A DNA stretch of 64,000 nt, taken from IMG/VR virus record IMGVR_UViG_3300027708_000013. One strand, 5' to 3'. The position numbers and the translations under genes were made by a program. Each line of letters opens with the position of its first letter. The first letter of the stretch is position 1. Source of the DNA: a virus. Lineage: Duplodnaviria > Caudoviricetes. The notes under the pieces were generated by a model. It saw only the letters and a list, made by a program, of their open reading frames with translations, ran no database searches and was not told the origin of the DNA. This document shows positions 1 to 64,000 of the stretch, one piece after another.

Positions 1-557
1 AATTTCTTTTCATTGAGCAAGTTTAATCCCGCTACACACTCTTCTGGACGTAGGTAATAATGATATCCGACTTCAAATTCACATTGTGAAATCCACGGAG
101 TATAGTTAAAAATATCCCTGCCATCATAACGCATACGACTGGCACGACGATATACTTCTGGATCATCGGTCAACAGGCAACCACCAAGGCCAATTTCCAA
201 TGGTTTACTCATGCCAAAACTTACACATTGTATAGTGCCCGATTTGTACATATTAGATTCAAATTTACGAGCATAGTCCCAAATATTAGACCCTTTAAAC
301 TCATATGACCCATGCCAGCGGTCATTGGTTAACATGTACGGAATGTTTAACTTCTTCATGGTCATTGGCACACTCAGATAAGTGTATGCTGGAAACATAA
401 CCATGTCATTATTAAAATTTATACGAAATGCTATTTCTATAGCATGAGTACAGCAATCTGTGGTTACGCAATAAGGTGCACCAGTATAGTTGGCTACCGC
501 CAACTCAAAGTCTTGAATAACATTAAATGGATTTTTATAATCACTTAATTTAATCAT
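1..557 (-). CDS. DegT/DnrJ/EryC1/StrS PLP-dependent sugar aminotransferase (3' end runs off window)
   Basis: Not in ORF track; my translation from ATG 557: MIKLSDYKNPFNVIQDFELAVANYTGAPYCVTTDCCTHAIEIAF...SFGMSKPLEIGLGGCLLTDD, matching the family FE..A/S.T.A and SF...K....G.GG motifs. Confidence 0.85.
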   Translation of the reverse strand, partial: MIKLSDYKNPFNVIQDFELAVANYTGAPYCVTTDCCTHAIEIAFRINFNNDMVMFPAYTYLSVPMTMKKLNIPYMLTNDRWHGSYEFKGSNIWDYARKFESNMYKSGTIQCVSFGMSKPLEIGLGGCLLTDDPEVYRRASRMRYDGRDIFNYTPWISQCEFEVGYHYYLRPEECVAGLNLLNEKK

Positions 558-1071
558 GTAAATGTGTTCCTGTAATCTGCATAGTGTATCTTGACTCTAC
601 CCCAAAGTTTCCGGCAAAATGTGGTACATCGTAATTCCACATCACATAATCTCCTCTGTTCCACGACATAATAGGGTTTCCATCAACTTCCATGTAATGA
701 CCGGACTTCCAATCCTCTAAAAATACAATACAACGCCAGATAGTTGTGGGATCTTTTATGTTAAAATTTTGTTGATAAGAATGATAGTGGTCTTGGTGTG
801 TTGGAAACATATTTAATGTATTCATGCAAAAAAACCCAACACCGATGTCTTTCCATTGGAAACTATTGGTAAATAATTCAATAATTGTATGTACATAATC
901 GGGCATAGGATTTGGCATACTATATAATGCACCATTTAACGTCACATTAACATAGCCCTGTTGTTGCCAGCGTTTTTCGTCCCACGTGTTTTTAATAGGC
1001 AAATATTGGTATGGAAGATCTTTAAAACTGTCATCCCATAATATATCGATATGGCCTTGCTTATGCTTCAT
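550..1071 (-). CDS. 2OG-Fe(II)/cupin-type dioxygenase-like protein
   Basis: HxD (PTHQDH) and distal H (VPHFAGN) plus R.T.Q.TG; resembles 37465-38127. Confidence 0.6.
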   Translation of the reverse strand: MKHKQGHIDILWDDSFKDLPYQYLPIKNTWDEKRWQQQGYVNVTLNGALYSMPNPMPDYVHTIIELFTNSFQWKDIGVGFFCMNTLNMFPTHQDHYHSYQQNFNIKDPTTIWRCIVFLEDWKSGHYMEVDGNPIMSWNRGDYVMWNYDVPHFAGNFGVESRYTMQITGTHLHD

Positions 1072-1427
1072 TCCGACAAATGATCCTGTTTAATTTCCCT
1101 CACACTGCATCCCAATTTTTCAGCAAGAGTATTTTTAATGGCGATGCGTTTGTTATTCCAATCTCGTATCTTTATGGCGCGGCGCCCGATTTCTTCCAAT
1201 CCCAACTCCTGCTCGCGACCGGTCTTTAGTAGGCTTTCTAATTCCCAGATCTCGTTATGTATCTGTACTAAATTGTTGTATAAACCAGTAACAGGTGCAA
1301 GATCAAAATGTGACGATTGATCAAGATACCACTCAAGTTCTTCCCTGTTTGCACCCGAGGTACGTGCAAATTTTACTTCGGCAATGGCCAGTCTATCAAT
1401 TAGTTCAATAACAGGAAATATGATCAT
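1068..1427 (-). CDS. Hypothetical helical protein (DUF6165-like)
   Basis: ELIDRLAIAEVK...NEIWELE...RAIKIRDWNNKRIAIKN pattern; start placed at MIIFP. Confidence 0.45.
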   Translation of the reverse strand: MIIFPVIELIDRLAIAEVKFARTSGANREELEWYLDQSSHFDLAPVTGLYNNLVQIHNEIWELESLLKTGREQELGLEEIGRRAIKIRDWNNKRIAIKNTLAEKLGCSVREIKQDHLSE

Positions 1428-1971
1428 GATATTTTTTTGCATTTGATAAAATTAAATCTTTATTAACCGACCCTATTTCTTTAACAGGAGATCCAGCATA
1501 TACAATCCATCCATTTAAATTTTTATTAACTAGGCTATTAGCACCAATTCTTGCTCCGGTGTCTACAGCTACGTTTGGTAATATAACTGAATTTGCACCT
1601 ACAATGACATGCGAGCCAATATTAATATCTCCAGTTACAAAAAAATGATAATCAGTTTGTTCGTTTACAATTACTATTGATTTATAAAAATCGTTGCTAC
1701 TGCACAATAAAGTAGAGTTTGGAGCTACAGCGGAGTGTTCTCCCATAGTAATTTTATAATTTTTGCCACCCATAAGAACACAACCCGCTTCTATTTTAGT
1801 ATTGGAATTCATAATCAACCCAGTGGAAATAAAAGTAAAATCGTCAATAATAACATTGTCGTGCAATTCTACCAGTTCCGGAAATCTAATACGAACCGTT
1901 TTGCCAATGATTACATTATTGCCTCTATATTTTAAACGAGACGTATCAAAAAATATGTTTTCATTGTTCAT
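1405..1971 (-). CDS. Hexapeptide-repeat (left-handed beta-helix) O-acetyltransferase
   Basis: Repeated [IV]G..[VA].IG...[IL] hexapeptides and C-terminal YAGSPVKEI. Confidence 0.85.
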   Translation of the reverse strand: MNNENIFFDTSRLKYRGNNVIIGKTVRIRFPELVELHDNVIIDDFTFISTGLIMNSNTKIEAGCVLMGGKNYKITMGEHSAVAPNSTLLCSSNDFYKSIVIVNEQTDYHFFVTGDINIGSHVIVGANSVILPNVAVDTGARIGANSLVNKNLNGWIVYAGSPVKEIGSVNKDLILSNAKKYHDHISCY

Positions 1972-2996
1972 AGATATAAGGCCTCGATATCTTTGGGATT
2001 ATTTAGAATATTTTGTATCTTAATATTACTTATATTGGGTCTACAAGGTTGGCAAAATTCAACCCGAGTTTTATTATATATGTCATAATGACGTTTGTTT
2101 AACCAACTGTCACGGAAGTCGTTTTTGTCCCAGTTAGTTAACTCAAACTGAGGATTACCCTTGCCTTCACAGCACAAATAGATTTTACCGTTGGCACAGA
2201 ACACAGGAAAGTGGAACATTTGATGACATTTCTTATAGTTGCGTGGAAGTGTTTTGTTTTGGTTGGCCCAGTATGGTAACTGGTACTGTTGGCTATACTT
2301 GTCTAAACGAGCAATAGTCTCTTTGGTAATAGGATACGCTTGATTATCAACAATTACAGGACGGAAATATAACATGCGACCCTTGAGTTCTTTAACCAGC
2401 CTAAACAAGTCGTTTATTGCTTCGTCATTGTCATTGAGCGGATTGATCAAGCACTTGAAGTCTACATTAACTCCGGCCTCAATTAATCCACGAGCGTTGT
2501 TGCACACTTTAGTAAACAAACTTTTGGCAGTTAAACTGCGTCGTATCTGTTCGTATAAATCTTCTGTGCCAGCATCTATGTCAATGCCAATCCAGGCTAT
2601 TTTGCGTAACTTTTCTACTCTGACTGTGTCTAGCAATTGATCCAAGTTACTTCCGTTAGTGGTGATGCTGGTTAAAAATCCCAAGTCTATGGTATGTTCT
2701 ATCACTTGTTCATAATTGACCAATACAGTGGGTTCGCCGCCGCCGGGATAGGTTATGGTGTGTGTTGTTCCGTAACTGCGAGGCGAGTGGGCTCTCCACC
2801 CAGCTAGTTGATCTAACAAGTCTATGTATTCTGTATATTTCTTTTGCACTGGCTGTTGTTGTCTAAACTCGGCACTGTTGCAATAGTAACAGTCTTGGTT
2901 ACACACATTGGTCAGGTCAATGTCTACTTGAGCCGGTAGTATTTTCATACTGTCGGAGTTTGTCATCCAGTGTGCTACTTCAGCGTATTGATACAT
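1968..2996 (-). CDS. Radical SAM protein with C-terminal SPASM/twitch-like cysteines
   Basis: CNQDCYYC (CxxxCxxC), GGGEP, TNG; C-terminal C..YLCC..CQPC. Confidence 0.9.
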   Translation of the reverse strand: MYQYAEVAHWMTNSDSMKILPAQVDIDLTNVCNQDCYYCNSAEFRQQQPVQKKYTEYIDLLDQLAGWRAHSPRSYGTTHTITYPGGGEPTVLVNYEQVIEHTIDLGFLTSITTNGSNLDQLLDTVRVEKLRKIAWIGIDIDAGTEDLYEQIRRSLTAKSLFTKVCNNARGLIEAGVNVDFKCLINPLNDNDEAINDLFRLVKELKGRMLYFRPVIVDNQAYPITKETIARLDKYSQQYQLPYWANQNKTLPRNYKKCHQMFHFPVFCANGKIYLCCEGKGNPQFELTNWDKNDFRDSWLNKRHYDIYNKTRVEFCQPCRPNISNIKIQNILNNPKDIEALYL

Positions 2997-3985
2997 TCTT
3001 GTATTTTAGGTTGATATTGAGTATCAAACTCACCGGCAAAAAATTTAGCTCTATTAAGTGCTCGTCTTGCCACAGTGTTTTGATTAATTTTATATAAATC
3101 TTGCTGGATTAAATCTTCAACAAGTTCATGGACTTTTGTGATTCTTGTTTGCCAGTCGAGTTCGTTGTCATAGTACTTATGATCGATTATGTCGTCAAAA
3201 ACATCTACTCCCTGAGTTCTGAGATAGTCAACTGTGCCGGGATTGCCTATTATTAGAAATAGTTGTCCCGTGGCCACAGGTTTCCAAGTTTTTTCAGTGA
3301 CAAATACCTTAGGTATAACTGTAGTTTCTGTTACCAAGTTGATATAACTATCAGCATAGGCAGAATGGGATAAATCGGTACTGGTCTTTACCATTAACGA
3401 CACCCTTGCATCTCCTAGCCTGGATTGAATTGAATTCCATTTTTCTAGCATATTGTTGCTTAACTCATAATTATCAGTTCTCATTGAGAACTGATCGGAT
3501 TGACGATGCATACTAAACAAAAGATCAGCAACATAGGGTTTTTCTTGAAGAGTCATCCAATTATAAATTCTATGCGGTCGTGGTACGCCATTTAGGCAAG
3601 ACACTTTGTATTTCTTTTCTATTTCAAGTAAGTCGGGGCAATTATATAAGTTTTTCCGGCACCAGTGATACCAGTGCGGATAAAATAACAATCGTGGTTT
3701 TATTAAATGATCCTGTGGATTGTGACTCAACAATAAAAAATTAAGACCATGGGATTCCAAGTCATTATGCAAGTTGTACAAAAAGTCACGGTCTCCGTAA
3801 TGCTCACTGCCAAAGTCGGCAACAACCAAATTGTGTGTTTTTAATAGTGTTATTTTTTCTTGATCCAAGCACCAAGTAGTCTTGTTAAAAATCGTATCTG
3901 GCTGATTAAAATAAAAAACTCCTGGTTGATTAAACATTCCTGGTGTACCACCGATGGGCACTATCAATGATGGTGGCAATGTCAC
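2975..3985 (-). CDS. Putative glycosyltransferase-like phage protein
   Basis: SCLNG.PRPHR and YINLVTET...FVTEKTWKP motifs typical of phage GT-B/GT10-like proteins; neighbours are sugar genes. Confidence 0.45.
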   Translation of the reverse strand: MTLPPSLIVPIGGTPGMFNQPGVFYFNQPDTIFNKTTWCLDQEKITLLKTHNLVVADFGSEHYGDRDFLYNLHNDLESHGLNFLLLSHNPQDHLIKPRLLFYPHWYHWCRKNLYNCPDLLEIEKKYKVSCLNGVPRPHRIYNWMTLQEKPYVADLLFSMHRQSDQFSMRTDNYELSNNMLEKWNSIQSRLGDARVSLMVKTSTDLSHSAYADSYINLVTETTVIPKVFVTEKTWKPVATGQLFLIIGNPGTVDYLRTQGVDVFDDIIDHKYYDNELDWQTRITKVHELVEDLIQQDLYKINQNTVARRALNRAKFFAGEFDTQYQPKIQECINTLK

Positions 3986-4904
3986 TGTGTTCAGGCACCC
4001 ACGCCATCTTTTCTTTTATTAAACCAGCATCGGCCACAAGTTCCGCAGGATCTCCAAATCTAGCTGGACCATAATTAACCGAAGTTATCCCGTATTTTTC
4101 TAATACATAATCCACAATGGCTTGATTGCTGGTGCCTGTGTTGGTGCCTAGGTTAAACACTTCAGCACCAGGTTGTGGATAGTCATTGAGTTTATAATCA
4201 GCGGCCATGACATGTGCTCTGGCTATATCCCATACATGTATGTAGTCTCTTACACAGGTACCGTCCTCTGTGGGGTAATCACCACCGTTGATAGTAACAG
4301 GTTGTTGAGCTATGCTGGCTTCTAAAGCACGAGCTATCAAGTGTGTGGCACCAGGTTCTTGACCTAGATCTGCACTGAAAGGTTCTGCACCAGCAGCATT
4401 AAAGTACCTAAAGCACACACTGGGTACAGCATAGGCGCCCCAGTAGTCGGCCAACATGCGTTCAGTCATGGCCTTGGTGGCACCGTAGGGACTGATGGGT
4501 TGGATAGTGTCGTATTCTCTGCAAGGCAATCTATCGGGTTCTCCGTACACACTGGCACTGCTACTGAACATTACTACAGGTTTAGTATCAAAGTCTTTCA
4601 CCGCATTCAGCATGCGTATGGTCTTGGCAATGTTGTTGTCGTAGTATTCACCAGGATTGTCCATGCTGGGCCCAACCAAGCTGGTTCCGGCACAGTGTAC
4701 AACAACATCTGGTGCCAGGCTGTGCATGGTGGCTAGACTGCTATCACTGGCGAAATCTGCAATCAAATAGCCATCTATACCTTGTAAGGTATGATCTCTT
4801 TGCTCTCGATCAATGATAACCACATGATCACCATTCTGTTTGAATGCTCGTGCCACGTGGCTACCAATGTAACCACAGCCTCCAGTTACTATGATTTTTC
4901 TCAT
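3930..4904 (-). CDS. galE: UDP-glucose 4-epimerase (extended SDR)
   Basis: VTGGCGYIGSH, FSSSASVYG, YGATK (YxxxK), RYFNAAGA, DGTCVRDYIHV; ATG 4904 overlaps upstream TGA. Confidence 0.9.
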   Translation of the reverse strand: MRKIIVTGGCGYIGSHVARAFKQNGDHVVIIDREQRDHTLQGIDGYLIADFASDSSLATMHSLAPDVVVHCAGTSLVGPSMDNPGEYYDNNIAKTIRMLNAVKDFDTKPVVMFSSSASVYGEPDRLPCREYDTIQPISPYGATKAMTERMLADYWGAYAVPSVCFRYFNAAGAEPFSADLGQEPGATHLIARALEASIAQQPVTINGGDYPTEDGTCVRDYIHVWDIARAHVMAADYKLNDYPQPGAEVFNLGTNTGTSNQAIVDYVLEKYGITSVNYGPARFGDPAELVADAGLIKEKMAWVPEHSDIATIIDSAHRWYTRNV

Positions 4905-5131
4905 TTGGGTTTTGTTTGTGTTAGTTGCCAATTTTTTTCTAGCAAGATATTGTTTTTTTTGCGTAGGTCAATGACATCCTGTATTAAACTGTCTGTCAAA
5001 TTACGATGGTACGCTAAATCCCGTTGTAGCTTTTCATCAGTGATGGGAGGTTTTTGTTGGCTGGCACAATAGGCATAGCCGGCTAAAAAGCCTACCATCC
5101 CAACTACACCAGTTAATAAGTCAATGGTCAT
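4901..5131 (-). CDS. Small membrane-anchored coiled-coil hypothetical protein
   Basis: N-terminal hydrophobic helix followed by heptads; coupled to galE. Confidence 0.6.
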   Translation of the reverse strand: MTIDLLTGVVGMVGFLAGYAYCASQQKPPITDEKLQRDLAYHRNLTDSLIQDVIDLRKKNNILLEKNWQLTQTKPK

Positions 5132-5144
5132 ATATAAAATCCTT

Positions 5145-5348
5145 TTATGTTTGGGTCAATGGGGTCGGGAATACAATAGTTTTTAACATTACATATTGAT
5201 CAAATAATTTAGTTAATTCATTTTCCTCACCCAGGAACCATTGACTGGCAGCTCGCATACTCAAGGCATCAAGTTCAGTTTCGGTCAACATGGGGTACTG
5301 CTCTCGAGCCAAAGTTATCCAAATTTCTCGTTTAGTATTTAGACTCAT
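5145..5348 (-). CDS. Hypothetical protein
   Basis: 67-aa ORF packed in operon. Confidence 0.55.
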   Translation of the reverse strand: MSLNTKREIWITLAREQYPMLTETELDALSMRAASQWFLGEENELTKLFDQYVMLKTIVFPTPLTQT

Positions 5349-6510
5349 GTGTGTGTTTTCTGTAATCTGTACTCATGCGTAGCCACTGTTCTCCAGATCC
5401 TTGTAATATATCAACAATACGATCAACAGTACCATCGGTCCAGGCACTGATACGGCCCATGTGTTGGCTTGGTTTGTTCAACAAAGATTGTAACTTGCTC
5501 ATAGCATCTTCCAAACTCCAAGGAACATACAAGCGGCTTGCGTCGTTGGCAAAAGTCTCAGGGAAACTTCTATATGCTGGATATAACACATTGGCACCCA
5601 AGGTATCTGCTTCACTCACAGTGTTAGACACCCAATCTTGTAAAGCACAGTTAAACAATACCCTAGTGTCGTTTAATAACGCATAGTATTCATTCTTCTC
5701 AAGGTTATCGTACACTTTGATCATGCCCTTTGCTTCAAACGCACGGATACGATCAATGGCACCTTGATCATTGCCACGCAGTTGAGAGCCACTGAAGATA
5801 GCAAACTCTACTCGAGGCAAATGAAAGTTATCGTGCCATGCTTGAATTAAATCTAAATAAAAGTGCGGCTGTTTTTCTTGATCTGTTCTGGCCGCAAAAG
5901 CCACTCGCATGGCTCTTTGATCAAACGGTGTTAATTCTCCAGGCACTCTTGCACGGACTTCATCTCGACCAAACGCCAAGCCGGAGATGTTGTAGATCGG
6001 GGCTTCCCAGCCAGCTATTTTCATGTGCATTGCCATTTCTTCGTTTGAAGCTAATACAATATCCGCAAAACTATCCACCATTTTCTCATAAAGTGCCATC
6101 CACTTTGACATACCCCAGACATGAACGAAATCGTCCGGGTCAATGCTTTGTGCAAGACAACGAACAGCGATCCTAGGACGCATGTTAGGCTCAACTTGAT
6201 TAATAATGTAAGGTAGGCTCTCGATGCCTGGTTGAAACATGTCTTCAAAGTATATAACATCTTCATTTGTGATTTCTCCTGCTTTCATTTTTGCCACAAG
6301 CATCATTAATTGACTCATACCAAAGTAAGTACGTCCGTGTGCATCCAACACCTGTCCGGTTACAATGGCTTGATCATTGCTTAATGTTTCACCAGCGACA
6401 ATTTCATAATCAATACCACGACGCCGAAATACACGTTCGTTCCAGTCTTGTAACTGTAGTGTGTATCTTGCTTTATAGGGCTCTAGGCCCATGTACCAAA
6501 GTTTTCTCAT
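5332..6510 (-). CDS. GT-B fold glycosyltransferase (candidate DNA-modifying)
   Basis: FAARTDQEKQPHF, RVLFNCALQDWVSNTVSEA..LG...LYPAYRSFPE resembles the GT-B donor-binding half; lies in the dpdA-like operon. Confidence 0.7.
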   Translation of the reverse strand: MRKLWYMGLEPYKARYTLQLQDWNERVFRRRGIDYEIVAGETLSNDQAIVTGQVLDAHGRTYFGMSQLMMLVAKMKAGEITNEDVIYFEDMFQPGIESLPYIINQVEPNMRPRIAVRCLAQSIDPDDFVHVWGMSKWMALYEKMVDSFADIVLASNEEMAMHMKIAGWEAPIYNISGLAFGRDEVRARVPGELTPFDQRAMRVAFAARTDQEKQPHFYLDLIQAWHDNFHLPRVEFAIFSGSQLRGNDQGAIDRIRAFEAKGMIKVYDNLEKNEYYALLNDTRVLFNCALQDWVSNTVSEADTLGANVLYPAYRSFPETFANDASRLYVPWSLEDAMSKLQSLLNKPSQHMGRISAWTDGTVDRIVDILQGSGEQWLRMSTDYRKHTHESKY

Positions 6511-6845
6511 CGTGCTTTCCTAAATTCTTCAACATCTTTCACTGCTTGTTGTAGTATTGTAGCATAGTTGACAGCCTGTTGTCTATTCATTATGAGACTA
6601 GATTCGTATCGGATGTAACCTCGAGTCAGCAGTGTCCAGATGTGATACCATCGAGTTCTACTCCACCAGTTGGTTTTACCTGTGGTATAGGTAGTAACAG
6701 TGACACCTGTTTCATCGGATTCGACCCAAACATCATGATCATGATCACTTTGGCCACACTCACATATGACCTTGTACATTTTGGCGTCGCCCCAGGTGTT
6801 TTTGATCAAGACTCCGGTGGCAGGAGTTTCGGGTGTTAGCGCCAT
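6507..6845 (-). CDS. Hypothetical protein
   Basis: ORF with CECG..DH motif; start MALTPE. Confidence 0.6.
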   Translation of the reverse strand: MALTPETPATGVLIKNTWGDAKMYKVICECGQSDHDHDVWVESDETGVTVTTYTTGKTNWWSRTRWYHIWTLLTRGYIRYESSLIMNRQQAVNYATILQQAVKDVEEFRKAR

Positions 6846-7105
6846 GTTCTTGGACGCCAATTTGCATCACGTGGTTTGAAATCACGTTTTTCTTTGGGAT
6901 ACGGGCTCCAATTATCTTTAGGATGTTTGCCGGCTTTCACACGTTGCATTTCGCCCCAGGGAGTTTTTTCATTGTAGAGATGATTTTCATCATACACATA
7001 ACCTTGTTTTTTACAGAACGTGAGATACTCTTCAAGATCATCAAACAGGTCGCGGACTTCGGGTCTTAAGCGAAGATATTTGTTTAACCAAGTGGGCTGG
7101 CCCAT
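6836..7105 (-). CDS. Hypothetical protein
   Basis: 89-aa ORF with AGGAG RBS upstream. Confidence 0.65.
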   Translation of the reverse strand: MGQPTWLNKYLRLRPEVRDLFDDLEEYLTFCKKQGYVYDENHLYNEKTPWGEMQRVKAGKHPKDNWSPYPKEKRDFKPRDANWRPRTWR

Positions 7106-7116
7106 ATACTACTCCT

Positions 7117-7560
7117 TTAAATTACGATTGAAAGACTTGGACGGACTACGTTGTAATTGATATGGCATCCGTTTTCACCGTCCTCGGATACCTCAATTGA
7201 TACATAACGACCAGGATATCGTTCTGCTACTTGAAGATAGAGATCGTCGGCGAGCATTTCCACACTTTTAAAGTCCAACTGTAACACATCCTTGCTGTAA
7301 AGACTTTCCAGCCAACGTTTGAATTGTATAAATTCAATGTCTCTATCATTATGCTCTACACCAATCCAGACTTGAAAATGGAATATGTGTCTGTGACTAT
7401 TGGCTAGGAAACTCACATCATACTCACCGGGAGTACACAAGTTGGGATCTGTAGCTGCAGCTGGATAGCGATGTATGCCTTCACGTTGGAACGTGACCCA
7501 AATCTGTCTTTGGGCCTGTGTCATGATTCTATCCACTGTTTCTCTCAATTCTTGATTCAT
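7117..7560 (-). CDS. QueD-like / 6-pyruvoyltetrahydropterin synthase (T-fold) protein
   Basis: EGIH...HRHIFH Zn-binding histidines, RDIEF, S.EM.A, VSEDGENG. Confidence 0.75.
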   Translation of the reverse strand: MNQELRETVDRIMTQAQRQIWVTFQREGIHRYPAAATDPNLCTPGEYDVSFLANSHRHIFHFQVWIGVEHNDRDIEFIQFKRWLESLYSKDVLQLDFKSVEMLADDLYLQVAERYPGRYVSIEVSEDGENGCHINYNVVRPSLSIVI

Positions 7561-8078
7561 TTTATTACCTCATCTTTGGTATATTGACTCCAGTCCGTAA
7601 AACACTTACGGTCCTGTAACGCATGTAAACTATGACACCAGACTCCAGGATTGGAGGCCGCAAAGTCTCTATCGTCTAGTTTAATTGTAGCATTATATCC
7701 CAGCTGTTGTATATAGGGCAATTTAACCGAAAGCATGGGAACAAAGTTGTGAAACTCTGTCAATCCACTTTCCAATAACCCTTCGGCACAGGCAACATCT
7801 ATATCCAAGGTGCACAACATACCACGGCGTAAAAATGGAGTAATCATAAGTTCCCATGCTTGCCAGGCCTCGGCATCATTCACTGCCAACAGTGGGAAAC
7901 TGTGATTGGCACCAAAATAAATATGATCAATTGGGTATGGTTGTGCATCAGCGGCAGTGATGATGGCCGATTCGCTGTGTACACCAATGACAAATAAAGT
8001 TTTTTTATTGTATGCTGGTGTGTGTTCTACTTCAGTTCCAACGAAAAAGTTCACATCTTCATGTCCAGGTCTATCCAT
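7557..8078 (-). CDS. Conserved hypothetical protein of the dpdA locus
   Basis: ATG 8078 with GGAG RBS (ORF-track start is too long); FVGTEVEHTP..KTLFV, HIYFGANHSF. Confidence 0.65.
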   Translation of the reverse strand: MDRPGHEDVNFFVGTEVEHTPAYNKKTLFVIGVHSESAIITAADAQPYPIDHIYFGANHSFPLLAVNDAEAWQAWELMITPFLRRGMLCTLDIDVACAEGLLESGLTEFHNFVPMLSVKLPYIQQLGYNATIKLDDRDFAASNPGVWCHSLHALQDRKCFTDWSQYTKDEVIK

Positions 8079-8079
8079 G

Positions 8080-9675
8080 TTATTCTCCAAATAGGTCTGG
8101 GTTGAGTAAGGGCCGTGGTTGTTCAGTTTTAACAGGTTTATCGCGAGCCAAATTGCCTTCGATGTCCACCAGTTTACCGGCCATGGTGTATGCATTTACA
8201 ACTTTATCGCCTTTGAATCCTCTGGTTCCGATGATGTCGGTCCAATACTTGCTGTATTTTTTAATAATTTCTAAACTGTCTGCTTGCGTTGGAGCAACAA
8301 ATATGCTTTCCACAATGTCTTCAAAGTAGGCATGGTCTCCGGTGCGTCCTTTGGTTCCGCTGTACTGCATCATTGCCGGATGTTCACCACTATCGAATCG
8401 TCTATTGGCTTCTTGCACTGCTGTCAAATGCATCCAAACATTGTGACCCATCAGCAACATATAACTGAAGCTGTCCCAACTAGTTCGTGCTGGCTCTTTG
8501 CCATTCTTATTAAGATCACCAGGTGCATACACACAAATATCTTTCATTTTCAGCATGTTGCTGATGGGGCTTTCATCCCAATTTTTAATTGCTGTGCCAG
8601 GATCTTTGACAGGCAAGTCAGCCAATACTCCTGTACTCCATTTACGAGTGTCTTGGGCATATTTTTTATCATCCAACACAGGAGCCATTCTATAACTCCA
8701 TTTACCGTCCTGTGGGAATACGTTTTCAAAGTACACCTGTCCGTTGGCAGTGGCCAAGAAAGGACTGGCACAATCAAAACTAATGGTAAAAGCAGGATTG
8801 ATGTGTTTTCTCACCGCACGTTGTATAACTGTAAGTAGCACTGCCCACTCTAATTTGCTAGTGCCCAAGAAGTGCATCCAATCATGTACGCCTGGTTGTA
8901 GCAAATTATCATATCGTAATGCAACAAGTCTTTTTAATACTAGTTCTACATCACACATGTTCTGACCACCCATACTCCAGCCATTAAAATGTGTGTCGGG
9001 ATACTTGACAGGATCGCAATAATCTTTCATTGTTTGATACCATTGTTCAGCATCATCGTGATTGGCACCTTGCAACACGTTCAACACTCGCATACCACCG
9101 TTGTTGATGCCTCGACGATGCTTCATGTAAAAGTCATTGTTGAATCTAGTGGCATCCACAGCTTCTTGTAGAGTGCTGATACCACATGCCAGACTGGCTT
9201 TCTTATCGTGTATCACCCAAGTTGGAATATCCAAGGTCATGCCATAATCGGCAATGCCATCCAGCCATTTAAGCACAGCTTCACGCCGAGCTTGAGCCCG
9301 GGGGCATCCACTGTTAGCCCGCCAGTCACCTTCCCATAGGCCTTTGGCAATTTGGAAACCACCTGAATCGCCCAGCATCACGGTGTTGGGATCTCTATTA
9401 CGAACCATGTCCTCACTCCAGTCCTGCTTGTTAAGATCAAGATTGGCATGACCACCCGAGTAAAGACTCCATCGATAAGGGAACAGGGCTTTCTGTGCAT
9501 CAAGCCAGTTCATCTGTTCCATATCTGTCAGGCCCTGTGGAAAACGTGCAGGATCTACATAAGGTGTTGCTGAGGTATCACGTTGTTTGCCTATGAATGT
9601 GGCATAAAACCCCGAGATGGCTGGAAGAAATACTGCATAATCTTTTTGTTTTGCTGTTAAGTTATCTTGTTCCAT
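8080..9675 (-). CDS. dpdA: tRNA-guanine-transglycosylase-fold protein, probable DNA 7-deazaguanine insertase (DpdA-like)
   Basis: TGT motifs DSGGFQ, LDIP, VLQG, GWSMGG, HFLG, SFDCASP; phage context next to a QueD-like gene. Confidence 0.75.
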   Translation of the reverse strand: MEQDNLTAKQKDYAVFLPAISGFYATFIGKQRDTSATPYVDPARFPQGLTDMEQMNWLDAQKALFPYRWSLYSGGHANLDLNKQDWSEDMVRNRDPNTVMLGDSGGFQIAKGLWEGDWRANSGCPRAQARREAVLKWLDGIADYGMTLDIPTWVIHDKKASLACGISTLQEAVDATRFNNDFYMKHRRGINNGGMRVLNVLQGANHDDAEQWYQTMKDYCDPVKYPDTHFNGWSMGGQNMCDVELVLKRLVALRYDNLLQPGVHDWMHFLGTSKLEWAVLLTVIQRAVRKHINPAFTISFDCASPFLATANGQVYFENVFPQDGKWSYRMAPVLDDKKYAQDTRKWSTGVLADLPVKDPGTAIKNWDESPISNMLKMKDICVYAPGDLNKNGKEPARTSWDSFSYMLLMGHNVWMHLTAVQEANRRFDSGEHPAMMQYSGTKGRTGDHAYFEDIVESIFVAPTQADSLEIIKKYSKYWTDIIGTRGFKGDKVVNAYTMAGKLVDIEGNLARDKPVKTEQPRPLLNPDLFGE

Positions 9676-10294
9676 AGAACTTTACTGAGTTAATTAATTC
9701 GTAGTCTGCGGCAAAGTAATCTTTGACTGCTTTGAGATATCGAGGATTTTGTATTTCTCTCTCAAATATATTTTTAAACTTTTTACGTATGGGATCTGCT
9801 TCACTGACATGTTGTGGTTCATACCTATGATACCTATTAGGCATACCCTGTTCATCCAAGAACACACTGAAGTCTTGTCTATAGTATTCGTCACATAGAA
9901 AAAACACACATTGTTCACTGTCAAGTCCATGTACAAAGTTTACTTGACGCTCGGTGTGGTCGTCAAATGCAATTCTATCAAAAATTAAATCCATGGCTTC
10001 TAGATCATGCATGATAAAATCTGGATGATACAGTGCAAGGTATTCGGCAATGCCCGAAATCCAACGCTCAACAGGATCACGCAGTACCACCATGGCTGTT
10101 TTGATCTGAAGAATTCTATCTGTGTGATAGTTGTAGAACTCCCAACCAAAATCTTTCAAGTTGGGTTTGGTCCACGAGCTGGCATTTTTAGGAATGTTGA
10201 CATACATGAGATCCGTGTTGTTGCTGGACATGCATTGACCATACACATGGCCTTTTGAACTCCACTGAGTTAAAAATCCTGCATCAATCTTCAT
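9662..10294 (-). CDS. Sulfotransferase family-like protein
   Basis: YVNIPKNASS (5'-PSB-like) and VLRDPVERWISG (3'-PB-like) motifs. Confidence 0.6.
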   Translation of the reverse strand: MKIDAGFLTQWSSKGHVYGQCMSSNNTDLMYVNIPKNASSWTKPNLKDFGWEFYNYHTDRILQIKTAMVVLRDPVERWISGIAEYLALYHPDFIMHDLEAMDLIFDRIAFDDHTERQVNFVHGLDSEQCVFFLCDEYYRQDFSVFLDEQGMPNRYHRYEPQHVSEADPIRKKFKNIFEREIQNPRYLKAVKDYFAADYELINSVKFYGTR

Positions 10295-11022
10295 TTGGTC
10301 TGTGCTGGGATAATGTAAGAGTATTCTGCAAGTCCAGAGTCTACGGTGATCATAGCAGCACCTTCATCGGAGATTTTAAATGTTTTGTCTCCACTTAGAT
10401 TTAAAATACTGATAACAGCCGCAACTGGCCAATTCCATGCTTTAGAGATAGTACCCGAAACTCCTGCTTGAAACACAAAGTTACCTGCATGACTGCTGGC
10501 ATCACCAAAGAAGAATTTCAAGTCACCGTTTTCGGTTTTGGCAATGAATGTGGTTTCTTCACTGTTGGCACTGGCTTGAAATTTCAAACGTTGAATATTT
10601 GCATTGGTGGGAACAAAGTCCACACCCCATTTGACACCTTTGAATTTCACTGCTTTGAGTTTGTCATTGATGATTTCTGCAGCCATAAAACGATAGTCGT
10701 TTTTAAAGTCGCCGGCGGCATTTTGAAAATGTACTCCTGCGGGAATAGATTCACCGTTACGGTCTTGACGATTGATACTGAGTTGTGCATTTTCTCTGTA
10801 TTCTGGAATACCCAAAATAGTATTGAGTTTGCCCAAGTTAGGCATACCAAACACACCAATGAAATCTGGATGTGCTGATTTGAATCGTGCTTCTACGATG
10901 ACTGATCTATCTTCGGCCACTGCATTGATCACTGTGTCGTCTTCAGTGCCGGTAATTTTAACTAGGTCAATAATGCCCAGTCCGTGTGTGTGCGATACGA
11001 TATCTTTTAAAAAATCTTGCAT
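10291..11022 (-). CDS. DNA polymerase sliding clamp (gp45/PCNA-like)
   Basis: 243 aa, two-domain size, ends ...ITVDSGLAEYSYIIPAQ; PolB and clamp loader also in window. Confidence 0.7.
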   Translation of the reverse strand: MQDFLKDIVSHTHGLGIIDLVKITGTEDDTVINAVAEDRSVIVEARFKSAHPDFIGVFGMPNLGKLNTILGIPEYRENAQLSINRQDRNGESIPAGVHFQNAAGDFKNDYRFMAAEIINDKLKAVKFKGVKWGVDFVPTNANIQRLKFQASANSEETTFIAKTENGDLKFFFGDASSHAGNFVFQAGVSGTISKAWNWPVAAVISILNLSGDKTFKISDEGAAMITVDSGLAEYSYIIPAQTK

Positions 11023-11042
11023 ATAGTTCTCCTGTTGTATGT

Positions 11043-11072
11043 ATTATACGTGATTGTATTTAGACCTGTCAA
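11043..11072 (-). promoter_or_regulatory. Consensus sigma70 promoter TTGACA-N18-TATAAT with an embedded late-type CTAAATA
   Basis: Minus strand reads TTGACA GGTCTAAATACAATCACG TATAAT upstream of the clamp RBS AGGAG. Confidence 0.8.
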
Positions 11073-12004
11073 CGTTCTTGGTATTTTATTTCGCCCAATA
11101 CTTGGTGTGCTTTGACTGTGTGTAAGGTTCCTGGCCGTTGAATTTCCAACCAGGTGATGTTGTATTGATTGAAATCACTGTGTATGCAGTAGCCTAGACT
11201 TTCGCACAAAGGTATCAATAGGCTCTTGGGCATATATGTCTGTGCAAACGATTCGGCTAGCCCGGCACCATGTGTGGTGTCACCATCATTGTAACTGAAC
11301 ATAAACACACCACCCGGTCTCAGTAACTCAAATATCTGTCTCAGGTACGATTTCATAGTGTCCAAGCTGACATAATTAAAATATCCCCAGCTGAAAACAA
11401 AGCTCATTTGTTGCAGTGGCAATGCAGATAAATCATGATTGCTTATGCGATATTTTCTCAATCTTGTTTGGTACTCTGGAGTAAACTGACTGTTGGTTGA
11501 GTCAAGGAAATCCTGATTGGGATCTGCTAGGTATAAGGGATCCGCTGCCACCATGTACTGTGTCCATTCACCGTCTCTACAGCCAATTTCCAAGGCCGGA
11601 TATCTCCAGCTGGTATGCAACATTATACGTTGTTTTATGTCTTGTTCGGTATCGGGCAATATTGCGATTCGTCTATTGGTTCTAATAGATTCTATGGTTC
11701 CCGGCTGTTGCTCTATGCCGTAATTGTTGGCAAACAGTCTATGAGTTATTTCGTTGATTTGATTGTTGATCTTTTCAATCCTGGGCCCTAACTCATCTGC
11801 CTGTTGCACTAAATTTTCAATTGAGTGTATAAGTTTAATGATGTTGGTTTGAATGTATTGTTTGTGTTCGTCACTGATGTCGCTGACCTGTGACTCAATG
11901 TTTTCAAAATTACGTTTCAACTGTTGCAATTCTTCAATGGCAGAGTCAACTGCCATTGCTTCAAGCAACGATTGTCGTAGTGCAACAAGATTGTATAAAT
12001 TCAT
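11069..12004 (-). CDS. Coiled-coil plus class I SAM-dependent methyltransferase
   Basis: N-terminal heptads; LEIGCRDG motif I, FVFSWGYFNY, LLRPGGVFMF. Confidence 0.7.
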   Translation of the reverse strand: MNLYNLVALRQSLLEAMAVDSAIEELQQLKRNFENIESQVSDISDEHKQYIQTNIIKLIHSIENLVQQADELGPRIEKINNQINEITHRLFANNYGIEQQPGTIESIRTNRRIAILPDTEQDIKQRIMLHTSWRYPALEIGCRDGEWTQYMVAADPLYLADPNQDFLDSTNSQFTPEYQTRLRKYRISNHDLSALPLQQMSFVFSWGYFNYVSLDTMKSYLRQIFELLRPGGVFMFSYNDGDTTHGAGLAESFAQTYMPKSLLIPLCESLGYCIHSDFNQYNITWLEIQRPGTLHTVKAHQVLGEIKYQER

Positions 12005-12006
12005 CT

Positions 12007-14676
12007 TTATTCAAATGTAAACAAACTGTCAAATGTAGTTTTAATGTCAGTGGCTTCAGCAATGCCCCACTCCAGCACACCCAACAAATTTTCCACCTTT
12101 TGATCCACAATGGTCACTTCCATGAGGTCGTTGTCAAATGGCAAGTTTTTAAACCAGTCGGGAATGTGACTTTCATCTGTGGGATAGCCCACCGACGTAT
12201 AGCCCAAAGGATTGTCCTTTAATTTACACACAATGGTTTTCATACCATCCACAATACTCATGGAATAGTTGTCACTCATCATGCGTTTTAAGTTGTTCCA
12301 ATTCATTGCAGCTCTAACATGTCCTGGCATGTTGGCCTTGCCCAAGCGTTTTTCTTCGGCTGTGTATTTGGTTAGATTGTTTACACGTTTGGGTGTACCT
12401 TTTTCCCAGGCCGGACGTTCAGCAAATTCAATCTTGAATTCTCTAACTCTATCCACCACACGTTGTCTAACATCTCCGGTGCCGGTGAGTACTTCCAATA
12501 AAATTTCACTGAGAAACTCCTGCACAATCTTGGGAGTATCACTGCGTTTCAAATCCAAGCCCATGGCCTTGACCTTACCCGGCCGACCCATGACATCCTG
12601 TCGCTTGCCTTCTTTATCATAGATCAACACAGCATAGCGTTTCTTTTTAATGAACAATCCTTTACTTGCTACCAGTTCTCTGCCACCTAGAATAATAGCA
12701 CCCATGTCTCTGGGGCAGTGACAAGCACGTTCCATGAACGCTGGGAAACTTTCATTTACACTTTGGGCAATGGTGTCGTACAGTTGTACGCAGATTTCCC
12801 GCGACCATTCCATTCTACCCGCCGCAACTTCCTCTTTGACTGCGGGCCACGCTGAGAAGTATACCGAGTCGGTGTCGCCGTATATAATCGACGAGCCCAC
12901 ATGGTCGTATTCGCCTGTAATGGCTTCATTAACATGTGCATCCATGTGCCTTGCAATGATGCGGCCAGTGAGTGTCGTGCTCTGACCAATGCGGTGGTCG
13001 AAGAACCTGCAACCCGGGTTGAGGATCGCACCGTAGAGGCTGTTGAGGTTGATTTTTTTGACCAACTGTCGTTTGTCCCAGAACGCAACATCTTCCGGAG
13101 TTTCTGCGGCTTCCTTTTTGGCTTGTAAGTCTTTTCGTTCGGCATACCATCTCTCCAGTAATCCAGGAATAATTCCTTTGGTGTCGTATCTAAATATTGT
13201 ACCATTGGCACTGAGTGTCCATGGTTGTCTGCTGTCAAAGATCATTCGCCATACTTCAGCGGCCGAGTGTACAGTACTTTTGCCCGAGTCCTCCCAGTCA
13301 ATGGTGATTTCTGTGCCGGGTTCGGCATTCATCACAGCAGTGTATTCCACACTACCAAACATGTTTTCCCAAGCATCAGCAAAACTACTGCCTGAGGCTA
13401 TTTTATCCCCAATGTATCTATCTGTCATGATGGGACGCAGTTGAGCCACAACAGTTTCTGGACCCATGTTGAGTGCTCGAATGGCTGAGGGATACAAACT
13501 GTTGATGTCTATGGCACCAATGTATTCGTGTACACCGCGTTTGGGATAGGCCACATAAGCACCTGCGGCTTGACTGTTGACTTCTTCGTCACGTCCTCTA
13601 CGGTTGGGGGCAATCATGCCACGACTGTGTGCTTCGTTGATGATGGCCTGTTCAGTAACAGCCACAGCACCCATTGTGGTGGGCAACAACACTGTGTTGT
13701 CATGTGCCAGTTCATTGGCTAGATCCAAGTAACGTAATTTCTTATCCAGTTTGGCCAACAAGGCCACGTCCTGACGATTGTAGTCTATGAACTTTTCAAA
13801 CTCTCTGTTGTACAGTTGATCCAAGGTGCCTTCGTAGGCAGTTTTATTGCCCACTTCTTCGTATTCGCCAATGGCATCTAAACTGTAACTGTGACGTTCT
13901 TCATAGGTGTATTTTCTATACAACTGCATATAGTCCATATGCACACGACCTATCAAATCAAATGTCAATTGTTCGGCACCAAAGCGTTCAAATGTTCGCT
14001 GTTTGGGAAACTGTCCCCACAAGCACAGGCGTCGTGTGTCGTCTTTGCTCAACACACGATTGATACGCATGGTGGTGTAGGGAATATCATATCCCTCACT
14101 ATTCCACCCGCTCAAGATGTCGGCATCGTCAATGATGTCCAGGAATGTGTTCAACATGTCTGCTTCACGTTCAAACAAGAAACAGTTGTCAAATTTACGG
14201 CAAATTTCTTCTGCCGATTGCCATGAGTAACTCCGGGGTGGCACCACTAGAGTAACCATCCGGTCCATCCAGTCCATGTACACTGATATTGAAGTGATGG
14301 CGTTGAATGGATCATCCGGCTTGGAATAGCCACGCTCGGGATCAAAGTCCACTTCAATATCAAAAAAGGCTGTGTGTAATCTGGGTGAAGCCACGCCGAG
14401 ATAGTTTTCCTCTAGGCAACGAAATATGGGATTGATATCGCTTTCCCACAGTTGCTTGTTGGAGTTTATGCGTAGTTCTTTTTGGAATTCTTTATTGTTA
14501 CGTGTGGTAAAACGGCTCACAGGTGTACCGTAGATGGTTCGATGTTTGCCCTTGGGGTCATCATAATACAGGGTGTAGTTGGCTGGATATTCTCGATAAA
14601 CTCGCTCACCTGCAACTCGTTCTACCACATGAATACGATCTTTATTGCGATCAAACAATGCGTCAATATAGCTGAT
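12007..14676 (-). CDS. Family B DNA polymerase (T4 gp43-like) with 3'-5' exonuclease
   Basis: FFDIEV, GWNSEGYDIPY, DINSLYPS, KKINLNSLYG, YGDTDS, KKRYA; probable start is ATC at 14676 behind AAGGAG. Confidence 0.95.
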   Translation of the reverse strand: MSYIDALFDRNKDRIHVVERVAGERVYREYPANYTLYYDDPKGKHRTIYGTPVSRFTTRNNKEFQKELRINSNKQLWESDINPIFRCLEENYLGVASPRLHTAFFDIEVDFDPERGYSKPDDPFNAITSISVYMDWMDRMVTLVVPPRSYSWQSAEEICRKFDNCFLFEREADMLNTFLDIIDDADILSGWNSEGYDIPYTTMRINRVLSKDDTRRLCLWGQFPKQRTFERFGAEQLTFDLIGRVHMDYMQLYRKYTYEERHSYSLDAIGEYEEVGNKTAYEGTLDQLYNREFEKFIDYNRQDVALLAKLDKKLRYLDLANELAHDNTVLLPTTMGAVAVTEQAIINEAHSRGMIAPNRRGRDEEVNSQAAGAYVAYPKRGVHEYIGAIDINSLYPSAIRALNMGPETVVAQLRPIMTDRYIGDKIASGSSFADAWENMFGSVEYTAVMNAEPGTEITIDWEDSGKSTVHSAAEVWRMIFDSRQPWTLSANGTIFRYDTKGIIPGLLERWYAERKDLQAKKEAAETPEDVAFWDKRQLVKKINLNSLYGAILNPGCRFFDHRIGQSTTLTGRIIARHMDAHVNEAITGEYDHVGSSIIYGDTDSVYFSAWPAVKEEVAAGRMEWSREICVQLYDTIAQSVNESFPAFMERACHCPRDMGAIILGGRELVASKGLFIKKKRYAVLIYDKEGKRQDVMGRPGKVKAMGLDLKRSDTPKIVQEFLSEILLEVLTGTGDVRQRVVDRVREFKIEFAERPAWEKGTPKRVNNLTKYTAEEKRLGKANMPGHVRAAMNWNNLKRMMSDNYSMSIVDGMKTIVCKLKDNPLGYTSVGYPTDESHIPDWFKNLPFDNDLMEVTIVDQKVENLLGVLEWGIAEATDIKTTFDSLFTFE

Positions 14677-14683
14677 GATAATT

Positions 14684-14749
14684 CTCCTTGAGTGTGACTT
14701 TGAGCTCACACAGCTCTACATGTTCGTAAGTGAACGACTCTATATTATA
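14684..14749 (-). promoter_or_regulatory. Polymerase leader: -10 TATAAT, hairpins and SD AAGGAG
   Basis: GTGTGA-GCTCAAAG-TCACAC stem-loop (14692-14711) just upstream of the SD; GTTC-ACTTAC-GAAC hairpin; TATAAT at 14744-14749. Confidence 0.55.
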
Positions 14750-15050
14750 CTGTTTTACTTATCATGTGAACAAGACCTATAATATCAATAGTAACAAGGA
14801 GGCAGTAATTAGCCAACATACCAAAGCTACCACGAGTCCAGCTTGCCCAAGCGTACATGCAACATCCTGAAATCCAAAAAGGGTACATGAAGAGGAGAGG
14901 AGGATTAGGTACAGTAAGGGCCATAGTAATGCTACAACCCACACTGATAGCCCAAGCCAAAATTTCAATACAGAACCTAAGTGGCCACTGTTGATAGTCT
15001 CTTTTAGCCCACTGATAAAGTTCGACGATGACATTGGCTACATGACCCAT
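14745..15050 (-). CDS. Small multi-pass membrane hypothetical protein
   Basis: Three hydrophobic segments. Confidence 0.65.
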   Translation of the reverse strand: MGHVANVIVELYQWAKRDYQQWPLRFCIEILAWAISVGCSITMALTVPNPPLLFMYPFWISGCCMYAWASWTRGSFGMLANYCLLVTIDIIGLVHMISKTV

Positions 15051-15310
15051 TAAAGAGTGTGGCCTGCTGTTTCTAAAATCTCATTCAATTCCTCGTGATC
15101 GGCATTGGTGTCAGTGAGTTTTGATTTTTGAGCAATTTTGATGGCTTTTTTCAACAGTGCTGGTTTGAGTTCTAATTCTTCGGCAATGGCCTTGACTGTT
15201 TCGCTCAAGCCTTCATTCAGTGCTTCAATTTCGGTAAGCACAGCAATACCTTCGTTGAACACTTGTTGTAATTTTGCACGTTGTTCGGCACTAAACATTC
15301 TTGATGTCAT
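15050..15310 (-). CDS. T4 DsbA-like / GapR-like dsDNA-binding protein
   Basis: 86-aa helical: L..I..LNE.L.E.VK.IAEEL.LKP.LLKKAIK; AGGAG RBS. Confidence 0.6.
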   Translation of the reverse strand: MTSRMFSAEQRAKLQQVFNEGIAVLTEIEALNEGLSETVKAIAEELELKPALLKKAIKIAQKSKLTDTNADHEELNEILETAGHTL

Positions 15311-15338
15311 AAAATTCTCCTGTTGTGATTAATATGTT

Positions 15339-15367
15339 ATTGTATATTATAAAAGTTGAAAAAGCAA
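15339..15367 (-). promoter_or_regulatory. Sigma70-type promoter TTGCTT-N17-TACAAT
   Basis: Direct read upstream of the dsbA-like gene. Confidence 0.55.
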
Positions 15368-15379
15368 AGAATATTTGCT
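15358..15379 (-). terminator. Weak intrinsic terminator-like hairpin ending the late cargo operon
   Basis: AGCAAA-TATTC-TTTGCT followed by a T run. Confidence 0.4.
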
Positions 15380-15468
15380 CGTTTTAGGGAGTTTTGGGCA
15401 CGACTCCTACTCCTCCCAGGCCAGCAGCCGGCCACACCAAAACCACAAGGGTCCTAAGGTAGGTGTTC
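15375..15468 (-). ncRNA. Putative structured non-coding RNA element
   Basis: GC-rich island in AT-rich intergenic DNA with stems ACACC/GGTGT, GGCCG/TGGCC, GGGAG/CTCCC. Confidence 0.45.
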
Positions 15469-15474
15469 TTTACG

Positions 15475-16995
15475 CTAGTAGATACTGATGGGATCCACTA
15501 TGACCAACTGTCCGTTGGCACGTCTTCTAATATTTTCAATCTGACCCAAATCCAAATTATAACCTTTGGGTCCAACTAGACCCTCAATGATCGCTTCGGT
15601 GGCATATATTAGGCCATCCAATTCTTGTTCGCTGATGCCGGAGGGTCTTGGTTTATTCATCATGAACGCATTTACCCCCAGCTGACCGCGTGCCATGGCT
15701 GTCATTAAATCCTCAATGTACTCTAGAGTAGCTTCTTCACTGGCCACATACTCCAAATACTCTGTTTCGTACACAAAATAAGTTTCTTCGCCCAGCTGAA
15801 AATCTCCTGAATTGTATATTCGTGGATAATGTGGGTTGCGTTGATTGCGTTGAAAAAACTCCACATAGTCACGCACAGCTTGTTCTCTATCACCATCACC
15901 CACACCCAGCACCTTGACTATGGTGTTTCTTGGACTTTTGAAAACTATTTGATCCCGCCCTTCACCCACGTACTTGTAGCCTTTTGAAAAGAAATAATCC
16001 TGTATTCTTTCGCTCACTTCAAGTTCATCTGCATCGTTGACTTCTTTTACTAATTCTTTTTTCTGTTGTTCCCAGATATTTTTACTTGGTTTATGTTTGT
16101 TCCAAAACCCAGCACCAGCCGCAGTTTGTGAAGGATTACGGCGTATTTTATATCCTTGATTTTTCATATAGTCATACATGGTGGCAGCAATGCCTTGACC
16201 ACGACAGCGATCATCAACTTCTAAATCTTCTGGTGTAAGATATTCGCCATCAAATGAAAACAGCACATGTCCCAGTTCTTGACCGTCGCTTCTAGCAATA
16301 ACATATATGAGTGGTTCATCATCCGGGTCAGCTATATAACCTTCAATATCATCTTGTGTTTCAATTGAAATATCTATGCCGTTGTAGTGTACAGTTTTGG
16401 CCTCTGCAACAGATTCTCTCGCAAATTCTCTGGCTCTGCCTTCTGGATCCACATGCCAAGCATAGAATCTTGTGTCGGGATATTCCTGCTTCAATTCCAT
16501 AAAACTGTTCAAGTTGGGCACAGCATCATCATACATGATGGCCTTGGTGTAACTACCTTGATCTAATAAATCACGTATGATCTTCTTTTTCTTTTCTTCT
16601 GTGGTAGCACCCTGCATGTTGCCGGCACGGTACACATGCACACGACTCATGTCAACACCGTACTTGCGGAACGTGTCTAAAAATAATTCTTTATCATCAA
16701 AGTCAGCTCTGGCCGTCACCATCACAACTCGGTTGCCTGTGGCAATATCGTGCTTGAGTTGATTCATCATGGGAATAATTGGACGCGATTTTTCAAAGAA
16801 TTCTTGTGCGTTTCTAAAGTCCGCAAAGTCAAATTCCTCGCCAGGCTGGAGTCGGTACAGTGTAAAGTCATGACTGTTTAAACTTTTAACTACAGCACCA
16901 TTGCGAATCACATGCACTTGAGTTTGCGTGTGCACCAAGGTGTCGTCTATGTCAAAGACAACTAATTTACTTGGTTGTATTTCATCAGCTCTCAC
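15475..16995 (-). CDS. Tri-domain protein: HAD phosphatase + GNAT acetyltransferase + protein-kinase-like domain
   Basis: VVFDIDDTL/YDD (HAD); LEVDDRCRGQGIA..MY (GNAT motif A); VGEGRDQIVF..VKVL, YPRIY, LDL..ENI...LVIVDP (kinase-like). Confidence 0.7.
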   Translation of the reverse strand: MRADEIQPSKLVVFDIDDTLVHTQTQVHVIRNGAVVKSLNSHDFTLYRLQPGEEFDFADFRNAQEFFEKSRPIIPMMNQLKHDIATGNRVVMVTARADFDDKELFLDTFRKYGVDMSRVHVYRAGNMQGATTEEKKKKIIRDLLDQGSYTKAIMYDDAVPNLNSFMELKQEYPDTRFYAWHVDPEGRAREFARESVAEAKTVHYNGIDISIETQDDIEGYIADPDDEPLIYVIARSDGQELGHVLFSFDGEYLTPEDLEVDDRCRGQGIAATMYDYMKNQGYKIRRNPSQTAAGAGFWNKHKPSKNIWEQQKKELVKEVNDADELEVSERIQDYFFSKGYKYVGEGRDQIVFKSPRNTIVKVLGVGDGDREQAVRDYVEFFQRNQRNPHYPRIYNSGDFQLGEETYFVYETEYLEYVASEEATLEYIEDLMTAMARGQLGVNAFMMNKPRPSGISEQELDGLIYATEAIIEGLVGPKGYNLDLGQIENIRRRANGQLVIVDPISIY

Positions 16996-17366
16996 GATTC
17001 AAAAAACTCCGGATGCTGTTCGCCAAAGTCACGCATGAGTACACCGGCTTCAGCATTGGCTTGATTTTCGGCCGCACTGCCTGTGGCTCCATCACCTGGA
17101 TCTAGTTCGTCCTGTTCTCTTTGACGTGCATGCACCAGCTCATGTGCCAGGGTACGTAACACATCAACGGGGTGTCTATCGCCCACAACTAGGTTTATTT
17201 GTTCTGTGTCTAGGTCAAATCCACCAAAGGCAGTGCCAGTGGGTTCACGAAGCAATCGAATTTTGGGAACAGATTTTAATTTTACTTGATCAACAAACCA
17301 AGGCAAGTACTGCCGAACCACTGACACAGTGTCCTGACCTTCAACCAGTATCTCAACAATTTTCAT
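16992..17366 (-). CDS. Zincin-like metallopeptidase with short Glu-ending leader
   Basis: RTLAHELVHARQ (HExxH), downstream E..ANA.AG; starts MKIVEILVE-G. Confidence 0.7.
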   Translation of the reverse strand: MKIVEILVEGQDTVSVVRQYLPWFVDQVKLKSVPKIRLLREPTGTAFGGFDLDTEQINLVVGDRHPVDVLRTLAHELVHARQREQDELDPGDGATGSAAENQANAEAGVLMRDFGEQHPEFFES

Positions 17367-18166
17367 TTTTTATGGCCTGACTTCATGTTGGCACACCATT
17401 GATACATTCGTTTACGTTCTCCCGATGCTGCTTTGGCTTTTTGTTTTAGACTGGTCACCGATCCCTTACAACTGGCACCTGCACGTTTTACACGTCCGGG
17501 ACGACTCTTGCCTCGGACCTTGCCATCGGCAAAGTTTTCTTTTACTACTTGTGCTTGTTGTGCCAATTCTGGAGTCACTGTGAATTCACTGTTGGGTGCC
17601 GAGGCCACACTATCGGTGTACTGTGCTAAATCTTGAGTGGGCACATCTATATAGGTCAATGATCCACCGTACTGTTGTAAAAACGGTAATGCTATGCCCA
17701 CTAAACTGTTGGTAAAAGTTGGATTTTGTCCCACTTCGCCGGGCCTATTGCCGCGCCACAAGCGTGTGTGGCCAGACTCAACAGGAGCCAGTTGACTTTC
17801 AATCTCCTGTGCCTGCTGTATCAAACTTTGAATACGTGGCGTGTCCATGTAACTTTGACCGTTGTAGTTTAATCCAGTGTTTTCTTTTAACTTTTGTTTC
17901 TTAATCCAATTGTCCGGAATGAGATTGTGTGCTTTGACAAAATCATCATGTAGTTTTTGACCTGTTATGTTGTGACTCCGGCAGATTCGTTGCATCATGG
18001 CATCTATGTTTTCATAGTTCATCTCGGTGCCGTTTTTCTTGGCACGTATCAGGGCCGTTTCTAATGCTGCTACTGCTCCATCCTTGGCTGTGCCCTTGGC
18101 GGATAAAGGCTCCATGGGTCCGGAGTATTTGCCTTCTATTAGATCAACGATTTCTAAGATTTTCAT
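17363..18166 (-). CDS. Modular protein with leader MKILEIVDLIE and basic C-terminal module
   Basis: Modules separated by LKE/VKE; K/R-rich Cys-containing tail. Confidence 0.7.
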   Translation of the reverse strand: MKILEIVDLIEGKYSGPMEPLSAKGTAKDGAVAALETALIRAKKNGTEMNYENIDAMMQRICRSHNITGQKLHDDFVKAHNLIPDNWIKKQKLKENTGLNYNGQSYMDTPRIQSLIQQAQEIESQLAPVESGHTRLWRGNRPGEVGQNPTFTNSLVGIALPFLQQYGGSLTYIDVPTQDLAQYTDSVASAPNSEFTVTPELAQQAQVVKENFADGKVRGKSRPGRVKRAGASCKGSVTSLKQKAKAASGERKRMYQWCANMKSGHKK

Positions 18167-18242
18167 ACAGGTGCGTAGGGATTCGTTGGTCTATCATCGT
18201 TGGGGTTTTCCTTTTCAGGATACACAGGATAAGGATAGTTCA

Positions 18243-19622
18243 TCAGCAGTTCCAACGTCGACGTGCTTTACAAATGGCCTTGTCCGGAGTCTTGGCACAC
18301 GAAATATTATGCATCTTCATTTGTCCTCGGCTTCTTGAACAGTAGCTTTTTCTACGCTTTGACGCTTTACTACCACGCTTTAGCTTTGACGGCTTGGTGG
18401 TTACAGCAGTTTTTAATTTTGAACCTGGATGTTCTCTACGATAGGCATTGACAGCTTTTTGACTCATACCTGAAGTGTGATCCCGTTTATTGACCTTTTG
18501 CCAATCTTCTGTGATGGTTTGCTGTGTAACTGCAAACACATACAGTTCGTCATCTGTTAATGATTCTAGGTCTTCCCATATCACTTCGGCATCTACACTG
18601 TTGTGATCAGCCAATCCTTCAATGATGCTTTCAACTAAATCAAACTCTTCGTCCAATTCATCATCATCTTCAGGACCTTCGGTATTCCGTATGTCATTGG
18701 AAATATCCATCATGCTTGCATCCGACATCCTGGACTGGGTCACAGCCCAATCCAACAGCTCTTGGAATTCTGTTTTGTCGGTCAGGATGGCCGGTTCCAA
18801 GGTTTTCAGCTGAGCTATCAGTTGCGGATAACTAGCCAGGGTCTTGATGGCAGTAGCTCTATCCATTTGCCAAGCCTTGATGGTCATGGCCGCACGATAG
18901 GCTGCACGACCCACTGGATCATCATCCAGCTCGCCGTCGTCCCAGTTGTGATCTTCGGGAGGTGCAAATTCCTTTAAGTTGTCTTCCGATACCCCTTGAT
19001 TTTCGTGATCGTTGATCAAATCATGTGCCTGTTGAACAAAAGGCCGATATCTATCTGTCATCTTGTAAGCAAAGTATTTCACTTTTCCATTGAGAAAAAT
19101 ATCACCTTCGAGTATGCCTCGAGCTGAATTGACCATGCAGTCACCCATTTGCTCGCCATCCTCATCGATCACATCAAAATGGTAGTTATAACTGCGTTTG
19201 CCATGGTTCTCAGCTTGTATCCCAGCCGAAACAAGAACCAATTGTGGCATATAGTCCTCGCCAGAGTCTCTGTTAGGAGAAAATTCGTTGAGTCGGTCTT
19301 CTTCAGTGACACTTTCATTGGGCACACATTTACGAACTTGTCCACCGTTCTTGCCCCGCTTGGTTCCTTCGGCATGATGATTTGGCCAGCAACGGGTAAA
19401 ACCGTTGGCGTCTTTTTGACCTTTGGCAATTTCATTGATGTTGCCGTGTGTTTCACACCGACCGCAGTCCGGGCAAGTCATTTCCATCACTTCATGACTT
19501 TCATTATGCTTGCGTTTACCAGCACAGTGAGCCCGTTGACTAAAACCTTTGGGATGACTGCAATTAATACTGTTTTTGTATTTTTGACTCCACTTTTCTG
19601 TTAGTATTTCATTGATTCTCAT
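18243..19622 (-). CDS. Modular protein (leader MRINEILTE) with several small Cys-containing basic modules
   Basis: ATG 19622 overlaps the Dps stop; modules KWSQKYKNSINC, CPDCGRC, CWPNHH..CVP, RRKSYCSRS..RRRWNC; acidic spacers. Confidence 0.7.
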   Translation of the reverse strand: MRINEILTEKWSQKYKNSINCSHPKGFSQRAHCAGKRKHNESHEVMEMTCPDCGRCETHGNINEIAKGQKDANGFTRCWPNHHAEGTKRGKNGGQVRKCVPNESVTEEDRLNEFSPNRDSGEDYMPQLVLVSAGIQAENHGKRSYNYHFDVIDEDGEQMGDCMVNSARGILEGDIFLNGKVKYFAYKMTDRYRPFVQQAHDLINDHENQGVSEDNLKEFAPPEDHNWDDGELDDDPVGRAAYRAAMTIKAWQMDRATAIKTLASYPQLIAQLKTLEPAILTDKTEFQELLDWAVTQSRMSDASMMDISNDIRNTEGPEDDDELDEEFDLVESIIEGLADHNSVDAEVIWEDLESLTDDELYVFAVTQQTITEDWQKVNKRDHTSGMSQKAVNAYRREHPGSKLKTAVTTKPSKLKRGSKASKRRKSYCSRSRGQMKMHNISCAKTPDKAICKARRRWNC

Positions 19623-20056
19623 TTTAATGTACTCCTTAACATCCATGCGTGTTTTCTAAAGGCATCCATTCTTTCAGCAAGAAAATTGCTGAAGCCGTGT
19701 TCACCTGCGGCTTCAGCTTGGTCGTAAACAATCTTTAATATTTTAAACATTTTATCTGCATCGTTCAATAGTTCCGCCACCATCTTCTCTGCCACCCACA
19801 CTGCACTTTCATCTTCAATGCGGGTCAGCATGGCGAATCTACTGTTTGACCCCGGAGCATAAGCACCCAAACTTCGTATTTTCTCAGCGAATTCATCCAC
19901 AGCACCATACACTTCGGTGTAGATGGTTTCAAATAAACTATGTAGTTCTTGAAAGTGTATACCTTCCACGTTCCAGTGGAAGTAGTGACTTTTCAAATAA
20001 AAAGTATAGTGACTGGCAAAGGCTATCTTTGCTGCTTGTGTTAGTTCATCGTTCAT
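19619..20056 (-). CDS. dps: Dps/ferritin-like DNA-protection protein
   Basis: HYFHWNVEG..F..LH..FE.IY, DEFAEKIRSLG, KHAWMLRS. Confidence 0.9.
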   Translation of the reverse strand: MNDELTQAAKIAFASHYTFYLKSHYFHWNVEGIHFQELHSLFETIYTEVYGAVDEFAEKIRSLGAYAPGSNSRFAMLTRIEDESAVWVAEKMVAELLNDADKMFKILKIVYDQAEAAGEHGFSNFLAERMDAFRKHAWMLRSTLK

Positions 20057-23000
20057 AGTATCTCGTATCCTGCTCGTTTAAGTTGTTGTAGGTAATTTTC
20101 CATGATGTCAAGTTCGTCATCGTCATCTTCTACCGGTATCAGCTGATCAAATGTGGCTGACCATCCGCGACCTTGTTTGTCACCGATCCAGCAACGACCA
20201 CGTTCTTGGTCACAGTGACTCACTGTGAATATCTCATCTGGGCGATCTGCGTACTCTGGTGTGAGTTTGACCTGCATGCCGTTGCGGAATGATTGCGAGC
20301 CTTCCTTCATTAAAGCACTACCACCATGATGCTTTTCGATATCTTGTTCTTTGCTGCTGATAGAATAATCCATAACACCGACAATCTTATCTACTGCCTG
20401 AGCAATTTCGCTTTGAACCCAGTCTGGCAAATCTTCATTGCTACCAATGGCATTGTCTAAATGGGTTATTACTCTTTTCATGGTGTGTAATTGATTTTTA
20501 ACAAAATCGCCCTCGCCTTGACTATGATTGTCAGCATCAACATTTTTTAATTGTGTATCATTGACATTGCCGTTGTATTCCGTTACACCGTGTATGGGGC
20601 TGATGCTGTCCACTGCCACTGGCATGTTGCTATCCTCAGATGCAACTCCAGTCACTGGCTTCAATGTAGCAGCCAACACTTTGAAAAGTTTGCCGGTCCA
20701 ATCTCGGATGACAACCTTTCCGCCCTCAATGCCCTGCACTGTGCAGGGTCGATTTGAAATACCCTCGTGCCGTACCTGTTTGCCCTTGGCTAACCAGCTT
20801 GGAACTGCTGATTCCGCCACACCTTGTTGGTCCAGACCATCTACGCTTTGCCACGCATGAGCAAATGCTTGATTCAGTGCTTGAGTAATTCCTGGATATT
20901 TTGATTCCCAGTTAAACTCGTCCAAACTTTTTTGATTCATAAGAATATTATAGATACCTTTAGCACCAGTATCCGCCACATCAATGATCCAGTCCGATGC
21001 TTGCCAATTCTTTGATAAGTTTTTAGCAACAAAACGAATTTGTTGAACTGCTTCCTTGGCTTCTTGATCGGCTTGTTCTTTTGAATATCCCAATTGAGAA
21101 ACATTTTCTTTTCGAGTGCGAAGAATATTGTTACGCAGTAAGGTAGCAAAACGCTGGGCCATCTGTTCTACTTTTGTTTGAACTTCTGGAGATAAAGTTC
21201 CTCTGCCTTCCGCCACACCCGGCTCGCCTGTGATGGCCTGTAACATGGCACGGGCAACCACACGATCTTTTTCTTTTTCATCTTCTGGCAATTGAGCATA
21301 GTTCTGTGTTACCAGTCGTTGACGCTGTGCCAATTTGGCTTGTAATTTTTCCGGAGCCATTGTTTTGCTATCATCAAATATCATTGGATTTTGTATAAAT
21401 GCCTGTGCAGTGACATTCCACCCTCTATGGATGGCATCACTGATCTTTTCAATGTCAGTCTCACCCGAGTCAATCATCTTTTTAGCATAAGCAGCTGATT
21501 TCAAGTTGGCCTGCCATCCAAATGTGTTACCTGGTGTGCTACGACCATAATGATAAGCCGCGTCTAGGGCCTCATCACTGATGGTGGCCAACTGTTCTAC
21601 ACTCAATGGTTTTCCAGCGGCTTCGGCCAGGCCACTGTGTACACGGGTCTTCAGTTGTTCCAGCACTTCATAGGCGGCTGTTAGATCCTGTTGTGCTTTG
21701 GCACGACCCTGATCGGTTTTCAGTATTTTTGTTTTTTTGTATAATTCACGGATTTGCGACTGCACTTTTTTGATTTCACCCATGGTGGCTGTTTCTGGAT
21801 GTTGAAACAGATCCTTGAACGCCTGTGCCAATGCGACGCCATAGACTGCTAGTCCGGATCCAATCACAACGCCAATGCCGGAGAGGTGATTGAGATTTTC
21901 GGGTTTCAAAGGACTATAGGGATTCATGGGACTAAAGGGACTCATGGGATTCAAAGGATTGGTGCTCCAAGAGCTTTCATTGGTGGTGCTGTGTGTGGAG
22001 CCTTCTGTCACACCCGGCTTTTTAGTCATGTACCGGTCAGCATCTGCGGCTCTGCACTGTGCTGGATCTAAAGGATCAAACTTTGCATTTCCAATTGTAA
22101 AATTCTTGCCGTATTTCTTATAAAGACTATTTGCAAGATTTTCTCTGGCTCGACTGGCTGTTGACAGAGAGGGAAATACTTTCCAGTAGATGTTATCGCC
22201 ACCTTGAGTTTTCCTCCACCAAACCACTTGCGGAGTATTTTCTATTGGGCCATTACGATCAACATAGCCTTCCGCCACAACTTGGAATTTACTTTGTATC
22301 TCTTGTAATGCTTGAGCCAACAGTTCGGTTGGTGCCCGGCTGAGTAATTGTGATATATCGTTATGGAACTGACGGTATAACTGACCCCAAGTTGGGCAAC
22401 TATACGCCATTGCATGAGCACGATTACTACTGCCTTCTTGATCTAGAGAGCGAACGTATTTCCAAAGTTCACGTCTAATCGTGTCACGATCGGTTGGAGC
22501 AACTAATTCTCTACGTGCATCTCTAGACAACGGAGCAGTTTCCTCCACACCCGACCGTTGTTTAACCTGCTGTCGTTGTTTTAATTTTAATTTAGTCTGT
22601 GGATCTAATGCCCATCCTGGCTTGTGCCCGGTTGGTTGACTTGTTGAAGCTTTGTGATTTTTCTCCCAAGCAGATCGCATTAGATCCCCTTCGGCCACAT
22701 CCTTCTTGTTGATGTCATCAGTGCCGTGTTCAACGCCGCCGCCAAACAGTTCATGCCAAACCATTGTAAGCACTGGTGCATAGGCTCTAGAGCCGGGCAC
22801 AGTGTTTAATATTTGGTATATGGGTGCCAACCTATTCCAATAATCGGTATAGTTTTCGCTGTAGTCCAACACCGAATGCCAACTGTCTTCTCCGTCTGCT
22901 GGATTTCCATCCTCATCTTCGTCATTACCGGCAAAGGCTCTAGGTCCTATGCGTTTCCACAGTTGCATCATCTCCTGGTATGCACCTCCATCACTGCCAT

Positions 23001-24252
23001 AGAAATGTCCACCGGGATATCCATTGGGGAACATGTCGGGAAACATGCCAACAATCTTGTCAGCTGATTGGCTTTTTTCTTGATATTGGGGGAATTGACG
23101 AATTATGTCAGCCCACTGTTTGGCTATGGTTTGAAATTTTCCACTGGATACCAGTTTACTCAACATGGTGTCAAATTTCAAATCACCAGTGACTTCACCT
23201 AAATTATCTTTGCCATGTACACGATTCAATGCACGATCAACACCTTTTTTGCGTTGCGGACCTTTTGGTCCAAAGGTTTTCTCTATCTTGCCATACATGT
23301 CGCGTTGTACGCCACCCAGCTTTTCGGCTTGTTTTTTGGTCACATCCAATAGATATTGCTCGGCTTTTTCTATTGAGGTTTCCGTTACATCTCGCACAGC
23401 AACACCGTAGCGACGCAACAGGTTCCTGCCATCACTCACTCTAAATGCACCTTTTACATAAGGTCCCACTCGCTTGATGGCTTTTTGTTCTATATGGGGT
23501 AGATGCATTTCAGCCTGTTCGGGGGTGTTGTATTCACCGTATATCACTGCTGCACCGTCCCAGGCCCATACATAATATAATCCGGGGTCAACTGGGTACT
23601 CTCTACCTTGAATGGTTTCAATTGCTTCCGCCACACCATCTTCTTTCATTTTATCCAGCTCGTGTTGTGGAATTCCTTTTTTTCTGAGATAAAAGTCTCT
23701 AGCTCGTTTACCAACCTCAGGGGTATAATTGAATAGCACACTGGCTGGGGTCAATGGTGGAGGATGTCCATGGGCTTTGATATATGCTTTACGTTCTGCT
23801 TTTTCTTCTGGACTTCTCGCATCATGACGCCCGCTTTCCTCCACACCTTTGCTCATAGTAGGACCTGTTGTAGGTAGTTCTTCAAACTCAGCGTATGCAT
23901 CAAATACATCCTTATAGCCTTGTTGCTGGGCTAGTTTGTCAAAGTAATTATATGATACTCGGTATTTCTGCATTAGTGGTTTTAATGCATCTGTTGGGTC
24001 AATGTCTGGATAGCCCTGTGTTAGTGCAGAAATAACTTCTGGCCAGCTTGGACCACCGGAGCCTTCCTCCACACCCGAGCCAACGGGACTGGCCACATTG
24101 TCTGAATCCTGTGTGGCCGCCACACCGTTCAAGCCAGCTGAGGTGAATAGATCCGTGTCTTCGGCAAACTCGTGTATGATTTCAATTCGAGATTCGCTAA
24201 CCGTGGGTTTGCTTGGTTTTTTGTTGCTGTCAAATAAGTCGTATATGTTCAT
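20053..24252 (-). CDS. 1399-aa GVxE-linked cassette polyprotein (includes RyR-like, SH3-like and helical modules)
   Basis: Eight G-V-x-E linkers plus DVAE/VVAE/GLAE/DVTE variants; YAQLPEDEKEKDRVVAR resembles the RyR repeat. Confidence 0.75.
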   Translation of the reverse strand: MNIYDLFDSNKKPSKPTVSESRIEIIHEFAEDTDLFTSAGLNGVAATQDSDNVASPVGSGVEEGSGGPSWPEVISALTQGYPDIDPTDALKPLMQKYRVSYNYFDKLAQQQGYKDVFDAYAEFEELPTTGPTMSKGVEESGRHDARSPEEKAERKAYIKAHGHPPPLTPASVLFNYTPEVGKRARDFYLRKKGIPQHELDKMKEDGVAEAIETIQGREYPVDPGLYYVWAWDGAAVIYGEYNTPEQAEMHLPHIEQKAIKRVGPYVKGAFRVSDGRNLLRRYGVAVRDVTETSIEKAEQYLLDVTKKQAEKLGGVQRDMYGKIEKTFGPKGPQRKKGVDRALNRVHGKDNLGEVTGDLKFDTMLSKLVSSGKFQTIAKQWADIIRQFPQYQEKSQSADKIVGMFPDMFPNGYPGGHFYGSDGGAYQEMMQLWKRIGPRAFAGNDEDEDGNPADGEDSWHSVLDYSENYTDYWNRLAPIYQILNTVPGSRAYAPVLTMVWHELFGGGVEHGTDDINKKDVAEGDLMRSAWEKNHKASTSQPTGHKPGWALDPQTKLKLKQRQQVKQRSGVEETAPLSRDARRELVAPTDRDTIRRELWKYVRSLDQEGSSNRAHAMAYSCPTWGQLYRQFHNDISQLLSRAPTELLAQALQEIQSKFQVVAEGYVDRNGPIENTPQVVWWRKTQGGDNIYWKVFPSLSTASRARENLANSLYKKYGKNFTIGNAKFDPLDPAQCRAADADRYMTKKPGVTEGSTHSTTNESSWSTNPLNPMSPFSPMNPYSPLKPENLNHLSGIGVVIGSGLAVYGVALAQAFKDLFQHPETATMGEIKKVQSQIRELYKKTKILKTDQGRAKAQQDLTAAYEVLEQLKTRVHSGLAEAAGKPLSVEQLATISDEALDAAYHYGRSTPGNTFGWQANLKSAAYAKKMIDSGETDIEKISDAIHRGWNVTAQAFIQNPMIFDDSKTMAPEKLQAKLAQRQRLVTQNYAQLPEDEKEKDRVVARAMLQAITGEPGVAEGRGTLSPEVQTKVEQMAQRFATLLRNNILRTRKENVSQLGYSKEQADQEAKEAVQQIRFVAKNLSKNWQASDWIIDVADTGAKGIYNILMNQKSLDEFNWESKYPGITQALNQAFAHAWQSVDGLDQQGVAESAVPSWLAKGKQVRHEGISNRPCTVQGIEGGKVVIRDWTGKLFKVLAATLKPVTGVASEDSNMPVAVDSISPIHGVTEYNGNVNDTQLKNVDADNHSQGEGDFVKNQLHTMKRVITHLDNAIGSNEDLPDWVQSEIAQAVDKIVGVMDYSISSKEQDIEKHHGGSALMKEGSQSFRNGMQVKLTPEYADRPDEIFTVSHCDQERGRCWIGDKQGRGWSATFDQLIPVEDDDDELDIMENYLQQLKRAGYEIL

Positions 24253-24941
24253 CGTGTAGTTCCTGCTGAAGGTGGTGTTGTGGCAGAGGGTGCTGGTGTT
24301 GTGCTAGTTCCAGGCTGTGCGGGTTGACCGGCAGTAGCCGAGGCAGTGCCAGCTGTGGGAGTTTGTCCCATGGACTTTTGAGCCTGTTGTACCTGTTTGT
24401 TTTTTTGTAATTCTGTTTGTTGTGTTTTATCCAACAATGCTTTGAACTGACTGGCAGTTTGTGGATTCTGTAACATGTTGCTGGCAGCCACAGCCAATGG
24501 GCCCAGCTGATTTTGTTCTTGATTGCTGAGGTCAGTGCTGGGAGCCTGATCTAATTTATCCATTACCGCAGTGAACTTGGCAGGATTCATCTGCTGAGCA
24601 GCACCCAGCTGATTTAACTTTGGTTTGATTTGATTCACTGATTTTTGTATCTGTGATTGATCTGTTTTCTGTTGAAGGGCCGCTGGATCGGGTTTTTGTG
24701 CAGTGGAGCCCGGGGCGGTTTGAGCGGCAGCTCCATATCCGCCCACGCCACCGTATTCAGTAACGTAGGAGTAATACTCCTGCATTAGCTCACGGGCAGT
24801 TTGTTTCACCTGCGGACGACTTTTTAATTCAGCTTGTAATTCTCGCAGTACACTTTCAGTGACAAGGGTTGATGGTTGATCCAACGGCGTTGCGGTGTCA
24901 GCAATGGTGTCCATACGATGGATTAATGTACGTAGATTCAT
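24249..24941 (-). CDS. Low-complexity Q/A/T/P-rich protein in the cargo operon
   Basis: Coupled ORF; LVTE/YVTE sites; disordered-looking tail. Confidence 0.7.
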   Translation of the reverse strand: MNLRTLIHRMDTIADTATPLDQPSTLVTESVLRELQAELKSRPQVKQTARELMQEYYSYVTEYGGVGGYGAAAQTAPGSTAQKPDPAALQQKTDQSQIQKSVNQIKPKLNQLGAAQQMNPAKFTAVMDKLDQAPSTDLSNQEQNQLGPLAVAASNMLQNPQTASQFKALLDKTQQTELQKNKQVQQAQKSMGQTPTAGTASATAGQPAQPGTSTTPAPSATTPPSAGTTR

Positions 24942-27670
24942 CAGCGTTTGATCATACTTTCTTTTTTCACTGACTTCTTACGAAAAGGACTGCTGGGGTT
25001 CTTGTAAGTACCACCAAACAGTGTACCGGTTCCGGGTCCTGAGCCTGGAGTGATTGCTGTGCTGATTGAACTGGAAAAAGTTTCGGCTATACGATCTAGA
25101 TCTTGATCCAGGGTGGGTAATTCTTTTGTTTTCTTAAGAGCTTGTCCGGTTAAGTTGTGTACTTTGCCTTGAGGATTTTTCTTAGGATTGGTTGGTTTCC
25201 ATGGGCCTTCGTCTCGCCAACTGGTGACATTTCCATCTTTATCTTTTGTTTCAGTTCTGTCTTCCGACACACCCGGCTTCTTGACACCCAGGTTGGCTGC
25301 TGGATTGCCGCCACCAAACATGCTGTCAAAAGCATCTTTAGATTGTTGTTTGGTGTCTGCTGTTCGTTGTTTGGCTACTGCTTTTTTACCAGTGATGCCT
25401 TTAAACATCTTGTCAAACTTTGGGTCGCCGGTGGCTTCCGCTACACCCGACTCTGGTAAATTAGGTTTGCGGTGTTGGCCAAGCTGACCTTTAATAGCGG
25501 CTTTAAGATCGCCTGAACGACGGGCTCTCTGCTGATCAGCAAATTCTTTTGTCTCTGGACTTGCACCGGGAGTATTCATTCCAGGAATATTCCCTAGATC
25601 GGTTTGACCTGGTCTAGGAAATTTATGTGCAGTGTTCATACCTGTGCGAGCCCTCAGTCTGTCTGGACTTGTTCCTAATGCTTCCGCCACACCTTCACCA
25701 AATCTATTTGTTGGGGATACATTGCGTGGATCAGAGAAGTCAGCACTAGGCTCAGGCATACTATATTCATGAACTTCGTGAACCCACTCCTCTGGAATAT
25801 CTAACTTACGAGCAATAGTTGCCGCTGGTACACCCTTTACCAGCAAGTCAATGATCTGTTGATCAATTTTACTTTGTGGGCCATTGCCTTCCGCCACACC
25901 CGACTTGCCAGCAGGAACAACTTCAATTTTACTAAATTTACTGTTTTTCATTCGTGCTTTGAATTTTTCTTCAGCGTCTTGCGGATTCAATGCTTTGATT
26001 GTGGCGCTGGAATAGCTTGTTCCAGACTGACCAAAATAGCCCTTGACATCATACACTTGTCCGGGCTGGGCATTGAAATCTGCCTGCATTTTTTTCAAAT
26101 TCATTACACTCTGCTTGCTGATTCCGCCGGGATTGCCGCGACGAGGTTTTTTAAGAGCGGCCTGATACGGAGTATGTATATCTTTTTGTGTATCAAAACC
26201 TTGTTTATCCAGGTAATGCAATACATCGTCGCTGACCTGGGTGTCGAGATCAAATAGTGCGGCAATACCAGCAGTCATTCCTTTGTGTAAAAAAGTTTCT
26301 CCTACTTCTTTGATCATTTCTCCGTCTTCTGCAGAAGCTTCATCATCCCACAATGTGCTGTACTGTTTGCTGAACTCAACAATAGCTGTACCATACTGTA
26401 GCGGGCCATTGTTACCTTCTCCGCCGGGTGCAAATTCGTTTAGTTTACCATTGGCTGACTTTGCATCTTTTTCTAATACACTTGCTGCATGTTGTAAAAA
26501 ATCAATTAAATCATATGCTGTTACAATCTCATAAGGTGTCATGGCACGGCCAAGATCAATGCTCCAGTCGTCCAACTCGTAACGACCTGAGGTTACAATT
26601 TTTGCATAACGCAAGATCCATTGACGTGCTTTTGCAAGATTTGGACTGGCCAAGTCGCGAGTACGATTTAGTACATCATACAACGTATCAATGTGTTGAC
26701 CTGGATCTGCTACTTCTTGATCAATTGCTGAAATTATATCTTCAAGGCCCAGAGACTGTGTATCCGCTTGTTTTTTACTAGTGATGTTGTTGAGCCAGGT
26801 GTCAAATTTTATATCGCCGGTTGCTTCCGCCACACCTTGCTTGCTACTCATTCTTTTCAACAAACTCACAGCATAAACCAAATGCTGGCCAAGTTCTTTT
26901 CGTTGATCTGTTCCTGGTTTAGCATTGCTATTTTTCTGTATACTCTTTGCTAAATTTTCGGCGGCAAGTGCTTGACGGGCCAAATCACCATTGGACCGAT
27001 TGCCAACGATTTGATTTAAAAATCCACGCTTGCGGTTGGCTTGATTTGCACCATCAATTAGTGCCTTAACAATTTTATCTATCTGTTCAGCTGTTGCTCT
27101 ATCACCCACTGTGACAAACTCATCGTGGCGTGTTTCCCAATCCAAGCCTTCCTCCACACCTTGTTCTTCATTCACAGCCCGGTGTTTCACATCCTTCAAG
27201 TGTGCATCAACACCCGCGGTGTTTTTTAATTTCCATTTGGCAGCGGCCTTTCGAGCAGCTTCATAGGAAGTTTTGGCTGTTACTTCGCACTGACCTTTTT
27301 TTGCGTGTACACAAACATAAGCACGTTCTGCATCACTCTCGCCCAACAATTCAGCAAACTTTTCTTCAGCTTCGGCAATGTTGAACACTGTCATGCCACT
27401 GGCATGGGGTCTTTCGCCGCTCATGACATCGTACTCCAACCATTCGACCACAGTTTTTAAATAGTCATTGGCTAGACTGATCTTTTCAGCGGCCCAAGCA
27501 TCCAGTTCGTGCCCGTCGGGTAATTTGCCCAGTAATTGATGTAGTTTGATTGCGTTGGCAGCCGAGTGATAGCACTCTTCTCTCAGCATGTGGTGTTGTT
27601 GGCTCTTATGCATTTGATGTGCGTCATCGCCAATAAATTCGTGTTCTGTGATAAAATCTTGTGGTTTCAT
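24941..27670 (-). CDS. 909-aa GVxE-linked cassette polyprotein (leader MKPQDFITE)
   Basis: Six GVxE linkers; HTH-like module (IIDLLVKGVPAATIARKLDIPEEWV); two ATGDxKFD modules. Confidence 0.75.
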   Translation of the reverse strand: MKPQDFITEHEFIGDDAHQMHKSQQHHMLREECYHSAANAIKLHQLLGKLPDGHELDAWAAEKISLANDYLKTVVEWLEYDVMSGERPHASGMTVFNIAEAEEKFAELLGESDAERAYVCVHAKKGQCEVTAKTSYEAARKAAAKWKLKNTAGVDAHLKDVKHRAVNEEQGVEEGLDWETRHDEFVTVGDRATAEQIDKIVKALIDGANQANRKRGFLNQIVGNRSNGDLARQALAAENLAKSIQKNSNAKPGTDQRKELGQHLVYAVSLLKRMSSKQGVAEATGDIKFDTWLNNITSKKQADTQSLGLEDIISAIDQEVADPGQHIDTLYDVLNRTRDLASPNLAKARQWILRYAKIVTSGRYELDDWSIDLGRAMTPYEIVTAYDLIDFLQHAASVLEKDAKSANGKLNEFAPGGEGNNGPLQYGTAIVEFSKQYSTLWDDEASAEDGEMIKEVGETFLHKGMTAGIAALFDLDTQVSDDVLHYLDKQGFDTQKDIHTPYQAALKKPRRGNPGGISKQSVMNLKKMQADFNAQPGQVYDVKGYFGQSGTSYSSATIKALNPQDAEEKFKARMKNSKFSKIEVVPAGKSGVAEGNGPQSKIDQQIIDLLVKGVPAATIARKLDIPEEWVHEVHEYSMPEPSADFSDPRNVSPTNRFGEGVAEALGTSPDRLRARTGMNTAHKFPRPGQTDLGNIPGMNTPGASPETKEFADQQRARRSGDLKAAIKGQLGQHRKPNLPESGVAEATGDPKFDKMFKGITGKKAVAKQRTADTKQQSKDAFDSMFGGGNPAANLGVKKPGVSEDRTETKDKDGNVTSWRDEGPWKPTNPKKNPQGKVHNLTGQALKKTKELPTLDQDLDRIAETFSSSISTAITPGSGPGTGTLFGGTYKNPSSPFRKKSVKKESMIKR

Positions 27671-27690
27671 GCGTTAAACTCCAGTATATT

Positions 27691-27701
27691 ATAGTATTTA
27701 G
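27691..27701 (-). promoter_or_regulatory. T4-late-like promoter CTAAATACTAT
   Basis: Matches the core of T4 TATAAATA(ctatt); heads the coupled 27670-15475 gene chain. Confidence 0.65.
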
Positions 27702-27704
27702 CAG

Positions 27705-27983
27705 CTAGATTGTAAACGATAAATCTTGACTGCTGATGCCGGCACCGTTGACAGTAAAATTTTGTGTGCTTATACAACCTTGTGTAACACATTCCTGTAC
27801 TGTTAACTGATGTGTTCCCGGCTCAAGATCTACTTCAATATTTTCTTGAACATAAACACTGTATGCGGGCCAACGCCAAGTGCGTTCAGTGAGTAGATCA
27901 CTGTCAACATAAACTCTATACACCGGAGCACCCTCAGCAGTAGAGTTGCAATGAACATCTACAGAGAGTGCCAATAAGGTCAT
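27705..27983 (-). CDS. Small beta-rich hypothetical protein
   Basis: ATGA overlap with upstream stop; YRVYVDSDLLTERTW. Confidence 0.6.
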   Translation of the reverse strand: MTLLALSVDVHCNSTAEGAPVYRVYVDSDLLTERTWRWPAYSVYVQENIEVDLEPGTHQLTVQECVTQGCISTQNFTVNGAGISSQDLSFTI

Positions 27984-28828
27984 CGATACGTGCCTTGCCA
28001 AAGTTGCTGAATTTTACTCTTTAACTCGGCAATTTTCTTTTGATAGTGGGGTTTGGCAGCAGAATCAATGTTGCTATCGGCAATCAAGTCCTGATAGTGG
28101 TCAATGTCATCGCGATATTTTTTAATCAAGTACACAGTGGCATCCACAGTGGGATTGCTTTCTGCCACACCTTGTTGTACAGTTTCATCTAACACACTGC
28201 TTAATAATTTCAAAGCACGTTGGGGATTTTTTGGGTATAGTGTTTGTGCAATTTTTGCACGACCTGCAGGCGTGGCCTTTGCCCAAGCAGCACGTATTTC
28301 ACTGGCACTGGTGACTCCACCTGCAAATTCCACAGTGGGCAAATAGGCCATGTAGGCATGTTGAGCCAAGGGTAGAAGATTTTTGATATTAGTAAAAGAC
28401 TGCAAATAGTTGCTTACTGGTTGCCCCTTACGTGGCCCACGAGTAACCAAAGGTAATTTACCTGTTGCAGGATCAACTTTTGCTGGTTGTGGTGCTTGGT
28501 TGCGATCTTTTTCGCTACGCACAAATATCAATGCTGTAGCTGTGGGATCATAGTGATCTACAATTTCCTTTGCAGTAAAAGGACTTTTGACCTGTACAAA
28601 GTGGTCTGCTGGAACACCAGCGATGGTGGCCAATTCTTGTTTAACTGCAAAAGGTATCGGACGTTCGCTAGTATCGTTGGTAGAAGCCACATATACATCA
28701 GCTCCAGGAAATGCCCGCAGTGCGGATGTGTAAAGAGACATGTGTCCAGGAGTCCATGGATGAAATCCCCCCGGCATTATCACAAGAGTTTTTAGAGTCG
28801 TTGCTTCAAATAAATCTGCTATGAACAT
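27980..28828 (-). CDS. Cytidylyltransferase-like (HxGH) nucleotidyltransferase with leader and a C-terminal GVAE module
   Basis: VIMPGGFHPWTPGH, SASEIR; starts MFIADLFE-A; QQGVAE-S before the last helix. Confidence 0.75.
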   Translation of the reverse strand: MFIADLFEATTLKTLVIMPGGFHPWTPGHMSLYTSALRAFPGADVYVASTNDTSERPIPFAVKQELATIAGVPADHFVQVKSPFTAKEIVDHYDPTATALIFVRSEKDRNQAPQPAKVDPATGKLPLVTRGPRKGQPVSNYLQSFTNIKNLLPLAQHAYMAYLPTVEFAGGVTSASEIRAAWAKATPAGRAKIAQTLYPKNPQRALKLLSSVLDETVQQGVAESNPTVDATVYLIKKYRDDIDHYQDLIADSNIDSAAKPHYQKKIAELKSKIQQLWQGTYR

Positions 28829-28849
28829 GGCAATATCCGTTTATAGCAG

Positions 28850-28856
28850 TATTTAG
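28850..28856 (-). promoter_or_regulatory. Late-type promoter CTAAATA
   Basis: CTAAATACTGC upstream of 28828. Confidence 0.55.
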
Positions 28857-28857
28857 T

Positions 28858-29334
28858 TTAAATGTTTTCTAATAGAAATATGTAAAAAGGATTGGTCCAC
28901 TGGAGCCGCCACTCACCGTTCCAGCCAAGATTCACACAGTTTTTAATTATTTTAGTAATTTCACCACTGTGTTTAACCGGTTGATCAACATGATATTCAC
29001 TTAGGTTATATATTAAATGTCCCAGATCAATCTCGTCAATTTCCACGCTGACAATATTTAACAACATATCGCCAATGATTGTAAAATTGTCAGGATCTGT
29101 ATACTGGTCTTTTTTAACATCATTGGCAGTTTTATTTTCCAATCTTATTTGCAACCGATTGAGTTCCACGTCAGAATCTAAATCAAATTCTACATAAAAA
29201 ACTTCGTCCGTGGCCGCGTCTATTAGTGAGGATTTGACCACAGCCATGTCATTGACCAAAACACTGTATTGGGGCGGCCGATCCCAATACGTGCCGCTGA
29301 GTCCAATTCGAAAGTGTAAGGTTTCTTTTTCCAT
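28858..29334 (-). CDS. Hypothetical beta-sandwich-like protein
   Basis: 158-aa ORF in operon. Confidence 0.65.
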   Translation of the reverse strand: MEKETLHFRIGLSGTYWDRPPQYSVLVNDMAVVKSSLIDAATDEVFYVEFDLDSDVELNRLQIRLENKTANDVKKDQYTDPDNFTIIGDMLLNIVSVEIDEIDLGHLIYNLSEYHVDQPVKHSGEITKIIKNCVNLGWNGEWRLQWTNPFYIFLLENI

Positions 29335-29351
29335 GTTGACCTGTTATGCTG

Positions 29352-30293
29352 TTAGTTGATTTGTGCTTGTGGTTGTCCAGCCTTGGCCATGTTGACAGCA
29401 TCTTTCAGCGCCGCCGGAACACCGGATGGCAATGTGTCGCCGGATCCTGCTGGAGCAGCACCTCTTGCTTGATTGATAACATCAATCTTGCTGAGATCAC
29501 CGGCAAATTCAAAGTGTCCAATGTGGTTAAGCAATACTTTACTGTGTACCCAAATTTCGCCACCCATGTCTTGCCATCTACGACAGAACAACCAGTCTTC
29601 ACTGAGATAGTGACCACGAGCGTCAATTTTACAATCGAAGATCGAGTACATCATGGGCTCGTATTGTTTACCAAGTCCTACATCATCCACATATTTTGTT
29701 TCTGGAAACTGTGCAATCATTTTTTCATACACTGCACGTTTGAACAACAAGAAACCTGTGCCTGTGGTGTCCACAGTGAAGATGTCACCTTGAATCTTAG
29801 TTTCAGGTTTTAAATTAATCACATAATTAACTGGTAATGCTTTTTTAGGATATAATCCACCAATGACTTCTTTGTCACAGGCAATCATTTGCAAGATTGA
29901 TTCTGGTTGGAAACGAATGTCTGCATCAATAAACATGAAATGTGTGGCAGTGGTGTTGGTCATCATTTTGGCCATCAAGTTGTTTCTGGCACGAGTCACT
30001 AGGCTTTCGTTCACCATGGTGTCCAGGCTCCAATTGAGTCCTGCTTGACCTGCCAACAACACAAAACGTAAAAAGCTGGTCATTGTGGGCTCGCTCACCA
30101 TACCACCGTAGCAAGGAATACCTATGTGCAAGTGTACTCGACTGAAGTCGTAAGGAACGCCCTGGCCTTGGTTGGCCGGAACTAGCTCAGGTGGTTTTTG
30201 TGCTTGTTGTGCTTGACGTGCGGCAGCTGCTTTGATCATGGCTACTGCATCATTTTGACTGACAGGAGTGCCAGAGGATTTTTTTGTACTCAT
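29352..30293 (-). CDS. GT-A (GT2-like) glycosyltransferase
   Basis: IGIPCYGG, RARN.L, FMFIDADI (DxD), TGFLL.KR, LSEDW.FCRRW. Confidence 0.75.
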   Translation of the reverse strand: MSTKKSSGTPVSQNDAVAMIKAAAARQAQQAQKPPELVPANQGQGVPYDFSRVHLHIGIPCYGGMVSEPTMTSFLRFVLLAGQAGLNWSLDTMVNESLVTRARNNLMAKMMTNTTATHFMFIDADIRFQPESILQMIACDKEVIGGLYPKKALPVNYVINLKPETKIQGDIFTVDTTGTGFLLFKRAVYEKMIAQFPETKYVDDVGLGKQYEPMMYSIFDCKIDARGHYLSEDWLFCRRWQDMGGEIWVHSKVLLNHIGHFEFAGDLSKIDVINQARGAAPAGSGDTLPSGVPAALKDAVNMAKAGQPQAQIN

Positions 30294-30313
30294 TGATTTC
30301 TCTCTTTAATTGA

Positions 30314-30484
30314 TTAGGCTGTGGTTGTTTCAATTTCAACAAGTGCGCCTGCACCTGCTAATTCTTGTACTACTGCTTCTAAACTGGTAACTAATTCTTC
30401 GCTCAGTGCTGTACTGATGTCATCTGAATCTTTAATTAATTTACTAATTTTAATTACTAATACGTCCTCTTGAAGTTTTGCCAT
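30314..30484 (-). CDS. Small hypothetical protein
   Basis: MAKLQEDV start with AAGGAG RBS; late motif at 30511-30516. Confidence 0.65.
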   Translation of the reverse strand: MAKLQEDVLVIKISKLIKDSDDISTALSEELVTSLEAVVQELAGAGALVEIETTTA

Positions 30485-30513
30485 GTTGGGCTCCTTGAAT
30501 AATATGCTAGTAT

Positions 30514-31230
30514 TTAGCCAGGCGCTGACACCATGGCATGAATATTTGATATTAATGCAGGGTTTATTAGGCCAATAAACGTAACAATCGCTGGATCGTT
30601 GGTGTAAAAGAACACACCCCAAGTGCTTTCATACTGTTTATTCAGCATGTCTTTAGATGTTTTGCTTAGTTTAACTGTGTCGCCTAGATTTTCTAAATAG
30701 TGTAATAATTGTTGTTTAGTTTGAAGTGAATATCTACCATCGCGTACAATTACTTTGTGTGAGTATGCCCATGGTGTTGGTGTTACAATGGCACCGCACT
30801 GTAACAATGGCACCATTTCCGGCTGTGGGTATGTGATAGATTCTATATATTTTGGATCAATCTTCAATGCTATGGTTTTTAATGTGGCTTCATCTTGGGT
30901 ATAAAATTGTATGTTGGGTTCTTCTATACGTGTTCTAACTGAGCCAGACATGCCTGTTTTGATCTCTTGAACTGTACGCAACAGCGTTAAATCTACTAGA
31001 TCCAAGTTGGGAGATCTATAAAACCAACCAGTTTTACCAAAATTATATCCAGATTGAGCCATAGCACGTCTATGTTCCAACGCCGCTTCAAGACTTGCAA
31101 GTTTTGAATCCAACAGTCTACCGCCTTCGGCATGTATTACCAAACGCCAAAGATATCTACCGTGAAATTGCTTCACAGTGGTAGCGAGTTTGATACCCGG
31201 TTGTATTTTATTCCAGAACGATGAGTCCAT
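30514..31230 (-). CDS. Hypothetical protein
   Basis: 238-aa ORF coupled to clpA. Confidence 0.65.
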   Translation of the reverse strand: MDSSFWNKIQPGIKLATTVKQFHGRYLWRLVIHAEGGRLLDSKLASLEAALEHRRAMAQSGYNFGKTGWFYRSPNLDLVDLTLLRTVQEIKTGMSGSVRTRIEEPNIQFYTQDEATLKTIALKIDPKYIESITYPQPEMVPLLQCGAIVTPTPWAYSHKVIVRDGRYSLQTKQQLLHYLENLGDTVKLSKTSKDMLNKQYESTWGVFFYTNDPAIVTFIGLINPALISNIHAMVSAPG

Positions 31231-33490
31231 CGGCGTCCACTGTGGCTTGGGTTGGTACTGAGATTGATTCGAATGTCAATGCTTCATCCACACAGTCAAC
31301 AACCACTGTGGTAGATTCAGGAATCTTTTCAAATAGTATTTTTTTACTCAAGGGTACTTTGATTAAATCGTTAATTTTACGTGCCATGGGTCTAGCACCC
31401 ATTTGACTGTCATGTCCTACTCTGGCTAGATAATCTATTGCTGATTCGGTCAGTCTAACACGAATAGATTTTTCGCTGAGTAATTCATTGAGTTCATTGA
31501 TGAACTTGGCTACAATCTTTTTCATACTCAGTGCATCTAGCCGATTAAACTTGCAAACTCCATCCAGTCTGTTGCGAAACTCAGGTTTAAAGAACTCCCG
31601 AACTGCTCGGTCATCTTCATCACTTCGGTTGATGTCGCCAAATCCTATGCTTTTACGTTCATTGTCGGCAGCACCTAGATTGCTGGTTAAAATAACAATA
31701 CAGTTACGTGCATCGGCTTTTTTACCATTACTGCTGGTGACAACACCTTCGTCCATCAAGCTCAGCAACACATTGACAACATCCGGATGTGCCTTTTCAA
31801 TTTCATCAAACAACAACACACTGTTGGAGTTTTTCTCAATATCGGATATTAATAATCCTCCGCCTAGATTGCCATCATCGTAGCCAACATAGCCGGGAGG
31901 AGCACCAATCAGTTTACTTGCGGCATGCTTTTCTTGATACTCGCTCATGTCGTAACGCAACAGTTTCATTCCAAGATTTTCACTCAGTAGTTTTGCCAAC
32001 TCAGTTTTACCTGTGCCGGTGGGCCCTAAAAACAAAAAGTTGCCAATGGGCTTGTTGATTGATTTCAATCCAGCACGGCTGACATAGATCTTTTCCAATA
32101 CAGTGTCCACTACCGATTCTTGTCCGTATAGGCGATTTTTAATATTGCTTTCTAAACTGTCAAGATTTTTAATTGACTCGGTGCCGATTTGATCCACTGG
32201 GATTTTGGTAAATCTACTGATGACATCTACAATGTCACCGCGTTGTACACACCAATCAGTTTCACGTATTTTTAATCTAGCACAGGCTGAATCAATCAAA
32301 TCAATGGCCTTGTCCGGCAATCGTTTATCTGTTTGATAACGTACACTCAAGTCCACAGCAGCATCAATAGCTGAGTCGTCAATGACGCCGCCATGAAATG
32401 TTTCGAAGTGTGTGCGTAGGCCACGCAGTATATCTTTGGCCACAGCAGGTGTTGGTTCTTCCACTGTTAATCTATGGAAGCGACGCATGAGAGCACGATC
32501 TTTTTCAAAACTTTGACTGTATTCTTCCCATGTGGTTGACGCAATAACTTTGATTTGACCTTTGGCCAAGGCTGGCTTGATCATGTTAGAAAAGTCTACA
32601 TTGCTTTGGCTTCCGGCTCCGGCACCACGCATTTGATGTGCTTCATCAATAAACAATATGCATTTGCCTTGAGCAATCAAAGCGGCAACGACATCTTTGA
32701 GCTTTTCCTCAAAGTCTCCGCGATACTTGCTGCCGGCCAATAGACTTCCAATGTCCAGGTTATAAACTGTATGGTCCCGCAAATAGTCAGGAACTGCTCC
32801 ATCCACTATGTTTTTTGCCAAGCCTTCGGCAATGGCAGTTTTACCAACACCGGGATCACCAATTAGTAATATGTTTGATTTATTGCGTTTGGCCAACACC
32901 TGTGCTATTTCATCAATCTCGTAATCTCTACCAATCACAGGATCAATTTTGCCCGCACGTGCCTGTGCATTCAAGTCGGTACAGTACTGTTCTAATGTTT
33001 CAGTAGATTTGATATTGACAGCACGGGCCTTACCACGCTTGGTGGAATAATTGTCATTGTAATAATCCAATACATCTTGACGATTGTCAAGTCCATATTT
33101 TAATAAAAAATAATGTGCGTAACTGTTGTGTTCGGCAAACACACTGATGTATAAATCAATCACCTGCATGGTGGATCTGCCACTGAACAGCACTTGAGTA
33201 AATGCACGATTAAACACACGTTCCAGTGCATTGGTTTTCTTGGGTTCTGTGAACTCCACAGCACTGACTAAGAATACCTGGTCGGATAGATAATTATCTA
33301 AATCGTTTTGTAATCCCTCAACATCTACGCCGTAACTATCTAAAAATTCACCAAACGGCTCATATGCGACTAGACTTTTTAGCAAGTGTTCCAAAGTCAC
33401 ATATTCGTGATTCAGTGCCCTGGCAGTGTCGCTGGCATTTTTAATAATTACTTCTATTTCAGGATTGGGTTGTATCATCCGGTCTTCCAA
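31208..33490 (-). CDS. clpA: ATP-dependent Clp protease ATP-binding subunit ClpA-like
   Basis: Clp-N, two AAA+ modules (GDPGVGKT, FIDEAH; GPTGTGKT, LFDEIEKAH), GAPPGYVG and IGF loop (KSIGFG). Confidence 0.9.
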   Translation of the reverse strand: MEDRMIQPNPEIEVIIKNASDTARALNHEYVTLEHLLKSLVAYEPFGEFLDSYGVDVEGLQNDLDNYLSDQVFLVSAVEFTEPKKTNALERVFNRAFTQVLFSGRSTMQVIDLYISVFAEHNSYAHYFLLKYGLDNRQDVLDYYNDNYSTKRGKARAVNIKSTETLEQYCTDLNAQARAGKIDPVIGRDYEIDEIAQVLAKRNKSNILLIGDPGVGKTAIAEGLAKNIVDGAVPDYLRDHTVYNLDIGSLLAGSKYRGDFEEKLKDVVAALIAQGKCILFIDEAHQMRGAGAGSQSNVDFSNMIKPALAKGQIKVIASTTWEEYSQSFEKDRALMRRFHRLTVEEPTPAVAKDILRGLRTHFETFHGGVIDDSAIDAAVDLSVRYQTDKRLPDKAIDLIDSACARLKIRETDWCVQRGDIVDVISRFTKIPVDQIGTESIKNLDSLESNIKNRLYGQESVVDTVLEKIYVSRAGLKSINKPIGNFLFLGPTGTGKTELAKLLSENLGMKLLRYDMSEYQEKHAASKLIGAPPGYVGYDDGNLGGGLLISDIEKNSNSVLLFDEIEKAHPDVVNVLLSLMDEGVVTSSNGKKADARNCIVILTSNLGAADNERKSIGFGDINRSDEDDRAVREFFKPEFRNRLDGVCKFNRLDALSMKKIVAKFINELNELLSEKSIRVRLTESAIDYLARVGHDSQMGARPMARKINDLIKVPLSKKILFEKIPESTTVVVDCVDEALTFESISVPTQATVDADGLIVLE

Positions 33491-33511
33491 GTTAGTGCCT
33501 CGTAAAGATAT

Positions 33512-34360
33512 TTATTGAGAGATCTTAATTTGTTTAATTAAGTCTAGTTGAGCAGTTGAAAGATTTCTTGGAACTGTAATCATTATTTTAACAAGTAAAT
33601 TGCCTCTTTGCGAGCTGTTTAATTGCCAGACTCCGTTGTTGGGTATTCTGAATAAATTATCGTGCTGTGCACCTGGGGGTACGGTAAGTAAAAATTTACT
33701 GCCATCGATACCGACAACTTCGGTTTCTGTACCAGTGACAGCGTCTAAACAATCAACTTCCACAGCAGTGACCACATCTAGGTCATGCAGTTCAAACCCT
33801 GGTGGAACAGCCACAGCAAATACCACATATAAATCGCCCCTGGGTAATGAATTGAAAAAATTATCTCCCAGTCCAGAATACTTGATTTGTGTACCATGAG
33901 TCACACCTCTGGGTATGGTGACTTCCACTGTTTCTCTGTGTCCGTTTGTGGTTTGAACGCTGATTGTTCGAGTTTGATCCGCCAAGGTGCTGGCCAAATC
34001 CACAGTGATTTCTATACGTAGATCTTTGTTGCGTCTTGGCTGTTGGTGTGCATGCCAGGGAGCACCACCCCCAAAGTTAAATCCAAACTGTTGAAAAATA
34101 CTTTCCATCCCTGGTGGAACACCTGAAAATGGTTGTCCATTGAAATTGAATCTGATGCCACCGGGATTGGCTTGTTCGTGATCATACTGGGCTCTGCGAT
34201 CTGCATCACTGATGACATCATAGGCTGCTTGTAATGTTTGGAATGTGGCGGTGTCTCCTCCACGGTCAGGATGATGCTGACTGGCTAATTTTCTATAAGC
34301 TCGTTTGATTTCTTCTGGGGTAGCTGATTCGTCAACCCCCAGTGTAGCGTAGTGTGTCAT
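33512..34360 (-). CDS. DnaJ-class co-chaperone (J domain + C-terminal domain, no zinc finger; CbpA-like)
   Basis: HYATLGV..EIKRAYRKLA..HHPD; G/F linker; GDLYV. Confidence 0.9.
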   Translation of the reverse strand: MTHYATLGVDESATPEEIKRAYRKLASQHHPDRGGDTATFQTLQAAYDVISDADRRAQYDHEQANPGGIRFNFNGQPFSGVPPGMESIFQQFGFNFGGGAPWHAHQQPRRNKDLRIEITVDLASTLADQTRTISVQTTNGHRETVEVTIPRGVTHGTQIKYSGLGDNFFNSLPRGDLYVVFAVAVPPGFELHDLDVVTAVEVDCLDAVTGTETEVVGIDGSKFLLTVPPGAQHDNLFRIPNNGVWQLNSSQRGNLLVKIMITVPRNLSTAQLDLIKQIKISQ

Positions 34361-34366
34361 ACTGCT

Positions 34367-34395
34367 AGTGTAAACGAAAACTCGGTTACAGTCAA
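34367..34395 (-). promoter_or_regulatory. Sigma70 promoter TTGACT-N17-TACACT, probably leaderless transcript of the dnaJ gene
   Basis: -10 ends 6 nt before ATG 34360; no SD. Confidence 0.65.
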
Positions 34396-34399
34396 GTGG

Positions 34400-34939
34400 T
34401 TAGGCCTTACCGGCTATCTTTTCTTGGCTACGTCCATAAGCAGCTAATCCCAACACAGCACCCATGGCAATGTGATACAATCCTGCACCTTGCAGTGTCA
34501 GTGGGCTCCACTGACTGGTCACTGATCCATGAAATACAGCCTGCAATAAACTCCATAATATTGGAAATACCACAAAGTCAGTGGTACAGGTAATCATGTA
34601 TATAACTGCCATCATGGGGCGCCATTTACTGTTGATAAAGTTGCCAAACCCATGGCTGGTTTCAATTGCAGAGGTGCCACCTTCTTGCATGGCCCCACCG
34701 GTACTGGCTAAATTGCTGTTGGCCTGTCCAGTGCCTGAGTAGTTATTGGTTTGAGTCATTGCACTGGAACTGGCACCAAACCCACTGCCAAAACCAGATG
34801 GAGTACTGCCAAATGACGAAGGAGCAACACTCATGCTGTTACCCATTGGCACACTTCCAAAGGCTGGAGCTGGTGTAGCGGGTACAGGTGCTACGGCTGT
34901 AGCGGCTGAGTTTGAATCTGATGGGTCTAGTTTTGGCAT
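34400..34939 (-). CDS. Putative holin with long S/G-rich N-terminal extension
   Basis: WRPMMAVIY..DFVVFPILW and C-terminal GAVLG..AYGR.QEK; in lysis cassette. Confidence 0.65.
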   Translation of the reverse strand: MPKLDPSDSNSAATAVAPVPATPAPAFGSVPMGNSMSVAPSSFGSTPSGFGSGFGASSSAMTQTNNYSGTGQANSNLASTGGAMQEGGTSAIETSHGFGNFINSKWRPMMAVIYMITCTTDFVVFPILWSLLQAVFHGSVTSQWSPLTLQGAGLYHIAMGAVLGLAAYGRSQEKIAGKA

Positions 34940-34955
34940 ATTTTTCCTTTTATTT

Positions 34956-35255
34956 TTATTTTACGGCATCCCAAATTTGTTTTTGTTCCCGATACCACTG
35001 TTGCCAAGATTCGTATTTTTGTTTTAGTATGTAGTACTCACCAAAATTGGCATTGGCATTTTCTAACAGATCGGTTAAGGTTTTTTTGTCTGCGGGCAAA
35101 GGAGTTAAATCATTTGCTGGTGCTGAGAGCTCTGCTGGAACCTTGGGCCACTGCATTTTTTGTGGACTGGTTGTAGAGCATCCAAGCAGTGTCAGACAAC
35201 CGACACTCAGCGTTAATACTGTCACGCTGTGCTTCAATTGCTTGATTGTTGGCAT
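34956..35255 (-). CDS. Outer-membrane lipoprotein spanin (o-spanin, Rz1-like)
   Basis: Lipobox LLGC; Pro-rich; overlaps the i-spanin 3' end. Confidence 0.7.
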   Translation of the reverse strand: MPTIKQLKHSVTVLTLSVGCLTLLGCSTTSPQKMQWPKVPAELSAPANDLTPLPADKKTLTDLLENANANFGEYYILKQKYESWQQWYREQKQIWDAVK

Positions 35256-35601
35256 TTGTGTTCTCCTTGATTATTTTTACTTCTTTGACAATTTTTTCTT
35301 TGATCACTGTGTTGACTTTCCCCGACTTGACTTCAGCCTCGGCCACTTTCTCTGCCATCGCTTCCAGTTCATGTTTCCAAACAGCAGTGACACCGGCGCT
35401 GCCCAACATAAAAACACCAAACAGCATAGTGGCAAATCCTAGATATTTAACAGCAACACCGGTGAGTTTTGCCTGCACAAAAGGAACAGCAGAAAGAAAT
35501 CCGCTGAAAAAATATGCAACAGCACCCAGTCCAGCAATTAACGCCCAGAACTCAGCGGGTATGTTGCCAATTATGTGTTGGATTATCCAGCCAAACATCA
35601 T
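35110..35601 (-). CDS. Inner-membrane spanin (i-spanin, Rz-like)
   Basis: N-terminal TM segments, coiled coil, C-terminal Cys; follows the endolysin. Confidence 0.65.
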   Translation of the reverse strand: MMFGWIIQHIIGNIPAEFWALIAGLGAVAYFFSGFLSAVPFVQAKLTGVAVKYLGFATMLFGVFMLGSAGVTAVWKHELEAMAEKVAEAEVKSGKVNTVIKEKIVKEVKIIKENTNANNQAIEAQRDSINAECRLSDTAWMLYNQSTKNAVAQGSSRALSTSK

Positions 35602-36221
35602 GCACTCAATACTTGAACAGCGTGATGAAAACGTGCTGTGCGATCATCTAATCCCAATAATCCACCATTGATGACTCGAGTGGCATGTGCAACATCTCCA
35701 GCATCACTGATGGCATTTAATCCATGATGTTCCCAAAAGAAACAGGCCGATTCCACAGCACCTTCGGGTGTTTCACAATACTTTACACACTCGTCAAGTG
35801 CCATACCAATTTCTTTGGCAAACGCCACATAGTTGCTTTTGCCTGTAAGTTGTATCAAGCCACGACCGTGAAACTTCCAACCATCGCCCGATGCTTCGGG
35901 ACCATTGCCCATTCTATCACAGTAGGCACGATTGGCAATCTTTTCTGGATTGTGTTCGTATAATTTTGCTATGTCTGGGGGGAAACGCTTGGGCCATGTA
36001 CCGGTTAATCCAGAGGCACGATAGTTTAAATTTTCAGTAAGTGCTGTGTAGCCACCTGATTCATGTGCTGTTTGTGCAATAAACATGGCCACACGTGAAA
36101 CAGAAGTTATATTATATTTGGGGAGTTCTTTACTCAAGGCATTGTACCACTCGGTGATGTGTGGATTGTGTGGTAATAATTGAGCTAATTGATTGGCTGT
36201 AAATGTAAATTCAAAACTCAT
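35598..36221 (-). CDS. Glycoside hydrolase family 19 endolysin
   Basis: FIAQTAHESGG, ENLNY, GRGLIQLTGKSNY, TRVINGG..GL.DR. Confidence 0.9.
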   Translation of the reverse strand: MSFEFTFTANQLAQLLPHNPHITEWYNALSKELPKYNITSVSRVAMFIAQTAHESGGYTALTENLNYRASGLTGTWPKRFPPDIAKLYEHNPEKIANRAYCDRMGNGPEASGDGWKFHGRGLIQLTGKSNYVAFAKEIGMALDECVKYCETPEGAVESACFFWEHHGLNAISDAGDVAHATRVINGGLLGLDDRTARFHHAVQVLSA

Positions 36222-36240
36222 CGAAATCTCCTAAACAGTG

Positions 36241-36260
36241 TTGATAAAACTATTTATCAA
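36241..36260 (-). promoter_or_regulatory. Late-type promoter (ATAAATA) inside a perfect 8-bp inverted repeat
   Basis: TTGATAAA-4 nt-TTTATCAA upstream of the endolysin RBS. Confidence 0.55.
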
Positions 36261-36289
36261 AATTTGAATTTTAATTTGTTACAGGTTTG

Positions 36290-36835
36290 TTATTTTAAGC
36301 CGGCTGCAATGCGTAAGCTTTCGGTGAAATCGTTGACCGGTGCTCGTGTGGTAATTTGTACTCCCGCCACAGCTCGCATTTCGTCCAAGGCCTCGCTACC
36401 AAATCTACGATGATATTCCTCACTGGTGGTGGGGATTAATTTTTTTAAACTATCAACAGTCAATGGATTATCTGTATGATCTTTGTAGTAACGAACACGC
36501 CATTGTTCCAACTGTTGACCAGTTAGATTCATTATATCCTGCATCATCTCAATGATGTGTTCAGGCACTGTGGAATTGCGTTCACATTCAACAAACACAA
36601 TGTAATCACCGTCGTCCATTTCTCCGGAACTGACATCAGCATCAATAATCCAATCGTAACCTTTTTCAATGAAGTTTACCAAGTCAGTGGCTGGTTCTTT
36701 ACCCACAACTTTAAAGCTGATCACAACAACATCTTCGTCGCGACCCAGTTTGCTCTTGAACTCGTCACAATGCAATTCTGTGTGTACTAGACGTTTTAAA
36801 TCGCCCTGTTCTAAACCTTCGTGTAATTGTGTCAT
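36290..36835 (-). CDS. Conserved-looking hypothetical protein
   Basis: 181-aa ORF; starts MTQLHE-G. Confidence 0.7.
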   Translation of the reverse strand: MTQLHEGLEQGDLKRLVHTELHCDEFKSKLGRDEDVVVISFKVVGKEPATDLVNFIEKGYDWIIDADVSSGEMDDGDYIVFVECERNSTVPEHIIEMMQDIMNLTGQQLEQWRVRYYKDHTDNPLTVDSLKKLIPTTSEEYHRRFGSEALDEMRAVAGVQITTRAPVNDFTESLRIAAGLK

Positions 36836-37425
36836 TGTGCAGGTGCTCCTGTAGGGGCTGGTGCTGGTGCACCCGAGGCTTGTGCGTTTTCTTGATCAGC
36901 CTGTTCGCCGCTTTGGTACATTTCATCGTCCAAGCCTTCCTCGTAACTGGCTTCCACGTCTTCACTGTTGAGTGTTTCGTTGTCTAATTCTAAACTGCCT
37001 TGATGTATGTCTTGCATGAGTTTTTTAGGAACTGTGATCTCTACCAGCCAAATTGGTGCTTTGGCCATTTTTGCCAGTTTAGTACCAGGCTGAAAATCCA
37101 TGGGGCTTTTGAGTTTGATGGGATAACTTATGGTGTCTCGATGATACTTGACCACACATCCGTAGTCAGCTAAACGTTTGGCACCACGTGTGTCGGGCTT
37201 GGTTTTGTACGGCCACATAAAAGTGCAGGTGACAAAATATTTTTCGTAAACAGGCCCTTCTACTAGCTCGCCCTGTTTCCAGTGATCAAATGTGTATATG
37301 TCCAGTTCATCAATGATACGTTCAAAATCTAACAACGTATTGAGACTGCTGTCGGTCATGTAGATATCTTTGGTGTTTTCTATAACATCAGAAATACTAC
37401 GAGATTTGCGGGATAATTCAGTCAT
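36832..37425 (-). CDS. Hypothetical protein with acidic tail
   Basis: 197-aa ORF; late motif at 37446-37451. Confidence 0.7.
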   Translation of the reverse strand: MTELSRKSRSISDVIENTKDIYMTDSSLNTLLDFERIIDELDIYTFDHWKQGELVEGPVYEKYFVTCTFMWPYKTKPDTRGAKRLADYGCVVKYHRDTISYPIKLKSPMDFQPGTKLAKMAKAPIWLVEITVPKKLMQDIHQGSLELDNETLNSEDVEASYEEGLDDEMYQSGEQADQENAQASGAPAPAPTGAPAQ

Positions 37426-37464
37426 ATTAGTATAAGTTTATACTTTATTTATCTGTATCAAACG

Positions 37465-38127
37465 TTATACCGTTATAGAATCAGCTCGTGCCAATAGTTC
37501 TAAAAACGCATCGGTAGCAGGTGTGCGTACACCTGTTACTTGTAAGGTAACTCTTGGCGTATGTCCAGCGTTGGCAGTTGAGTGTGGAACATTTTGCCAG
37601 TCAAATGTAGTAACATCTCCGGCTCGCCAACCAGAATGTGTGTAGTTTCCGTAACTCCAAAAATGCCCGGGTTGCCAATTGGTTAGTTGTATTTGTACCC
37701 GTAATACACTATCGGGACTGTTGGGATTCCATTTTTCCAACTTGTCTAGATGTAAGTTCCATACTTCTCCGGGCTGTTGTATATGAATTCTGGTCATAGC
37801 ATCTTCCATGGCAAACCGATCAGCCATGCGTTGAAACTTATCGGGTATATTCCAGTTCAAGTGTGTGATTATGTAATCTCGACCGTAGCCTTCACGCTCA
37901 AGATCGTATTCTTCTGCGGCTAATTCCTCTTCGGGTCTAGTGTTGCTTGCCTGCCCACGAGTACGCCAAGTTGCCGGTTTGGCAGTGGCAATGACTTCGG
38001 CAAGTTCTTTATCCCAATTGGCCTCAAACTGCCCGAGACGAATCACTGTGTCGTATTGTGGATCTATTTTTGTTGGATCAAAATGATACCGGCTTCTTGT
38101 TTTTGTTGTGTCCCATGAACTGATCAT
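37465..38127 (-). CDS. 2OG-Fe(II)/cupin-type dioxygenase-like protein
   Basis: QQPGEVWNLHLD (HxD), WQNVPHSTAN, R.TLQ.TG. Confidence 0.6.
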   Translation of the reverse strand: MISSWDTTKTRSRYHFDPTKIDPQYDTVIRLGQFEANWDKELAEVIATAKPATWRTRGQASNTRPEEELAAEEYDLEREGYGRDYIITHLNWNIPDKFQRMADRFAMEDAMTRIHIQQPGEVWNLHLDKLEKWNPNSPDSVLRVQIQLTNWQPGHFWSYGNYTHSGWRAGDVTTFDWQNVPHSTANAGHTPRVTLQVTGVRTPATDAFLELLARADSITV

Positions 38128-38744
38128 ATCACTGTTACCTTTATGTCTGACGCTACATAGTCTTGATAATACTCTTTTGCAGGTGTTGCAATGCCCAACG
38201 TTCTTGCCAGTTGCCTATTGGTTTCCATGATTTTTGCTGGATATTCCCTTGCGGCTGCTCTATTACCTGCATTTTCTCTCGCAATGGCCGCGGCCATGGA
38301 TCTTAGATCTTTGTAGTAATCCCTATAGGCAGGATAGCTAATTTTAAACTCGCCACACTTGACCCACCAGCCTAGGCAAGCATCATCTGATCTATCAATC
38401 AGCACAACAGGGCAGTCAGGCCAGGTTCTTTTGATATAGTCAATGTGATATCCAAACACATGGCTTTTGATAATACGTACCCCGGTGCCTGAGAACGGGC
38501 GATCAAACTCAGCTTCACATTCTTCTTTGGAGTATTCATTTAAACGTTCAAACCCATCGCCAAACTCCATGGCTGGACCCCAATATACTCCCAGGTGCAT
38601 TAAATCATATGTGCCCGAAGCATCGTGCCAATAGGTACGCTGATCACTGTAATCTGTGCTGTCAACGTCGGCACTGTAGTAGATGTTTTTAACCACACTG
38701 CTCCACTTGGAGCCAGGAGCTCCACTGACAAAAATATATTTCAT
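38124..38744 (-). CDS. P-loop-like (sulfotransferase/kinase-like) protein
   Basis: FVSGAPGSKWSS, RIIKSH. Confidence 0.5.
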   Translation of the reverse strand: MKYIFVSGAPGSKWSSVVKNIYYSADVDSTDYSDQRTYWHDASGTYDLMHLGVYWGPAMEFGDGFERLNEYSKEECEAEFDRPFSGTGVRIIKSHVFGYHIDYIKRTWPDCPVVLIDRSDDACLGWWVKCGEFKISYPAYRDYYKDLRSMAAAIARENAGNRAAAREYPAKIMETNRQLARTLGIATPAKEYYQDYVASDIKVTVI

Positions 38745-38745
38745 A

Positions 38746-39330
38746 TTAAATTTTCTTAAACCATTTTTTATGTAGAGATAAACAAAAATCTAGATCTAAA
38801 TTTAAGTTTAAATTGTTGTTAATTGCTGTTAAAAAATCTGTAATATCTGATTTAAATAAATCATTGGGATTAATATTATACATGTTATCTTTCGTTGTTT
38901 CAAAAATTGTTGAAACAACGTTACCACTGTACGCCCACCTAGTTAATGTAGTATCATTAAAATTTATTCTTTGATTTATTGTATCAGTTAATGTTTGCCA
39001 TTCAAAATATATAAACAAAAATTGTGATAAATCCCGTATTGTTTGAAAAACATAATAAGTTTCATCAATATGTCCAACTATAATAAACGGTTTATCTGCT
39101 TTTTTAATAATTTGATAAACTTCAGTGGGATTAAAATGAGTGAATCCTACATGGGCATTTTTAATAGGAGACGAATAGTACTCATCTAAAATTATTTTAT
39201 ATTTATCATCACTTTCTTTAAGCAATCTATTGTTTATTTTTGGAGATGTAGAAATCATGTTGGCGAGATGATTCCCGCCCATTCCGGGAGGAAATAAAAC
39301 TATTATTGTTTTATAATTTTTGATATCCAT
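38746..39330 (-). CDS. AT-rich hypothetical protein with P-loop-like N-terminus
   Basis: IIVLFPPGMGGNHLANMI; start MDIKNY. Confidence 0.55.
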   Translation of the reverse strand: MDIKNYKTIIVLFPPGMGGNHLANMISTSPKINNRLLKESDDKYKIILDEYYSSPIKNAHVGFTHFNPTEVYQIIKKADKPFIIVGHIDETYYVFQTIRDLSQFLFIYFEWQTLTDTINQRINFNDTTLTRWAYSGNVVSTIFETTKDNMYNINPNDLFKSDITDFLTAINNNLNLNLDLDFCLSLHKKWFKKI

Positions 39331-39346
39331 TACTAATCGATATATT

Positions 39347-40300
39347 TCATTCAGGTTTGATCTTTCTAGCAACAGGTTGCCACACAGAGCGTAAACGTAA
39401 CATGCTGGCTCTAACACCGGCGGGTGAGTGTTCGGCGGGTGTGATAAACATCAAGTTTTCTGCAAATTTCGCTCCGGCTTCAGTACTTCTAATTGCTGGT
39501 ACAAACTGGTCTCGATACCAGGCCTGCACATCAGCAGGTGTGCCCCGGGGTAACACAATATTCCAGCATCCATGTATCGATAATCCTGGAGCAACTGTTT
39601 GCATCAATGGTGCTGATTCTAATCCTTTTAGTGGCTGTTCATTGGCAATACCAATTAATTTTAATTTACCTGCTTGTGCATGTGGCCATCCAACTGCCAC
39701 AGGTGTAACTCCGAATTCAACATGTCCTGCTACGACGTCTAACAGGGCTTGAGCCGGTCCTTTGTACATGGGAGTCACTACTGAATCGGTGGGCATTTGC
39801 AGACTATCAACAAGATATTGTACTGCCAGTCTGTGTCCACCACCACCAATGGCAATATTAACTGGTCTCTTTTGACTCTGTATCAATTTGACCAAGTCTT
39901 GAGGGGTGTTGACAGGGCTACCGGGTGCAGCCCAAAATGCCAAGGGACTGCGGGCAATGTTGGCCACTGGTTCAAATTCCTGTGCATCATAACGAACCAT
40001 ATTGCTGTACCATACGTCCGCAGTGACCCAGTTGCTTTGACAAGCAGGCACAGCAACAGTGTATCCATCTGCAGGCACTGTGGCAAAGTGATTCATGGCA
40101 ATGTTGCCATCGGCACCGGGTCTATATTCACTAACAAATGTGGCACTGGTTCGCTTTTCCACTATACTGGCCACAAATCTAAAACTGATTTCATTGCCGG
40201 CACCGGGGCCATTGGGAAATATCACAGTGATGGGTCGTTGTGGTTCCCAGGCAAAAGCCAGCACGGGTATCAATAATAATACTGCTAATAATTTTTTCAT
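39347..40300 (-). CDS. Tripartite tricarboxylate transporter substrate-binding protein (TctC/Bug family)
   Basis: Signal peptide; EYRPGADGNIA, MYKG..QALLDVVAGHV, GKLKLIG. Confidence 0.85.
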   Translation of the reverse strand: MKKLLAVLLLIPVLAFAWEPQRPITVIFPNGPGAGNEISFRFVASIVEKRTSATFVSEYRPGADGNIAMNHFATVPADGYTVAVPACQSNWVTADVWYSNMVRYDAQEFEPVANIARSPLAFWAAPGSPVNTPQDLVKLIQSQKRPVNIAIGGGGHRLAVQYLVDSLQMPTDSVVTPMYKGPAQALLDVVAGHVEFGVTPVAVGWPHAQAGKLKLIGIANEQPLKGLESAPLMQTVAPGLSIHGCWNIVLPRGTPADVQAWYRDQFVPAIRSTEAGAKFAENLMFITPAEHSPAGVRASMLRLRSVWQPVARKIKPE

Positions 40301-40346
40301 ATGCGTTCCTTGCGTTAAATACTACTATTATATTATACTATTAATT

Positions 40347-40913
40347 ATGTTAGATCAACAACACTTAAACAATTATTTTGGAAAAATCTGGAGCCAGCGT
40401 GAACGAAGCCTGGATCAATATCAATACTCGGGCTACGGCCTAGTGGACAAGATACTGCCCGGACAACGAGTACTTGATGTGGGTTGCGGTGTGAATCCTT
40501 TTAAAAACTACATACCAAACCTAACCGGTGTTGATCCGGCATTTGATCAAGCAGACTTTTGCATGACCATAGAAGACTATGCACAAGTTCATTACATACA
40601 GAAATTTCACGTGGCATTTTGCCTGGGCAGTATAAACTTTGGAACTAGAGAAGATATAGAACATCAAATTGCCTGTGTGATCAAATTGCTACATCGCAGA
40701 GATGCCAAGATCTTTTGGCGTTGTAATCCTGCACTGGCAGATCACGGCAATACCGAGTGCGAAACAATACCCTTTTATCCCTGGAGTTTTGATGAGCAAG
40801 TACGCTTGGCTGAACTGTTTGGGTTCAACATTGTGGAAATGGACTGGGACAACGGTAATAGAATCTATGCTGAATGGAACAGCAAAAACATCAGTCAAAA
40901 TGCTGTAGTCTAG
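40347..40913 (+). CDS. Class I SAM-dependent methyltransferase-like protein
   Basis: VLDVGCG motif I, GVDPA, FCLGSINF; ATG 40347 after TAAATA at 40316. Confidence 0.7.
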   Translation: MLDQQHLNNYFGKIWSQRERSLDQYQYSGYGLVDKILPGQRVLDVGCGVNPFKNYIPNLTGVDPAFDQADFCMTIEDYAQVHYIQKFHVAFCLGSINFGTREDIEHQIACVIKLLHRRDAKIFWRCNPALADHGNTECETIPFYPWSFDEQVRLAELFGFNIVEMDWDNGNRIYAEWNSKNISQNAVV

Positions 40914-40966
40914 TTTAATACTTAGCTGAATTTTTACAAGTTATAAACGCAGTTAAATCATCACAC

Positions 40967-41027
40967 AGTATCTCCTTAAATATTTTTGTGAAACACAGTT
41001 CACACAACTAAAACTCAAGGAGATACT
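40967..41027 (+). promoter_or_regulatory. phoH leader: anti-SD arm, late promoter and SD
   Basis: AGTATCTCCTT (40967-40977) is the exact reverse complement of AAGGAGATACT (41017-41027); TAAATA at 40977-40982. Confidence 0.7.
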
Positions 41028-41028
41028 T

Positions 41029-41805
41029 TTGGCCAAACGTCGAAACAGAGCAGTAGAAACAACACAATATTATCAAACCAACCTTTCCCGTAACAAACAA
41101 AAAACACCTGATATAAAACTAGTAACCGACGATTACTTTAAACACCAAAATCAGCGACGAAAAGTAGAATTAATACCCAAAAGTCTAAATCAAGAATCAT
41201 ACATAGACTTGCTTACAGATGAATCCAAATTAATTATATTTGCCACAGGCCCAGCCGGCACAGGTAAAACCATGTTGGCAGTTATGGCCGCAATACAAGC
41301 GTACCAAAGAGGAGATTGTAGTAAAATAGTAATCACACGTCCAGCAGTGGGAGTGGACGACGAACAGCATGGCTTCTTACCGGGCGATATCAATGCCAAA
41401 ATGGCACCATGGACTAGACCAATAATGGATGTATTTGCAGAGTACTATCGACAAAGTGAAATAACCTGTATGCTGGATGAAGGCACAATTGAAGTATCAC
41501 CCTTGGCCTACATGAGGGGTAGAACTTTTAAAAATGCCTGGATCATAGCAGACGAAATGCAAAATGCGACACCAAGTCAAATGAAAATGTTGCTCACACG
41601 TCTAGGCGATAACAGTAAGATGGTGGTAACCGGAGATACACAACAGGCAGATCGCCGGGAGTCAGAAAACGGTTTAATTGACGTCAAGCGTCTAGTAGAC
41701 GGATTTGGTGCTAGCAAGTTTATTGCTGGTATAGAGTTTGCGGGACGTGATATACAACGACATGCGGCTGTTGCAGAAGTATTAAAAATTTACGGAGAAA
41801 TTTAA
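41029..41805 (+). CDS. phoH: PhoH-like ATPase
   Basis: GPAGTGKT, ITRPAV, GFLPG, PLAYMRGRTF, DEMQN, TRLG, GDTQQ; TTG start. Confidence 0.95.
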   Translation: MAKRRNRAVETTQYYQTNLSRNKQKTPDIKLVTDDYFKHQNQRRKVELIPKSLNQESYIDLLTDESKLIIFATGPAGTGKTMLAVMAAIQAYQRGDCSKIVITRPAVGVDDEQHGFLPGDINAKMAPWTRPIMDVFAEYYRQSEITCMLDEGTIEVSPLAYMRGRTFKNAWIIADEMQNATPSQMKMLLTRLGDNSKMVVTGDTQQADRRESENGLIDVKRLVDGFGASKFIAGIEFAGRDIQRHAAVAEVLKIYGEI

Positions 41806-41824
41806 TCAACCACAGCAGTAGAGA

Positions 41825-42481
41825 TTACTGCTGGTTGACTTCTTTTATATAATTCAAAACTGTAAATCTTGCGTCGCTGTAGTGCGGATCTCGACGATGA
41901 CTTTTTACACGGGCAGTGATTTTCACAGGGGCATTGAATCTGTGTTTGTTCCAAAAACTTATCAAGTTGCCTGCACCATCGTGTCCCACATGCACAAACA
42001 TGTTGTAATTTTTTACGTAAGAACAACTCAAGGGCTCAAAATCAACAGATACTTTTTTGCCCATGACACCGATAAAGGTGCTGTTGGCACTCTTGGACAG
42101 TACTGTTTCTCGTGTGACATCGGCTCGTACAGTGTCGTGATACAATTTTGGTGCCCAGGCCAACAATCCAAAACTGTCGCTGGAGACAGAATCCTTGGTT
42201 ATTAGCTCAACCACTTCTCTGAGAAATCCACCCGAGTCTCTACCAGCCAAGGCGTTCATCATCACACGTTGCATCAAGCTGTTGACAATTTCATCAGCGT
42301 GATCTTGTAATTCTGAATCAGAAAATCCCTGCATGGCAGTGCCAGTGAAGTGTTGATAGATCAATTGTTTGTTGTTGCTACACCCATTGCGAATGATAGA
42401 TTGATTGTTTATACGAAAAGCCATGATTGCGGCTTTTACAGCATCTTGAGTTGCTACTTTGATTTTTGGTATTTTTGCCAT
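41825..42481 (-). CDS. Hypothetical protein with possible C-terminal OB-like domain
   Basis: 218-aa ORF downstream of a consensus promoter. Confidence 0.65.
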   Translation of the reverse strand: MAKIPKIKVATQDAVKAAIMAFRINNQSIIRNGCSNNKQLIYQHFTGTAMQGFSDSELQDHADEIVNSLMQRVMMNALAGRDSGGFLREVVELITKDSVSSDSFGLLAWAPKLYHDTVRADVTRETVLSKSANSTFIGVMGKKVSVDFEPLSCSYVKNYNMFVHVGHDGAGNLISFWNKHRFNAPVKITARVKSHRRDPHYSDARFTVLNYIKEVNQQ

Positions 42482-42510
42482 TTTTCACTCACAGTGTTTA
42501 CTATGTTACT

Positions 42511-42539
42511 ATTATAGCAAAAAGTGAATTTCTGGTCAA
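42511..42539 (-). promoter_or_regulatory. Sigma70 promoter TTGACC-N17-TATAAT
   Basis: Direct read. Confidence 0.75.
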
Positions 42540-42781
42540 CCGCGACCCCGAGCATTGATTGATTGGTGTAGGGCTTGTAAGTACTGGGTTTGACGTATCA
42601 TCTTACCTTCTAAATCCTCTAAACGACTGGCAAGTTGACGGTTTTGCTCCTGTAACTGCTCTATGGTTGTTTGTGTTTCTCTAATGGTTTTATCGTGGCT
42701 CAACAAGTTTGGACGTGGTGGTGCATCAGGGTCCACTGCACGTTTTTTCTTGGCCTGCATACTTTTAAAAAATGGTGTCAT
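42536..42781 (-). CDS. Small basic coiled-coil protein
   Basis: ATG 42781 lies 4 nt after TAAATA. Confidence 0.6.
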   Translation of the reverse strand: MTPFFKSMQAKKKRAVDPDAPPRPNLLSHDKTIRETQTTIEQLQEQNRQLASRLEDLEGKMIRQTQYLQALHQSINARGRG

Positions 42782-42788
42782 GTTGTAT

Positions 42789-43160
42789 TTATTCAGCAGG
42801 TTGAACAGTTTTACTGTCCTCTTCCGCCTGCATTGCATCCAACATGCTATTAAAATATTCAAGATCTAACTTACTCATCACTGCTGTGATATATTGATGA
42901 TATCCTTTGAAAAAATATTTAAATTTATCATCAAATGTTTCAGCCGGAACCGAACGATCTTTTAACACTGTTTTAGCACTGAGATTTAAAACAATACTGC
43001 TACTGGTGACAGCATCATGTTTTAAACCACGGGTAATTTCCACACGTTCATCGTAGTAGAAATTCTTGGGATCTTTTTGCCAGCCGGCCCGTTGTGTTTG
43101 TACTCCCGGGCGTGGTTTTGCATAATGAAATGCCACTAGATAAATTTCTTTGTTTTTCAT
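42789..43160 (-). CDS. Hypothetical protein
   Basis: 123-aa ORF coupled to the clamp loader. Confidence 0.65.
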   Translation of the reverse strand: MKNKEIYLVAFHYAKPRPGVQTQRAGWQKDPKNFYYDERVEITRGLKHDAVTSSSIVLNLSAKTVLKDRSVPAETFDDKFKYFFKGYHQYITAVMSKLDLEYFNSMLDAMQAEEDSKTVQPAE

Positions 43161-44086
43161 TATTGTCCTATTTGTGTTAATTCGCAGAGTGTGGCGCTCA
43201 AATTGATTTCCGGGTCTGCCACTTGACTGTGACTTACTAGACCTTTTCTAATTATTAATATGGCTTCGTCTTGCCCTTCGGGAGTTGAGCTCCAAATTCC
43301 AAGGTTGTCGTACATCCATCTGAACACAGCATCCATGTCATCCACAGAAGCTTGACCGCAAATCAATGTTCTTGCCTCACGAATCCTGCCGGCTCGGAAC
43401 ATGCTCACAGCATCCAATTTCCAGTCGTTAACACTGGTGTCATTTTCACCAGGAGCAATCAAAGTACCTTTGAAGGAGTTGCTCTGTAACAATTTTAAAC
43501 AACTACGCAGGTCAGGATAGGTGGCTTTGACATAAAGATCCAGAGTATCTAAATCAAATTCTATATTTTCTTTAACTAACACAGTTGCGGCACGGGCAGT
43601 AAATTCTGTTAAATCGGTTTTGTCAATGTGGAATCTCAAAAAGCGACTGTGTAGTGCCGGCATGATCTTGTTTGGATAATTACACGTTGCAATAAACCTC
43701 ACCGACTGGCTGTAGTCTTCCATTAGGTTACGCAAGGCTGGTTGTACACTTTGTATGTTCATTTGATCTGCCTCGTCGATCAGGACAACTTTAAAATCAC
43801 CGTATGGCATGGTTTGGCAGAAGTTAATTAACCGGTCAATCCATTCAATTTTACGTGCTTCCTTACTACCATTGGCATACATGATGTCATACTCATCGAC
43901 CGCCAACTCATGTATCAACATTTTGGCCAATGTTGTTTTACCTGTGCCCGGTGATCCACTCAACATCAAATGCGGAATACTTTTGTCTCGAACCCAACTT
44001 TCAACCTGTTCACGTTGATATTCATTTGTAAACACATATCCATCCAGTGTGTTTGGCCTAAATTTTTCTACCCATAGTTCTTTCAT
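43160..44086 (-). CDS. Clamp loader AAA+ subunit (gp44/RFC small subunit-like)
   Basis: LWVEKFRP, GSPGTGKTT, LIDEAD, TCNYPNKI.PAL.SR. Confidence 0.92.
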   Translation of the reverse strand: MKELWVEKFRPNTLDGYVFTNEYQREQVESWVRDKSIPHLMLSGSPGTGKTTLAKMLIHELAVDEYDIMYANGSKEARKIEWIDRLINFCQTMPYGDFKVVLIDEADQMNIQSVQPALRNLMEDYSQSVRFIATCNYPNKIMPALHSRFLRFHIDKTDLTEFTARAATVLVKENIEFDLDTLDLYVKATYPDLRSCLKLLQSNSFKGTLIAPGENDTSVNDWKLDAVSMFRAGRIREARTLICGQASVDDMDAVFRWMYDNLGIWSSTPEGQDEAILIIRKGLVSHSQVADPEINLSATLCELTQIGQ

Positions 44087-44265
44087 GCTAGATCCTTAAA
44101 CATTGTCTTACGTCCCGCTTCACCTATGTGAAGATCAAATACTTCTTTTACTCGTTGCATCATGGCACAGGCCATCATGAGTTGTTCGTTTCTGTCATCG
44201 CACATCAACAGTTGTTGATCCACTGGCTCCATCAATTCTGCCATTCTTCGTTCTATTCGACTCAT
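44083..44265 (-). CDS. Small hypothetical protein
   Basis: 60 aa; begins inside a 23-bp repeat. Confidence 0.6.
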   Translation of the reverse strand: MSRIERRMAELMEPVDQQLLMCDDRNEQLMMACAMMQRVKEVFDLHIGEAGRKTMFKDLA

Positions 44266-44363
44266 TTCTCACTCGCTTTCTTTACCTACTAGAATAAACA
44301 ATCATTAAAATAGCTATCAAGATTAAAAACTCACCAATAGTCATTTCTCACTCGCTTTCTTTA
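44262..44363 (-). repeat. 23-bp direct repeat TAAAGAAAGCGAGTGAGAAATGA (44262-44284 and 44341-44363)
   Basis: Two identical copies, each ending in ATGA. Confidence 0.85.
44282..44344 (-). CDS. 20-aa hydrophobic microprotein MTIGEFLILIAILMIVYSSR
   Basis: Translated by hand; ATG in one repeat copy, TAA in the other. Confidence 0.45.
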   Translation of the reverse strand: MTIGEFLILIAILMIVYSSR

Positions 44364-44439
44364 TCACTGCTTCTGTCAATATTTCGGAAATTATAATATC
44401 AAATATTTCAAATGCTTGTTGTAACAGTTGATCAATCAT
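44341..44439 (-). CDS. 32-aa microprotein MIDQLLQQAFEIFDIIISEILTEAVIKKASEK
   Basis: ATGA overlaps at both ends. Confidence 0.45.
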   Translation of the reverse strand: MIDQLLQQAFEIFDIIISEILTEAVIKKASEK

Positions 44440-44603
44440 TTCAATCCTCTCCATCCCAATAAAAATGCTGCTGTGGTTAATTCTCGTAATCTTGGACTAC
44501 GTCTAAACTCAATCCAAAGATCTAAATAAACTGCAGGAAAATACGCAATCCAGATCAACTGCCTCAACCAGTCCGGCTTGAGTCTTGCTAGGTATGCTGT
44601 CAT
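44436..44603 (-). CDS. Small hypothetical protein
   Basis: Coupled start/stop overlaps. Confidence 0.4.
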   Translation of the reverse strand: MTAYLARLKPDWLRQLIWIAYFPAVYLDLWIEFRRSPRLRELTTAAFLLGWRGLK

Positions 44604-44776
44604 AACAGTTTCTTGATTGCTTGAACAAGATTGTAAAAGCGACTCCTGTACGAGTCCGCCAGTGTTTGCTCTAGAAATGATTTGCCATGCGGGCAACGTC
44701 CCTGTCGCCATGTGCAGTTATTGTGTACAGTTTCACCGCAATAAACACATTTTACTTGTGTTTGAGTCGTTGCCAT
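44600..44776 (-). CDS. Small Cys-containing hypothetical protein
   Basis: CVYC..C..CPH. Confidence 0.5.
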   Translation of the reverse strand: MATTQTQVKCVYCGETVHNNCTWRQGRCPHGKSFLEQTLADSYRSRFYNLVQAIKKLL

Positions 44777-44976
44777 ATTCGATCCGCTTCCCATTGTTCT
44801 TCTCCGCTAAATTTTGGTAGACTATTATATTCGTCTTCTAACCAACATTTTAACAGATATAAATCTCGTTTGCAACTGGAACTGGTGAAACCGTCGTTGT
44901 AGGGACTGGTGATTTCGCCCAAACTTTTCATTATGGCCACACGAGCAACATGTAGATTGGGCTGTTGAAATCCCAT
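44752..44976 (-). CDS. Small hypothetical protein
   Basis: 74-aa ORF coupled to groES. Confidence 0.55.
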   Translation of the reverse strand: MGFQQPNLHVARVAIMKSLGEITSPYNDGFTSSSCKRDLYLLKCWLEDEYNSLPKFSGEEQWEADRIWQRLKHK

Positions 44977-45359
44977 TAGTCTCGGAATTTTTGTTGCGAT
45001 TGCACTGCTGTGGAGATTGTGTCATCGGCTGGGGGTTCTTCATCTGACACAAATATAATATCCTTGGGATCAACACGTCGTATAGTGATTTCTTCATCCG
45101 CAATAGAAATTTTTGAACCACGTGTCCAACGACCGTGTTCGACTAGAACCCATTGTCCTGGCGCTACATCTACTTGATCTGGACCCACACGAAATACCTG
45201 TGCCCAACGTGGACGAATTCCTGCTGTTCGACTGTCGTCGCCCAGTAATACAATTCCACTACTGAGTGTGCGACCTGAAAAGTTCATGTCTCTAACTATC
45301 ACTGTGTCCTTGATGGCAGTGATATCCGTTACTGGGGTACTTTCAAATGTTGATGGCAT
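44976..45359 (-). CDS. groES: GroES-like co-chaperonin
   Basis: IKDTVIV, TLSSGIVL, AQVFRVGP, VAPGQWVL. Confidence 0.75.
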   Translation of the reverse strand: MPSTFESTPVTDITAIKDTVIVRDMNFSGRTLSSGIVLLGDDSRTAGIRPRWAQVFRVGPDQVDVAPGQWVLVEHGRWTRGSKISIADEEITIRRVDPKDIIFVSDEEPPADDTISTAVQSQQKFRD

Positions 45360-45368
45360 GTGTTTCCT

Positions 45369-45842
45369 TTAGATGCGTTGAGGGCCTTTTGGGGCTGTGG
45401 GTCTTGGATCAAGTAATTCTTGAGTCACTGTTACTGATTTGGCAATTGAATCAGCCAAACTTCCACGTAACTGTGGTTCTGCATGCGGGTCTGTTACAGA
45501 CTCCGCTGGCGGGTCAAACGACACTCCATTGGGATCTACCTCGGGAATCGCTGGAGCTGGATTCTGTTGTTGTGGTACAGCCTGTCCTTGAGCCGATGGC
45601 ACACCCTGTCGTGCCTGTGCTTGCTCGGTGTGAAACGCTCGTTGATCGTGTGATCTGTTGTTGATTTGATACTGTTGATCCATTGCCTGATTGCGTCCGC
45701 GAACCACAGCACCACCGGATCCCAATTGATCCCCCGCGGCGTTGACTCTCATATTACCAATGGCAATGGTTTTTTCGTTGACCAAACGGATACTGTCCAT
45801 ATCTATGGCCTTGCCTTGTGTTGTTTTGTATATTCTACCCAT
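45369..45842 (-). CDS. Hypothetical late protein with Q/P-rich linker
   Basis: Exact TATAAATA (45866-45873) and AGGAG upstream. Confidence 0.7.
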   Translation of the reverse strand: MGRIYKTTQGKAIDMDSIRLVNEKTIAIGNMRVNAAGDQLGSGGAVVRGRNQAMDQQYQINNRSHDQRAFHTEQAQARQGVPSAQGQAVPQQQNPAPAIPEVDPNGVSFDPPAESVTDPHAEPQLRGSLADSIAKSVTVTQELLDPRPTAPKGPQRI

Positions 45843-45865
45843 GATTGACTCCTGTCTTGTAGTGA

Positions 45866-45873
45866 TATTTATA
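45866..45873 (-). promoter_or_regulatory. T4 late promoter consensus TATAAATA
   Basis: Exact octamer. Confidence 0.7.
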
Positions 45874-45884
45874 AGCTGCTGTTG

Positions 45885-46403
45885 CTATTTTAAAAATTCT
45901 CGAATATCTAAATCGTAATACATGCTATTGATTCTGTGTACACCCATGAGATACAGCACATATGATGCCACACTGGACCCACGACCCAGGCCCCATAATA
46001 CTGAATTCTTTCGCATGACATCTACAAAATATTTTAAGTATCTCAGTAGGTCAAATAAATCACGCTCTTGAAATAATATTAATTCTTCGCCCACACGTTG
46101 CAACTCTGCCTGTGTTGAACATAAATTTAAAACATATTCTGCTATGTCTAACTTTTTATATTCTTCGGGCATGAGCCAACAGCTCTGTCGTGATTGATGG
46201 AACATATCAACATCATAGTTATCGGGATACGGATGATATTCCTGTACCTGCGGTAACTCACTATAGGTTGTTGTAACTGCTGTGTTGTATTGTACATAAT
46301 CCTCAACAGAAAACTTACTCAAATCCAAATTGGGATTTTGATACAACAACTCACAAAGTTCGTCCTCTGTGGTATACGCTTGCCCAAATTTATCGTAGTT
46401 CAT
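45885..46403 (-). CDS. Stand-alone fragment of DNA polymerase III alpha (DnaE)-like protein
   Basis: R...EL..F...LRYLKYFVD.MR...V.WGLGRGSSVAS.VLYLMGV..I...YDL...EFL. Confidence 0.7.
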   Translation of the reverse strand: MNYDKFGQAYTTEDELCELLYQNPNLDLSKFSVEDYVQYNTAVTTTYSELPQVQEYHPYPDNYDVDMFHQSRQSCWLMPEEYKKLDIAEYVLNLCSTQAELQRVGEELILFQERDLFDLLRYLKYFVDVMRKNSVLWGLGRGSSVASYVLYLMGVHRINSMYYDLDIREFLK

Positions 46404-46642
46404 TGTATGTCAATGATACCTTTGAGTCCAGCGTCGTTGACCTTTTTATTCATTTCGTCCATGATCTTACGATTTCTATAACTGATCTCGGTTTGATAAT
46501 CCGCAAGTAACATTTGTATCTGTGGAATGGCACTGACCGGGCCCGATCGATAACACTGACCCAGTCGTTTTTGCAAGTCAGCAAACTTTTGATTCAGTTC
46601 TTCGTCTTTTAAACTGCTTAAATTTTGTGTCAATGGATGCAT
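46400..46642 (-). CDS. Small helical hypothetical protein
   Basis: 80 aa with AGGAG RBS. Confidence 0.65.
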   Translation of the reverse strand: MHPLTQNLSSLKDEELNQKFADLQKRLGQCYRSGPVSAIPQIQMLLADYQTEISYRNRKIMDEMNKKVNDAGLKGIIDIQ

Positions 46643-46666
46643 AAAAGAAAACTCCTGATTTTATAT

Positions 46667-46695
46667 AGTGTATACTATTTTCCACCAGGAGTCAA
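46667..46695 (-). promoter_or_regulatory. Sigma70 promoter TTGACT-N17-TACACT
   Basis: Direct read. Confidence 0.6.
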
Positions 46696-46711
46696 TGATT
46701 TTATTGATTGA

Positions 46712-47929
46712 TTAGAACGTGGACAGTGTGACTTTTTTCCAATTTCCTGATGCAATACAAATATACATACTGGTTCCATCAAAACTAAATTGTCCAGCTA
46801 CTCCGCCCACAGTGGTAGAACTTGAGGGAACAAATGTATTACTGGTAATCAAGTTACCATATAGTTTGGTACTTTGGTCGTTTTCTATGCCCACTGCTTG
46901 GCGTACAAAACTTACAGCATCTGTGCCACCGTCTCTTGCAGTGAGAAAAGCAATATTGCCGCCCAAACCATAAGTTACATTGGAACCAGTTGCGTAAAAT
47001 GCTATAGAACTCACTTGCTGGAATACGTTGCCAGATCCGTTACCAGTAAATGTCACAGCATTGTGGAAACCTAAATAGTCATTGCTGTTGGCCGGAAGGA
47101 TGCTGGGAGTTTGTAAATTCCCTCTACTACTTGTAACAGTATAACCAGACAAGTAACCTGTGTCAATTTTGGAATTGGTTAAATTGGCCAAAGTCAAGTT
47201 GCCCACAGCACTGGTGTTAATAGTTCCTGCGGCAGTAATAATACTTTGTCCAGAATCGTATGCAATGGCAGTGGTGATAGCTGGGCCATATCCTACAAAT
47301 ACAGTGTTGGCCACTGTGTCGTTAAAGTATAAATTTTTGTCACGGATCGAAGCATAGTTGCGATTGCGTTCTGCAATCATTACAGTGACGCCAGCATCTG
47401 TGGTAATAAATTCTAACAGATAATTGCCCGCAGTGTCAAAAGTAATGACGCCGGTGTTGGCATCAGCACCAGCAATGTCAGTTAAGTTAGTATAGGTTGT
47501 GCCCACAGTTACAGTGTGTGCAACATTGGTTATGTTTAACCAAACCACCATACTGCCCAATGTACCTGTTGCAGGCCAATTACTAAAGCCCAGTGTCAAT
47601 GACCCTCCACTGACAATCTTTTGAAAGTTTCCGGTACTAAAGTCCAGTGTAACTGCTCCACTTAATGTACCGCGATTGTTAAATGTGTAGCTGGCACCTG
47701 TCAGTGCCAAGCCAGCAATGGCCGCACCGCCCATGCTGTTGTTTAAAGCCTGTCCAGTCAATGCCGATTTTAGTAAAACTTTAGATTGCAAGTCACTGAT
47801 TTCTGTGTATGCTGTGCTAAAATTAGTACTAGTATTGGTAAAATTGTCTCTGAAACCTTGACTGTCGTTGTCTTGTCCGGCCACAGGGTATGTGCCGTCA
47901 ATGTTAAAAGGATTAATGTTTGATGCCAT
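46712..47929 (-). CDS. Virion structural protein (fibre/baseplate-associated)
   Basis: N-terminal QGFRDNF.NT..NF coiled anchor; G/T/N-rich beta repeats; late motif at 47955. Confidence 0.6.
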   Translation of the reverse strand: MASNINPFNIDGTYPVAGQDNDSQGFRDNFTNTSTNFSTAYTEISDLQSKVLLKSALTGQALNNSMGGAAIAGLALTGASYTFNNRGTLSGAVTLDFSTGNFQKIVSGGSLTLGFSNWPATGTLGSMVVWLNITNVAHTVTVGTTYTNLTDIAGADANTGVITFDTAGNYLLEFITTDAGVTVMIAERNRNYASIRDKNLYFNDTVANTVFVGYGPAITTAIAYDSGQSIITAAGTINTSAVGNLTLANLTNSKIDTGYLSGYTVTSSRGNLQTPSILPANSNDYLGFHNAVTFTGNGSGNVFQQVSSIAFYATGSNVTYGLGGNIAFLTARDGGTDAVSFVRQAVGIENDQSTKLYGNLITSNTFVPSSSTTVGGVAGQFSFDGTSMYICIASGNWKKVTLSTF

Positions 47930-47986
47930 TGTGTGAATGCTCCAGTATTAGTTTTATTTAGCTTGTTTTACAAGGGTGTTGCATAT

Positions 47987-50782
47987 TTATTGCAATATTG
48001 TGGTTTTGGGAAATTTTAAATAACTGTCGCCGGTTTCGGGGTCGGCATAACTGTCGCGTCGAGCAATAAATTTAGTATAACTCTTGTCAAACACAGTGGG
48101 CGATGCAATTCCATTATTAACAGCACTGTAAGATGGAACTCCAGTGCCTGGCTTTAAAGTGGGATCATACAACACAATACTGCTGGCATGAGTTGACCCT
48201 AAATTTACCTGTATTTTTTGTCCCAATTCAACAGTGTTTACAAAAGTTAAAGTTATGATATCAGTGGCAGAATCGATGTTGATTCGCCAAATGCCAGCTC
48301 GTTGATTTGGTACACTGGAATTATAAGTATGTTCCAGATAGCCGGTTACCAATGATCCGTTGGCATACAACCATCCATCGTTGGCTGTTGCTGGGACAAA
48401 ATTTTCTTGTTGGAAGAAAATCATACTTTGTCCATCTAAGATTCTTACGACTCCATCAAGGCCGCCCAAGGCCTGTACTGACGCTAGGGTACTGTTGTTT
48501 ATTTTATTAAACGGTATTCCCGACACAGCGTAGTCCACTGTGCCAGCTGTTGTGCCCACTCTTCGTATGGTATCAAATGTAGTATTCTTTATACTGAATG
48601 TTATTCCGTAATAAACATCATTGGCAATGTCAAAGTTTTTACTTAACAAGTTATCCAGGTCATATCTATCAGCTACAAAATTAATACTGTTAAATGTTAT
48701 GCCATTGGCCCGTAGTCTATAAGCAATTAAATCACTGGCTCCGGGCACAGTGTAGGCCAGCACTATGGCATTGGTAAATCCCAATACCTTCTGGTCGGCC
48801 TGCGGACTGGTCATCCACGCAGGCAAAGCTCCTTGATGTGAATACCCTAGGTTGCTGGATACAGCTGATTGCATGTTTTTAAAGCTGTTGGGATACACGT
48901 TGCCAGAAAAATTAGTGTAGTTTAAATAGGCAACATCGGCGGGACTGGCACCATTGTAAGTATTGAGATCTATCAATGGTACATAAACCACTTCGTACTT
49001 GACATTGAAATTTGCATCTACAGCTCTAGCAGTACGCACATCTCCAAACTCAATACGTTTGTTAAAGTGATTGGTTCCCATGGCTGTTATGTATTCTGAC
49101 AGAGTACTGGGAGATATGCCGGCCAATGCCAACGATCTGATATCACTGGCACGACCAAACCATGGATCCTGCGATCTATAAATTAAATTATCCGGGAATA
49201 TGTTTTTATTATTAACCACACTCAAGAATGTATTGCGTTGATCCAAGGTAGGCAATGCTTTTAAATATAAATTTTCGTAAGGTTTTTTATTGTAGTTGTT
49301 TAATCTAACTGTAAATGTTTGAGTACTGCTAACAGTGCCATCTGTGGCGGAGGCCAGCACTGTGAATGTACAGGTGTTGTCAAATGTTGTAGTGACACCG
49401 TCAACCGTGGTAGCACCGGCATCTAACGAAAAATATTCAAAAGTGGTTCTACCTGATATCAATCCTGTTGATAATAATTTTAAACCCTGAGGTAAACGAC
49501 TGATAGCTGTGTCATCTGTTACTCCATAATTTCTAATAGTTCTTAAACTATACGGAGCCAAGCTGTATACTAATTTTTTGCCCAAGGAACTAACAGCCGA
49601 AACTGCCAGTTCACTAACAGCACCATTGTCAATGACGCCAAGATCCTGGGCTGTGGTCCAAGTTATATTATTTGTTACATCACCCAACACAGTTAAACTA
49701 TATGATATCAAGGCACTGGCATAAGAGGAATTAGAGGCCTTGTAAGCAGACACACTAAATTGATACGTTAAGGAATTTTCAGTCTGTACAGGTATAGAAC
49801 CCGACAACCAACCAGTTAAACTATCCATGATTAATCCTGGTGGCAGACTTAAAGATTGTTGATCAAATCCCGTAGAATCAAATGCCGCCACTGTGGGCAC
49901 ATCTTGATCAAAACTGCTGGTGCCTTGTGTGGTTAATAAAAATAAAATATCATCGCCATTGGCATCAAATGCCGAAAACTGGAATGCAAATTTACTATTA
50001 GATCTAGTGCTGGGTAAAGCTCCAGGAGTAGTAAGCACAACCGGATTATAAATGTTATCGTGATCAATGGTGAGATATCCGTCACTGACAAAATCTAAAT
50101 CATCATCGGCTGTCCAACTGCCTTTGGCAGTGACTCGAAACAAGTAGGAAAAACTGTCATAGTTGGATCCATCAAATACTGTAACTGTGAATTCATAATT
50201 TTGATTGCTGTATACGGGTGCATTGTTATACCCAAATTCATTATACGGTGCATTGCTGTAGCCCAACAATCCAGCGTCACCTGACACAGGAATAGGATAT
50301 ATGTAACCTGATATTAATCCCGAACTGGACAAGCTCAACCCAACGGGTAATGCACCATTGGTCAAGGTCCACGTCAGCGGAGCAGAGGGATTAACTCTAG
50401 TGGCATTTAATTGTATTCCTGACACCAAGGTACCATCAAAATAATCACCAAGATAAGTGGTTCTTGGAATAATCTGTGGCGGCACAACATTGCTGACCGT
50501 CATGTTAAAGGTTCTGTCAGCAACTCGATTTTGTGTGTTTTTAGCACGTACAGTGAATTCATAACTGCGATTCTGTGGCCCGGTGGCATTGACTATCACC
50601 GGCACACCTTGCAGTAGTCCCCCACTGGTAACTCGCATTCCAGGTGGAGTTTGCCCAGATATTAAAGTGTAAGCAATGGCAGACCCGCCTGGATCAGTGG
50701 CACTGAGCACAAATTCAGTGAAGTTGTTTTCAGGAACTATTCCTAAACTTCCTGCTGAGGTATTCCAAACGGGATATGCCAT
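47987..50782 (-). CDS. Baseplate wedge-like protein with Ig/cadherin-like repeats
   Basis: Repeated Y.L..G.LP.GL.L...GLISG...Y.F.V.A units. Confidence 0.65.
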   Translation of the reverse strand: MAYPVWNTSAGSLGIVPENNFTEFVLSATDPGGSAIAYTLISGQTPPGMRVTSGGLLQGVPVIVNATGPQNRSYEFTVRAKNTQNRVADRTFNMTVSNVVPPQIIPRTTYLGDYFDGTLVSGIQLNATRVNPSAPLTWTLTNGALPVGLSLSSSGLISGYIYPIPVSGDAGLLGYSNAPYNEFGYNNAPVYSNQNYEFTVTVFDGSNYDSFSYLFRVTAKGSWTADDDLDFVSDGYLTIDHDNIYNPVVLTTPGALPSTRSNSKFAFQFSAFDANGDDILFLLTTQGTSSFDQDVPTVAAFDSTGFDQQSLSLPPGLIMDSLTGWLSGSIPVQTENSLTYQFSVSAYKASNSSYASALISYSLTVLGDVTNNITWTTAQDLGVIDNGAVSELAVSAVSSLGKKLVYSLAPYSLRTIRNYGVTDDTAISRLPQGLKLLSTGLISGRTTFEYFSLDAGATTVDGVTTTFDNTCTFTVLASATDGTVSSTQTFTVRLNNYNKKPYENLYLKALPTLDQRNTFLSVVNNKNIFPDNLIYRSQDPWFGRASDIRSLALAGISPSTLSEYITAMGTNHFNKRIEFGDVRTARAVDANFNVKYEVVYVPLIDLNTYNGASPADVAYLNYTNFSGNVYPNSFKNMQSAVSSNLGYSHQGALPAWMTSPQADQKVLGFTNAIVLAYTVPGASDLIAYRLRANGITFNSINFVADRYDLDNLLSKNFDIANDVYYGITFSIKNTTFDTIRRVGTTAGTVDYAVSGIPFNKINNSTLASVQALGGLDGVVRILDGQSMIFFQQENFVPATANDGWLYANGSLVTGYLEHTYNSSVPNQRAGIWRINIDSATDIITLTFVNTVELGQKIQVNLGSTHASSIVLYDPTLKPGTGVPSYSAVNNGIASPTVFDKSYTKFIARRDSYADPETGDSYLKFPKTTILQ

Positions 50783-50790
50783 TGTGGGCC

Positions 50791-52191
50791 TTAAAGTATC
50801 ACAGCTTCGACCAACTTAACACCCGAGTCGGCATTGGTTTCCAATGCCACAGCAAACACTGTGTTTGAGTGTGCAACATCAACCACAGCACACCCATTGC
50901 TGGATGCAATTAATCGTTGTCCTTTGCGAACAGCACCGGTGACCGATACCGGAACACGACCTTTCAGTGCTATGTAAGTACCGCCCGCCAGCTCGGAATT
51001 CATCATGTAGGCTGGATTGGCAGAAACAACACCAATGGCCAAGTCTCCCGAGCTACATGCAGTCACTTCTGCGTCGCCACCTACAGCAACTACAGTGCCC
51101 ACAGGATACTCTTGATCTGCTAGATATTTTTCTGCCAAGTCAGCATATTGTGCCTGTACCGCTTTACCGTATATTGTTGCCCACCAAGCAGTGGTACTTC
51201 CTAAATTAATTGACGCATTGGCACTGGGTAATATTGTGCCCGACACAGTTAATCCGGTCAGTGTGCCGACTGAAGTTATGTTTGTTTGTGCGGCGGTACT
51301 TATGTTACCAGTTAACGTTGCACCTGAGTTACCAATGGTAGCGGCGTTTACTGTTGCGGCTATGACAGTACCAGATGCTGTGAATGATGATCCAGTTACC
51401 GTAGCACCTGCATTACCAATTGTGGCAGCATTTACAGTTGCGGCAATAACAGTACCCGATGTTGTTAACCCTGTCAATGTACCAACCGAAGTTAAACTTG
51501 ATGCAACTACATTAGAAGCCAGGGTCGTGCCAGTCAATGTACCAGCTGGTGCTACCACAGCGGCAGTGCCGCTGTAAACAACACGACCATATACATCAGT
51601 GGTAATTACAGGAATAGCAGTACTGGAGCCCACTGATGCGGATCCAGGACCTGTGGGAGTTAAACTTAAGCTAGTGCCAGTCACAGTGATGTTGCCGGCG
51701 CCAGAGCTGTAATAAGCAGTGGCGTAGGCAACACCGTTGCCGGACCAATATAGTCCAGTTGTGATTACTACTGAATTTGAATAGGCTGAGCCATTGGCAT
51801 AAATGTTTCCACCCACGCCCATGCCACCTGTGATGACCACTGCACCTGTGGTAGTAGATGTACTGGAAGTTGCTGCTTGGAAATTGGCTTGACTGGGAAC
51901 ATTACCACCAGTAAAACTTGCCGCCGCTGTGGCCACTGGGCTACCGTCAACATACAAGCCACCACCGGCAGTGGTGTAAGCATCCAGTCGCCCAATCACT
52001 CGATTTGTCACTGCAATATTAGCAAACACTCCGTACGCAGTGTTGGCATAGGTAGCATTAATATTGTCAACCACAGTGGCCAAGTTGCTGGTGTTGTTGT
52101 TGACTTTATTAAATGCTGCGTAAATACTATCGCCGGTACCGCTGTTGGGGTTTCCTAAGCTGGTGTTGATTGTGGTAATTGCTACGCCCAT
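50791..52191 (-). CDS. Tail fibre-like protein with C-terminal ADLAE chaperone/peptidase-like domain
   Basis: gp9/gp10-like N-term GTGDSI..AF.K.N; T/G-rich repeats; AQYADLAEKY, IALKGRVP. Confidence 0.65.
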   Translation of the reverse strand: MGVAITTINTSLGNPNSGTGDSIYAAFNKVNNNTSNLATVVDNINATYANTAYGVFANIAVTNRVIGRLDAYTTAGGGLYVDGSPVATAAASFTGGNVPSQANFQAATSSTSTTTGAVVITGGMGVGGNIYANGSAYSNSVVITTGLYWSGNGVAYATAYYSSGAGNITVTGTSLSLTPTGPGSASVGSSTAIPVITTDVYGRVVYSGTAAVVAPAGTLTGTTLASNVVASSLTSVGTLTGLTTSGTVIAATVNAATIGNAGATVTGSSFTASGTVIAATVNAATIGNSGATLTGNISTAAQTNITSVGTLTGLTVSGTILPSANASINLGSTTAWWATIYGKAVQAQYADLAEKYLADQEYPVGTVVAVGGDAEVTACSSGDLAIGVVSANPAYMMNSELAGGTYIALKGRVPVSVTGAVRKGQRLIASSNGCAVVDVAHSNTVFAVALETNADSGVKLVEAVIL

Positions 52192-52259
52192 AGTGTCTTT
52201 TCCAAATATTATTAGTATTTAGCCTGATAGATTAGTTAGAGCTCGCAGTGATTCGTGTA

Positions 52260-53006
52260 TTAATAGCCAAATCTTGTTTTGTAAGTGGCATGTTCTGCCT
52301 GTATCTGTGCCAAGGTCAATTCTCCGTTCCACACTTTGACAAATCCCACATCCGCATCCACTTGTTCTGTGCTGGTAGTGGCATTTAAATATCTTCCAAA
52401 CAATCTCAATCCGTTGAATCCGTTGTTGGTAGTGCCAGTACCGTATGTGGCGCTGGGGGCTGTGTTGGTTGCTATGTAACTTTTTGCTTTGCTTGCACCA
52501 GCAGATCCACTATTAGTGAACCATATAAAATGCCAAGCAGTGTCTGCTGTGGTAGTGGTGCCGACAAAAGCATCACCATAGGCAACGTTCATTGATCCGC
52601 CATTGCCACTCCACAGGCCCATTAAAAAATCAGGTGTTGCTGAGTTAGCATTAAGTAACCTATTGATGGTACTTCCATTCCACTTGTAGGCCATACCCAC
52701 AGTAAATGCTTGTGTGCCACTGCTGTAGTCGGGACCAAAAGTCAAGAAGTCAGCGGTGCTGGCAGTGGTGACTCTAAACACACCACCATTGGCACTGTTC
52801 CACGAAATTCTAGGTGTGGGATTCACCACATTGATGGTGTAGGCACCTGTGCCTGCTATGGTACTGCCATTGACAGGAACAGCACTATAGTTGGCTGCAT
52901 CCAAATTAAGTACTAGGTTAGGTGCCGCTGATGTTGCTACTACCGCAGGAGTTTTGTAAATACGCCCGAGTGGAGATTGATACGCAGTAAATCTCGCTAG
53001 TTTCAT
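52260..53006 (-). CDS. LamG/concanavalin-A-like carbohydrate-binding domain protein
   Basis: LVLNLDAANYS, FTVGMAYK, WHFIWFT, VKVWNGELTLAQIQAEH. Confidence 0.65.
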   Translation of the reverse strand: MKLARFTAYQSPLGRIYKTPAVVATSAAPNLVLNLDAANYSAVPVNGSTIAGTGAYTINVVNPTPRISWNSANGGVFRVTTASTADFLTFGPDYSSGTQAFTVGMAYKWNGSTINRLLNANSATPDFLMGLWSGNGGSMNVAYGDAFVGTTTTADTAWHFIWFTNSGSAGASKAKSYIATNTAPSATYGTGTTNNGFNGLRLFGRYLNATTSTEQVDADVGFVKVWNGELTLAQIQAEHATYKTRFGY

Positions 53007-56000
53007 TATGCGTAGTTGCTCTGCTGTCCCAATATACGGTAGGAGCCGTTGTTTAGATTGATTAAACTGATGCTGATGACATCGGTGTTGCTGGCAGTGC
53101 CAGTGGGCACTGTGGCCCCGGCCCATCGTATGTTGCTGACTGTGCCGCCGGCAAACTGTATGTTGGCAATACGGTAGGGAGTAGCACCTTGGTCAACTAT
53201 CACAGTAAAGCCGGCAGTGGTAAAGGCCGTATTGCTGATGTTAACAATATTTGCTGTGACATTGGCAGTGAGTGTGGCATAGTACACTCCACCGTTGATG
53301 AAGTTAAGTGTTAGGTTACCACCTGTGTTGCTTACGTTGCTGTAAGTTTCGTAGTAAGAACCTTGTTGGAATGTGTTGCCCACCAATGTAGTAGTACCGG
53401 TATGGTATGTGTTTGCATTTACATTTAAATTACCACCAACTGCCAAGTTACCAGCAACACCGGCACCACCTGCCACATACAATGCACCTGCAGTTCCTAT
53501 AGTAGTTCCAGTTCCCACGGTTGTGTTACTCAACACCAAGCTACCCAGCTGAGCATTGCCAAATGTACCTGTGACATTGCTATTTGTTTCTGTGGCACTT
53601 ATCAAATATTGCAGTGTTCTTGTAGAGTTTTCCAATCCCAAGAATGCCAAACTGTCTACACCATTGTAGTAGTGCATACGTAGGCCCACGTCCTTACCAT
53701 CATCCACTGCCCAAGCGGCCAAGTTACCATAGGTGTGTAAATCTAATATGCTATCGTAAATTGTAACCTGTCCTGCATCAACAGCAAGGTTGCCAGTTAA
53801 AGAAGTAACACCGTTGACAGTGACATTACCTGTGTATGTTGCTGTGGTGCCAATTGCGTTACCGTAGTGTGCGCCGATTAAGTTACCGGCTGTGATGTTG
53901 GCTGTGGTTGATATAGTTGCTGTTGTCAAATAGGCACTGACATTGGTATTGCTATACGTTCCACTGCCAGCAGCAATGGTGGTTAAAATATTAACACCAT
54001 TGGCAAACAAGTAATTTGGAGCAATAACATTGCCGCCAATGGTGATGTTGCCAGCCACACCAGCTCCGCCTTTGACAACCAATGCACCAGAGTTAACGTT
54101 GGCACTAGTTGTAGTAGCTGGAATTACAATATTTCCTTCACTACCAATTCTTAAAGATTCAACAGCAACATTTGAACTATTTCTTATAGTAGTAACTGTG
54201 GCGTAAACTCCGGTTGAACTGTTGGTAAAATTCTCATCTGCGTATACATTTAATCCAGCACCGGAGTTGGCATTATATCCCGATAATCCATATCCTTTGA
54301 CAACAAAAAATCCCAATCTATCTCCCAACTGAACAGCCGATGGGACAGCGGTGGTTCCTCTGGCATGTCTAAGACTGATACCAGATGCTGTGGCTGTACC
54401 AAAACTATCTATACCTAGAACAGCATTTACAGCAGTGGCACCATTTATATGTAGAATAGCATTATTGTTAGATATAGGAGCATCAGTGGTTGCGTTGAGA
54501 GTAAGTATACTGTCAGCTGAAGCCAATGCATTGCCTAAACCCAATAATAAGTTGCCACGAATAGTGTGTAATGAATAATTATATGATCCAACATTGATAT
54601 TGCCCAGCACACCCATGCCACCATTCACCACCAATGCGCCGGTGGTGTTGTTGACCGGAGCAGTTCCTGGATTGTAAATGCTTACTGCAACGTTGGCAGT
54701 ATTGGCCCCACCAGCGATAAATTTGATATTGGTTCCCGGGGTAGCAGTACCAATGACTAAATTACCTCCAGGCGATCCACCGGTGATGTTGCCCTGTGCA
54801 TAAAGATAAGCATCATTGATGTTGAGCACTGTGCCCAAGCTGTTGTTGGGATTCAATCCGTTGTAATTGCTACCAGCAATGCCTAAATCAACAAAGTATG
54901 TGGTATCTGAGCCATTGTTGGCAGTGGCTATGTAATCAGTAGTGCTTTGATTTCCCAAACTGATATTTTGTATGTTTAGTTGAGAATAACTGTTGGAGTT
55001 GGTGGTAAATTGAGCTAGGTAGTAGGGAACTACAGAGTATCCAGACTGTAATCCAGCTGTGATGGGCTTAAAACCGGTCACCGGATCGCCCGACGGTGTG
55101 ATGTGATTGGCTGAAATATTACCTGTGTACACAGGCAAATAACTTGCCACTGTTGCGTTACTGTATCCGCTTACACTGTAAGTTGCATTGGCGTAGGTAT
55201 AAAAACTTCCAACATTGGCATCTAGGGTTTGAATACGTGTGTTGGCCGCAGTGACTTGTGAAGTTAAGGTGCCGGTTGCACTTTGCCAGTTTTGTGTATC
55301 AGCAGCGTTTACTTGATCCACATAATTTTTTAATGCTGTGTTGGCAGTGACTATTGCGGCATTGGCACCTTGTATCTGACTCAGTTGGGAAACAGCATTG
55401 GCATCAACATAGCTCTTCATTGCTGTGTTGGCTGTTACAATAGCGGCGTTAGCACCACTGATGCTCAAGTTGGCAGCAACAATGTTTGAACTCATTGCAA
55501 CATTCAGTGTGTTGACATAACTAACCACAGCCGAGTTAGCAGACACAATAGCGGCGTTGGCACCAGCAATGGCGTCACTTTGAACCCCGGCATTGGCAAA
55601 CAAGGTGGCAAGGTTACCGGCTTGAACAGCGGCATTGGCTGTCCATGCAGAAACAATGGCACTATCTCGTGCATCAACGTAAACTGTCATTGAAGAATTA
55701 GAACTATACACCTGCGAGTCAGTATAGGCTCTCAGTGTGACGTTGGCAGTGGAGATCTGTGTGTCTGTGTAGGATTTAAGTGCGGCATTGGCTGACACAA
55801 TAGCACTATTGGCACCAGAGACATTGCTGGCCATAGCAGAATTTAGTGTGTTGACATAGGCAACTACAGAGGAATTGGCAGTGACTATGGCACTGTTGGC
55901 AGCGGTAATTTGTGCCAACTGTGCAACTGCGTTGGCTGTCCACGCGGCAGTAACTGATGAAATTTGATCATTCACATAAGACGTTGTAGCAGTGTTGGCA

Positions 56001-56581
56001 TTGATGATGGCGCCATTGGCCCCTGTAATGCTGGCCTGTAATGCATTTATGTTTGATTGTTGACTGATGGCATTGCTGAATAGCGTGGCTGTGTTATTTT
56101 GCAAAGTATTGACATAAGTTTGCAAAGTGCTGATATTGGTAGTGGCCACACCTAAATTGGCATCCAATCTGGATATTTGTGCATTGGCCGCTGTGACATT
56201 GGCATTGACCGGTGCCAATGTTGTGCTGTTGATGTTGGCAGTGACTTGAGCAACAATAATATTGGAAATATTAGTGGCCAAATTGGCAGATACTTGATTG
56301 TAAACTGTGGTAGTGATGTTGGCCACGGCAGCGTTGGTATAGGTGTTGGCACCAATCAATCCACTGATCACATAACCATAAGGTACAGCACCCGACACAT
56401 CGCTGATGGTGAGTGATATGTTACCGGTTCTGTTTGCAACTGTTTGAACCGGAGTAGTTACCGGAGCACTGCCATTGGCAATGTTGGCAAAATTTAAGTT
56501 TATCTTTGTAAATGCGGTGCGTAGTGGATCACCTGTACCGTCGTCGGCTGTAGATCCGATATTAACATTAGCAAAAGCCAT
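53006..56581 (-). CDS. Long tail fibre-like protein
   Basis: N-term DDGTGDPLRTAFTKINLNF; long A/N/T-rich coiled-coil repeats; GALVV.GG.G repeats; late motif at 56604. Confidence 0.75.
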   Translation of the reverse strand: MAFANVNIGSTADDGTGDPLRTAFTKINLNFANIANGSAPVTTPVQTVANRTGNISLTISDVSGAVPYGYVISGLIGANTYTNAAVANITTTVYNQVSANLATNISNIIVAQVTANINSTTLAPVNANVTAANAQISRLDANLGVATTNISTLQTYVNTLQNNTATLFSNAISQQSNINALQASITGANGAIINANTATTSYVNDQISSVTAAWTANAVAQLAQITAANSAIVTANSSVVAYVNTLNSAMASNVSGANSAIVSANAALKSYTDTQISTANVTLRAYTDSQVYSSNSSMTVYVDARDSAIVSAWTANAAVQAGNLATLFANAGVQSDAIAGANAAIVSANSAVVSYVNTLNVAMSSNIVAANLSISGANAAIVTANTAMKSYVDANAVSQLSQIQGANAAIVTANTALKNYVDQVNAADTQNWQSATGTLTSQVTAANTRIQTLDANVGSFYTYANATYSVSGYSNATVASYLPVYTGNISANHITPSGDPVTGFKPITAGLQSGYSVVPYYLAQFTTNSNSYSQLNIQNISLGNQSTTDYIATANNGSDTTYFVDLGIAGSNYNGLNPNNSLGTVLNINDAYLYAQGNITGGSPGGNLVIGTATPGTNIKFIAGGANTANVAVSIYNPGTAPVNNTTGALVVNGGMGVLGNINVGSYNYSLHTIRGNLLLGLGNALASADSILTLNATTDAPISNNNAILHINGATAVNAVLGIDSFGTATASGISLRHARGTTAVPSAVQLGDRLGFFVVKGYGLSGYNANSGAGLNVYADENFTNSSTGVYATVTTIRNSSNVAVESLRIGSEGNIVIPATTTSANVNSGALVVKGGAGVAGNITIGGNVIAPNYLFANGVNILTTIAAGSGTYSNTNVSAYLTTATISTTANITAGNLIGAHYGNAIGTTATYTGNVTVNGVTSLTGNLAVDAGQVTIYDSILDLHTYGNLAAWAVDDGKDVGLRMHYYNGVDSLAFLGLENSTRTLQYLISATETNSNVTGTFGNAQLGSLVLSNTTVGTGTTIGTAGALYVAGGAGVAGNLAVGGNLNVNANTYHTGTTTLVGNTFQQGSYYETYSNVSNTGGNLTLNFINGGVYYATLTANVTANIVNISNTAFTTAGFTVIVDQGATPYRIANIQFAGGTVSNIRWAGATVPTGTASNTDVISISLINLNNGSYRILGQQSNYA

Positions 56582-56638
56582 AGAAATCTGTCCTCGTATG
56601 CTGTATTTAGCATATTCAACTAGATCTGTTTACAGGAG

Positions 56639-56965
56639 TTAAAAGGGATTGAAGCTGGAACCGCAACCACAAGTGGTTTGTGCTTGGGGATTGTCAATGC
56701 TGAATGTGGCGCCCATGATGTCATCTCGAAAGTCTATTCTGGCACCTTGTAAATACTGCCCGCTCATGCTGTCTACCAACACAGTGACGCCATTTACATC
56801 CAAGCTCCAGTCATCTTCGCCTACTGCTTCATCCAGGGTGAACCCATAACTCATGCCTGAACAGCCACCACCTTGTACAAACACACGCAGTTTTAATCCA
56901 GGAGTATTTTCTTCGGCCAGTATTTCGCGAATTCTTACTTCGGCTGCTGGGGTAATGGTTATCAT
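56639..56965 (-). CDS. Fe-S cluster carrier, IscA/ErpA (HesB) family
   Basis: [15 protein letters not shown] and CGCGSSF. Confidence 0.92.
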
Positions 56966-58080
56966 GTTAAAGATCTTTCTAATTCTGTTAGTATACCAAA
57001 TTGTTGTTGAATTACATCAGATGATAATTTTCTATGTTTGACGATTTGCTTCATTTTAGTAACAAATTCATTTCGTAACAATGTATTATATTGAGTACTT
57101 ATTATAGTTTGACCCAACTCAGCTACGAATTTTTTTTGAGTGTTAGTAATGACATATTGATTTATCTGTTGTGTTAGTAGTTCAACTATACTGTGTTTTT
57201 CTTGTTCATTCAATATAAACCAAGATAACCAACTTGGCCCCACTAGGTTAGTTATTCTAGTTTTTATTTTATATCGATTTAGATATTCCAGTGTGGGTAC
57301 AAGATTTTGTATATTTAAAGTTTGAACAACGTAATTAAAATTAGTACGTGATGGTCGTAATTCTTTTAATAATACTTTTACATTTGATTCAAATGTGTGC
57401 CATTTTGCAGGATACCGCATAAACTCGTAACTTGAGCCTATGCCGTCCGCACTGATTTGTAATTCTAGTTTGGATATTTTTTTTAATTTTTCAATATGCG
57501 AGGACAAAATAACAGTGCTGTTGGTGACTACTCGAAATGGAATATTTTTTTCAATAACAAAATCCATAATTTTTAAATTTCCTTTTGTTAGAAAAAATTC
57601 GCCTCCTATTACACTGATTGATTCTATATTATCTGCTGATTTGAGTATATCAATACAATCTTCGGCAATATTAAATTCTTTGATGCTATCAAACCCAATT
57701 TTTTCAATAGCATATCTTTCTTGTGCCAATGCTGTACTGGAATTTGGGCCGCACATAAAACATTTTAAATTGCAAACATTTGAAGGAAAAAGTTCAAATC
57801 GTGTTCCGTAATCTTTAGTTGTATCAGGCCACATTATATTAGCATAATTGCGTAAACTAGTTTGATTTTGTTCTTCCTGTTGTTTGCAACTGATGCATCC
57901 TGCAGGCCATTCTGTTGCTTTCTTTAAATTTTGTAATTCTAGGCTAGAATGATATTCTTCCAAGGTTGGGTATATATTGTTTGTTTTGTAAACACAGCAG
58001 GGAAGAATTTTGATACCAGACAAAACATTACCTTCCACTCGGACAGTGTGATGAATAGACGAGCAATAAAAATTAGTCAT
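56962..58080 (-). CDS. Radical SAM protein with N-terminal twitch-like Cys cluster (AT-rich)
   Basis: LPCC..C..C; [11 protein letters not shown]; GGE; VTNS; SADG..YEFMRY. Confidence 0.85.
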
Positions 58081-58109
58081 ATTATGATTGTTTTTTTACA
58101 GTGACTATG

Positions 58110-58655
58110 TTATAGTCTATGGTTCACCACAGTCCAGTCGATGATTCGCCAGATGTTGTTGAGATATTTGCTTTTGTTTGATCCGTAATCAGGTTGGTAA
58201 GCATGCTCCCACATGTCCACCAATACTGCTATGTCAGTTCTTTTTGCGTGGTTGCGTATGGTTCTAATCTTGCCGTTTTTACTAAGATAGCACCAGCCTG
58301 AACCCTGTATCTTCATAGCTTCGGTTTTGAATTCCTGTTTGAACGATATATAGTTATCAAAGTGACGATCAATCAAATCCAACACACGACCAAAAGGTCG
58401 ATTGCTGCCGGGAGATTTAAATTGGCTGAACCAAATATCATGTAGAAAAGCTCCGGCTTCGTTGAAACTTCTATCACCTTCATGATTGTTGAATCTTTCC
58501 ACATATCCGTGATACAGTTTACCGTAATGAATGTCGATGTTTCGCTTGGTCAACACTGGAGCAAGATCTCCAACACCGTAGGGTAATTTTACTTGTTTGA
58601 GCACTACCGGAGCAGTGGCTTCTAATAGGTCAATAGTTTCGCGAATTGTGTTCAT
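58110..58655 (-). CDS. sod: Fe/Mn superoxide dismutase
   Basis: IHYGKLYHGY, FLHDIWF, IQGSGW, VDMWEHAY; ATG 58655. Confidence 0.9.
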   Translation of the reverse strand: MNTIRETIDLLEATAPVVLKQVKLPYGVGDLAPVLTKRNIDIHYGKLYHGYVERFNNHEGDRSFNEAGAFLHDIWFSQFKSPGSNRPFGRVLDLIDRHFDNYISFKQEFKTEAMKIQGSGWCYLSKNGKIRTIRNHAKRTDIAVLVDMWEHAYQPDYGSNKSKYLNNIWRIIDWTVVNHRL

Positions 58656-58659
58656 ATAG

Positions 58660-58666
58660 TATTTAT
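58660..58666 (-). promoter_or_regulatory. Late-type promoter ATAAATA 4 nt upstream of the sod ATG
   Basis: AATAAATACTATATG. Confidence 0.6.
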
Positions 58667-58675
58667 TGCCATTGG

Positions 58676-59005
58676 TTAAGTATCCGGCCAATCTCTATAC
58701 AGTGCATGTTGTATATTACCTTTAACAAACTGGTTGAAACTACGATGTTTATCTTCAAGTTCACCTTCCAACGGTGCTACTCTCTTGAAAGCATTTTCCA
58801 ATTGAGCCATATCTGTAAACTCCATCATAATATGCCATTCTGGTAAATCTTGTATACTACGAAATCCCATTTTACAACGTGTAATCCTATAACTAACCAT
58901 TTTATTTTCTATAATTAAATGATTAAGAAATCCCTTCATATTATTGACCCAAACAGTGTCGGTAATATCGCCTTCTTTGTCTGCCCAAATATGATATATA
59001 TCCAT
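58676..59005 (-). CDS. DUF6614-like dimeric alpha-beta barrel hypothetical protein
   Basis: MDIYHIW...YRITRCKMGF...EWHIMMEF..MAQL..AF. Confidence 0.5.
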   Translation of the reverse strand: MDIYHIWADKEGDITDTVWVNNMKGFLNHLIIENKMVSYRITRCKMGFRSIQDLPEWHIMMEFTDMAQLENAFKRVAPLEGELEDKHRSFNQFVKGNIQHALYRDWPDT

Positions 59006-60162
59006 TATCTTCTCTCTGGAAAGTAATCTTTTAATGTACCTTCTCTGTGTATATCGCTGGTAATACAATGAAGTCCACCGTCCCAAAAATATCTATGTCT
59101 AAAATTAAGCACATGCGGGGTTATTCCGTGTCGCTCAAACGCATCAAATACATTTTTGTTATAATTATTACATATTACATTGTTTTCATCGATGACTAAC
59201 ATGTTTACATCAAATACAGTTTCTTCTACATAACCAACCCAATGATGTAACCATGATTCTACAAAATTAGTAAAATCATCATTTAATTCTTCCCCTGGTA
59301 CCCACCACTTGCCTCGATTTTTCCCCTTTAATCTTAAAAATGCACCAACTTTGCCCCAACTTTGCCCGGGTAAGTAGACAACTTCCCATCCAGGAAAAGT
59401 ATCGGCATAAGTTGGTATATCTTTAAGACTTACGATTAGTCCCGGTTTTACTGGGCAGTAAGTGCCATCGGAGTGTCCTCCAGTATTAATGATATGACAT
59501 CGATAGTCGGAGAACATATTGGTATATATATCTTTGTTAATATTTTGGTTTGTTATTTTGGTACCCGAGTCAGTACCAAAATATAAATCTTTCCCTATCC
59601 TGGTGATCATTGCTGAATTTATACCTGGTTGATTTTCAATAACTAAATTTGTGCTTTTAATTTTTTCAATTATATCTTTCCATGCATGCATCTCACGTGG
59701 GAGATATTTAAAATTCCTATTAAACATTAATAATTCTTGCTTAATAGTGTCGGGTAACAAATTAAATTCTTTATCTGACGTGCGAGGATTATTTGGCCAA
59801 TCTGCTCCTTTCCACTGATTCCACGAATCTAAGAAAAGTGTATTTGACGTATTATCTATTATATAAAATGTCGACCCAATCATTGCTGAATAATCACGAG
59901 GTGTCATTGGAGGAGGCATAATTTTTCCATCTTCCCCTAGATAGTCTACGTAGTTGTCAGAGACTGATGGTCTCCATACTTCAACTCCAAACAATTCAAG
60001 TAAAGTAATTAATTTTTGAAAATCTTCTTCGGTTTCTTGAGCAATTCTTTCCATTACTGTGCGTACACGATTGTTAGTAATAAATTTATAAAACTCAGGC
60101 CTATAGGTGCGTCCAACTAAACAAACCTTTAATGGATCCCAATGTTGATATACATTATACAT
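59005..60162 (-). CDS. Amidinotransferase (glycine/inosamine-phosphate amidinotransferase-like)
   Basis: WDPLK..LVG, PRD, HSDG, DVN.L, GGLHCIT (catalytic Cys). Confidence 0.85.
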   Translation of the reverse strand: MYNVYQHWDPLKVCLVGRTYRPEFYKFITNNRVRTVMERIAQETEEDFQKLITLLELFGVEVWRPSVSDNYVDYLGEDGKIMPPPMTPRDYSAMIGSTFYIIDNTSNTLFLDSWNQWKGADWPNNPRTSDKEFNLLPDTIKQELLMFNRNFKYLPREMHAWKDIIEKIKSTNLVIENQPGINSAMITRIGKDLYFGTDSGTKITNQNINKDIYTNMFSDYRCHIINTGGHSDGTYCPVKPGLIVSLKDIPTYADTFPGWEVVYLPGQSWGKVGAFLRLKGKNRGKWWVPGEELNDDFTNFVESWLHHWVGYVEETVFDVNMLVIDENNVICNNYNKNVFDAFERHGITPHVLNFRHRYFWDGGLHCITSDIHREGTLKDYFPERR

Positions 60163-60587
60163 TATGCTGGTCCTAATATTTCGAATCCTGTTATTTCTGT
60201 TTTATATTCATCAGCTCCGCCAAGATACAAATAACTATAACCTAAAGATTTGTACAAGGCGCATTCATGTTTCATAGTTTCTATTCCAAGTCTTATTTTT
60301 GGATCAGCATAGTCCCAAGCAAATTGAACACATTCAGCATTATCTTGGTCGTATTTGCGTACAAGGCTAAATGCCACCAATGCATCATTTATATAGTACC
60401 CAAGTATATCTGTGTTGCTGTCTAAATACTGACTATCAAATATAGGCATGACACTTTTAAACTTTTTGTAACGACAATATTTTAAGTATATAATGTTTAA
60501 TTTATCGATATTGGGATCTGTAATATACTTCCAATTATCCAGTTGTTTGTAATTGGTTTTAAATAGATCAATTCTAGCGTATTTCAT
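60162..60587 (-). CDS. GNAT-fold protein resembling the C-terminal half of aminoacyl-tRNA-protein transferases (ATE/Bpt)
   Basis: LGYY....LVAFS, LG...E...K..GY.YLYLG...YK. Confidence 0.5.
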   Translation of the reverse strand: MKYARIDLFKTNYKQLDNWKYITDPNIDKLNIIYLKYCRYKKFKSVMPIFDSQYLDSNTDILGYYINDALVAFSLVRKYDQDNAECVQFAWDYADPKIRLGIETMKHECALYKSLGYSYLYLGGADEYKTEITGFEILGPA

Positions 60588-61083
60588 TGGGTCTCCAATT
60601 TACTACATAATCTAAATTTTCTTTTGACCATGTATGATAATACCCTTTTTCTTTTAGTTGATGTGAGGCTGTATTTAATTTATTTAAGTTTTGTACCAGC
60701 AATAACCCGCACAGGCCAAAATTCATTTTTACATTGTTAACGAATTCTAGTGAATCTGGGTGATCTTCTAATACCACAATATCTTTTTTCATCAAGGCTT
60801 GGTTTATACCATCTACAATAATAGCAAGGGAATCGGTTGCAATTTCATAATGATCAAAGCAGAAAATTATAACATCTTTGTTATTTAATAAATCTATGTT
60901 ATCAACTATGTCAAACAATAAATCCTTTGCTTGACTAAATTTAATTTCTATTTTTTTATTGATTCTGGCTTGTCGTGCATAAGGACACGGGGCCCACTCT
61001 CCCAATGCAGAATTAGGCACTTCTACAAATTCTTGTAGCCAATGGTTTAATTTTTCTGTAATTAATTGATTATCCAATGGCAT
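60574..61083 (-). CDS. DUF1415-like hypothetical protein
   Basis: WL..FVE.P......PCPYA..A; DHP. Confidence 0.45.
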   Translation of the reverse strand: MPLDNQLITEKLNHWLQEFVEVPNSALGEWAPCPYARQARINKKIEIKFSQAKDLLFDIVDNIDLLNNKDVIIFCFDHYEIATDSLAIIVDGINQALMKKDIVVLEDHPDSLEFVNNVKMNFGLCGLLLVQNLNKLNTASHQLKEKGYYHTWSKENLDYVVNWRPNEIR

Positions 61084-61112
61084 ATTAAACTGTTTTAATT
61101 TAATAATTCTTT

Positions 61113-61331
61113 TTATTTGGTTCTGTAAACAATACGGCCGCGATTTAAATCGTACGGACTCATTTCTACATCAACACCATCACCTAATAATATGCGTATA
61201 TTATTTTGTCTAAGCCTGCCACCTATAGTGGCCAATACAGTGTGATTGTTTTCTAACACTACTCTAAACATGGCATTGGGCAGTACTTCTTCCACTCTAC
61301 CAGTCATTTTGATAATATCTTCTTTTGACAT
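61113..61331 (-). CDS. infA: Translation initiation factor IF-1
   Basis: [21 protein letters not shown]...G.LR.N.IRIL.GD.V.VE.SPYDL.RGRI.YR. Confidence 0.95.
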
Positions 61332-61334
61332 GCG

Positions 61335-61535
61335 TTAGTGTAGCTCTACCTGACGCATTCGATCTGTCTCGACATTTTGTAACAGAACTCGATTTCCCTG
61401 TGCCAGTTCTTGTTCAAAAAAACTAGCCAACCCAATGCTTCTGCGTATCACCTCGGCTACATCGGTACCACGAGTCTTTGCCAATTTGGTCACAGTGTCG
61501 CTGAGTTCTTCACTCAATTCCAATTTAATTTTCAT
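61335..61535 (-). CDS. Ribbon-helix-helix (CopG-like) DNA-binding protein
   Basis: IKLELSEEL...V..LA..RG...AEVIRR. Confidence 0.55.
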   Translation of the reverse strand: MKIKLELSEELSDTVTKLAKTRGTDVAEVIRRSIGLASFFEQELAQGNRVLLQNVETDRMRQVELH

Positions 61536-61543
61536 GCTTGCTT

Positions 61544-61936
61544 TTATCCTCGTCTCATCTTACTTATGTCAATTGCCTCTTCTTGACTAAAAACAGGAAC
61601 GCCATTGCTTTTGTGCAGTGTGGATATTCCCAGAACTTTTGATCCGGTATAGGTTTGATCTGACTTTTTGGTACAGGCTGTCCATCCTGTGTCTCTACTG
61701 GCAATGTAAGGAGTTTCTCTGCCGGGAGGAATCTTGGGACCACTGGTTAAAACTCCTGAGGTCATGGCACGTTGACGTCGACGTGCTTGATCTGCGATGC
61801 CCTGTTGTTTTAGGAAAGCCTGCCAGTCTCGGTCACGCTGTTCTGCTTCACGTTTTTGTTCGGCACTGGCCCATTTGCGTGGACCTTTTTTCCTACCGGT
61901 GGTTGTGAGTGCTGGGTGTGCTAGGTGCATGGTCAT
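61544..61936 (-). CDS. Basic hypothetical protein
   Basis: ATG 61936, 6 nt after a -10 box; ends LHKSN.VPVF. Confidence 0.65.
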   Translation of the reverse strand: MTMHLAHPALTTTGRKKGPRKWASAEQKREAEQRDRDWQAFLKQQGIADQARRRQRAMTSGVLTSGPKIPPGRETPYIASRDTGWTACTKKSDQTYTGSKVLGISTLHKSNGVPVFSQEEAIDISKMRRG

Positions 61937-61942
61937 AAGTGT

Positions 61943-61971
61943 AGTATAGTTGAAGTTGAATAAAAAGTCAA
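61943..61971 (-). promoter_or_regulatory. Sigma70 promoter TTGACT-N17-TATACT (probably leaderless)
   Basis: Direct read. Confidence 0.7.
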
Positions 61972-62330
61972 GTTGTTTTTTCAGCAATCTTGACTGGTTG
62001 AAAATCTGGTCCCATGAACAAGATTTGTTGATCTTCTATCAGGAATACGTGTCGTTGCCAACGCATGCACAACACCGTTCGTATTTCTTCCAGTGTGCGT
62101 CCCTGTGCAATAAATGTATTGTCACTGGTATCGTACCAAAAATAAACACCATCCAAGTGCTCAACAGTGACAGCATGCACATGGTCTTGAATCTTTTTTA
62201 TTGCATCACTGTCTTGCTGAATTGAGTCAACCAATTTCACATGTACAAAAGTGGCTAAAATGCGAAACATAACATACCAAACTGCCACCTTCAATAGAAA
62301 CACTACAAATTCTTGTAAAAAGTCCAGCAT
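61968..62330 (-). CDS. Membrane-anchored hypothetical protein
   Basis: N-terminal hydrophobic helix. Confidence 0.6.
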   Translation of the reverse strand: MLDFLQEFVVFLLKVAVWYVMFRILATFVHVKLVDSIQQDSDAIKKIQDHVHAVTVEHLDGVYFWYDTSDNTFIAQGRTLEEIRTVLCMRWQRHVFLIEDQQILFMGPDFQPVKIAEKTT

Positions 62331-62358
62331 ACCATCCTTTTAATTGTTGTTAATAGTA

Positions 62359-62387
62359 ATTATACAAGATTGTGATTTTTTGGTCAA
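62359..62387 (-). promoter_or_regulatory. Sigma70 promoter TTGACC-N17-TATAAT
   Basis: Direct read. Confidence 0.75.
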
Positions 62388-63221
62388 CTAAATGTCAAAT
62401 CCCACAGTGGCATCAAAGGCATCGGCCACTGCTTCGTACCCAAAATAACCACGTGGGTTGCATAGAACTCGAGTAGTGCCAATCATGTAATCAAATGGAT
62501 CATGAGTATGCCCATGTGTCCAAAATTGAATCTGTGGATGACTGATGATAAAATCATCTAAATTACTGCTGTATCCACCATTCATCAAGGTGTCATGTTG
62601 ATACACAGGATGTGTGCTGAGTCTGCTGGGTGCATGGTGTGTGGCCACTACATACTTTTTATCAGGATTGTTTTCCACCACAGCACGAATGTATTCAAGA
62701 CTTTTTCTATGTTGACGTGCAGTGTATTCTGGTGTCAGTTTGTGATAGATATTGCGAACCGGATCCAGCATGGTGATGGCTCGGTAGTCACTCATGTTGA
62801 ATCGCAGATGATGTTCAGTCATGGGGTCACCGCTGTTGCAGTCGGTCCATAGTGTAGCACCCACAAAAGTCACATCGTCAATGGTGCGGCTTTCATTCTC
62901 CAATAAATGCACATTGTCGGGCAACTGATCTAAGATATGGGCTCCAGTTTTGTGAAACTGCATACGATAATGCTCGTGATTGCCCATGATGTAGATCACT
63001 TCTCTATACTTGCGGCTACACTCCTCTTCAATGAATCTATAGAATCTGTCGGGTCTGCGATCAGCACGTTCGTCAGGCATCATGACCATGTTGGGATCGT
63101 ACATATCACGTTTCAAGTTCTTGGCTTCCAAGATATCGCCACCCAGTATCAGCACATCGCCACCAGGCAATGTCAAATCACTGAACTCTAAATGCAGATC
63201 TGAAATTTGTGTCACACGCAT
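62388..63221 (-). CDS. Calcineurin-like metallophosphoesterase
   Basis: SDLH, GD, GNHE, HH.P, GHTH, NPRGY. Confidence 0.9.
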   Translation of the reverse strand: MRVTQISDLHLEFSDLTLPGGDVLILGGDILEAKNLKRDMYDPNMVMMPDERADRRPDRFYRFIEEECSRKYREVIYIMGNHEHYRMQFHKTGAHILDQLPDNVHLLENESRTIDDVTFVGATLWTDCNSGDPMTEHHLRFNMSDYRAITMLDPVRNIYHKLTPEYTARQHRKSLEYIRAVVENNPDKKYVVATHHAPSRLSTHPVYQHDTLMNGGYSSNLDDFIISHPQIQFWTHGHTHDPFDYMIGTTRVLCNPRGYFGYEAVADAFDATVGFDI

Positions 63222-63224
63222 AAG

Positions 63225-63875
63225 TTAATCCCAAAGTGCTTGGAAATACAGTCCAAACAGTCTAAATCCATTTTGTTTACGTTGTTGATGTGCAGTTAAT
63301 CCTGCATGATCGACTTTTAATTTTTTCATACTTTCGTTGAAGTCTTTGACGCCGTTGCTCTCACTGTGGTCAAAGAATTCGCTTTCGTCATCATCTCGCA
63401 ACAGTTGTTCAAACGACCAAATCATTTCGTTGAGAACCCAGTCCCATCTGGCATGCCAAAGGCTGTCAGTGTCCCATTCATTTTCTTTGGCATCGGCATT
63501 GACGGACTTCAAAGCATCGGGCACATCCGCATCATCCACGTTGGGTGAGCCATGCTTGGTGTCACGTAACTGCTTCAACATGGGATGGATTATGTGTGCC
63601 AGAGTCGAATCCATGCTCCAGGTGTCGTACCTGTCAATTTTCACATAACGAATAGTTGGATTGATTACCTTACGGACTTTCTGTAATGCTTCACAGACGG
63701 GTGCTAAACGATTCGCCCATGGTTCAACCCAAGCAGGTCTGTCAATGAAATCTTGATCTTCCACAATGCCCTTATCTCTATGGCATCGGCTCCAATCAGT
63801 CCAGAAGAAGGCATAATCTATAACTGTATAAGGGCTCAACCAGTGGTTGGGATACCCATTCATGTACACTTTCAT
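63225..63875 (-). CDS. Hypothetical protein
   Basis: 216-aa ORF; IDRYDTWSMD.TLA.II.PML.QL. Confidence 0.7.
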   Translation of the reverse strand: MKVYMNGYPNHWLSPYTVIDYAFFWTDWSRCHRDKGIVEDQDFIDRPAWVEPWANRLAPVCEALQKVRKVINPTIRYVKIDRYDTWSMDSTLAHIIHPMLKQLRDTKHGSPNVDDADVPDALKSVNADAKENEWDTDSLWHARWDWVLNEMIWSFEQLLRDDDESEFFDHSESNGVKDFNESMKKLKVDHAGLTAHQQRKQNGFRLFGLYFQALWD

Positions 63876-64000
63876 TTTGTTTTATGCTCTTTCAAACGAT
63901 CTTCAAATTCCAATGCACTGGCTCTGATTTGAATCAATTGGTACAGGGCAAACGCCATTAACAATAACCCCAATGCCACCACCGCATCCGCAGAAGTGGG
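63872..64000 (-). CDS. Partial membrane hypothetical protein (5' end outside window)
   Basis: ...ADAVVALGLLLMAFALYQLIQIR...KTK* with ATGA overlap. Confidence 0.5.
   Translation of the reverse strand, partial: PTSADAVVALGLLLMAFALYQLIQIRASALEFEDRLKEHKTK

Follow-up and report, generated by a model that had tools for sequence, protein, structure and literature searches.

A probable replication-linked, QueC-less 7-deazaguanine DNA-modification module with embedded sugar genes in an uncultured lake jumbo phage

We analyzed the left end of a 64,000-nt stretch of phage DNA (the window) and identified there a probable replication-linked DNA-modification module of an uncultured freshwater (lake) jumbo phage of roughly 350 kb. 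The module is best read as a QueC-less, DpdL-type 7-deazaguanine system. We give a probability of about 0.55 to the reading that it is, as a whole, a deazaguanine DNA module with sugar decoration; the chance that the final base itself carries a sugar falls a little short of even. The genes on which the deazaguanine part of this reading depends, together with their replication context, are as follows.

11069..14709, minus strand: class I SAM methyltransferase (311 aa) and family B DNA polymerase (900 aa, C-terminus TTFDSLFTFE), given as context
11043..11072, minus strand: sigma-70 consensus promoter-like site, TTGACA-18-TATAAT, 20 nt upstream of the clamp start codon
10291..11022, minus strand: probable sliding clamp (243 aa; phrog_12062), from language-model neighbours, size and position
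8080..9675, minus strand: TGT-fold base-exchange enzyme (531 aa), of a divergent sister group of DpdA2, with C-terminal tail LLNPDLFGE
7557..8078, minus strand: conserved 173-aa protein that travels with the transglycosylase (71/80 loci)
7117..7560, minus strand: DpdL-like T-fold protein (147 aa), proposed CDG decarboxylase (DpdL signature; phrog_17812; Atlas PTPS lead)

The analysis shows the folds, motifs and synteny of the module. Seventeen minus-strand genes run from position 11022 to the left end of the window, mostly with overlaps of 4-20 nt, as the original prediction had described. Its consensus promoter also stands: the site at 11072-11043(-) matches the promoter consensus at 12/12 positions and is the single such occurrence in the 64 kb (0.05 expected), and in relatives, too, the clamp gene is preceded by a -35/-10-like pair with a TCTAAATA spacer motif. 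Across 80 related loci or contigs, to which all co-conservation counts refer, the order TGT-like gene, 173-aa protein, DpdL, GT-B, GalE, mini-DegT, FolE, QueD recurs. The original prediction was thus partly confirmed, in that the gene chain and most gene calls hold; its interpretation is partly supported, since the assignments to DpdA and QueD stood up, as did the suggestion of a base other than the known deazaguanines, and the scaffold and the extent of the co-conserved sugar kit need correction.

The 531-aa protein is very probably a TGT-family base exchanger. The TGT fold first read from its DSGGFQ motif (residues 103-108) was recovered in an AF2 model (pLDDT 88), for which the best PDB matches by Foldseek are tRNA-guanine transglycosylases (E 3e-8, probability 1.0), as well as by VIA structural comparison with TGT (Z 18-19, about 300-316 residues aligned, rmsd about 4.4 A) and by hhalign of the family against E. 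coli Tgt (87%). In the alignment with E. coli Tgt, DSGGFQ (D103), LDIP (D149), LQG and FDCASP (D301) are set against D89, D143 and D264, and the three catalytic Asp (D103, D149, D301) are invariant among 48 homologs. The protein has no match to Pfam TGT and does not contain the zinc-site motif of tRNA TGTs. When the family was compared with DpdA enzymes and tRNA TGTs, as had been proposed, its nearest functional relatives by profile were the DNA-acting DpdA2 enzymes: hhalign gave 92.6% against the experimentally characterised nt-1 DpdA2, 96% against an ACP17 protein and 91% against a BUCT-ZZ01 protein, and an HMM of the family did not find nt-1 DpdA2. Judged by sequence, the protein belongs to a long, divergent DpdA2 sister group that Pfam misses. 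Its 173-aa neighbor has no Pfam match and no PDB sequence match, and the ACP17 homolog of that neighbor (E 8e-11) directly precedes the ACP17 DpdA2-like gene. Since PF01702 finds no match in PA5oct, Phosso or Vibrio 2.275.O, the 531-aa family is their only TGT-like candidate, and in Vibrio 2.275.O its gene adjoins QueF, YhhQ, QueC, a GATase and FolE. The DNA of PA5oct is reported to withstand five G-site restriction enzymes and to be attacked by nucleases specific for modified G (PMC12191111).

The gene of the enzyme is linked to replication genes. The 243-aa protein is probably a sliding clamp, a call made from its size, its position and its Atlas language-model neighbours, which are named sliding clamp, gp45 or PCNA (0.93-0.95); against T4 gp45 it gave neither an HMM match nor an hhalign match. 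Homologs occur in PA5oct (37%), Vibrio 2.275.O (33%) and Phosso (33%; annotated as clamp there), and the gene is present in 78/80 related loci, with polB alongside in all but one of those. New here is that the tail of the transglycosylase copies the polymerase C-terminus of the same phage. The tail reads NNNDLFGW in the Vibrio phage vs. NNTDLFDW at the end of the polymerase, FNSLF vs. FDSLFGW in PA5oct and LLNPDLFGE vs. TTFDSLFTFE in this window, and F..LF occurs in the last 70 residues of 66/78 transglycosylase homologs vs. 0/903 control stretches. The C-terminal end of T4-type polymerases is their clamp-binding end. The copied motif therefore suggests clamp tethering with DNA as the substrate, and the sliding clamp, whose gene lies two genes upstream, probably carries the 531-aa enzyme along. 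Complex prediction for the clamp and the transglycosylase tail agrees weakly, with a score of 0.38 (best of 3 controls, 0.00) in a range, 0.60 or below, that held only 7/80 solved complexes along with both mismatches that passed; the mark itself was reached by 58/80 solved complexes and 2/110 mismatched pairs. At least 44% of contacts are shared among the runs, with a partner pLDDT of at least 36. Taken together, DNA is the likely substrate of the 531-aa protein, with a 7-deazaguanine as the incoming base. Every one of its closest solved structures is a tRNA enzyme, as would be expected if the protein put deazaguanine into host or phage tRNA like classical TGTs and left the phage DNA unmodified, but such a role is very unlikely given the missing zinc subdomain motif, the DpdA2 relatives, the linkage to polB and the clamp with a tail that copies the polymerase C-terminus, and the modified G in the DNA of PA5oct, where this family supplies the only TGT-like protein.

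FolE, QueD and QueE convert GTP to 7-carboxy-7-deazaguanine (CDG). The original prediction noted that FolE, QueE and QueC are not in the window and proposed a search for their genes. FolE and a QueE-like gene do lie just beyond its left edge: contig L004, identical to window positions 1-11071 (11,071 bases), carries FolE, a PRTase, QueD and the QueE-like gene, which encodes a QueE-like radical SAM enzyme, 1.4-6.4 kb past that edge. No QueC turned up in a search that covered the window, three large related contigs and the complete genomes of PA5oct and Phosso; one may still be encoded elsewhere in this phage's genome, as may a second transglycosylase. The QueD-like assignment of the 147-aa protein can be sharpened to DpdL-like, since its L52xxxH56-R-H58-x-F60 is the DpdL signature LxxxHRHxF (PMC10516641). 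The signature is invariant, and tblastn with the protein gave matches in phiST, ACP17, PA5oct and Phosso. DpdL has been proposed to decarboxylate CDG to 7-deazaguanine (DG) (PMC10516641). A pathway without QueC and with DpdL should have CDG or DG as its scaffold, which speaks against preQ0, preQ1, G+ and ADG.

The PRTase, a purine phosphoribosyltransferase that lies between FolE and QueD on L004, is also found in PA5oct, where it adjoins QueE, and in BUCT-ZZ01, and a HIT protein takes its place in 17 related loci. These genes would suit entry of the deazapurine into DNA before or during replication, with the PRTase or HIT protein making a nucleotide from the free base, the polymerase incorporating it and the TGT-like protein serving proofreading or salvage. 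However, we saw neither a kinase nor a reductase nor a dGTP-clearing enzyme among the genes of the module, the tested phage deazaguanine systems are all post-replicative (PMC10516641), and the PRTase could equally recycle released guanine into GTP for FolE. We therefore regard pre-replicative entry as quite unlikely and retain base exchange in DNA as the preferred reading.

What had been taken for a full sugar-modification kit consists of a conserved core (GT-B, GalE and mini-DegT) and a rare, low-GC cassette. The core and the small genes around it are listed first.

6836..7105, minus strand: small 89-aa protein, between DpdL and GT-B (27/80 loci)
6507..6845, minus strand: small, rare 112-aa protein (6/80 loci)
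5332..6510, minus strand: GT4-like GT-B glycosyltransferase (392 aa; 55/80 loci; AF2/Foldseek fold)
4901..5348, minus strand: two small, phage-specific ORFs (67 and 76 aa; 0/80 loci)
3930..4931, minus strand: UDP-glucose 4-epimerase GalE (TIGR01179; Pfam Epimerase 3e-48)
1..557, minus strand: mini-DegT PLP enzyme (205 aa in all; PF01041 4.6e-14), last 20 residues outside the window

The GT-B call holds, with a GT-B fold in the AF2 model (pLDDT 71.5, moderate quality), Foldseek matches to glycogen synthase, OtsA, BshA and MshA (E about 1e-10) and TM of 0.60-0.66 to Atlas GT4 clusters. The protein resembles generic GT4, GT5 and GT20 enzymes, and the T4 DNA glucosyltransferases are absent from its top 50 structural matches by Foldseek. 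GalE was correctly named, as it passes the TIGR01179 equivalog model (290.9 bits vs. a cut-off of 262.3), and it directly follows GT-B in 38/80 loci. The predicted DegT aminotransferase does belong to the DegT family (PF01041), but it is a miniature version, conserved at about 200 aa (homologs 192-224 aa), rather than a full-length enzyme; its SFGxxK PLP-lysine motif is conserved, and the full 205-aa gene is present on L004. In most of the 80 related contigs, the interval from the transglycosylase/DpdL genes to FolE encloses GT-B, GalE and mini-DegT. FolE is the immediate neighbor of mini-DegT throughout, and in one contig (L095) the two are fused. GT-B lies near DpdL in six unrelated groups of cultured phages: the two genes adjoin in PA5oct, Phosso, ACP17 and BUCT-ZZ01 and are no more than about 3 kb apart in BUDD/X1 and BCSR5. 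In PA5oct and ACP17, DpdA-like and DpdL bracket GT-B; in Phosso and in this phage, DpdL and FolE do so. Of the isolate records, 18/23 with a member of the GT-B family have DpdL within a few kb.

From this arrangement it seems reasonably probable that GT-B belongs to the same pathway as the deazaguanine genes. The principal alternative is that, as in phiST, the product is simply 2'-deoxy-7-deazaguanosine (or dCDG), with GT-B, GalE, mini-DegT and the cassette serving another target (virion proteins, the host envelope or another nucleotide) and sharing no more than a transcript with the replication genes. Pathways for surface polysaccharides or protein glycosylation also typically contain GalE, DegT-type enzymes, acetyltransferases and sulfotransferases, GT-B itself is of a generic GT4 kind, and a further weak GT-A-like gene is found elsewhere in the window. 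Phages of the phiST type have DpdL and no GT-B match and carry plain dDG, and so DpdL-type systems work without sugar. DG moreover offers no evident acceptor group at its C7 position to which a sugar could be attached, which counts against a sugar-bearing base. Nevertheless, GT-B lies inside the deazaguanine gene set and not merely beside it in PA5oct, ACP17, Phosso and here, and its recurrent proximity to DpdL and the FolE-bound mini-DegT likewise speak for a shared pathway. We consider a plain deazaguanine product rather unlikely and continue to favor sugar decoration.

Co-conservation with the dpdA-like gene, expected of the sugar genes in general, was seen for the core and not for the cassette, that is, the last five genes below.

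9662..10294, minus strand: sulfotransferase-like protein (210 aa), accessory (Pfam Sulfotransfer_2 E 0.027; 26/80 loci)
2975..3985, minus strand: 336-aa protein of a dispersed paralog family, 'GT-like' by the earlier reading
1968..2996, minus strand: radical SAM enzyme, viperin-like at best (PF04055 4.6e-13)
1405..1971, minus strand: hexapeptide-repeat acetyltransferase, NeuD/WcaF-like (Hexapep 3.8e-13)
1068..1442, minus strand: 124-aa partner of radical SAM (2/80 loci, always after the radical SAM gene)
550..1071, minus strand: possible cupin/hydroxylase (173 aa; Asp_Arg_Hydrox E 0.019 only)

The five occur in 0-10/80 loci, and because they are rare among relatives and low in GC, the cassette looks like a recently acquired add-on. 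Pfam supports the radical SAM and acetyltransferase calls (PF04055; Hexapep). The former scores E 1.2e-16 with viperin_w_prok, below the model cut-off, and is found in 2/80 loci, paired with the 124-aa protein; the latter is found in 0/80 (GC 31.7%, GC3 22%). The 336-aa protein has no Pfam, NCBIfam or PDB match, and its paralogs occupy several positions in relatives. A single weak homolog of the cupin is found in contig L034, where it occupies the same GalE-DegT junction. Motifs of the sulfotransferase-like protein (PKNASS, RDPVERWIS) are conserved as PKxxSS and RDPxxRxxS, with K36, R72, P74 and R77 conserved in the family; heparan sulfate sulfotransferases top its PDB list, at E 0.2 only.

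From these genes we infer DNA as the target, a sequence of steps and, tentatively, a sugar on the base. FolE, QueD and the QueE-like enzyme would make CDG from GTP, and the DpdL-like protein would process it, by the published proposal to DG. The 531-aa enzyme would then swap guanine in newly made DNA for the CDG-derived base. GalE would supply UDP-hexose to GT-B, and GT-B, GalE and mini-DegT would most likely place a hexose or aminohexose on the deazapurine or on its precursor. The accessory genes (336-aa, radical SAM with its 124-aa partner, acetyltransferase, cupin and sulfotransferase-like) may tailor the substituent further. If this is true, phage DNA may carry a sugar-bearing purine, a base of which we found no description in the literature.

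Among known systems, Cellulophaga phage phiST has a DpdL-type dDG system (FolE, QueD, QueE, DpdL and DpdA3) and plain dDG in place of all G in its DNA (Cui, Hutinet et al., NAR 2023, PMC10516641). Both phiST and this module have FolE, QueD and QueE, no QueC, a QueD paralog with LxxxHRHxF and a TGT-superfamily transglycosylase, beside polymerase genes. They differ in the transglycosylase, which is DpdA2-related here and DpdA3 in phiST by that paper's assignment, and in the embedded GT-B, GalE, mini-DegT and 173-aa protein; a search of phiST with this GT-B gave no match. In T4 glucosyl-hydroxymethylcytosine, as proposed here, a phage GT-B adds a UDP-hexose to a modified DNA base after replication. 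In contrast, the T4 base is a pyrimidine with a hydroxymethyl acceptor, its alpha- and beta-glucosyltransferases belong to other GT families than this GT-B, and no hydroxymethylase was seen in the window. QTMAN/GTDC1, the tRNA queuosine mannosyltransferase, is a GT4-type GT-B that acts on a 7-deazaguanine derivative, again as proposed here. Pfam QTMAN_N does not match our GT-B, and a bacterial QTMAN_N cluster among its language-model neighbours (rank 44, score 0.97) is a lead only; the QTMAN acceptor is the cyclopentenediol of queuosine in tRNA, a group that this phage's pathway cannot make.

The DpdA2 enzymes of Vibrio phages nt-1 and VH7D are DNA guanine transglycosylases (Hutinet 2019, PMC6884629; Cui 2023), as proposed for the 531-aa protein, and like it have diverged so far that PSI-BLAST or Pfam searches starting from DpdA1 miss them. 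By hhalign, nt-1 DpdA2 and the 531-aa protein have in common DSGG(F/L)Q, (L/F)D(I/E)IP, HxLG and S(F/Y)D. The 531-aa protein is about 70-110 residues longer than DpdA2, and its FDCASP nucleophile motif is closer to tRNA TGT; nt-1 has QueC and inserts preQ0, whereas no QueC was found for this system. In ACP17 and BUCT-ZZ01 a DpdA2-like protein occurs together with the DpdL and GT-B genes seen here. Modified G has also been reported for PA5oct-like jumbo phages (Wroclawvirus), in an END nuclease preprint that names only QueE and a PTPS, and no transglycosylase or glycosyltransferase (PMC12191111). PA5oct is without the GalE/mini-DegT pair in the form seen here and without the accessory cassette, but downstream of polB it has the same module, with clamp (37%), TGT-like protein (34%), GT-B (E 1.6e-13), DpdL-like protein (52%), a PRTase-like protein and QueE.

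The phage is an uncultured freshwater jumbo phage whose family B DNA polymerase (polB, 12007-14709) shares 50% identity with that of Sinorhizobium jumbo phage Phosso, 46% with that of Atu_ph07 and 44% with that of Vibrio phage 2.275.O. A search with the window DNA found no near-identical DNA among cultured phages. A contig from a JGI lake metagenome (L004) matches window 1-11071 with zero mismatches and extends ~9.5 kb beyond the left end, and was taken as the leftward continuation of the window. Since a related 149-kb contig is rated 43% complete by CheckV, the genome should be roughly 350 kb. The module is real and had largely been read correctly from sequence. As the original prediction held, it forms one packed operon, with 17 minus-strand genes in a tight chain from 11022 to the left end, and the consensus promoter proposed at its head is a perfect TTGACA-18-TATAAT at 11072-11043, a string that occurs once in the 64 kb where 0.05 would be expected. 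In relatives, the clamp gene is likewise preceded by similar -35 and -10 elements. Within the spacer of the clamp promoter (window 11043-11072), many relatives (loci within L017-L096) also have a conserved TCTAAATA element, and promoters bearing TCTAAATA may constitute a phage-specific class. Only four genes of the chain are matched by Pfam (GalE, radical SAM enzyme, hexapeptide acetyltransferase and DegT). The genes discussed here are as follows.

10291-11022, minus strand, putative sliding clamp
9662-10294, minus strand, sulfotransferase-like protein
8080-9675, minus strand, TGT-like protein (531 aa)
7557-8078, minus strand, 173-aa protein
7117-7560, minus strand, DpdL-like protein (147 aa)
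5332-6510, minus strand, GT-B glycosyltransferase (392 aa)
3930-4931, minus strand, GalE
2975-3985, minus strand, 336-aa protein
1968-2996, minus strand, radical SAM enzyme
1405-1971, minus strand, acetyltransferase
1068-1442, minus strand, 124-aa protein
550-1071, minus strand, possible cupin
1-557, minus strand, mini-DegT (last 20 residues outside the window)

To analyze synteny, 80 related viral contigs were fetched and their ORFs clustered. The recurrent gene order was polB, methyltransferase, clamp, [sulfotransferase-like], TGT-like, 173-aa protein and DpdL, followed by [89-aa protein], GT-B, GalE, mini-DegT, FolE, HIT or PRTase, and QueD. The methyltransferase between polB and the clamp gene, found there in 72 of the 80 relatives, is a class I SAM enzyme with a coiled N-terminal part (window 11069-12004), and its Pfam type is not a DNA-methylase one.

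Beyond the left edge of the window, L004 carries in order an AMP-forming ligase (opposite strand), FolE, a purine phosphoribosyltransferase (PRTase), QueD and a QueE-like radical SAM enzyme (283 aa, sharing 48% identity with the protein annotated as QueE in phage BUCT-ZZ01), so that folE and a queE-like gene, both missing from the window, do lie on its leftward continuation. QueC was found neither in the window nor in three large related contigs or the complete genomes of PA5oct and Phosso. The scaffold should therefore be 7-carboxy-7-deazaguanine (CDG) or 7-deazaguanine (DG) and not preQ0 or preQ1. The protein called QueD-like does belong to the QueD-related T-fold family, but its signature is that of DpdL and not the CxxxHGH of QueD. 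Residues 52-60 read LANSHRHIF, an exact match to LxxxHRHxF, and among 10 homologs L52, H56, H58 and F60 do not vary. The presence of LxxxHRHxF in place of CxxxHGH separates DpdL, a proposed CDG decarboxylase, from QueD (Cui et al., PMC10516641). By tblastn, the protein matched the DpdL region of phiST-type phages (E 5e-8, 33% identity) and phage ACP17 (E 5e-33), and its similarity to the phage's own QueD was weak (E 0.027). Across the sequence covered (window, L004 and relatives), the DpdL-like gene co-occurs with DpdA-like, FolE, QueD and QueE genes, and without QueC. The deazaguanine part of the module is a further member, or a variant, of the known DpdL-type system, with a distinct transglycosylase subfamily. 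A hydroxymethylpyrimidine route was considered and rejected, since a scan of the window's genes revealed neither a kinase nor anything resembling thymidylate synthase.

The gene between FolE and QueD encodes a purine phosphoribosyltransferase here (L004:13183-13734), in PA5oct (L003:13946-14380) and in BUCT-ZZ01, and a 134-aa HIT-domain protein in 17 related loci (e.g., L026:16186-16590). Either protein may recycle guanine freed by base exchange, or may make the deazapurine nucleotide. The AMP-forming acyl/aryl ligase (360 aa, L004:11246-12328), which converges on the DegT gene and occurs in only 6 of 80 relatives, might activate CDG at its carboxyl group. The two radical SAM enzymes of the window (342 and 372 aa) were rejected as QueE candidates, having no similarity to PA5oct QueE. 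The 372-aa enzyme adjoins an A-type Fe-S carrier (PF01521) and an Fe/Mn superoxide dismutase (window 56639-58691), and its radical SAM relatives are inserted within the deazaguanine module in some related loci (L071, L040 and L051). Elsewhere, at 31208-34360 and 19619-20056, the window has genes for a disaggregase resembling ClpB (760 aa), a co-chaperone resembling DnaJ (282 aa) and a protein resembling ferritin (145 aa).

The 531-aa protein had been assigned the TGT fold from its DSGGFQ motif. The motif is present, and the AlphaFold model (pLDDT 88) resembles tRNA-guanine transglycosylases, both by Foldseek (E 3e-8, probability 1.0) and by VIA-align against the bacterial, archaeal and human enzymes (Z 18-19 over ~300-316 residues, rmsd 4.3-4.8 A). 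In an hhalign alignment with E. coli Tgt, D103, D149 and D301 (FDCASP) pair with the three catalytic/substrate aspartates (D89, D143 and D264, equivalent to D102, D156 and D280 of the Z. mobilis enzyme), and none of the three varies among 48 homologs. PF01702, the TGT model of Pfam, matched neither the protein nor any of these homologs, and gave no match in the PA5oct, Phosso and Vibrio 2.275.O genomes; sequence searches of Pfam and PDB, run with the protein and the 48-sequence profile, also returned no match. The fold and the three aspartates are common to this protein and tRNA TGTs, whereas the zinc motif that follows the barrel is found only in the latter. Its CxCxxC...H subdomain is absent here, the sole cysteine after D301 being C381, and the conserved columns of the family contain no Cys or His cluster. 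By hhalign, the protein was paired with the DpdA2 of phage nt-1 (92.6%, E 4e-7) and with the DpdA2-like proteins of ACP17 (96%) and BUCT-ZZ01 (91%). Because an HMM of the 531-aa family, searched at E 10, finds nothing in the nt-1 genome and thus misses nt-1 DpdA2, we regard the family as a sister group. Comparison with DpdA and tRNA TGTs hence bears out the DpdA-like label to the extent that the protein is DpdA2-related, but it is best kept apart from DpdA2 proper. Judged by sequence, the DNA-acting DpdA2 enzymes are its nearest functional relatives.

This large family forms 879 clusters at 50% identity, and its members in cultured phages were confined to Phosso, Vibrio 2.275.O and eleven phages of the PA5oct type. 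The gene adjoins QueF, YhhQ, QueC, GATase and FolE in Vibrio 2.275.O and lies near QueE in PA5oct; the family would supply the transglycosylase so far missing from PA5oct-like phages. In BUCT-ZZ01, a 447-aa neighbor was considered as a TGT and discarded, as it is not TGT-like. PA5oct is already known to have a modified G in its DNA, and nucleases recognizing such G restrict this phage (PMC12191111). Together with the linkage to polB and the clamp and with a polymerase-like tail, this modified G points indirectly to a predicted exchange of guanine in DNA for a 7-deazaguanine.

The tail in question is the disordered C-terminus of the transglycosylase, where F..LF occurs in 66 of 78 relatives vs. 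0 of 903 control stretches from the same proteins. The motif, carried by the tail (window 8080-8230), resembles the very C-terminal end of the polymerase in the same phage (12007-12040), with LLNPDLFGE vs. TTFDSLFTFE in the window, NNNDLFGW vs. NNTDLFDW in Vibrio 2.275.O, and FNSLF vs. FDSLFGW in PA5oct. The (F/N)xxLF-type peptides of tail and polymerase co-vary between phages (window, L001, L003, L099, L100 and L101), and the DpdA2-like protein of ACP17 has a C-terminal LDELFE. In T4-type phages (T4/RB69), the C-terminal end of the polymerase is a clamp-binding peptide. The matching peptides suggest that transglycosylase and polymerase may dock on a common clamp. As far as we can tell, this argument as to the DNA target is new, and the tail suggests how complete post-replicative base replacement could be coupled to the replisome. 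Complex prediction for the putative clamp and the tail lent weak support, with a score of 0.38 (best of three controls, 0.00). In the benchmark, 58 of 80 solved complexes passed the mark, as did 2 of 110 mismatched pairs, and scores of 0.60 or less were obtained for only 7 of the 80 solved complexes and for both passing mismatches. At least 44% of contacts were common to the runs, with a partner pLDDT of at least 36. The clamp itself is putative, its identity resting on size, position, language-model neighbors (sliding-clamp clusters, 0.93-0.95) and the annotation of its Phosso homolog as a clamp; it had no Pfam or PDB profile match, and hhalign with T4 gp45 reached 3% only. Its PA5oct homolog (gp0314, L003:8912-9658) is annotated as a structural protein and was detected in virions by ESI-MS/MS, an unexpected finding if the protein is a clamp of the replication machinery.

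The original prediction also described a full sugar-modification kit. A core of GT-B, GalE and mini-DegT is indeed co-conserved with the module (55, 38 and 36 of the 80 loci, respectively, many of the contigs stopping short of these genes), but the rest is an add-on that is rare among relatives, each remaining kit gene being found in 0-10 of 80. The GT-B call was upheld by a GT4-like, two-Rossmann-domain fold: despite a model of moderate quality (pLDDT 71.5), Foldseek gave E ~1e-10 and probability 1.0 vs. glycogen synthase, OtsA, BshA, MshA and PimB', and TM scores against Atlas GT4 clusters were 0.60-0.66. Pfam Glycos_transf_1 stayed under its cut-offs (E 0.03-0.075), the GT-B profile matched WlaC in the PDB (E 0.003), and the family has at least ~8,000 metagenome matches. 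GalE was likewise correctly named (equivalog model TIGR01179, 290.9 bits vs. a cut-off of 262.3). The DegT aminotransferase is right as to family (PF01041, E 4.6e-14) and PLP-lysine motif, but is not a full-length two-domain enzyme: it has 205 aa, and its relatives 192-224 aa, vs. ~360-400 aa, and profile positions ~84-168 and >255 are largely missing. Its motifs FE..A..TGAP, WD.AR and SFG..K (K118) are kept in 35 homologs. In one locus, mini-DegT and FolE are fused in a single 419-aa ORF (L095:15497-16756); the two genes abut everywhere else.

As for the remaining kit genes, 10 of 80 loci have the 336-aa protein, 2 have the radical SAM enzyme, 2 its 124-aa partner, 1 the cupin and none the acetyltransferase. 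These rare genes are low in GC (acetyltransferase, 31.7% vs. 42.3% for the window) and occupy the GalE-DegT junction, where other relatives have other inserts. The window-specific kit is thus an add-on of uncertain target. B12-binding radical SAM enzymes (~515-710 aa; e.g., L071:7391-8938; one family, F25, in 8 loci) are inserted at varying positions of the module in some relatives, a further sign of swappable tailoring genes. No member of the 336-aa "GT-like" family had a Pfam or PDB match, and an "xTEK" motif reminiscent of fucosyltransferases led to no confirmation of that activity. Neither did any member of the 173-aa family match Pfam or PDB, and the Phosso "glycosylase" (gene 222) was excluded as a homolog, as the two show no similarity. 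The sulfotransferase-like protein gave weak matches (Pfam E 0.027, PDB E 0.2); it has PKxxS/T and RDPxxRxxS motifs with conserved K and R, which resemble the 5'-PSB and 3'-PB elements that bind PAPS in sulfotransferases. Outside the module, a 313-aa protein (window 29352-30293) with a weak match to Anp1, a GT-A mannosyltransferase (E 1e-4), is a possible second glycosyltransferase.

Outside this clade, the GT-B family accompanies DpdL in cultured phages as listed below; of the 23 isolate records that have a GT-B family member, 18 have DpdL nearby.

Gene order around GT-B and DpdL in cultured phages
PA5oct: TGT-like (gp0316), GT-B (gp0317), DpdL
ACP17: 173-aa homolog, DpdA2-like, GT-B, DpdL, QueE
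Phosso: polB, small ORF, clamp, annotated "glycosylase", DpdL, GT-B, small ORF, FolE
BUCT-ZZ01: DpdL, then GT-B
BUDD/X1 and BCSR5: GT-B at most ~3 kb from DpdL

With GT-B, GalE and mini-DegT embedded in a deazaguanine module, a sugar-bearing deazapurine is a serious, testable hypothesis, to which we assign a probability of about 0.45. DG has no obvious acceptor for a sugar. A more specific and somewhat more tentative proposal is that these phages, the cultured PA5oct, ACP17, BUCT-ZZ01 and Phosso among them, convert DNA guanine to a glycosylated 7-deazapurine through a clamp-tethered transglycosylase. The enzyme would act behind the replication fork, and in the window's phage the swappable cassette at the GalE-DegT junction would go on to aminate, acetylate or sulfate the sugar. 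Since cultured PA5oct, ACP17, BUCT-ZZ01, Phosso, BUDD/X1 and BCSR5 have GT-B and DpdL genes, the prediction is directly testable. If true, a purine bearing a sugar would be a first for natural DNA and a new class of DNA base, with a bearing on restriction, on CRISPR and glycosylase-type defenses, and on the sequencing of such DNA.

To our knowledge, every natural DNA glycosylation places the sugar on a hydroxylated pyrimidine, and the known 7-deazaguanines of DNA carry hydrogen or small groups only (cyano, amido, aminomethyl, formyl, methyl or carboxyl). We found no description of a glycosylated deazaguanine in DNA in the literature searched. Cui et al. were unable to reconstitute dDG, the deoxynucleoside of DG, from ACP17 DpdL and DpdA, raised the possibility that further enzymes are required, and make no mention of the glycosyltransferase (PMC10516641). 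In phiST-type phages, which have DpdL, dDG has been measured in the DNA (PMC10516641), and a GT-B search gave no match in these phages.

What the first reader, a model, noticed from the sequence alone, without database searches (positions are those of the whole stretch)
15358..15470. GC-rich structured RNA candidate at the 3' end of the late cargo operon
Seen (minus strand): ACACCTACCTTAGGACCCTTGTGGTTTTGGTGT-GGCCGGCTGCTGGCC-TGGGAGGAGTAGGAGTCGTGCCCAAAACTCCC-TAAAACGAGCAAATATTCTTTGCT. It has three consecutive stems with purine-rich internal segments, a possible pseudoknot between TGCT of the middle hairpin and the 3' AGCA, and a terminator-like hairpin that overlaps the next promoter's -35. No ORF explains it. 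Inference: an ncRNA, ribozyme or riboswitch-like element at the junction between late cargo genes and DNA-replication genes.
Basis: partly seen in the sequence, partly recalled or inferred. Interest (0 to 1): 0.65.

Follow-up and report, generated by a model that had tools for sequence, protein, structure and literature searches.

The report
Phage RNA antisense to 23S rRNA
This short folded RNA at the end of a giant lake phage's late genes belongs to a large family I found no description of, whose exposed conserved bases match the complement of the bacterial ribosome's subunit-joining helix, so these phages may use an RNA to grab the host's large ribosomal subunit.

Summary
The element (15377-15470, minus strand) is a real, conserved RNA: three stems plus a pseudoknot, backed by compensatory changes in 109 distinct homologues, one copy per phage genome, no Rfam match. 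The main result: its 5' arm can pair with 23S rRNA 1907-1933 (helix 69 and flank) at 25 of 27 positions. The third loop comes in three sequence classes, all complementary to helix 70 or its 3' flank. The middle loop matches the 16S 530 loop (weaker evidence). G-U asymmetry puts the RNA on the mRNA strand, i.e. antisense to rRNA. A same-architecture RNA occurs in cultured Vibrio phages, and unrelated phages carry other antisense stretches to 23S 1920-1976. Best reading: a late antisense RNA that invades H69-H70 of free or immature 50S. Binding and outcome are untested. It is not a known ribozyme or riboswitch. The scan already noted this family on other DNA; I found no paper on it.

The parts
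15377..15470 (-). Whole structured RNA element (about 94 nt): P1 arm, P2 hairpin, P3 hairpin, A-rich linker, pseudoknot
   Evidence: CM hit 15374-15470, 87.5 bits; covariation
15434..15466 (-). P1: ACACC (15462-15466) paired with GGUGU (15434-15438), enclosing the conserved bulge CCUUAGGA and a variable inner stem
15436..15462 (-). Anti-23S arm: pairs with E. coli 23S 1907-1933 (H69 plus 3' flank) at 25 of 27 positions (21 Watson-Crick, 4 G-U); exact 13-mer at 15450-15462 = anti 1921-1933
15419..15433 (-). P2 hairpin with 7-nt loop (15423-15429); 15420-15430 is an exact 11-nt complement of 16S 517-527 (530 loop)
15387..15417 (-). P3 hairpin with purine-rich internal loop; apical loop 15398-15405 carries UCGUGC, complement of 23S 1964-1969 (other family classes: anti 1929-1937, anti 1966-1976)
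15377..15379 (-). 3' pseudoknot strand AGC, pairing with GCU at 15426-15428
15363..15379 (-).
15339..15367 (-). Sigma-70-like promoter of the next gene (-35 TTGCTT 15362-15367, 17 nt, -10 TACAAT 15339-15344), downstream of the RNA
   Evidence: read; same pattern in homologues; not reported by the consensus scanner
15475..16995 (-). Last late-operon gene (506 aa); its stop codon ends 9 nt before P1
15050..15310 (-). Downstream 86-aa gene, phrog_639 transcriptional regulator (T4 DsbA-like, from memory), followed by family B DNA polymerase
27695..27700 (-). Nearest upstream TAAATA late-promoter-like box on the minus strand; likely start of the 12-kb transcript that carries the RNA (inferred)
   Evidence: no other minus-strand TAAATA between 27695 and 11062

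Best explanation
A phage antisense RNA aimed at the host's 23S rRNA. It is transcribed late as the 3' end of a late mRNA (in some relatives from its own promoter). The conserved P1 bulge is a toehold for 23S 1923-1930; the rest of the 5' arm can then strand-invade helix 69 (up to about 25 bp here), while the P3 loop can pair with one strand of helix 70 or its 3' flank; the P2 pseudoknot scaffolds and may protect the 3' end. Such pairing is only possible on 50S that is not joined to 30S (recycled, stored or immature particles), so the most likely effect is to trap free or late pre-50S and keep it from forming 70S, diverting host ribosome material late in infection. Shown: conservation, fold, strand, single copy, complementarity. 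Inferred: expression, binding, target particle. Guessed: the outcome (about 0.3 on its own; binding to 23S rRNA about 0.7).
For: Exact antisense matches 13, 11, 9 nt; P(top-two sum) = 5.5e-4 in 20000 dinucleotide shuffles; family antisense medians 13/10/9 vs sense 9/8/7; H69 match 12-17 nt in 102 of 109. Window arm 25/27. Three different L3 sequences (48, 43, 16 members) all map to 23S 1929-1976. Transitions in the arm that keep pairing by G-U outnumber those that break it, 22 to 9. Predicted binding to 23S 1900-1985: -20.2 kcal/mol vs -6.9 +/- 3.3 for 2-nt block shuffles, 0/200; family median -18.8, opposite strand -5.4. Helix-internal G-U contexts 54 vs 14 favour the mRNA strand. Same architecture with anti-H69 arm and anti-1929-36 loop in cultured Vibrio phages; other antisense stretches to 23S 1920-1976 in unrelated phages, intergenic. 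Feasibility: a PNA against H69 inhibits E. coli growth (PMC7038079); antisense oligos block 50S assembly in vitro (10.1101/2024.05.08.593220).
Against: No expression or binding data. Per-tile statistic alone is modest: two other tiles of 2664 in this window tie with it. Most members were collected with patterns holding the anti-H69 core, so its invariance is partly built in (the dsbA-anchored set is not). Members share descent, so counts are not independent. This window's L3 match is only 6 nt. A few members break the core (L158, L172, L176, L127). Blocking 50S late would also cost the phage its own translation. H69 carries modified uridines in mature rRNA (own knowledge), which could weaken pairing.
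Confidence: 0.55

Rival explanations
1. Cis-acting 3'-UTR tether: the element holds the subunits of a ribosome that has just terminated (H69 on 50S, 530 loop on 30S) for local recycling or re-initiation, like calicivirus TURBS.
For: 78 of 101 members have a >=60-aa same-strand ORF ending within 45 nt, mostly 3-16 nt before the bulge; 86 of 109 also match 16S 517-528 by >=10 nt, chance about 2% for a random GC hairpin.
Against: No fixed geometry: all three frames, and in 16 of 78 the ORF runs into the element and stops at its own UAG. Upstream and downstream genes are unrelated between members; 63 of 109 have a promoter-like box downstream; L119 has a divergent upstream gene and Vibrio 11895-B1 has a TTGACA/TATAAT pair just before it. 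The 16S match is lost in 23 members and in Vibrio phages while the pseudoknot is kept.
Confidence: 0.15
2. Same base-pairing, but protective or guiding: the RNA shields the H69-H70 region from host defence RNases, or guides a phage protein to it.
For: Same complementarity data. Defence nucleases that cut rRNA on infection exist (abstract of 10.64898/2026.07.14.738597); MazF-type cuts in loop 70 are recalled from memory and could not be checked (searches failed).
Against: No conserved partner gene next to the RNA; no C/D boxes (5 of 109 have both motifs loosely); a 25-bp duplex on H69 would itself block subunit joining.
Confidence: 0.13
3. A new self-cleaving ribozyme or riboswitch; the rRNA matches are coincidence or relics of captured rDNA.
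For: Compact pseudoknotted fold with conserved loops; topology recalls preQ1-II (from memory); the phage has 7-deazaguanine-type genes nearby (my reading of ORFs).
Against: No Rfam hit even at E 10; no hammerhead core (0/109); L3 has three unrelated sequences that agree only in their rRNA target; promoter lies between RNA and next gene.
Confidence: 0.08
4. The functional strand is the opposite one (an rRNA mimic or decoy), or the element acts as DNA (decoy of the I-CeuI-type homing site in 23S rDNA).
For: Watson-Crick covariation is strand-symmetric; the plus strand reads as H69, 530-loop and H70 sequence, including a mirror of the 16S h18 pseudoknot.
Against: G-U contexts 54 vs 14 and lower energy in 77 vs 29 members favour the mRNA strand; wobble-keeping changes 22 vs 9; always the orientation of the upstream genes, also in cultured phages.
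Confidence: 0.06
5. Only a transcription terminator or 3'-end stabiliser.
For: Position at the end of a late operon, before a promoter; U-rich tails in some members.
Against: No terminator pattern; hairpin in 8 of 109; single copy per 355-kb genome; invariant loop bases.
Confidence: 0.03

Closest known systems
Loop-presenting antisense RNAs (CopA/CopT of R1, RNA I/RNA II of ColE1) and trans-acting bacterial sRNAs
   Same: Recognition bases displayed in loops or bulges as toeholds for strand invasion; 3'-UTR origin as in 3'-derived sRNAs (from memory).
   Different: Target is 23S rRNA, not an mRNA or primer RNA; pseudoknotted 3' end, no conserved intrinsic terminator.
TURBS of caliciviruses
   Same: Viral RNA near a stop codon with complementarity to a conserved rRNA segment (from memory; comparison suggested by note e1-5407328).
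   Different: TURBS lies upstream of a stop-start overlap and pairs with small-subunit rRNA; this lies downstream of the stop, pairs mainly with 23S and has no fixed downstream ORF.
Box C/D and H/ACA guide RNAs
   Same: 10-20-nt antisense elements to conserved, modified rRNA regions.
   Different: No box motifs; bacterial host without known guide RNP proteins (own knowledge).
preQ1-II riboswitch
   Same: 5' hairpin, then an H-type pseudoknot with a hairpin inserted in its loop (from memory).
   Different: No Rfam match, no conserved downstream gene or Shine-Dalgarno pairing, promoter lies downstream.
Phage ribosome-binding proteins such as PhiKZ014 (PMC10914614)
   Same: Jumbo-phage factor aimed at the host 50S subunit.
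   Different: Protein, early, binds the central protuberance; here an RNA with complementarity to the subunit interface.
Synthetic anti-rRNA oligomers (anti-H69 PNA, PMC7038079; 50S assembly ASOs, 10.1101/2024.05.08.593220)
   Same: Same kind of target and expected chemistry.
   Different: Artificial; this would be a natural, structured counterpart.

Membership tests
Any Rfam 15 family (ribozymes, riboswitches, phage motifs) | Covariance-model score at gathering threshold | tested here: not met
   0 hits in window; only two chance hits at E 7-9; none on cultured look-alikes apart from tRNAs
Riboswitch (cis, 5' UTR) | Lies between promoter and a conserved regulated gene | tested here: not met
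   Downstream genes vary; promoter-like box downstream in 63/109
Riboswitch (cis, 5' UTR) | Ligand binding | not testable with these tools
   needs in-line probing
Self-cleaving ribozyme | Known catalytic core (hammerhead, HDV, twister, pistol, hatchet) | tested here: not met
   hammerhead core 0/109
Self-cleaving ribozyme | Self-cleavage in vitro | not testable with these tools
   needs in vitro transcription
Intrinsic terminator | Conserved GC hairpin followed by U run | tested here: not met
Antisense RNA acting through exposed loops | Conserved unpaired bases complementary to a target, on the transcribed strand | tested here: met
Antisense RNA acting through exposed loops | Binding to the target in vivo with a regulatory effect | not testable with these tools
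   only thermodynamic prediction
Box C/D guide RNA | C and D boxes flanking the guide | tested here: not met
   both motifs loosely present in 5/109
TURBS | Fixed position relative to a stop-start overlap with a dependent downstream ORF | tested here: not met
   variable frame and distance, element downstream of the stop
Type III antitoxin (ToxI-like) | Tandem pseudoknot repeats beside a toxin gene | tested here: not met
   single copy per genome, no constant neighbour

The most novel reading that the evidence does not exclude
Many unrelated phages have convergently evolved natural antisense RNAs against the subunit-interface core of the ribosome; this family is a multivalent one that can engage 23S H69 and H70 and, in the freshwater clade, also the 16S 530 loop, and thereby controls which host ribosomal subunits are joined, matured or degraded during infection.
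Probability: 0.3. Interest if true: 0.95.

Novelty: categorically new. Interest (0 to 1): 0.8.

Why it matters
Bacterial and phage sRNAs are known to pair with mRNAs; apart from the Shine-Dalgarno pairing I know of no natural bacterial or phage RNA that works by pairing with rRNA, and ten literature searches found none. If binding is confirmed this is a new route of translation takeover, acting on a universally conserved, antibiotic-relevant bridge (H69), and a natural template for anti-ribosome antisense agents. It is directly testable: the target is identical in E. coli, and look-alikes exist in cultured phages of Vibrio natriegens.

Tried and rejected
Rfam at gathering and E 10: nothing. 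tRNA/tmRNA: none. Folding z-score uninformative. blastn of the element against cultured phages: only chance hits. Nearest cultured polymerase relatives (Phosso, Atu_ph07, 121Q, Vibrio 2.275.O) have no convincing hit. Prokaryote genomes: one true hit among 91 pattern matches, on a misbinned phage contig; this was one narrow pattern, not a full survey. Stop-codon readthrough or recoding rejected: no frame preference. tRNA-elbow/T-loop mimicry considered and dropped: the L3 classes lack the T-loop A. The 9-nt match to 16S 337-345 is not conserved outside the window's subgroup and is treated as chance. Targets in the phage's own mRNA: one 12-nt match in the variable stem only. Literature: 10 searches, no description; Fremin 2023 (PMC10690425) lists thousands of unnamed viral candidates whose supplements are not held, so the motif may be listed there without a function. 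Papers on MazF cleavage of loop 70 and on late folding of H68-71 could not be fetched. No whole genome is held for this window. Vibrio look-alikes score only E 0.08-1.2 with my model and show no two-sided covariation among six sequences, so their homology rests on architecture.

Full report
Context. The window is part of a large phage whose DNA polymerase is closest to those of Sinorhizobium phage Phosso, Atu_ph07 and Rak2/121Q-like jumbo phages (42-50% identity). The element fills the 164-nt gap between the stop of a 506-aa gene (15475) and an 86-aa regulator gene (15310). TAAATA boxes sit just before many late genes, and none lies on the minus strand between 27695 and 11062, so the element is probably the 3' end of a 12-kb late transcript (inference). 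A sigma-70-like promoter for the next gene lies downstream of it.

Is it real? Folding energy alone says nothing (z 0.01) and Rfam has no match. Three of five contigs lacking it next to that gene have it 5-8 kb upstream. Five long contigs, two of them near-complete 355-kb genomes, hold one copy each. I worked with 109 distinct sequences. P1, P2, P3 and a pseudoknot are supported: 90% of cells paired, covariation 0.444 vs 0.157; 17 of 18 pairs change on both sides in the MAFFT alignment. The pseudoknot uses the first GCU of the P2 loop, as shown by several independent co-changes. The terminator-like hairpin is present in only 8 of 109. Helix-internal G-U pairs favour the mRNA strand 54 to 14.

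What the conserved loops are. Against E. coli rRNA the window element has exact antisense matches of 13 nt to 23S 1921-1933 and 11 nt to 16S 517-527; the sum is reached by 5.5e-4 of shuffles, although two other tiles of 2664 in the window tie with it. Allowing G-U, the 5' arm pairs with 23S 1907-1933 at 25 of 27 positions. In the family the exact H69-side match is 12-17 nt in 102 of 109, extending to either side in different members. The P3 loop has three unrelated sequences (48, 43 and 16 members), complementary to 23S 1929-1937, 1964-1969 and 1966-1976, i.e. both strands of helix 70 and its flank (helix names from my own knowledge). This window has the 6-nt class. Changes in the arm that keep pairing through G-U outnumber those that break it 22 to 9. 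Predicted binding to 23S 1900-1985 is -20 kcal/mol against -7 for shuffles; the opposite strand gives -5. The target stretch is 94-100% identical from enterobacteria to Firmicutes. The 16S match is secondary: present in 86 of 109, chance about 2% per hairpin, but lost in others while the pseudoknot is kept.

Beyond this clade. Searching cultured phages with antisense 23S 1901-1981 returned, besides rRNA contaminants, almost only intergenic hits. Vibrio phages PWH3a-P1, qdvp001, R16F, VnaP, 11895-B1 and VmeM-32 have the same order of parts: anti-H69 arm, hairpin whose loop pairs with the 3' tail, and a loop antisense to 1929-1936; model scores are borderline. Jilinviruses, Guernseyvirinae and a Sextaecvirus carry differently folded stretches antisense to 1943-1958 or 1927-1955, on the strand of the upstream protein genes, and IMG/VR holds 15 more intergenic cases, some 30-45 nt long. 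The nearest cultured polymerase relatives lack the element, and no bacterial chromosome hit was found.

How it most likely works. The bulge is a toehold, the arm invades H69 and the P3 loop reaches H70; this needs a 50S that is not joined to 30S or not yet mature. Synthetic precedents show such pairing inhibits growth (PMC7038079) and 50S assembly (10.1101/2024.05.08.593220). I therefore favour trapping of free or immature 50S late in infection (0.55 for the overall reading; binding about 0.7, this outcome about 0.3). A cis tether after termination is the main rival: the RNA nearly always starts just behind a stop codon, but frame and distance vary, 16 of 78 ORFs end inside it, neighbours are unrelated, and some members appear to have their own promoter. 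Shield or guide, new ribozyme, opposite-strand mimic and plain terminator rank lower.

Novelty. Not in Rfam, and ten full-text searches found no description; the unnamed candidates of PMC10690425 could not be checked. I reached the rRNA reading (note) before consulting the scan's notes, which turned out to hold at least seven reports of this family on other genomes; they are AI notes and not independent support. What this report adds is the corrected pseudoknot, the 25/27 arm, the three retargeted loop classes, the 16S match and cultured phages in which to test it. All functional claims remain untested.

Noticed in passing
L410:1518-1560, L411:1518-1560, L414:1501-1540, L415:1501-1540: Jilinvirus and Guernseyvirinae phages of enterobacteria carry an intergenic 16-17-nt exact complement of 23S 1943-1958 in a hairpin, followed by a Shine-Dalgarno-like stretch and a terminator; a separate family testable in E. 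coli.
   Followed up: partly
L427:10200-10260, L495:500-570, L475:10390-10460, L432:440-500, L412:1499-1530: Unrelated phages with 30-45-nt, nearly linear antisense stretches to 23S 1921-1976 in intergenic DNA.
   Followed up: partly
L118:2836-2936: The closest relative (99% identical neighbour protein) has the same P2/P3 but a different P1 arm, suggesting recombination within the element at the cargo-block boundary.
   Followed up: no
L335 (contig CAZHPL010000057.1): Contig binned as Lishizhenia MAG is phage DNA (regulator gene, Dps, cargo genes); misbinning or a host hint.
   Followed up: partly
window 27670-27700, 36221-36256, 37425-37451, 45842-45871; homologous loci: TAAATA boxes lie very close to late start codons, in many relatives only 5-8 nt before ATG, suggesting near-leaderless late mRNAs.
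   Followed up: no
L001:7002-7090, L023, L052, L092, L138 just upstream of the RNA: A recurrent tiny ORF (about 25-30 codons, ending P-x-S-P-V) precedes the RNA in many relatives.
   Followed up: no
window 5332-9675: Genes that look like a 7-deazaguanine DNA-modification cluster with glycosyltransferase (my reading of the ORFs, not searched).
   Followed up: no
window 15475-27670: Late cargo array of modular proteins with Dps; subject of another finding (e1-5380179).
   Followed up: no

Follow-up and report, generated by a model that had tools for sequence, protein, structure and literature searches.

The linker that joins unrelated modules in a set of minus-strand genes of an uncultured giant lake phage (positions 15475..28828 of the 64-kb stretch of DNA analysed here, the window) is demonstrably, as DNA, the actual breakpoint of module swapping between phages, and this is the best-supported part of the present analysis. 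As a peptide, the same linker looks like a cut site that would release the modules as capsid-packed cargo. We favour, with a probability of about 0.55 for the explanation as a whole, the view that this cluster serves a jumbo phage with a T4-type core as its hypervariable cargo locus, and that its proteins are late, prohead-targeted strings of cargo cleaved by a gp21-type protease, with the linker doubling as recombination joint.

A chain of modular genes and their linkers

The cluster consists of ten genes, all on the minus strand, whose neighbours mostly overlap by 1-4 nt, in agreement with the chain of mostly translationally coupled genes claimed in an earlier note on this DNA. The chain opens with a 282-aa protein (27980..28828) that combines a nucleotidyltransferase-like domain with an HxGH-type motif (weak match to PF01467; residues 1-200 align with relatives carrying PF01467), a single GVAE linker (GGT GTG GCA GAA, 28160..28171) and a 59-aa tail module. 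The adjoining 92-aa gene without linker (27705..27983) overlaps it in an ATGA and is also found in L209, a contig (86-96% identical) of a close relative. Two large cassette polyproteins follow, the 909-aa P0001 (24941..27670), which has MKPQDFITE as leader and 7 modules with 6 strict linkers, and a 1399-aa protein (20053..24252) of some 13 modules, in which 8 linkers are strict and 4 are variants; they are separated by a coupled 230-aa low-complexity protein rich in Q, P, T and A and without a strict linker (24249..24941). Next are a Dps/ferritin-like gene (19619..20056; PF00210, E 1.4e-20), which adjoins cassette genes in relatives as well, a 467-aa protein of 3-4 modules with C-terminal DUF6321 (18243..19646), a 267-aa protein with the leader MKILEIVDLIE followed by G and a basic tail (17363..18166), and a 124-aa minimal zincin metallopeptidase (HELVH...E; 16992..17366). 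The last gene (15475..16995) encodes a 506-aa protein in which several unrelated conflict-type domains share one chain, namely a HAD/PNK-phosphatase-like, a GNAT and a kinase-like domain, joined by the variant linkers SVAE (HAD-like/GNAT boundary, 16402..16413) and EVSE (GNAT/kinase-like boundary, 16009..16020). Cluster proteins of relatives carry Zeta/AAA_33, methyltransferase and GNAT domains. The description of these proteins as strings of unrelated modules is borne out, with homology blocks that stop at linkers, and the module size, originally given as roughly 40-160 aa, is corrected to the measured 50-312 aa.

Searches of Pfam and PHROGs with the two large proteins and with single modules returned nothing above threshold; a weak HTH hint was obtained for P0001 module 595-663, besides one weak match to phrog_917. 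A protein atlas search with P0001 module 283-594 gave no usable match, and a MuF or other head-anchoring or packaging domain was found by neither Pfam nor PHROGs in any cluster protein. Late-type promoters had been placed at 28850 and 27695. The T4 late promoter TATAAATA is absent upstream of the cluster genes, but a late-promoter-like motif, CTAAATAC, does stand at both sites on the minus strand, 21 nt before the ATG at 28828 (28849..28856) and 24 nt before that at 27670 (27694..27701). This motif also precedes a tail-fibre-like gene, and its 8 copies in the window (2.1 expected) lie on the coding strand in 7 cases.

The strict linker G-V-[AETS]-E occurs 16 times in the window, always in one of four cluster genes (8 copies in 20053-24252, 6 in 24941-27670, and one each in the 467-aa and 282-aa proteins) and in no other stop-to-stop frame of at least 100 aa in any of the six frames; our recount is identical to the original one. 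Shuffling the two large proteins 5000 times yielded means of 0.13 and 0.08 copies, with maxima of 3 and 2, so that the motif is enriched 60-75 times as well as restricted to the cluster. To the variants already described at further module boundaries (DVAE, VVAE, GLAE) we add DVTE, SVAE, SVTE and EVSE. The next residue, said to be usually G, A, S, T or D, can also be E, and a single strict copy departs from this set (GVTE followed by Y). Across 84 metagenomic relatives (294 copies in 66.6 k residues) the extended consensus is [KE]-[QK]-G-V-A-E-[GA], in which P3 is V, rarely L or M, P2 is free, P1 is a near-invariant Glu and P1' is G or A.

This conservation extends to nucleotides. The element reads CAA GGT GTG GCG GAA GGC, encoding Q-G-V-A-E-G, and even in diverged phages the linkers mostly use GTG and GCG, rare codons with backgrounds of 12-24% and 8-11%, respectively. 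The 14-nt DNA motif of the linker is found 20 times where 3.2 copies would be expected, and 16 of the copies are in-frame linkers. In a 108-aa module, codon identity is 0.94 in linker columns and 0.72 in the body, as estimated from 11 distinct copies, which are too few and too closely related to carry much weight. Mismatches to the element fall mostly in third positions and in the P2 codon, sparing the Glu codon and the second position of the Val codon, of which the first position changes mainly to give Met or Leu.

Linker DNA is the breakpoint of module exchange

Comparison with L209 revealed four indels, all with breakpoints inside linkers. Junction J1 lies between the P0001 linkers GVEE (27149..27160) and GVAE (25889..25900), and J2 between GVEE (24064..24075) and GVAE (23626..23637) of the 1399-aa protein. 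J3 is a chimeric linker in L209 whose left parent is the variant DVTE (23380..23391) and whose right parent is GVEE (22540..22551). At J4, the site of the variant VVAE (22270..22281), L209 contains an extra 62-aa module with the same 18-nt linker sequence on either side. Six further joints were found in contigs from lake metagenomes, from which whole modules are missing without loss of the frame, each gap beginning and ending in a linker. Two of these joints use linkers already named, with 1260 nt missing between the J1 pair and 438 nt between the J2 pair. The others span 324 nt (27149..27160 to GVAE at 26825..26836), 246 nt (GVAE at 25682..25693 to GVAE at 25436..25447), 210 nt (GVEE at 23836..23847 to 23626..23637) and 3199 nt (26825..26836 to 23626..23637). 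Loose ends of contigs also coincide with linkers (17 of 24, against 6% expected). Deletion, insertion and transfer of modules, both from gene to gene and from phage to phage, therefore use the element as microhomology, and the frame is always kept.

Homology between relatives is bounded in the same way. Block ends lie within 5 aa of a linker Glu in 38% of cases, compared with 4.5% at random, and in P0001 they accumulate at residues 282 and 803; the GVSE linker at 25262..25273 alone is the end of 20 homology blocks. The 108-aa module is conserved in alignment from linker to linker between unrelated flanks. In its AF2 model the core is helical and each of the two linkers falls in a segment with a pLDDT under 50, so that for this one folded module the linkers do lie outside the domain, as expected of the domain boundaries proposed earlier. 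Foldseek comparison of this module with the PDB and viral models retrieved generic helical bundles only, and we therefore assign it no function. When the complete 909-aa protein was aligned with 92 homologous fragments in MAFFT, the fragments were placed wrongly, and folding made no use of this alignment.

Module order differs among relatives, in which modules have been gained, lost and reordered. Since relatives differ in module content, the orthologous genes are not collinear, and the module turnover looked for on the basis of the earlier note is evident. The module following GVTE at 20578..20589, for instance, is N-terminal in relatives, where a leader precedes it, and the variant SVTE at 19302..19313 marks the end of a module common to three relatives. 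The remaining linkers of the 1399-aa protein are DVAE (22690..22701), GVTE (22003..22014), GLAE (21622..21633), GVAE with the exact 14-nt consensus (21208..21219) and GVAE (20812..20823), and that of the 467-aa protein is GVSE (18984..18995). In wild populations, modules are thus gained and lost with breakpoints at a coding microhomology, which provides a clear case of recombination-driven domain shuffling inside genes.

Proposed packaging and cleavage of the cluster proteins

We propose that the cluster proteins would be made late, as suggested by the CTAAATAC motif shared with a tail-fibre-like gene, and that a short T4-like leader at the N-terminus, M-K-x-x-[DE]-[FI]-[ILV]-x-E, would direct them to the prohead. 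There a gp21-type prohead protease would cut every leader and every linker behind its Glu. As a consequence of such cuts, a single gene would supply the capsid with many small proteins that are delivered together with the DNA, the modules being enzymes, DNA-binding-like and other domains kept in frame and split by one dual-purpose element. Judged from sequence, the cluster N-termini resemble the T4 capsid-targeting sequence MKTYQEFIAE, a stretch of about 10 residues that ends in [L/I]-x-E, a resemblance only, which lends some support to the packaging suggested in the earlier note. Three genes of the window fit the pattern M-[KR..]-x-x-[DEQ]-[FILVY]-[FILV]-x(1-4)-E, all of them in the cluster. 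In the family, 22 of 84 proteins fit strictly and 45 of 84 loosely, compared with 4 and 15 of 349 other genes of G001, a near-complete 374-kb relative; this amounts to an enrichment of 12-23 times, although the share of family N-termini that match lies no higher than between about a quarter and a half. A gp21-like protease, to be looked for according to the earlier note, was found in G001 as a Peptidase_S77 gene (88.7 bits, above cut-off) adjoining scaffold, capsid and portal genes; for the phage of the window itself, such a gene may be presumed from this relative.

T4-type prohead proteases follow a hydrophobic-x-Glu rule, and gp21-type proteases are Glu-specific (PMC9026906). The linker is compatible with this rule, and its mismatch pattern, with Glu codon and Val second position spared, appears to mirror it. 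It is, however, not identical to the capsid protein maturation site of the clade, L-[KAMS]-E in 69 sequences (L-x-E followed by N, S, A or T). As that site is L-x-E and not GVAE, the linker is far stricter than a gp21-type protease should need, and this excess, together with Val in place of the Leu or Ile of T4-type sites ([L/I]-x-E before a small residue), means that linker conservation may be largely due to the DNA role alone. Complex prediction with the G001 prohead protease and a 48-residue linker segment of a G001 polyprotein gave a score of 0.00, with a partner pLDDT of about 35, a result that carries no weight in either direction.

These observations bear on a rather unlikely alternative, according to which the linkers are recombination joints and flexible connectors only, and the proteins, packaged or otherwise, act uncut as multidomain proteins of the polyvalent type, many of which are delivered unprocessed (PMC5512222). 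The DNA role is directly shown and, with the shared reading frame, would explain most of the amino-acid conservation; the greater strictness of the linker relative to the clade capsid site also points this way. Against it, the mismatches are uneven, with a near-invariant Glu codon and Val second position next to a free P2 codon, which looks like selection on a hydrophobic-x-Glu peptide and not on DNA alone, and these modules are found, too, as genes of their own that start with leaders ending in hydrophobic-x-Glu.

Cleavage of the linkers by the zincin of the cluster itself appears improbable. It might occur within the head or once injection has taken place, in the way suggested for the metallopeptidase domains that polyvalent proteins contain. 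Among the domains of polyvalent proteins, zincins form the most frequent hub (PMC5512222). The enzyme carries its own leader (MKIVEILVE followed by G), its residues H75, E76, H79 and E100 are invariant in 18 members, its model is confident with best structural matches that are all zincins (IrrE/PprI, Wss1, selecase, SPRTN), and the module is kept in the clusters of at least 25 related loci, stand-alone or inside polyproteins. The Foldseek E-values are nevertheless weak (0.025 or above), all Pfam matches are below cut-off, and the enzyme may target host proteins instead. To our knowledge, none of the zincin matches found cuts after Glu, the specificity that distinguishes gp21-type proteases. 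Lastly, a role in RNA or translation, either as ribosome pause at domain boundaries or as initiation at the in-frame GTG, is very improbable, for although GTG and GCG are non-preferred, the 34 tRNAs of a relative include none specific for either, and GVEE linkers contain GGAGGA, the remaining linker codons GGT, GAA and CAA are common, the element is demonstrably a DNA breakpoint, and most linkers in the window have no Shine-Dalgarno-like sequence upstream of the GTG, for which reason we reject internal initiation as a general function.

Returning to packaged and cleaved cargo, it is tempting to speculate, as a tentative extension falling somewhat short of likely, that the 18-nt element is under double selection as in-frame DNA joint, by which modules pass from gene to gene and among co-infecting phages, and as prohead cut site, permitting plug-and-play effector evolution, possibly with a dedicated recombination or nicking activity. 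Should the packaging and cleavage proposal hold, one short sequence would pack dozens of small proteins from few genes and allow their rapid in-frame exchange. It would then provide a natural rule by which injected effectors, probably including many counter-defence proteins, could be recognised in uncultured giant phages, and a natural model for equipping T4-type capsids with several proteins at once.

Comparison with known systems

No published description of this linker-based system was found. The large genes had no match by megablast and tblastn among 50,697 phage records, and no cultured relative with the linker system was found in this set; the cultured relative Phosso has collagen-like genes without the linker at the syntenic place. 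Among the closest parallels are the internal proteins of T4 (IPI, IPII, IPIII and Alt), which like the cluster proteins have a short leader ending in hydrophobic-x-Glu (MKTYQEFIAE in T4; MKPQDFITE and MKIVEILVE here; MKTTEFIKE in relatives), a gp21-family protease encoded in T4 as in this clade, and diverse, fast-evolving payloads, a diversity read in T4 as anti-defence cargo (PMC9026906, PMC3012670). In T4, however, each gene encodes one small protein, whereas here up to 13 modules share a frame with a standard linker fixed as DNA; Pfam and PHROGs revealed no sequence homology between internal and cluster proteins, and packaging and cleavage are predictions here.

Polyvalent proteins of phages and conjugative elements (Iyer, Burroughs, Anand, de Souza and Aravind 2017, PMC5512222) likewise unite many unrelated effector-type domains in one chain (GNAT, nucleotidyltransferase, kinase-like, HTH-like), with a recurrent zincin partner, extensive domain mosaicism and a proposed delivery with DNA. 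The word "linker" does not occur in the text of that paper, and the cluster differs in having no MuF-type or other Pfam head anchor and in consisting mostly of modules without a Pfam match. In the giant phages phiKZ, 201phi2-1 and SPN3US, which belong to another lineage, many head proteins, among them those of the inner-body or ejection type, are cut by gp175/gp245 after Glu at short motifs and leave with the DNA. The sites concerned are loose, [S/A/G]-x-E, and remove propeptides instead of being repeated joints of swappable modules, and no conservation at the DNA level has been reported for them, unlike for the linker described here.

With regard to recombination, Tetart, Repoila, Krisch and co-workers reportedly identified the His boxes of tail-fibre adhesins and the conserved starts of internal-protein genes as crossover points in T-even phages. 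These too are short conserved coding motifs flanking variable, swappable segments. What distinguishes the present linker is a uniform element of 14-18 nt, repeated up to 13 times per gene, which stands between whole domains and is possibly also a protease site.

The linker as a module boundary in the cassette genes

The minus-strand gene chain at 15475-28828 encodes proteins in which unrelated modules are joined by a short junction, G-V-[AETS]-E, referred to here as the linker. The linker-joined cassette array reported in an earlier note was confirmed, and its strict motif counts proved exact: eight in the 1399-aa polyprotein (20053-24252), six in the 909-aa polyprotein (24941-27670), and one each in genes 18243-19646 and 27980-28828. 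No strict copy was found in any other long frame of the window, and the two large proteins, when shuffled, contain on average 0.13 (20053-24252) and 0.08 (24941-27670) copies. Further boundaries are marked by variant junctions (DVTE, DVAE, VVAE, GLAE, SVTE, SVAE, EVSE), of which DVAE, VVAE and GLAE were described previously, and most genes of the cluster are coupled by overlaps of 1–4 nt. Gene 15475-16995 displays two variant junctions, between phosphatase-like, acetyltransferase and kinase-like parts. Hypothetical cutting at all junctions would yield approximately 29 pieces of 50–312 residues, with computed pI values of 4.2–10.5.

With the 909-aa protein as query, 84 metagenomic proteins of 500–1566 residues with varied Pfam domains were retrieved, most of which share only 7–16% of the query, at 60–77% identity. 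Pooled, they contain 294 strict motifs in 66,581 residues, with the consensus [KE]-[QKE]-G-V-A-E-[GA], and GVxE is their most enriched xx-x-E word. In all-against-all BLAST comparisons, 38% of homology-block ends fall within 5 residues of a linker Glu, compared to 4.5% for random positions; in the 909-aa protein, blocks end at residues 803 (n=20) and 282 (n=8), both of which are linker Glu residues. For the module found most widely (108 aa, residues 175–282), conservation in the alignment begins at the upstream QGVAE and ends at the downstream one, beyond which the sequences are unrelated. Only 42 of 1.84 billion cluster representatives contain this module, and its position varies widely within these proteins of 83–1184 residues. 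Its AlphaFold2 model features a helical core (pLDDT 60–89), with both linkers in flanks of pLDDT <50. The module turnover anticipated earlier is also evident: order is not collinear, and three blocks of the 1399-aa protein are rearranged in the relative P0046.

Two further patterns were noted. The motif (A/V)TGDxKFD opens three different modules in two genes (25262-25435, 26771-26824 and ~23150-23200), and in two of these ITxKK follows about 6 residues further on; two of the three sit directly after a linker. A 58-aa module with this opening is the most widely shared one, occurring in about 40 relatives. Over the 108-aa module (26753-27063) and over 22088-22398, contig depth summed within each of the two best DNA runs is 3–5 times that of the flanks, which fits both having several genomic contexts within one sample.

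The linker as a DNA element and recombination breakpoint

The linker is conserved as DNA, too, and recombination breakpoints fall within it. Its DNA in the window reads GGT GTG GCG GAA G(G/C). Of the 16 strict linkers, 15 have GGT and 13 have GTG, and GCG provides 8 of the 11 Ala codons in GVAE, compared to 7% of Ala codons across the same genes. In three diverged contigs (background codon use: GTG 12–24%, GCG 8–11%), linkers are dominated by these codons, preceded by CAA and followed by GGC; the codons likewise prevail in 101 distinct linker contexts located near the polymerase in 80 related contigs. Allowing up to 3 mismatches, the 14-nt motif has 20 matches in the window (3.2 expected), 16 of which are in-frame linkers.

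Comparison with L209, a close relative of 86–96% DNA identity, revealed four indels with breakpoints inside linkers. L209 lacks 25900-27146 (modules 2 and 3 of the 909-aa protein), 23638-24062, and 22551-23378, the last leaving a chimeric linker GAT/GTG GAG GAA made of a left DVTE and a right GVEE; it also carries an extra 62-aa module between two identical copies of CAAGGTGTGGCGGAAGGC, of which the window has one. Six joints in contigs from public lake runs have both ends in linkers, each dropping whole modules in frame, with sizes of 210, 246, 324 (the 108-aa module), 438, 1260 and 3199 nt. The 3199-nt joint shares 14 letters and was found in two runs, each of a separate study; it fuses gene 24941-27670 in frame to 20053-24252. 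The 324-nt joint, taken from an RNA library, may be a reverse-transcription artefact. Assembly chimerism through the repeat should not account for these joints, because the assemblers work with words longer than the repeat. Five joints lie elsewhere than at linkers (sides of 23–46 letters), and one more has a single end at a linker. Contig matches stop within 8 nt of a linker at 17 of the 24 places listed, compared to 6% expected. We regard the cassette architecture with linker-mediated in-frame recombination as well supported, at a probability of roughly 90%.

A lake DNA contig from run X3 skips 4225 nt (15439-19665), which would take out the four genes at 15475-19646 as one block; this observation is weak, the short side being 23 letters.

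Genomic setting and expression of the cluster

Nearly all long genes of the window lie on the minus strand. Its B-family DNA polymerase (12007-14709) shares 50% identity with the enzyme of Sinorhizobium phage Phosso and 46% with that of Agrobacterium phage Atu_ph07; the two are jumbo phages that carry T4-type core genes. The database entry of the window's protein lies on a 340,958-bp contig, and IMG/VR holds about 600 related contigs. The relative G001 (374,314 bp, estimated complete, polymerase 82% identical to the window's) is a comparison sequence built from overlapping stretches. Gene order is kept as DnaJ, ClpB-like ATPase, cassette genes, Dps/ferritin-like gene and DNA polymerase. In another phage, one relative whose copy of module 3 has 92% identity adjoins a large terminase gene.

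The ClpB/ClpA-like AAA+ ATPase (31208-34360) is directly upstream of the cluster in every relative examined, and a DnaJ gene adjoins it in the relatives' loci, though none was identified in the window itself; a tie to cargo unfolding or refolding is conceivable. The Dps/ferritin-like gene (19619-20056, syntenic in L209 and in the further relatives L104, L105 and L106) sits inside the cluster across the clade, with neither leader nor linker. In G001, ARAGORN detects a tRNA with the amber-reading anticodon CTA at 176114-176189, away from the main block of 33 tRNA genes (298–317 kb). Also in G001, about 18 small tandem genes (181181-182678, 202900-203581, 236310-238572) end in (F)GVEE-stop, most sharing MNERIKELAEQ...KFAELIVKEC and most with the next frame starting immediately behind them; in these genes the GVEE codons may do no more than supply a Shine-Dalgarno-like GGAG for the coupled next gene.

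The sequence CTAAATAC lies 21–24 nt before the ATGs at 28828 and 27670. A tail-fibre-like gene (52191) and a 1191-aa gene (56581) have it in front as well, and upstream of the gene that starts at 47929 stands the shorter CTAAATA, a distribution which suggests late expression. The window has 8 copies of CTAAATA(C) (2.1 expected), 7 of them on the coding strand; these lie 20–35 nt before start codons, at 56603-56610, 52215-52222, 47955-47961, 30510-30517, 28849-28856, 27694-27701 and 11056-11063. This is likely a clade-specific late promoter, analogous to T4 TATAAATA. RNA-library contigs from two lake metatranscriptomes are identical to many parts of the cluster, possibly through DNA carry-over.

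Possible proteolytic processing and known systems

The earlier note further proposed that the polyproteins are packaged in the capsid and cut after Glu by a prohead protease like gp21 of T4. Packaging plus such cleavage is plausible, and from sequence we would put it at about even odds. The call for a gp21-like enzyme was borne out at the level of a relative: G001 encodes a Peptidase_S77 (gp21) protein (365849-366304 of G001) adjoining scaffold, capsid and portal genes, and the G001 scaffold and an acidic core-like protein contain LVAE/G and PIAE/G. The T4 gp21 rule is hydrophobic-x-Glu, and residues 8 and 10 of the targeting sequence determine processing (PMC9026906). Starts of cluster proteins (MKPQDFITE, MKIVEILVE, MKILEIVDLIE) and of their relatives (MKTTEFIKE, MKINEILTE, MRATEFVTE) are close to the T4 capsid-targeting sequence MKTYQEFIAE. 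Of the family, 26% match this leader pattern under a strict and 54% under a loose definition; for other G001 genes the figures are 1.1% and 4.3%. G001 has several modules as genes of their own, each with such a leader in front, and a module following GVTE in the window follows a leader ending in ILTE in the relative P0020 (weak alignment).

Mismatches are spread unevenly over the positions of 167 in-frame DNA matches: the first two Glu positions have 0 and 5, the second Val position has 2, and the third position of the codon before Glu, which encodes A, E, T or S, has 48; changes at the first Val position give mostly Met or Leu. Such a pattern would be predicted by a hydrophobic-x-Glu peptide, not by DNA pairing alone. 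Across 69 distinct capsid sequences of the clade, the maturation site reads L-[KAMS]-E/[NSAT] instead of GVAE. A gp21-type enzyme should thus be able to use looser linkers; for the observed strictness, the DNA role is the better explanation.

A second candidate protease for the linker is the putative product of gene 16992-17366, which has HELVH, with H75, E76, H79 and E100 invariant in 18 homologues. Its confident model (pLDDT 85, pTM 0.82) has only zincins as best PDB matches (IrrE/PprI, Wss1 with TM 0.63, selecase, SPRTN, ADAM-8), although with weak E-values, and its Pfam zincin matches are sub-threshold only. At least 25 related loci have the module in their cluster, as a gene of its own or within a polyprotein. 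It fits the theme of polyvalent proteins, whose commonest hub is the zincin domain, proposed to process the protein (PMC5512222).

The word "linker" is absent from that paper, a full-text literature search for GVAE or QGVAE with phage returned nothing relevant, and no cultured phage with the linker system was found. The cassette system, known here from sequence, resembles T4 internal proteins in its leader-like starts, in the candidate Glu-specific prohead protease of G001 and in its diverse putative cargo, and polyvalent proteins in its many domains per chain and zincin partner. Unlike both, it has a uniform internal linker, fixed at the DNA level, that serves as the breakpoint of module exchange.
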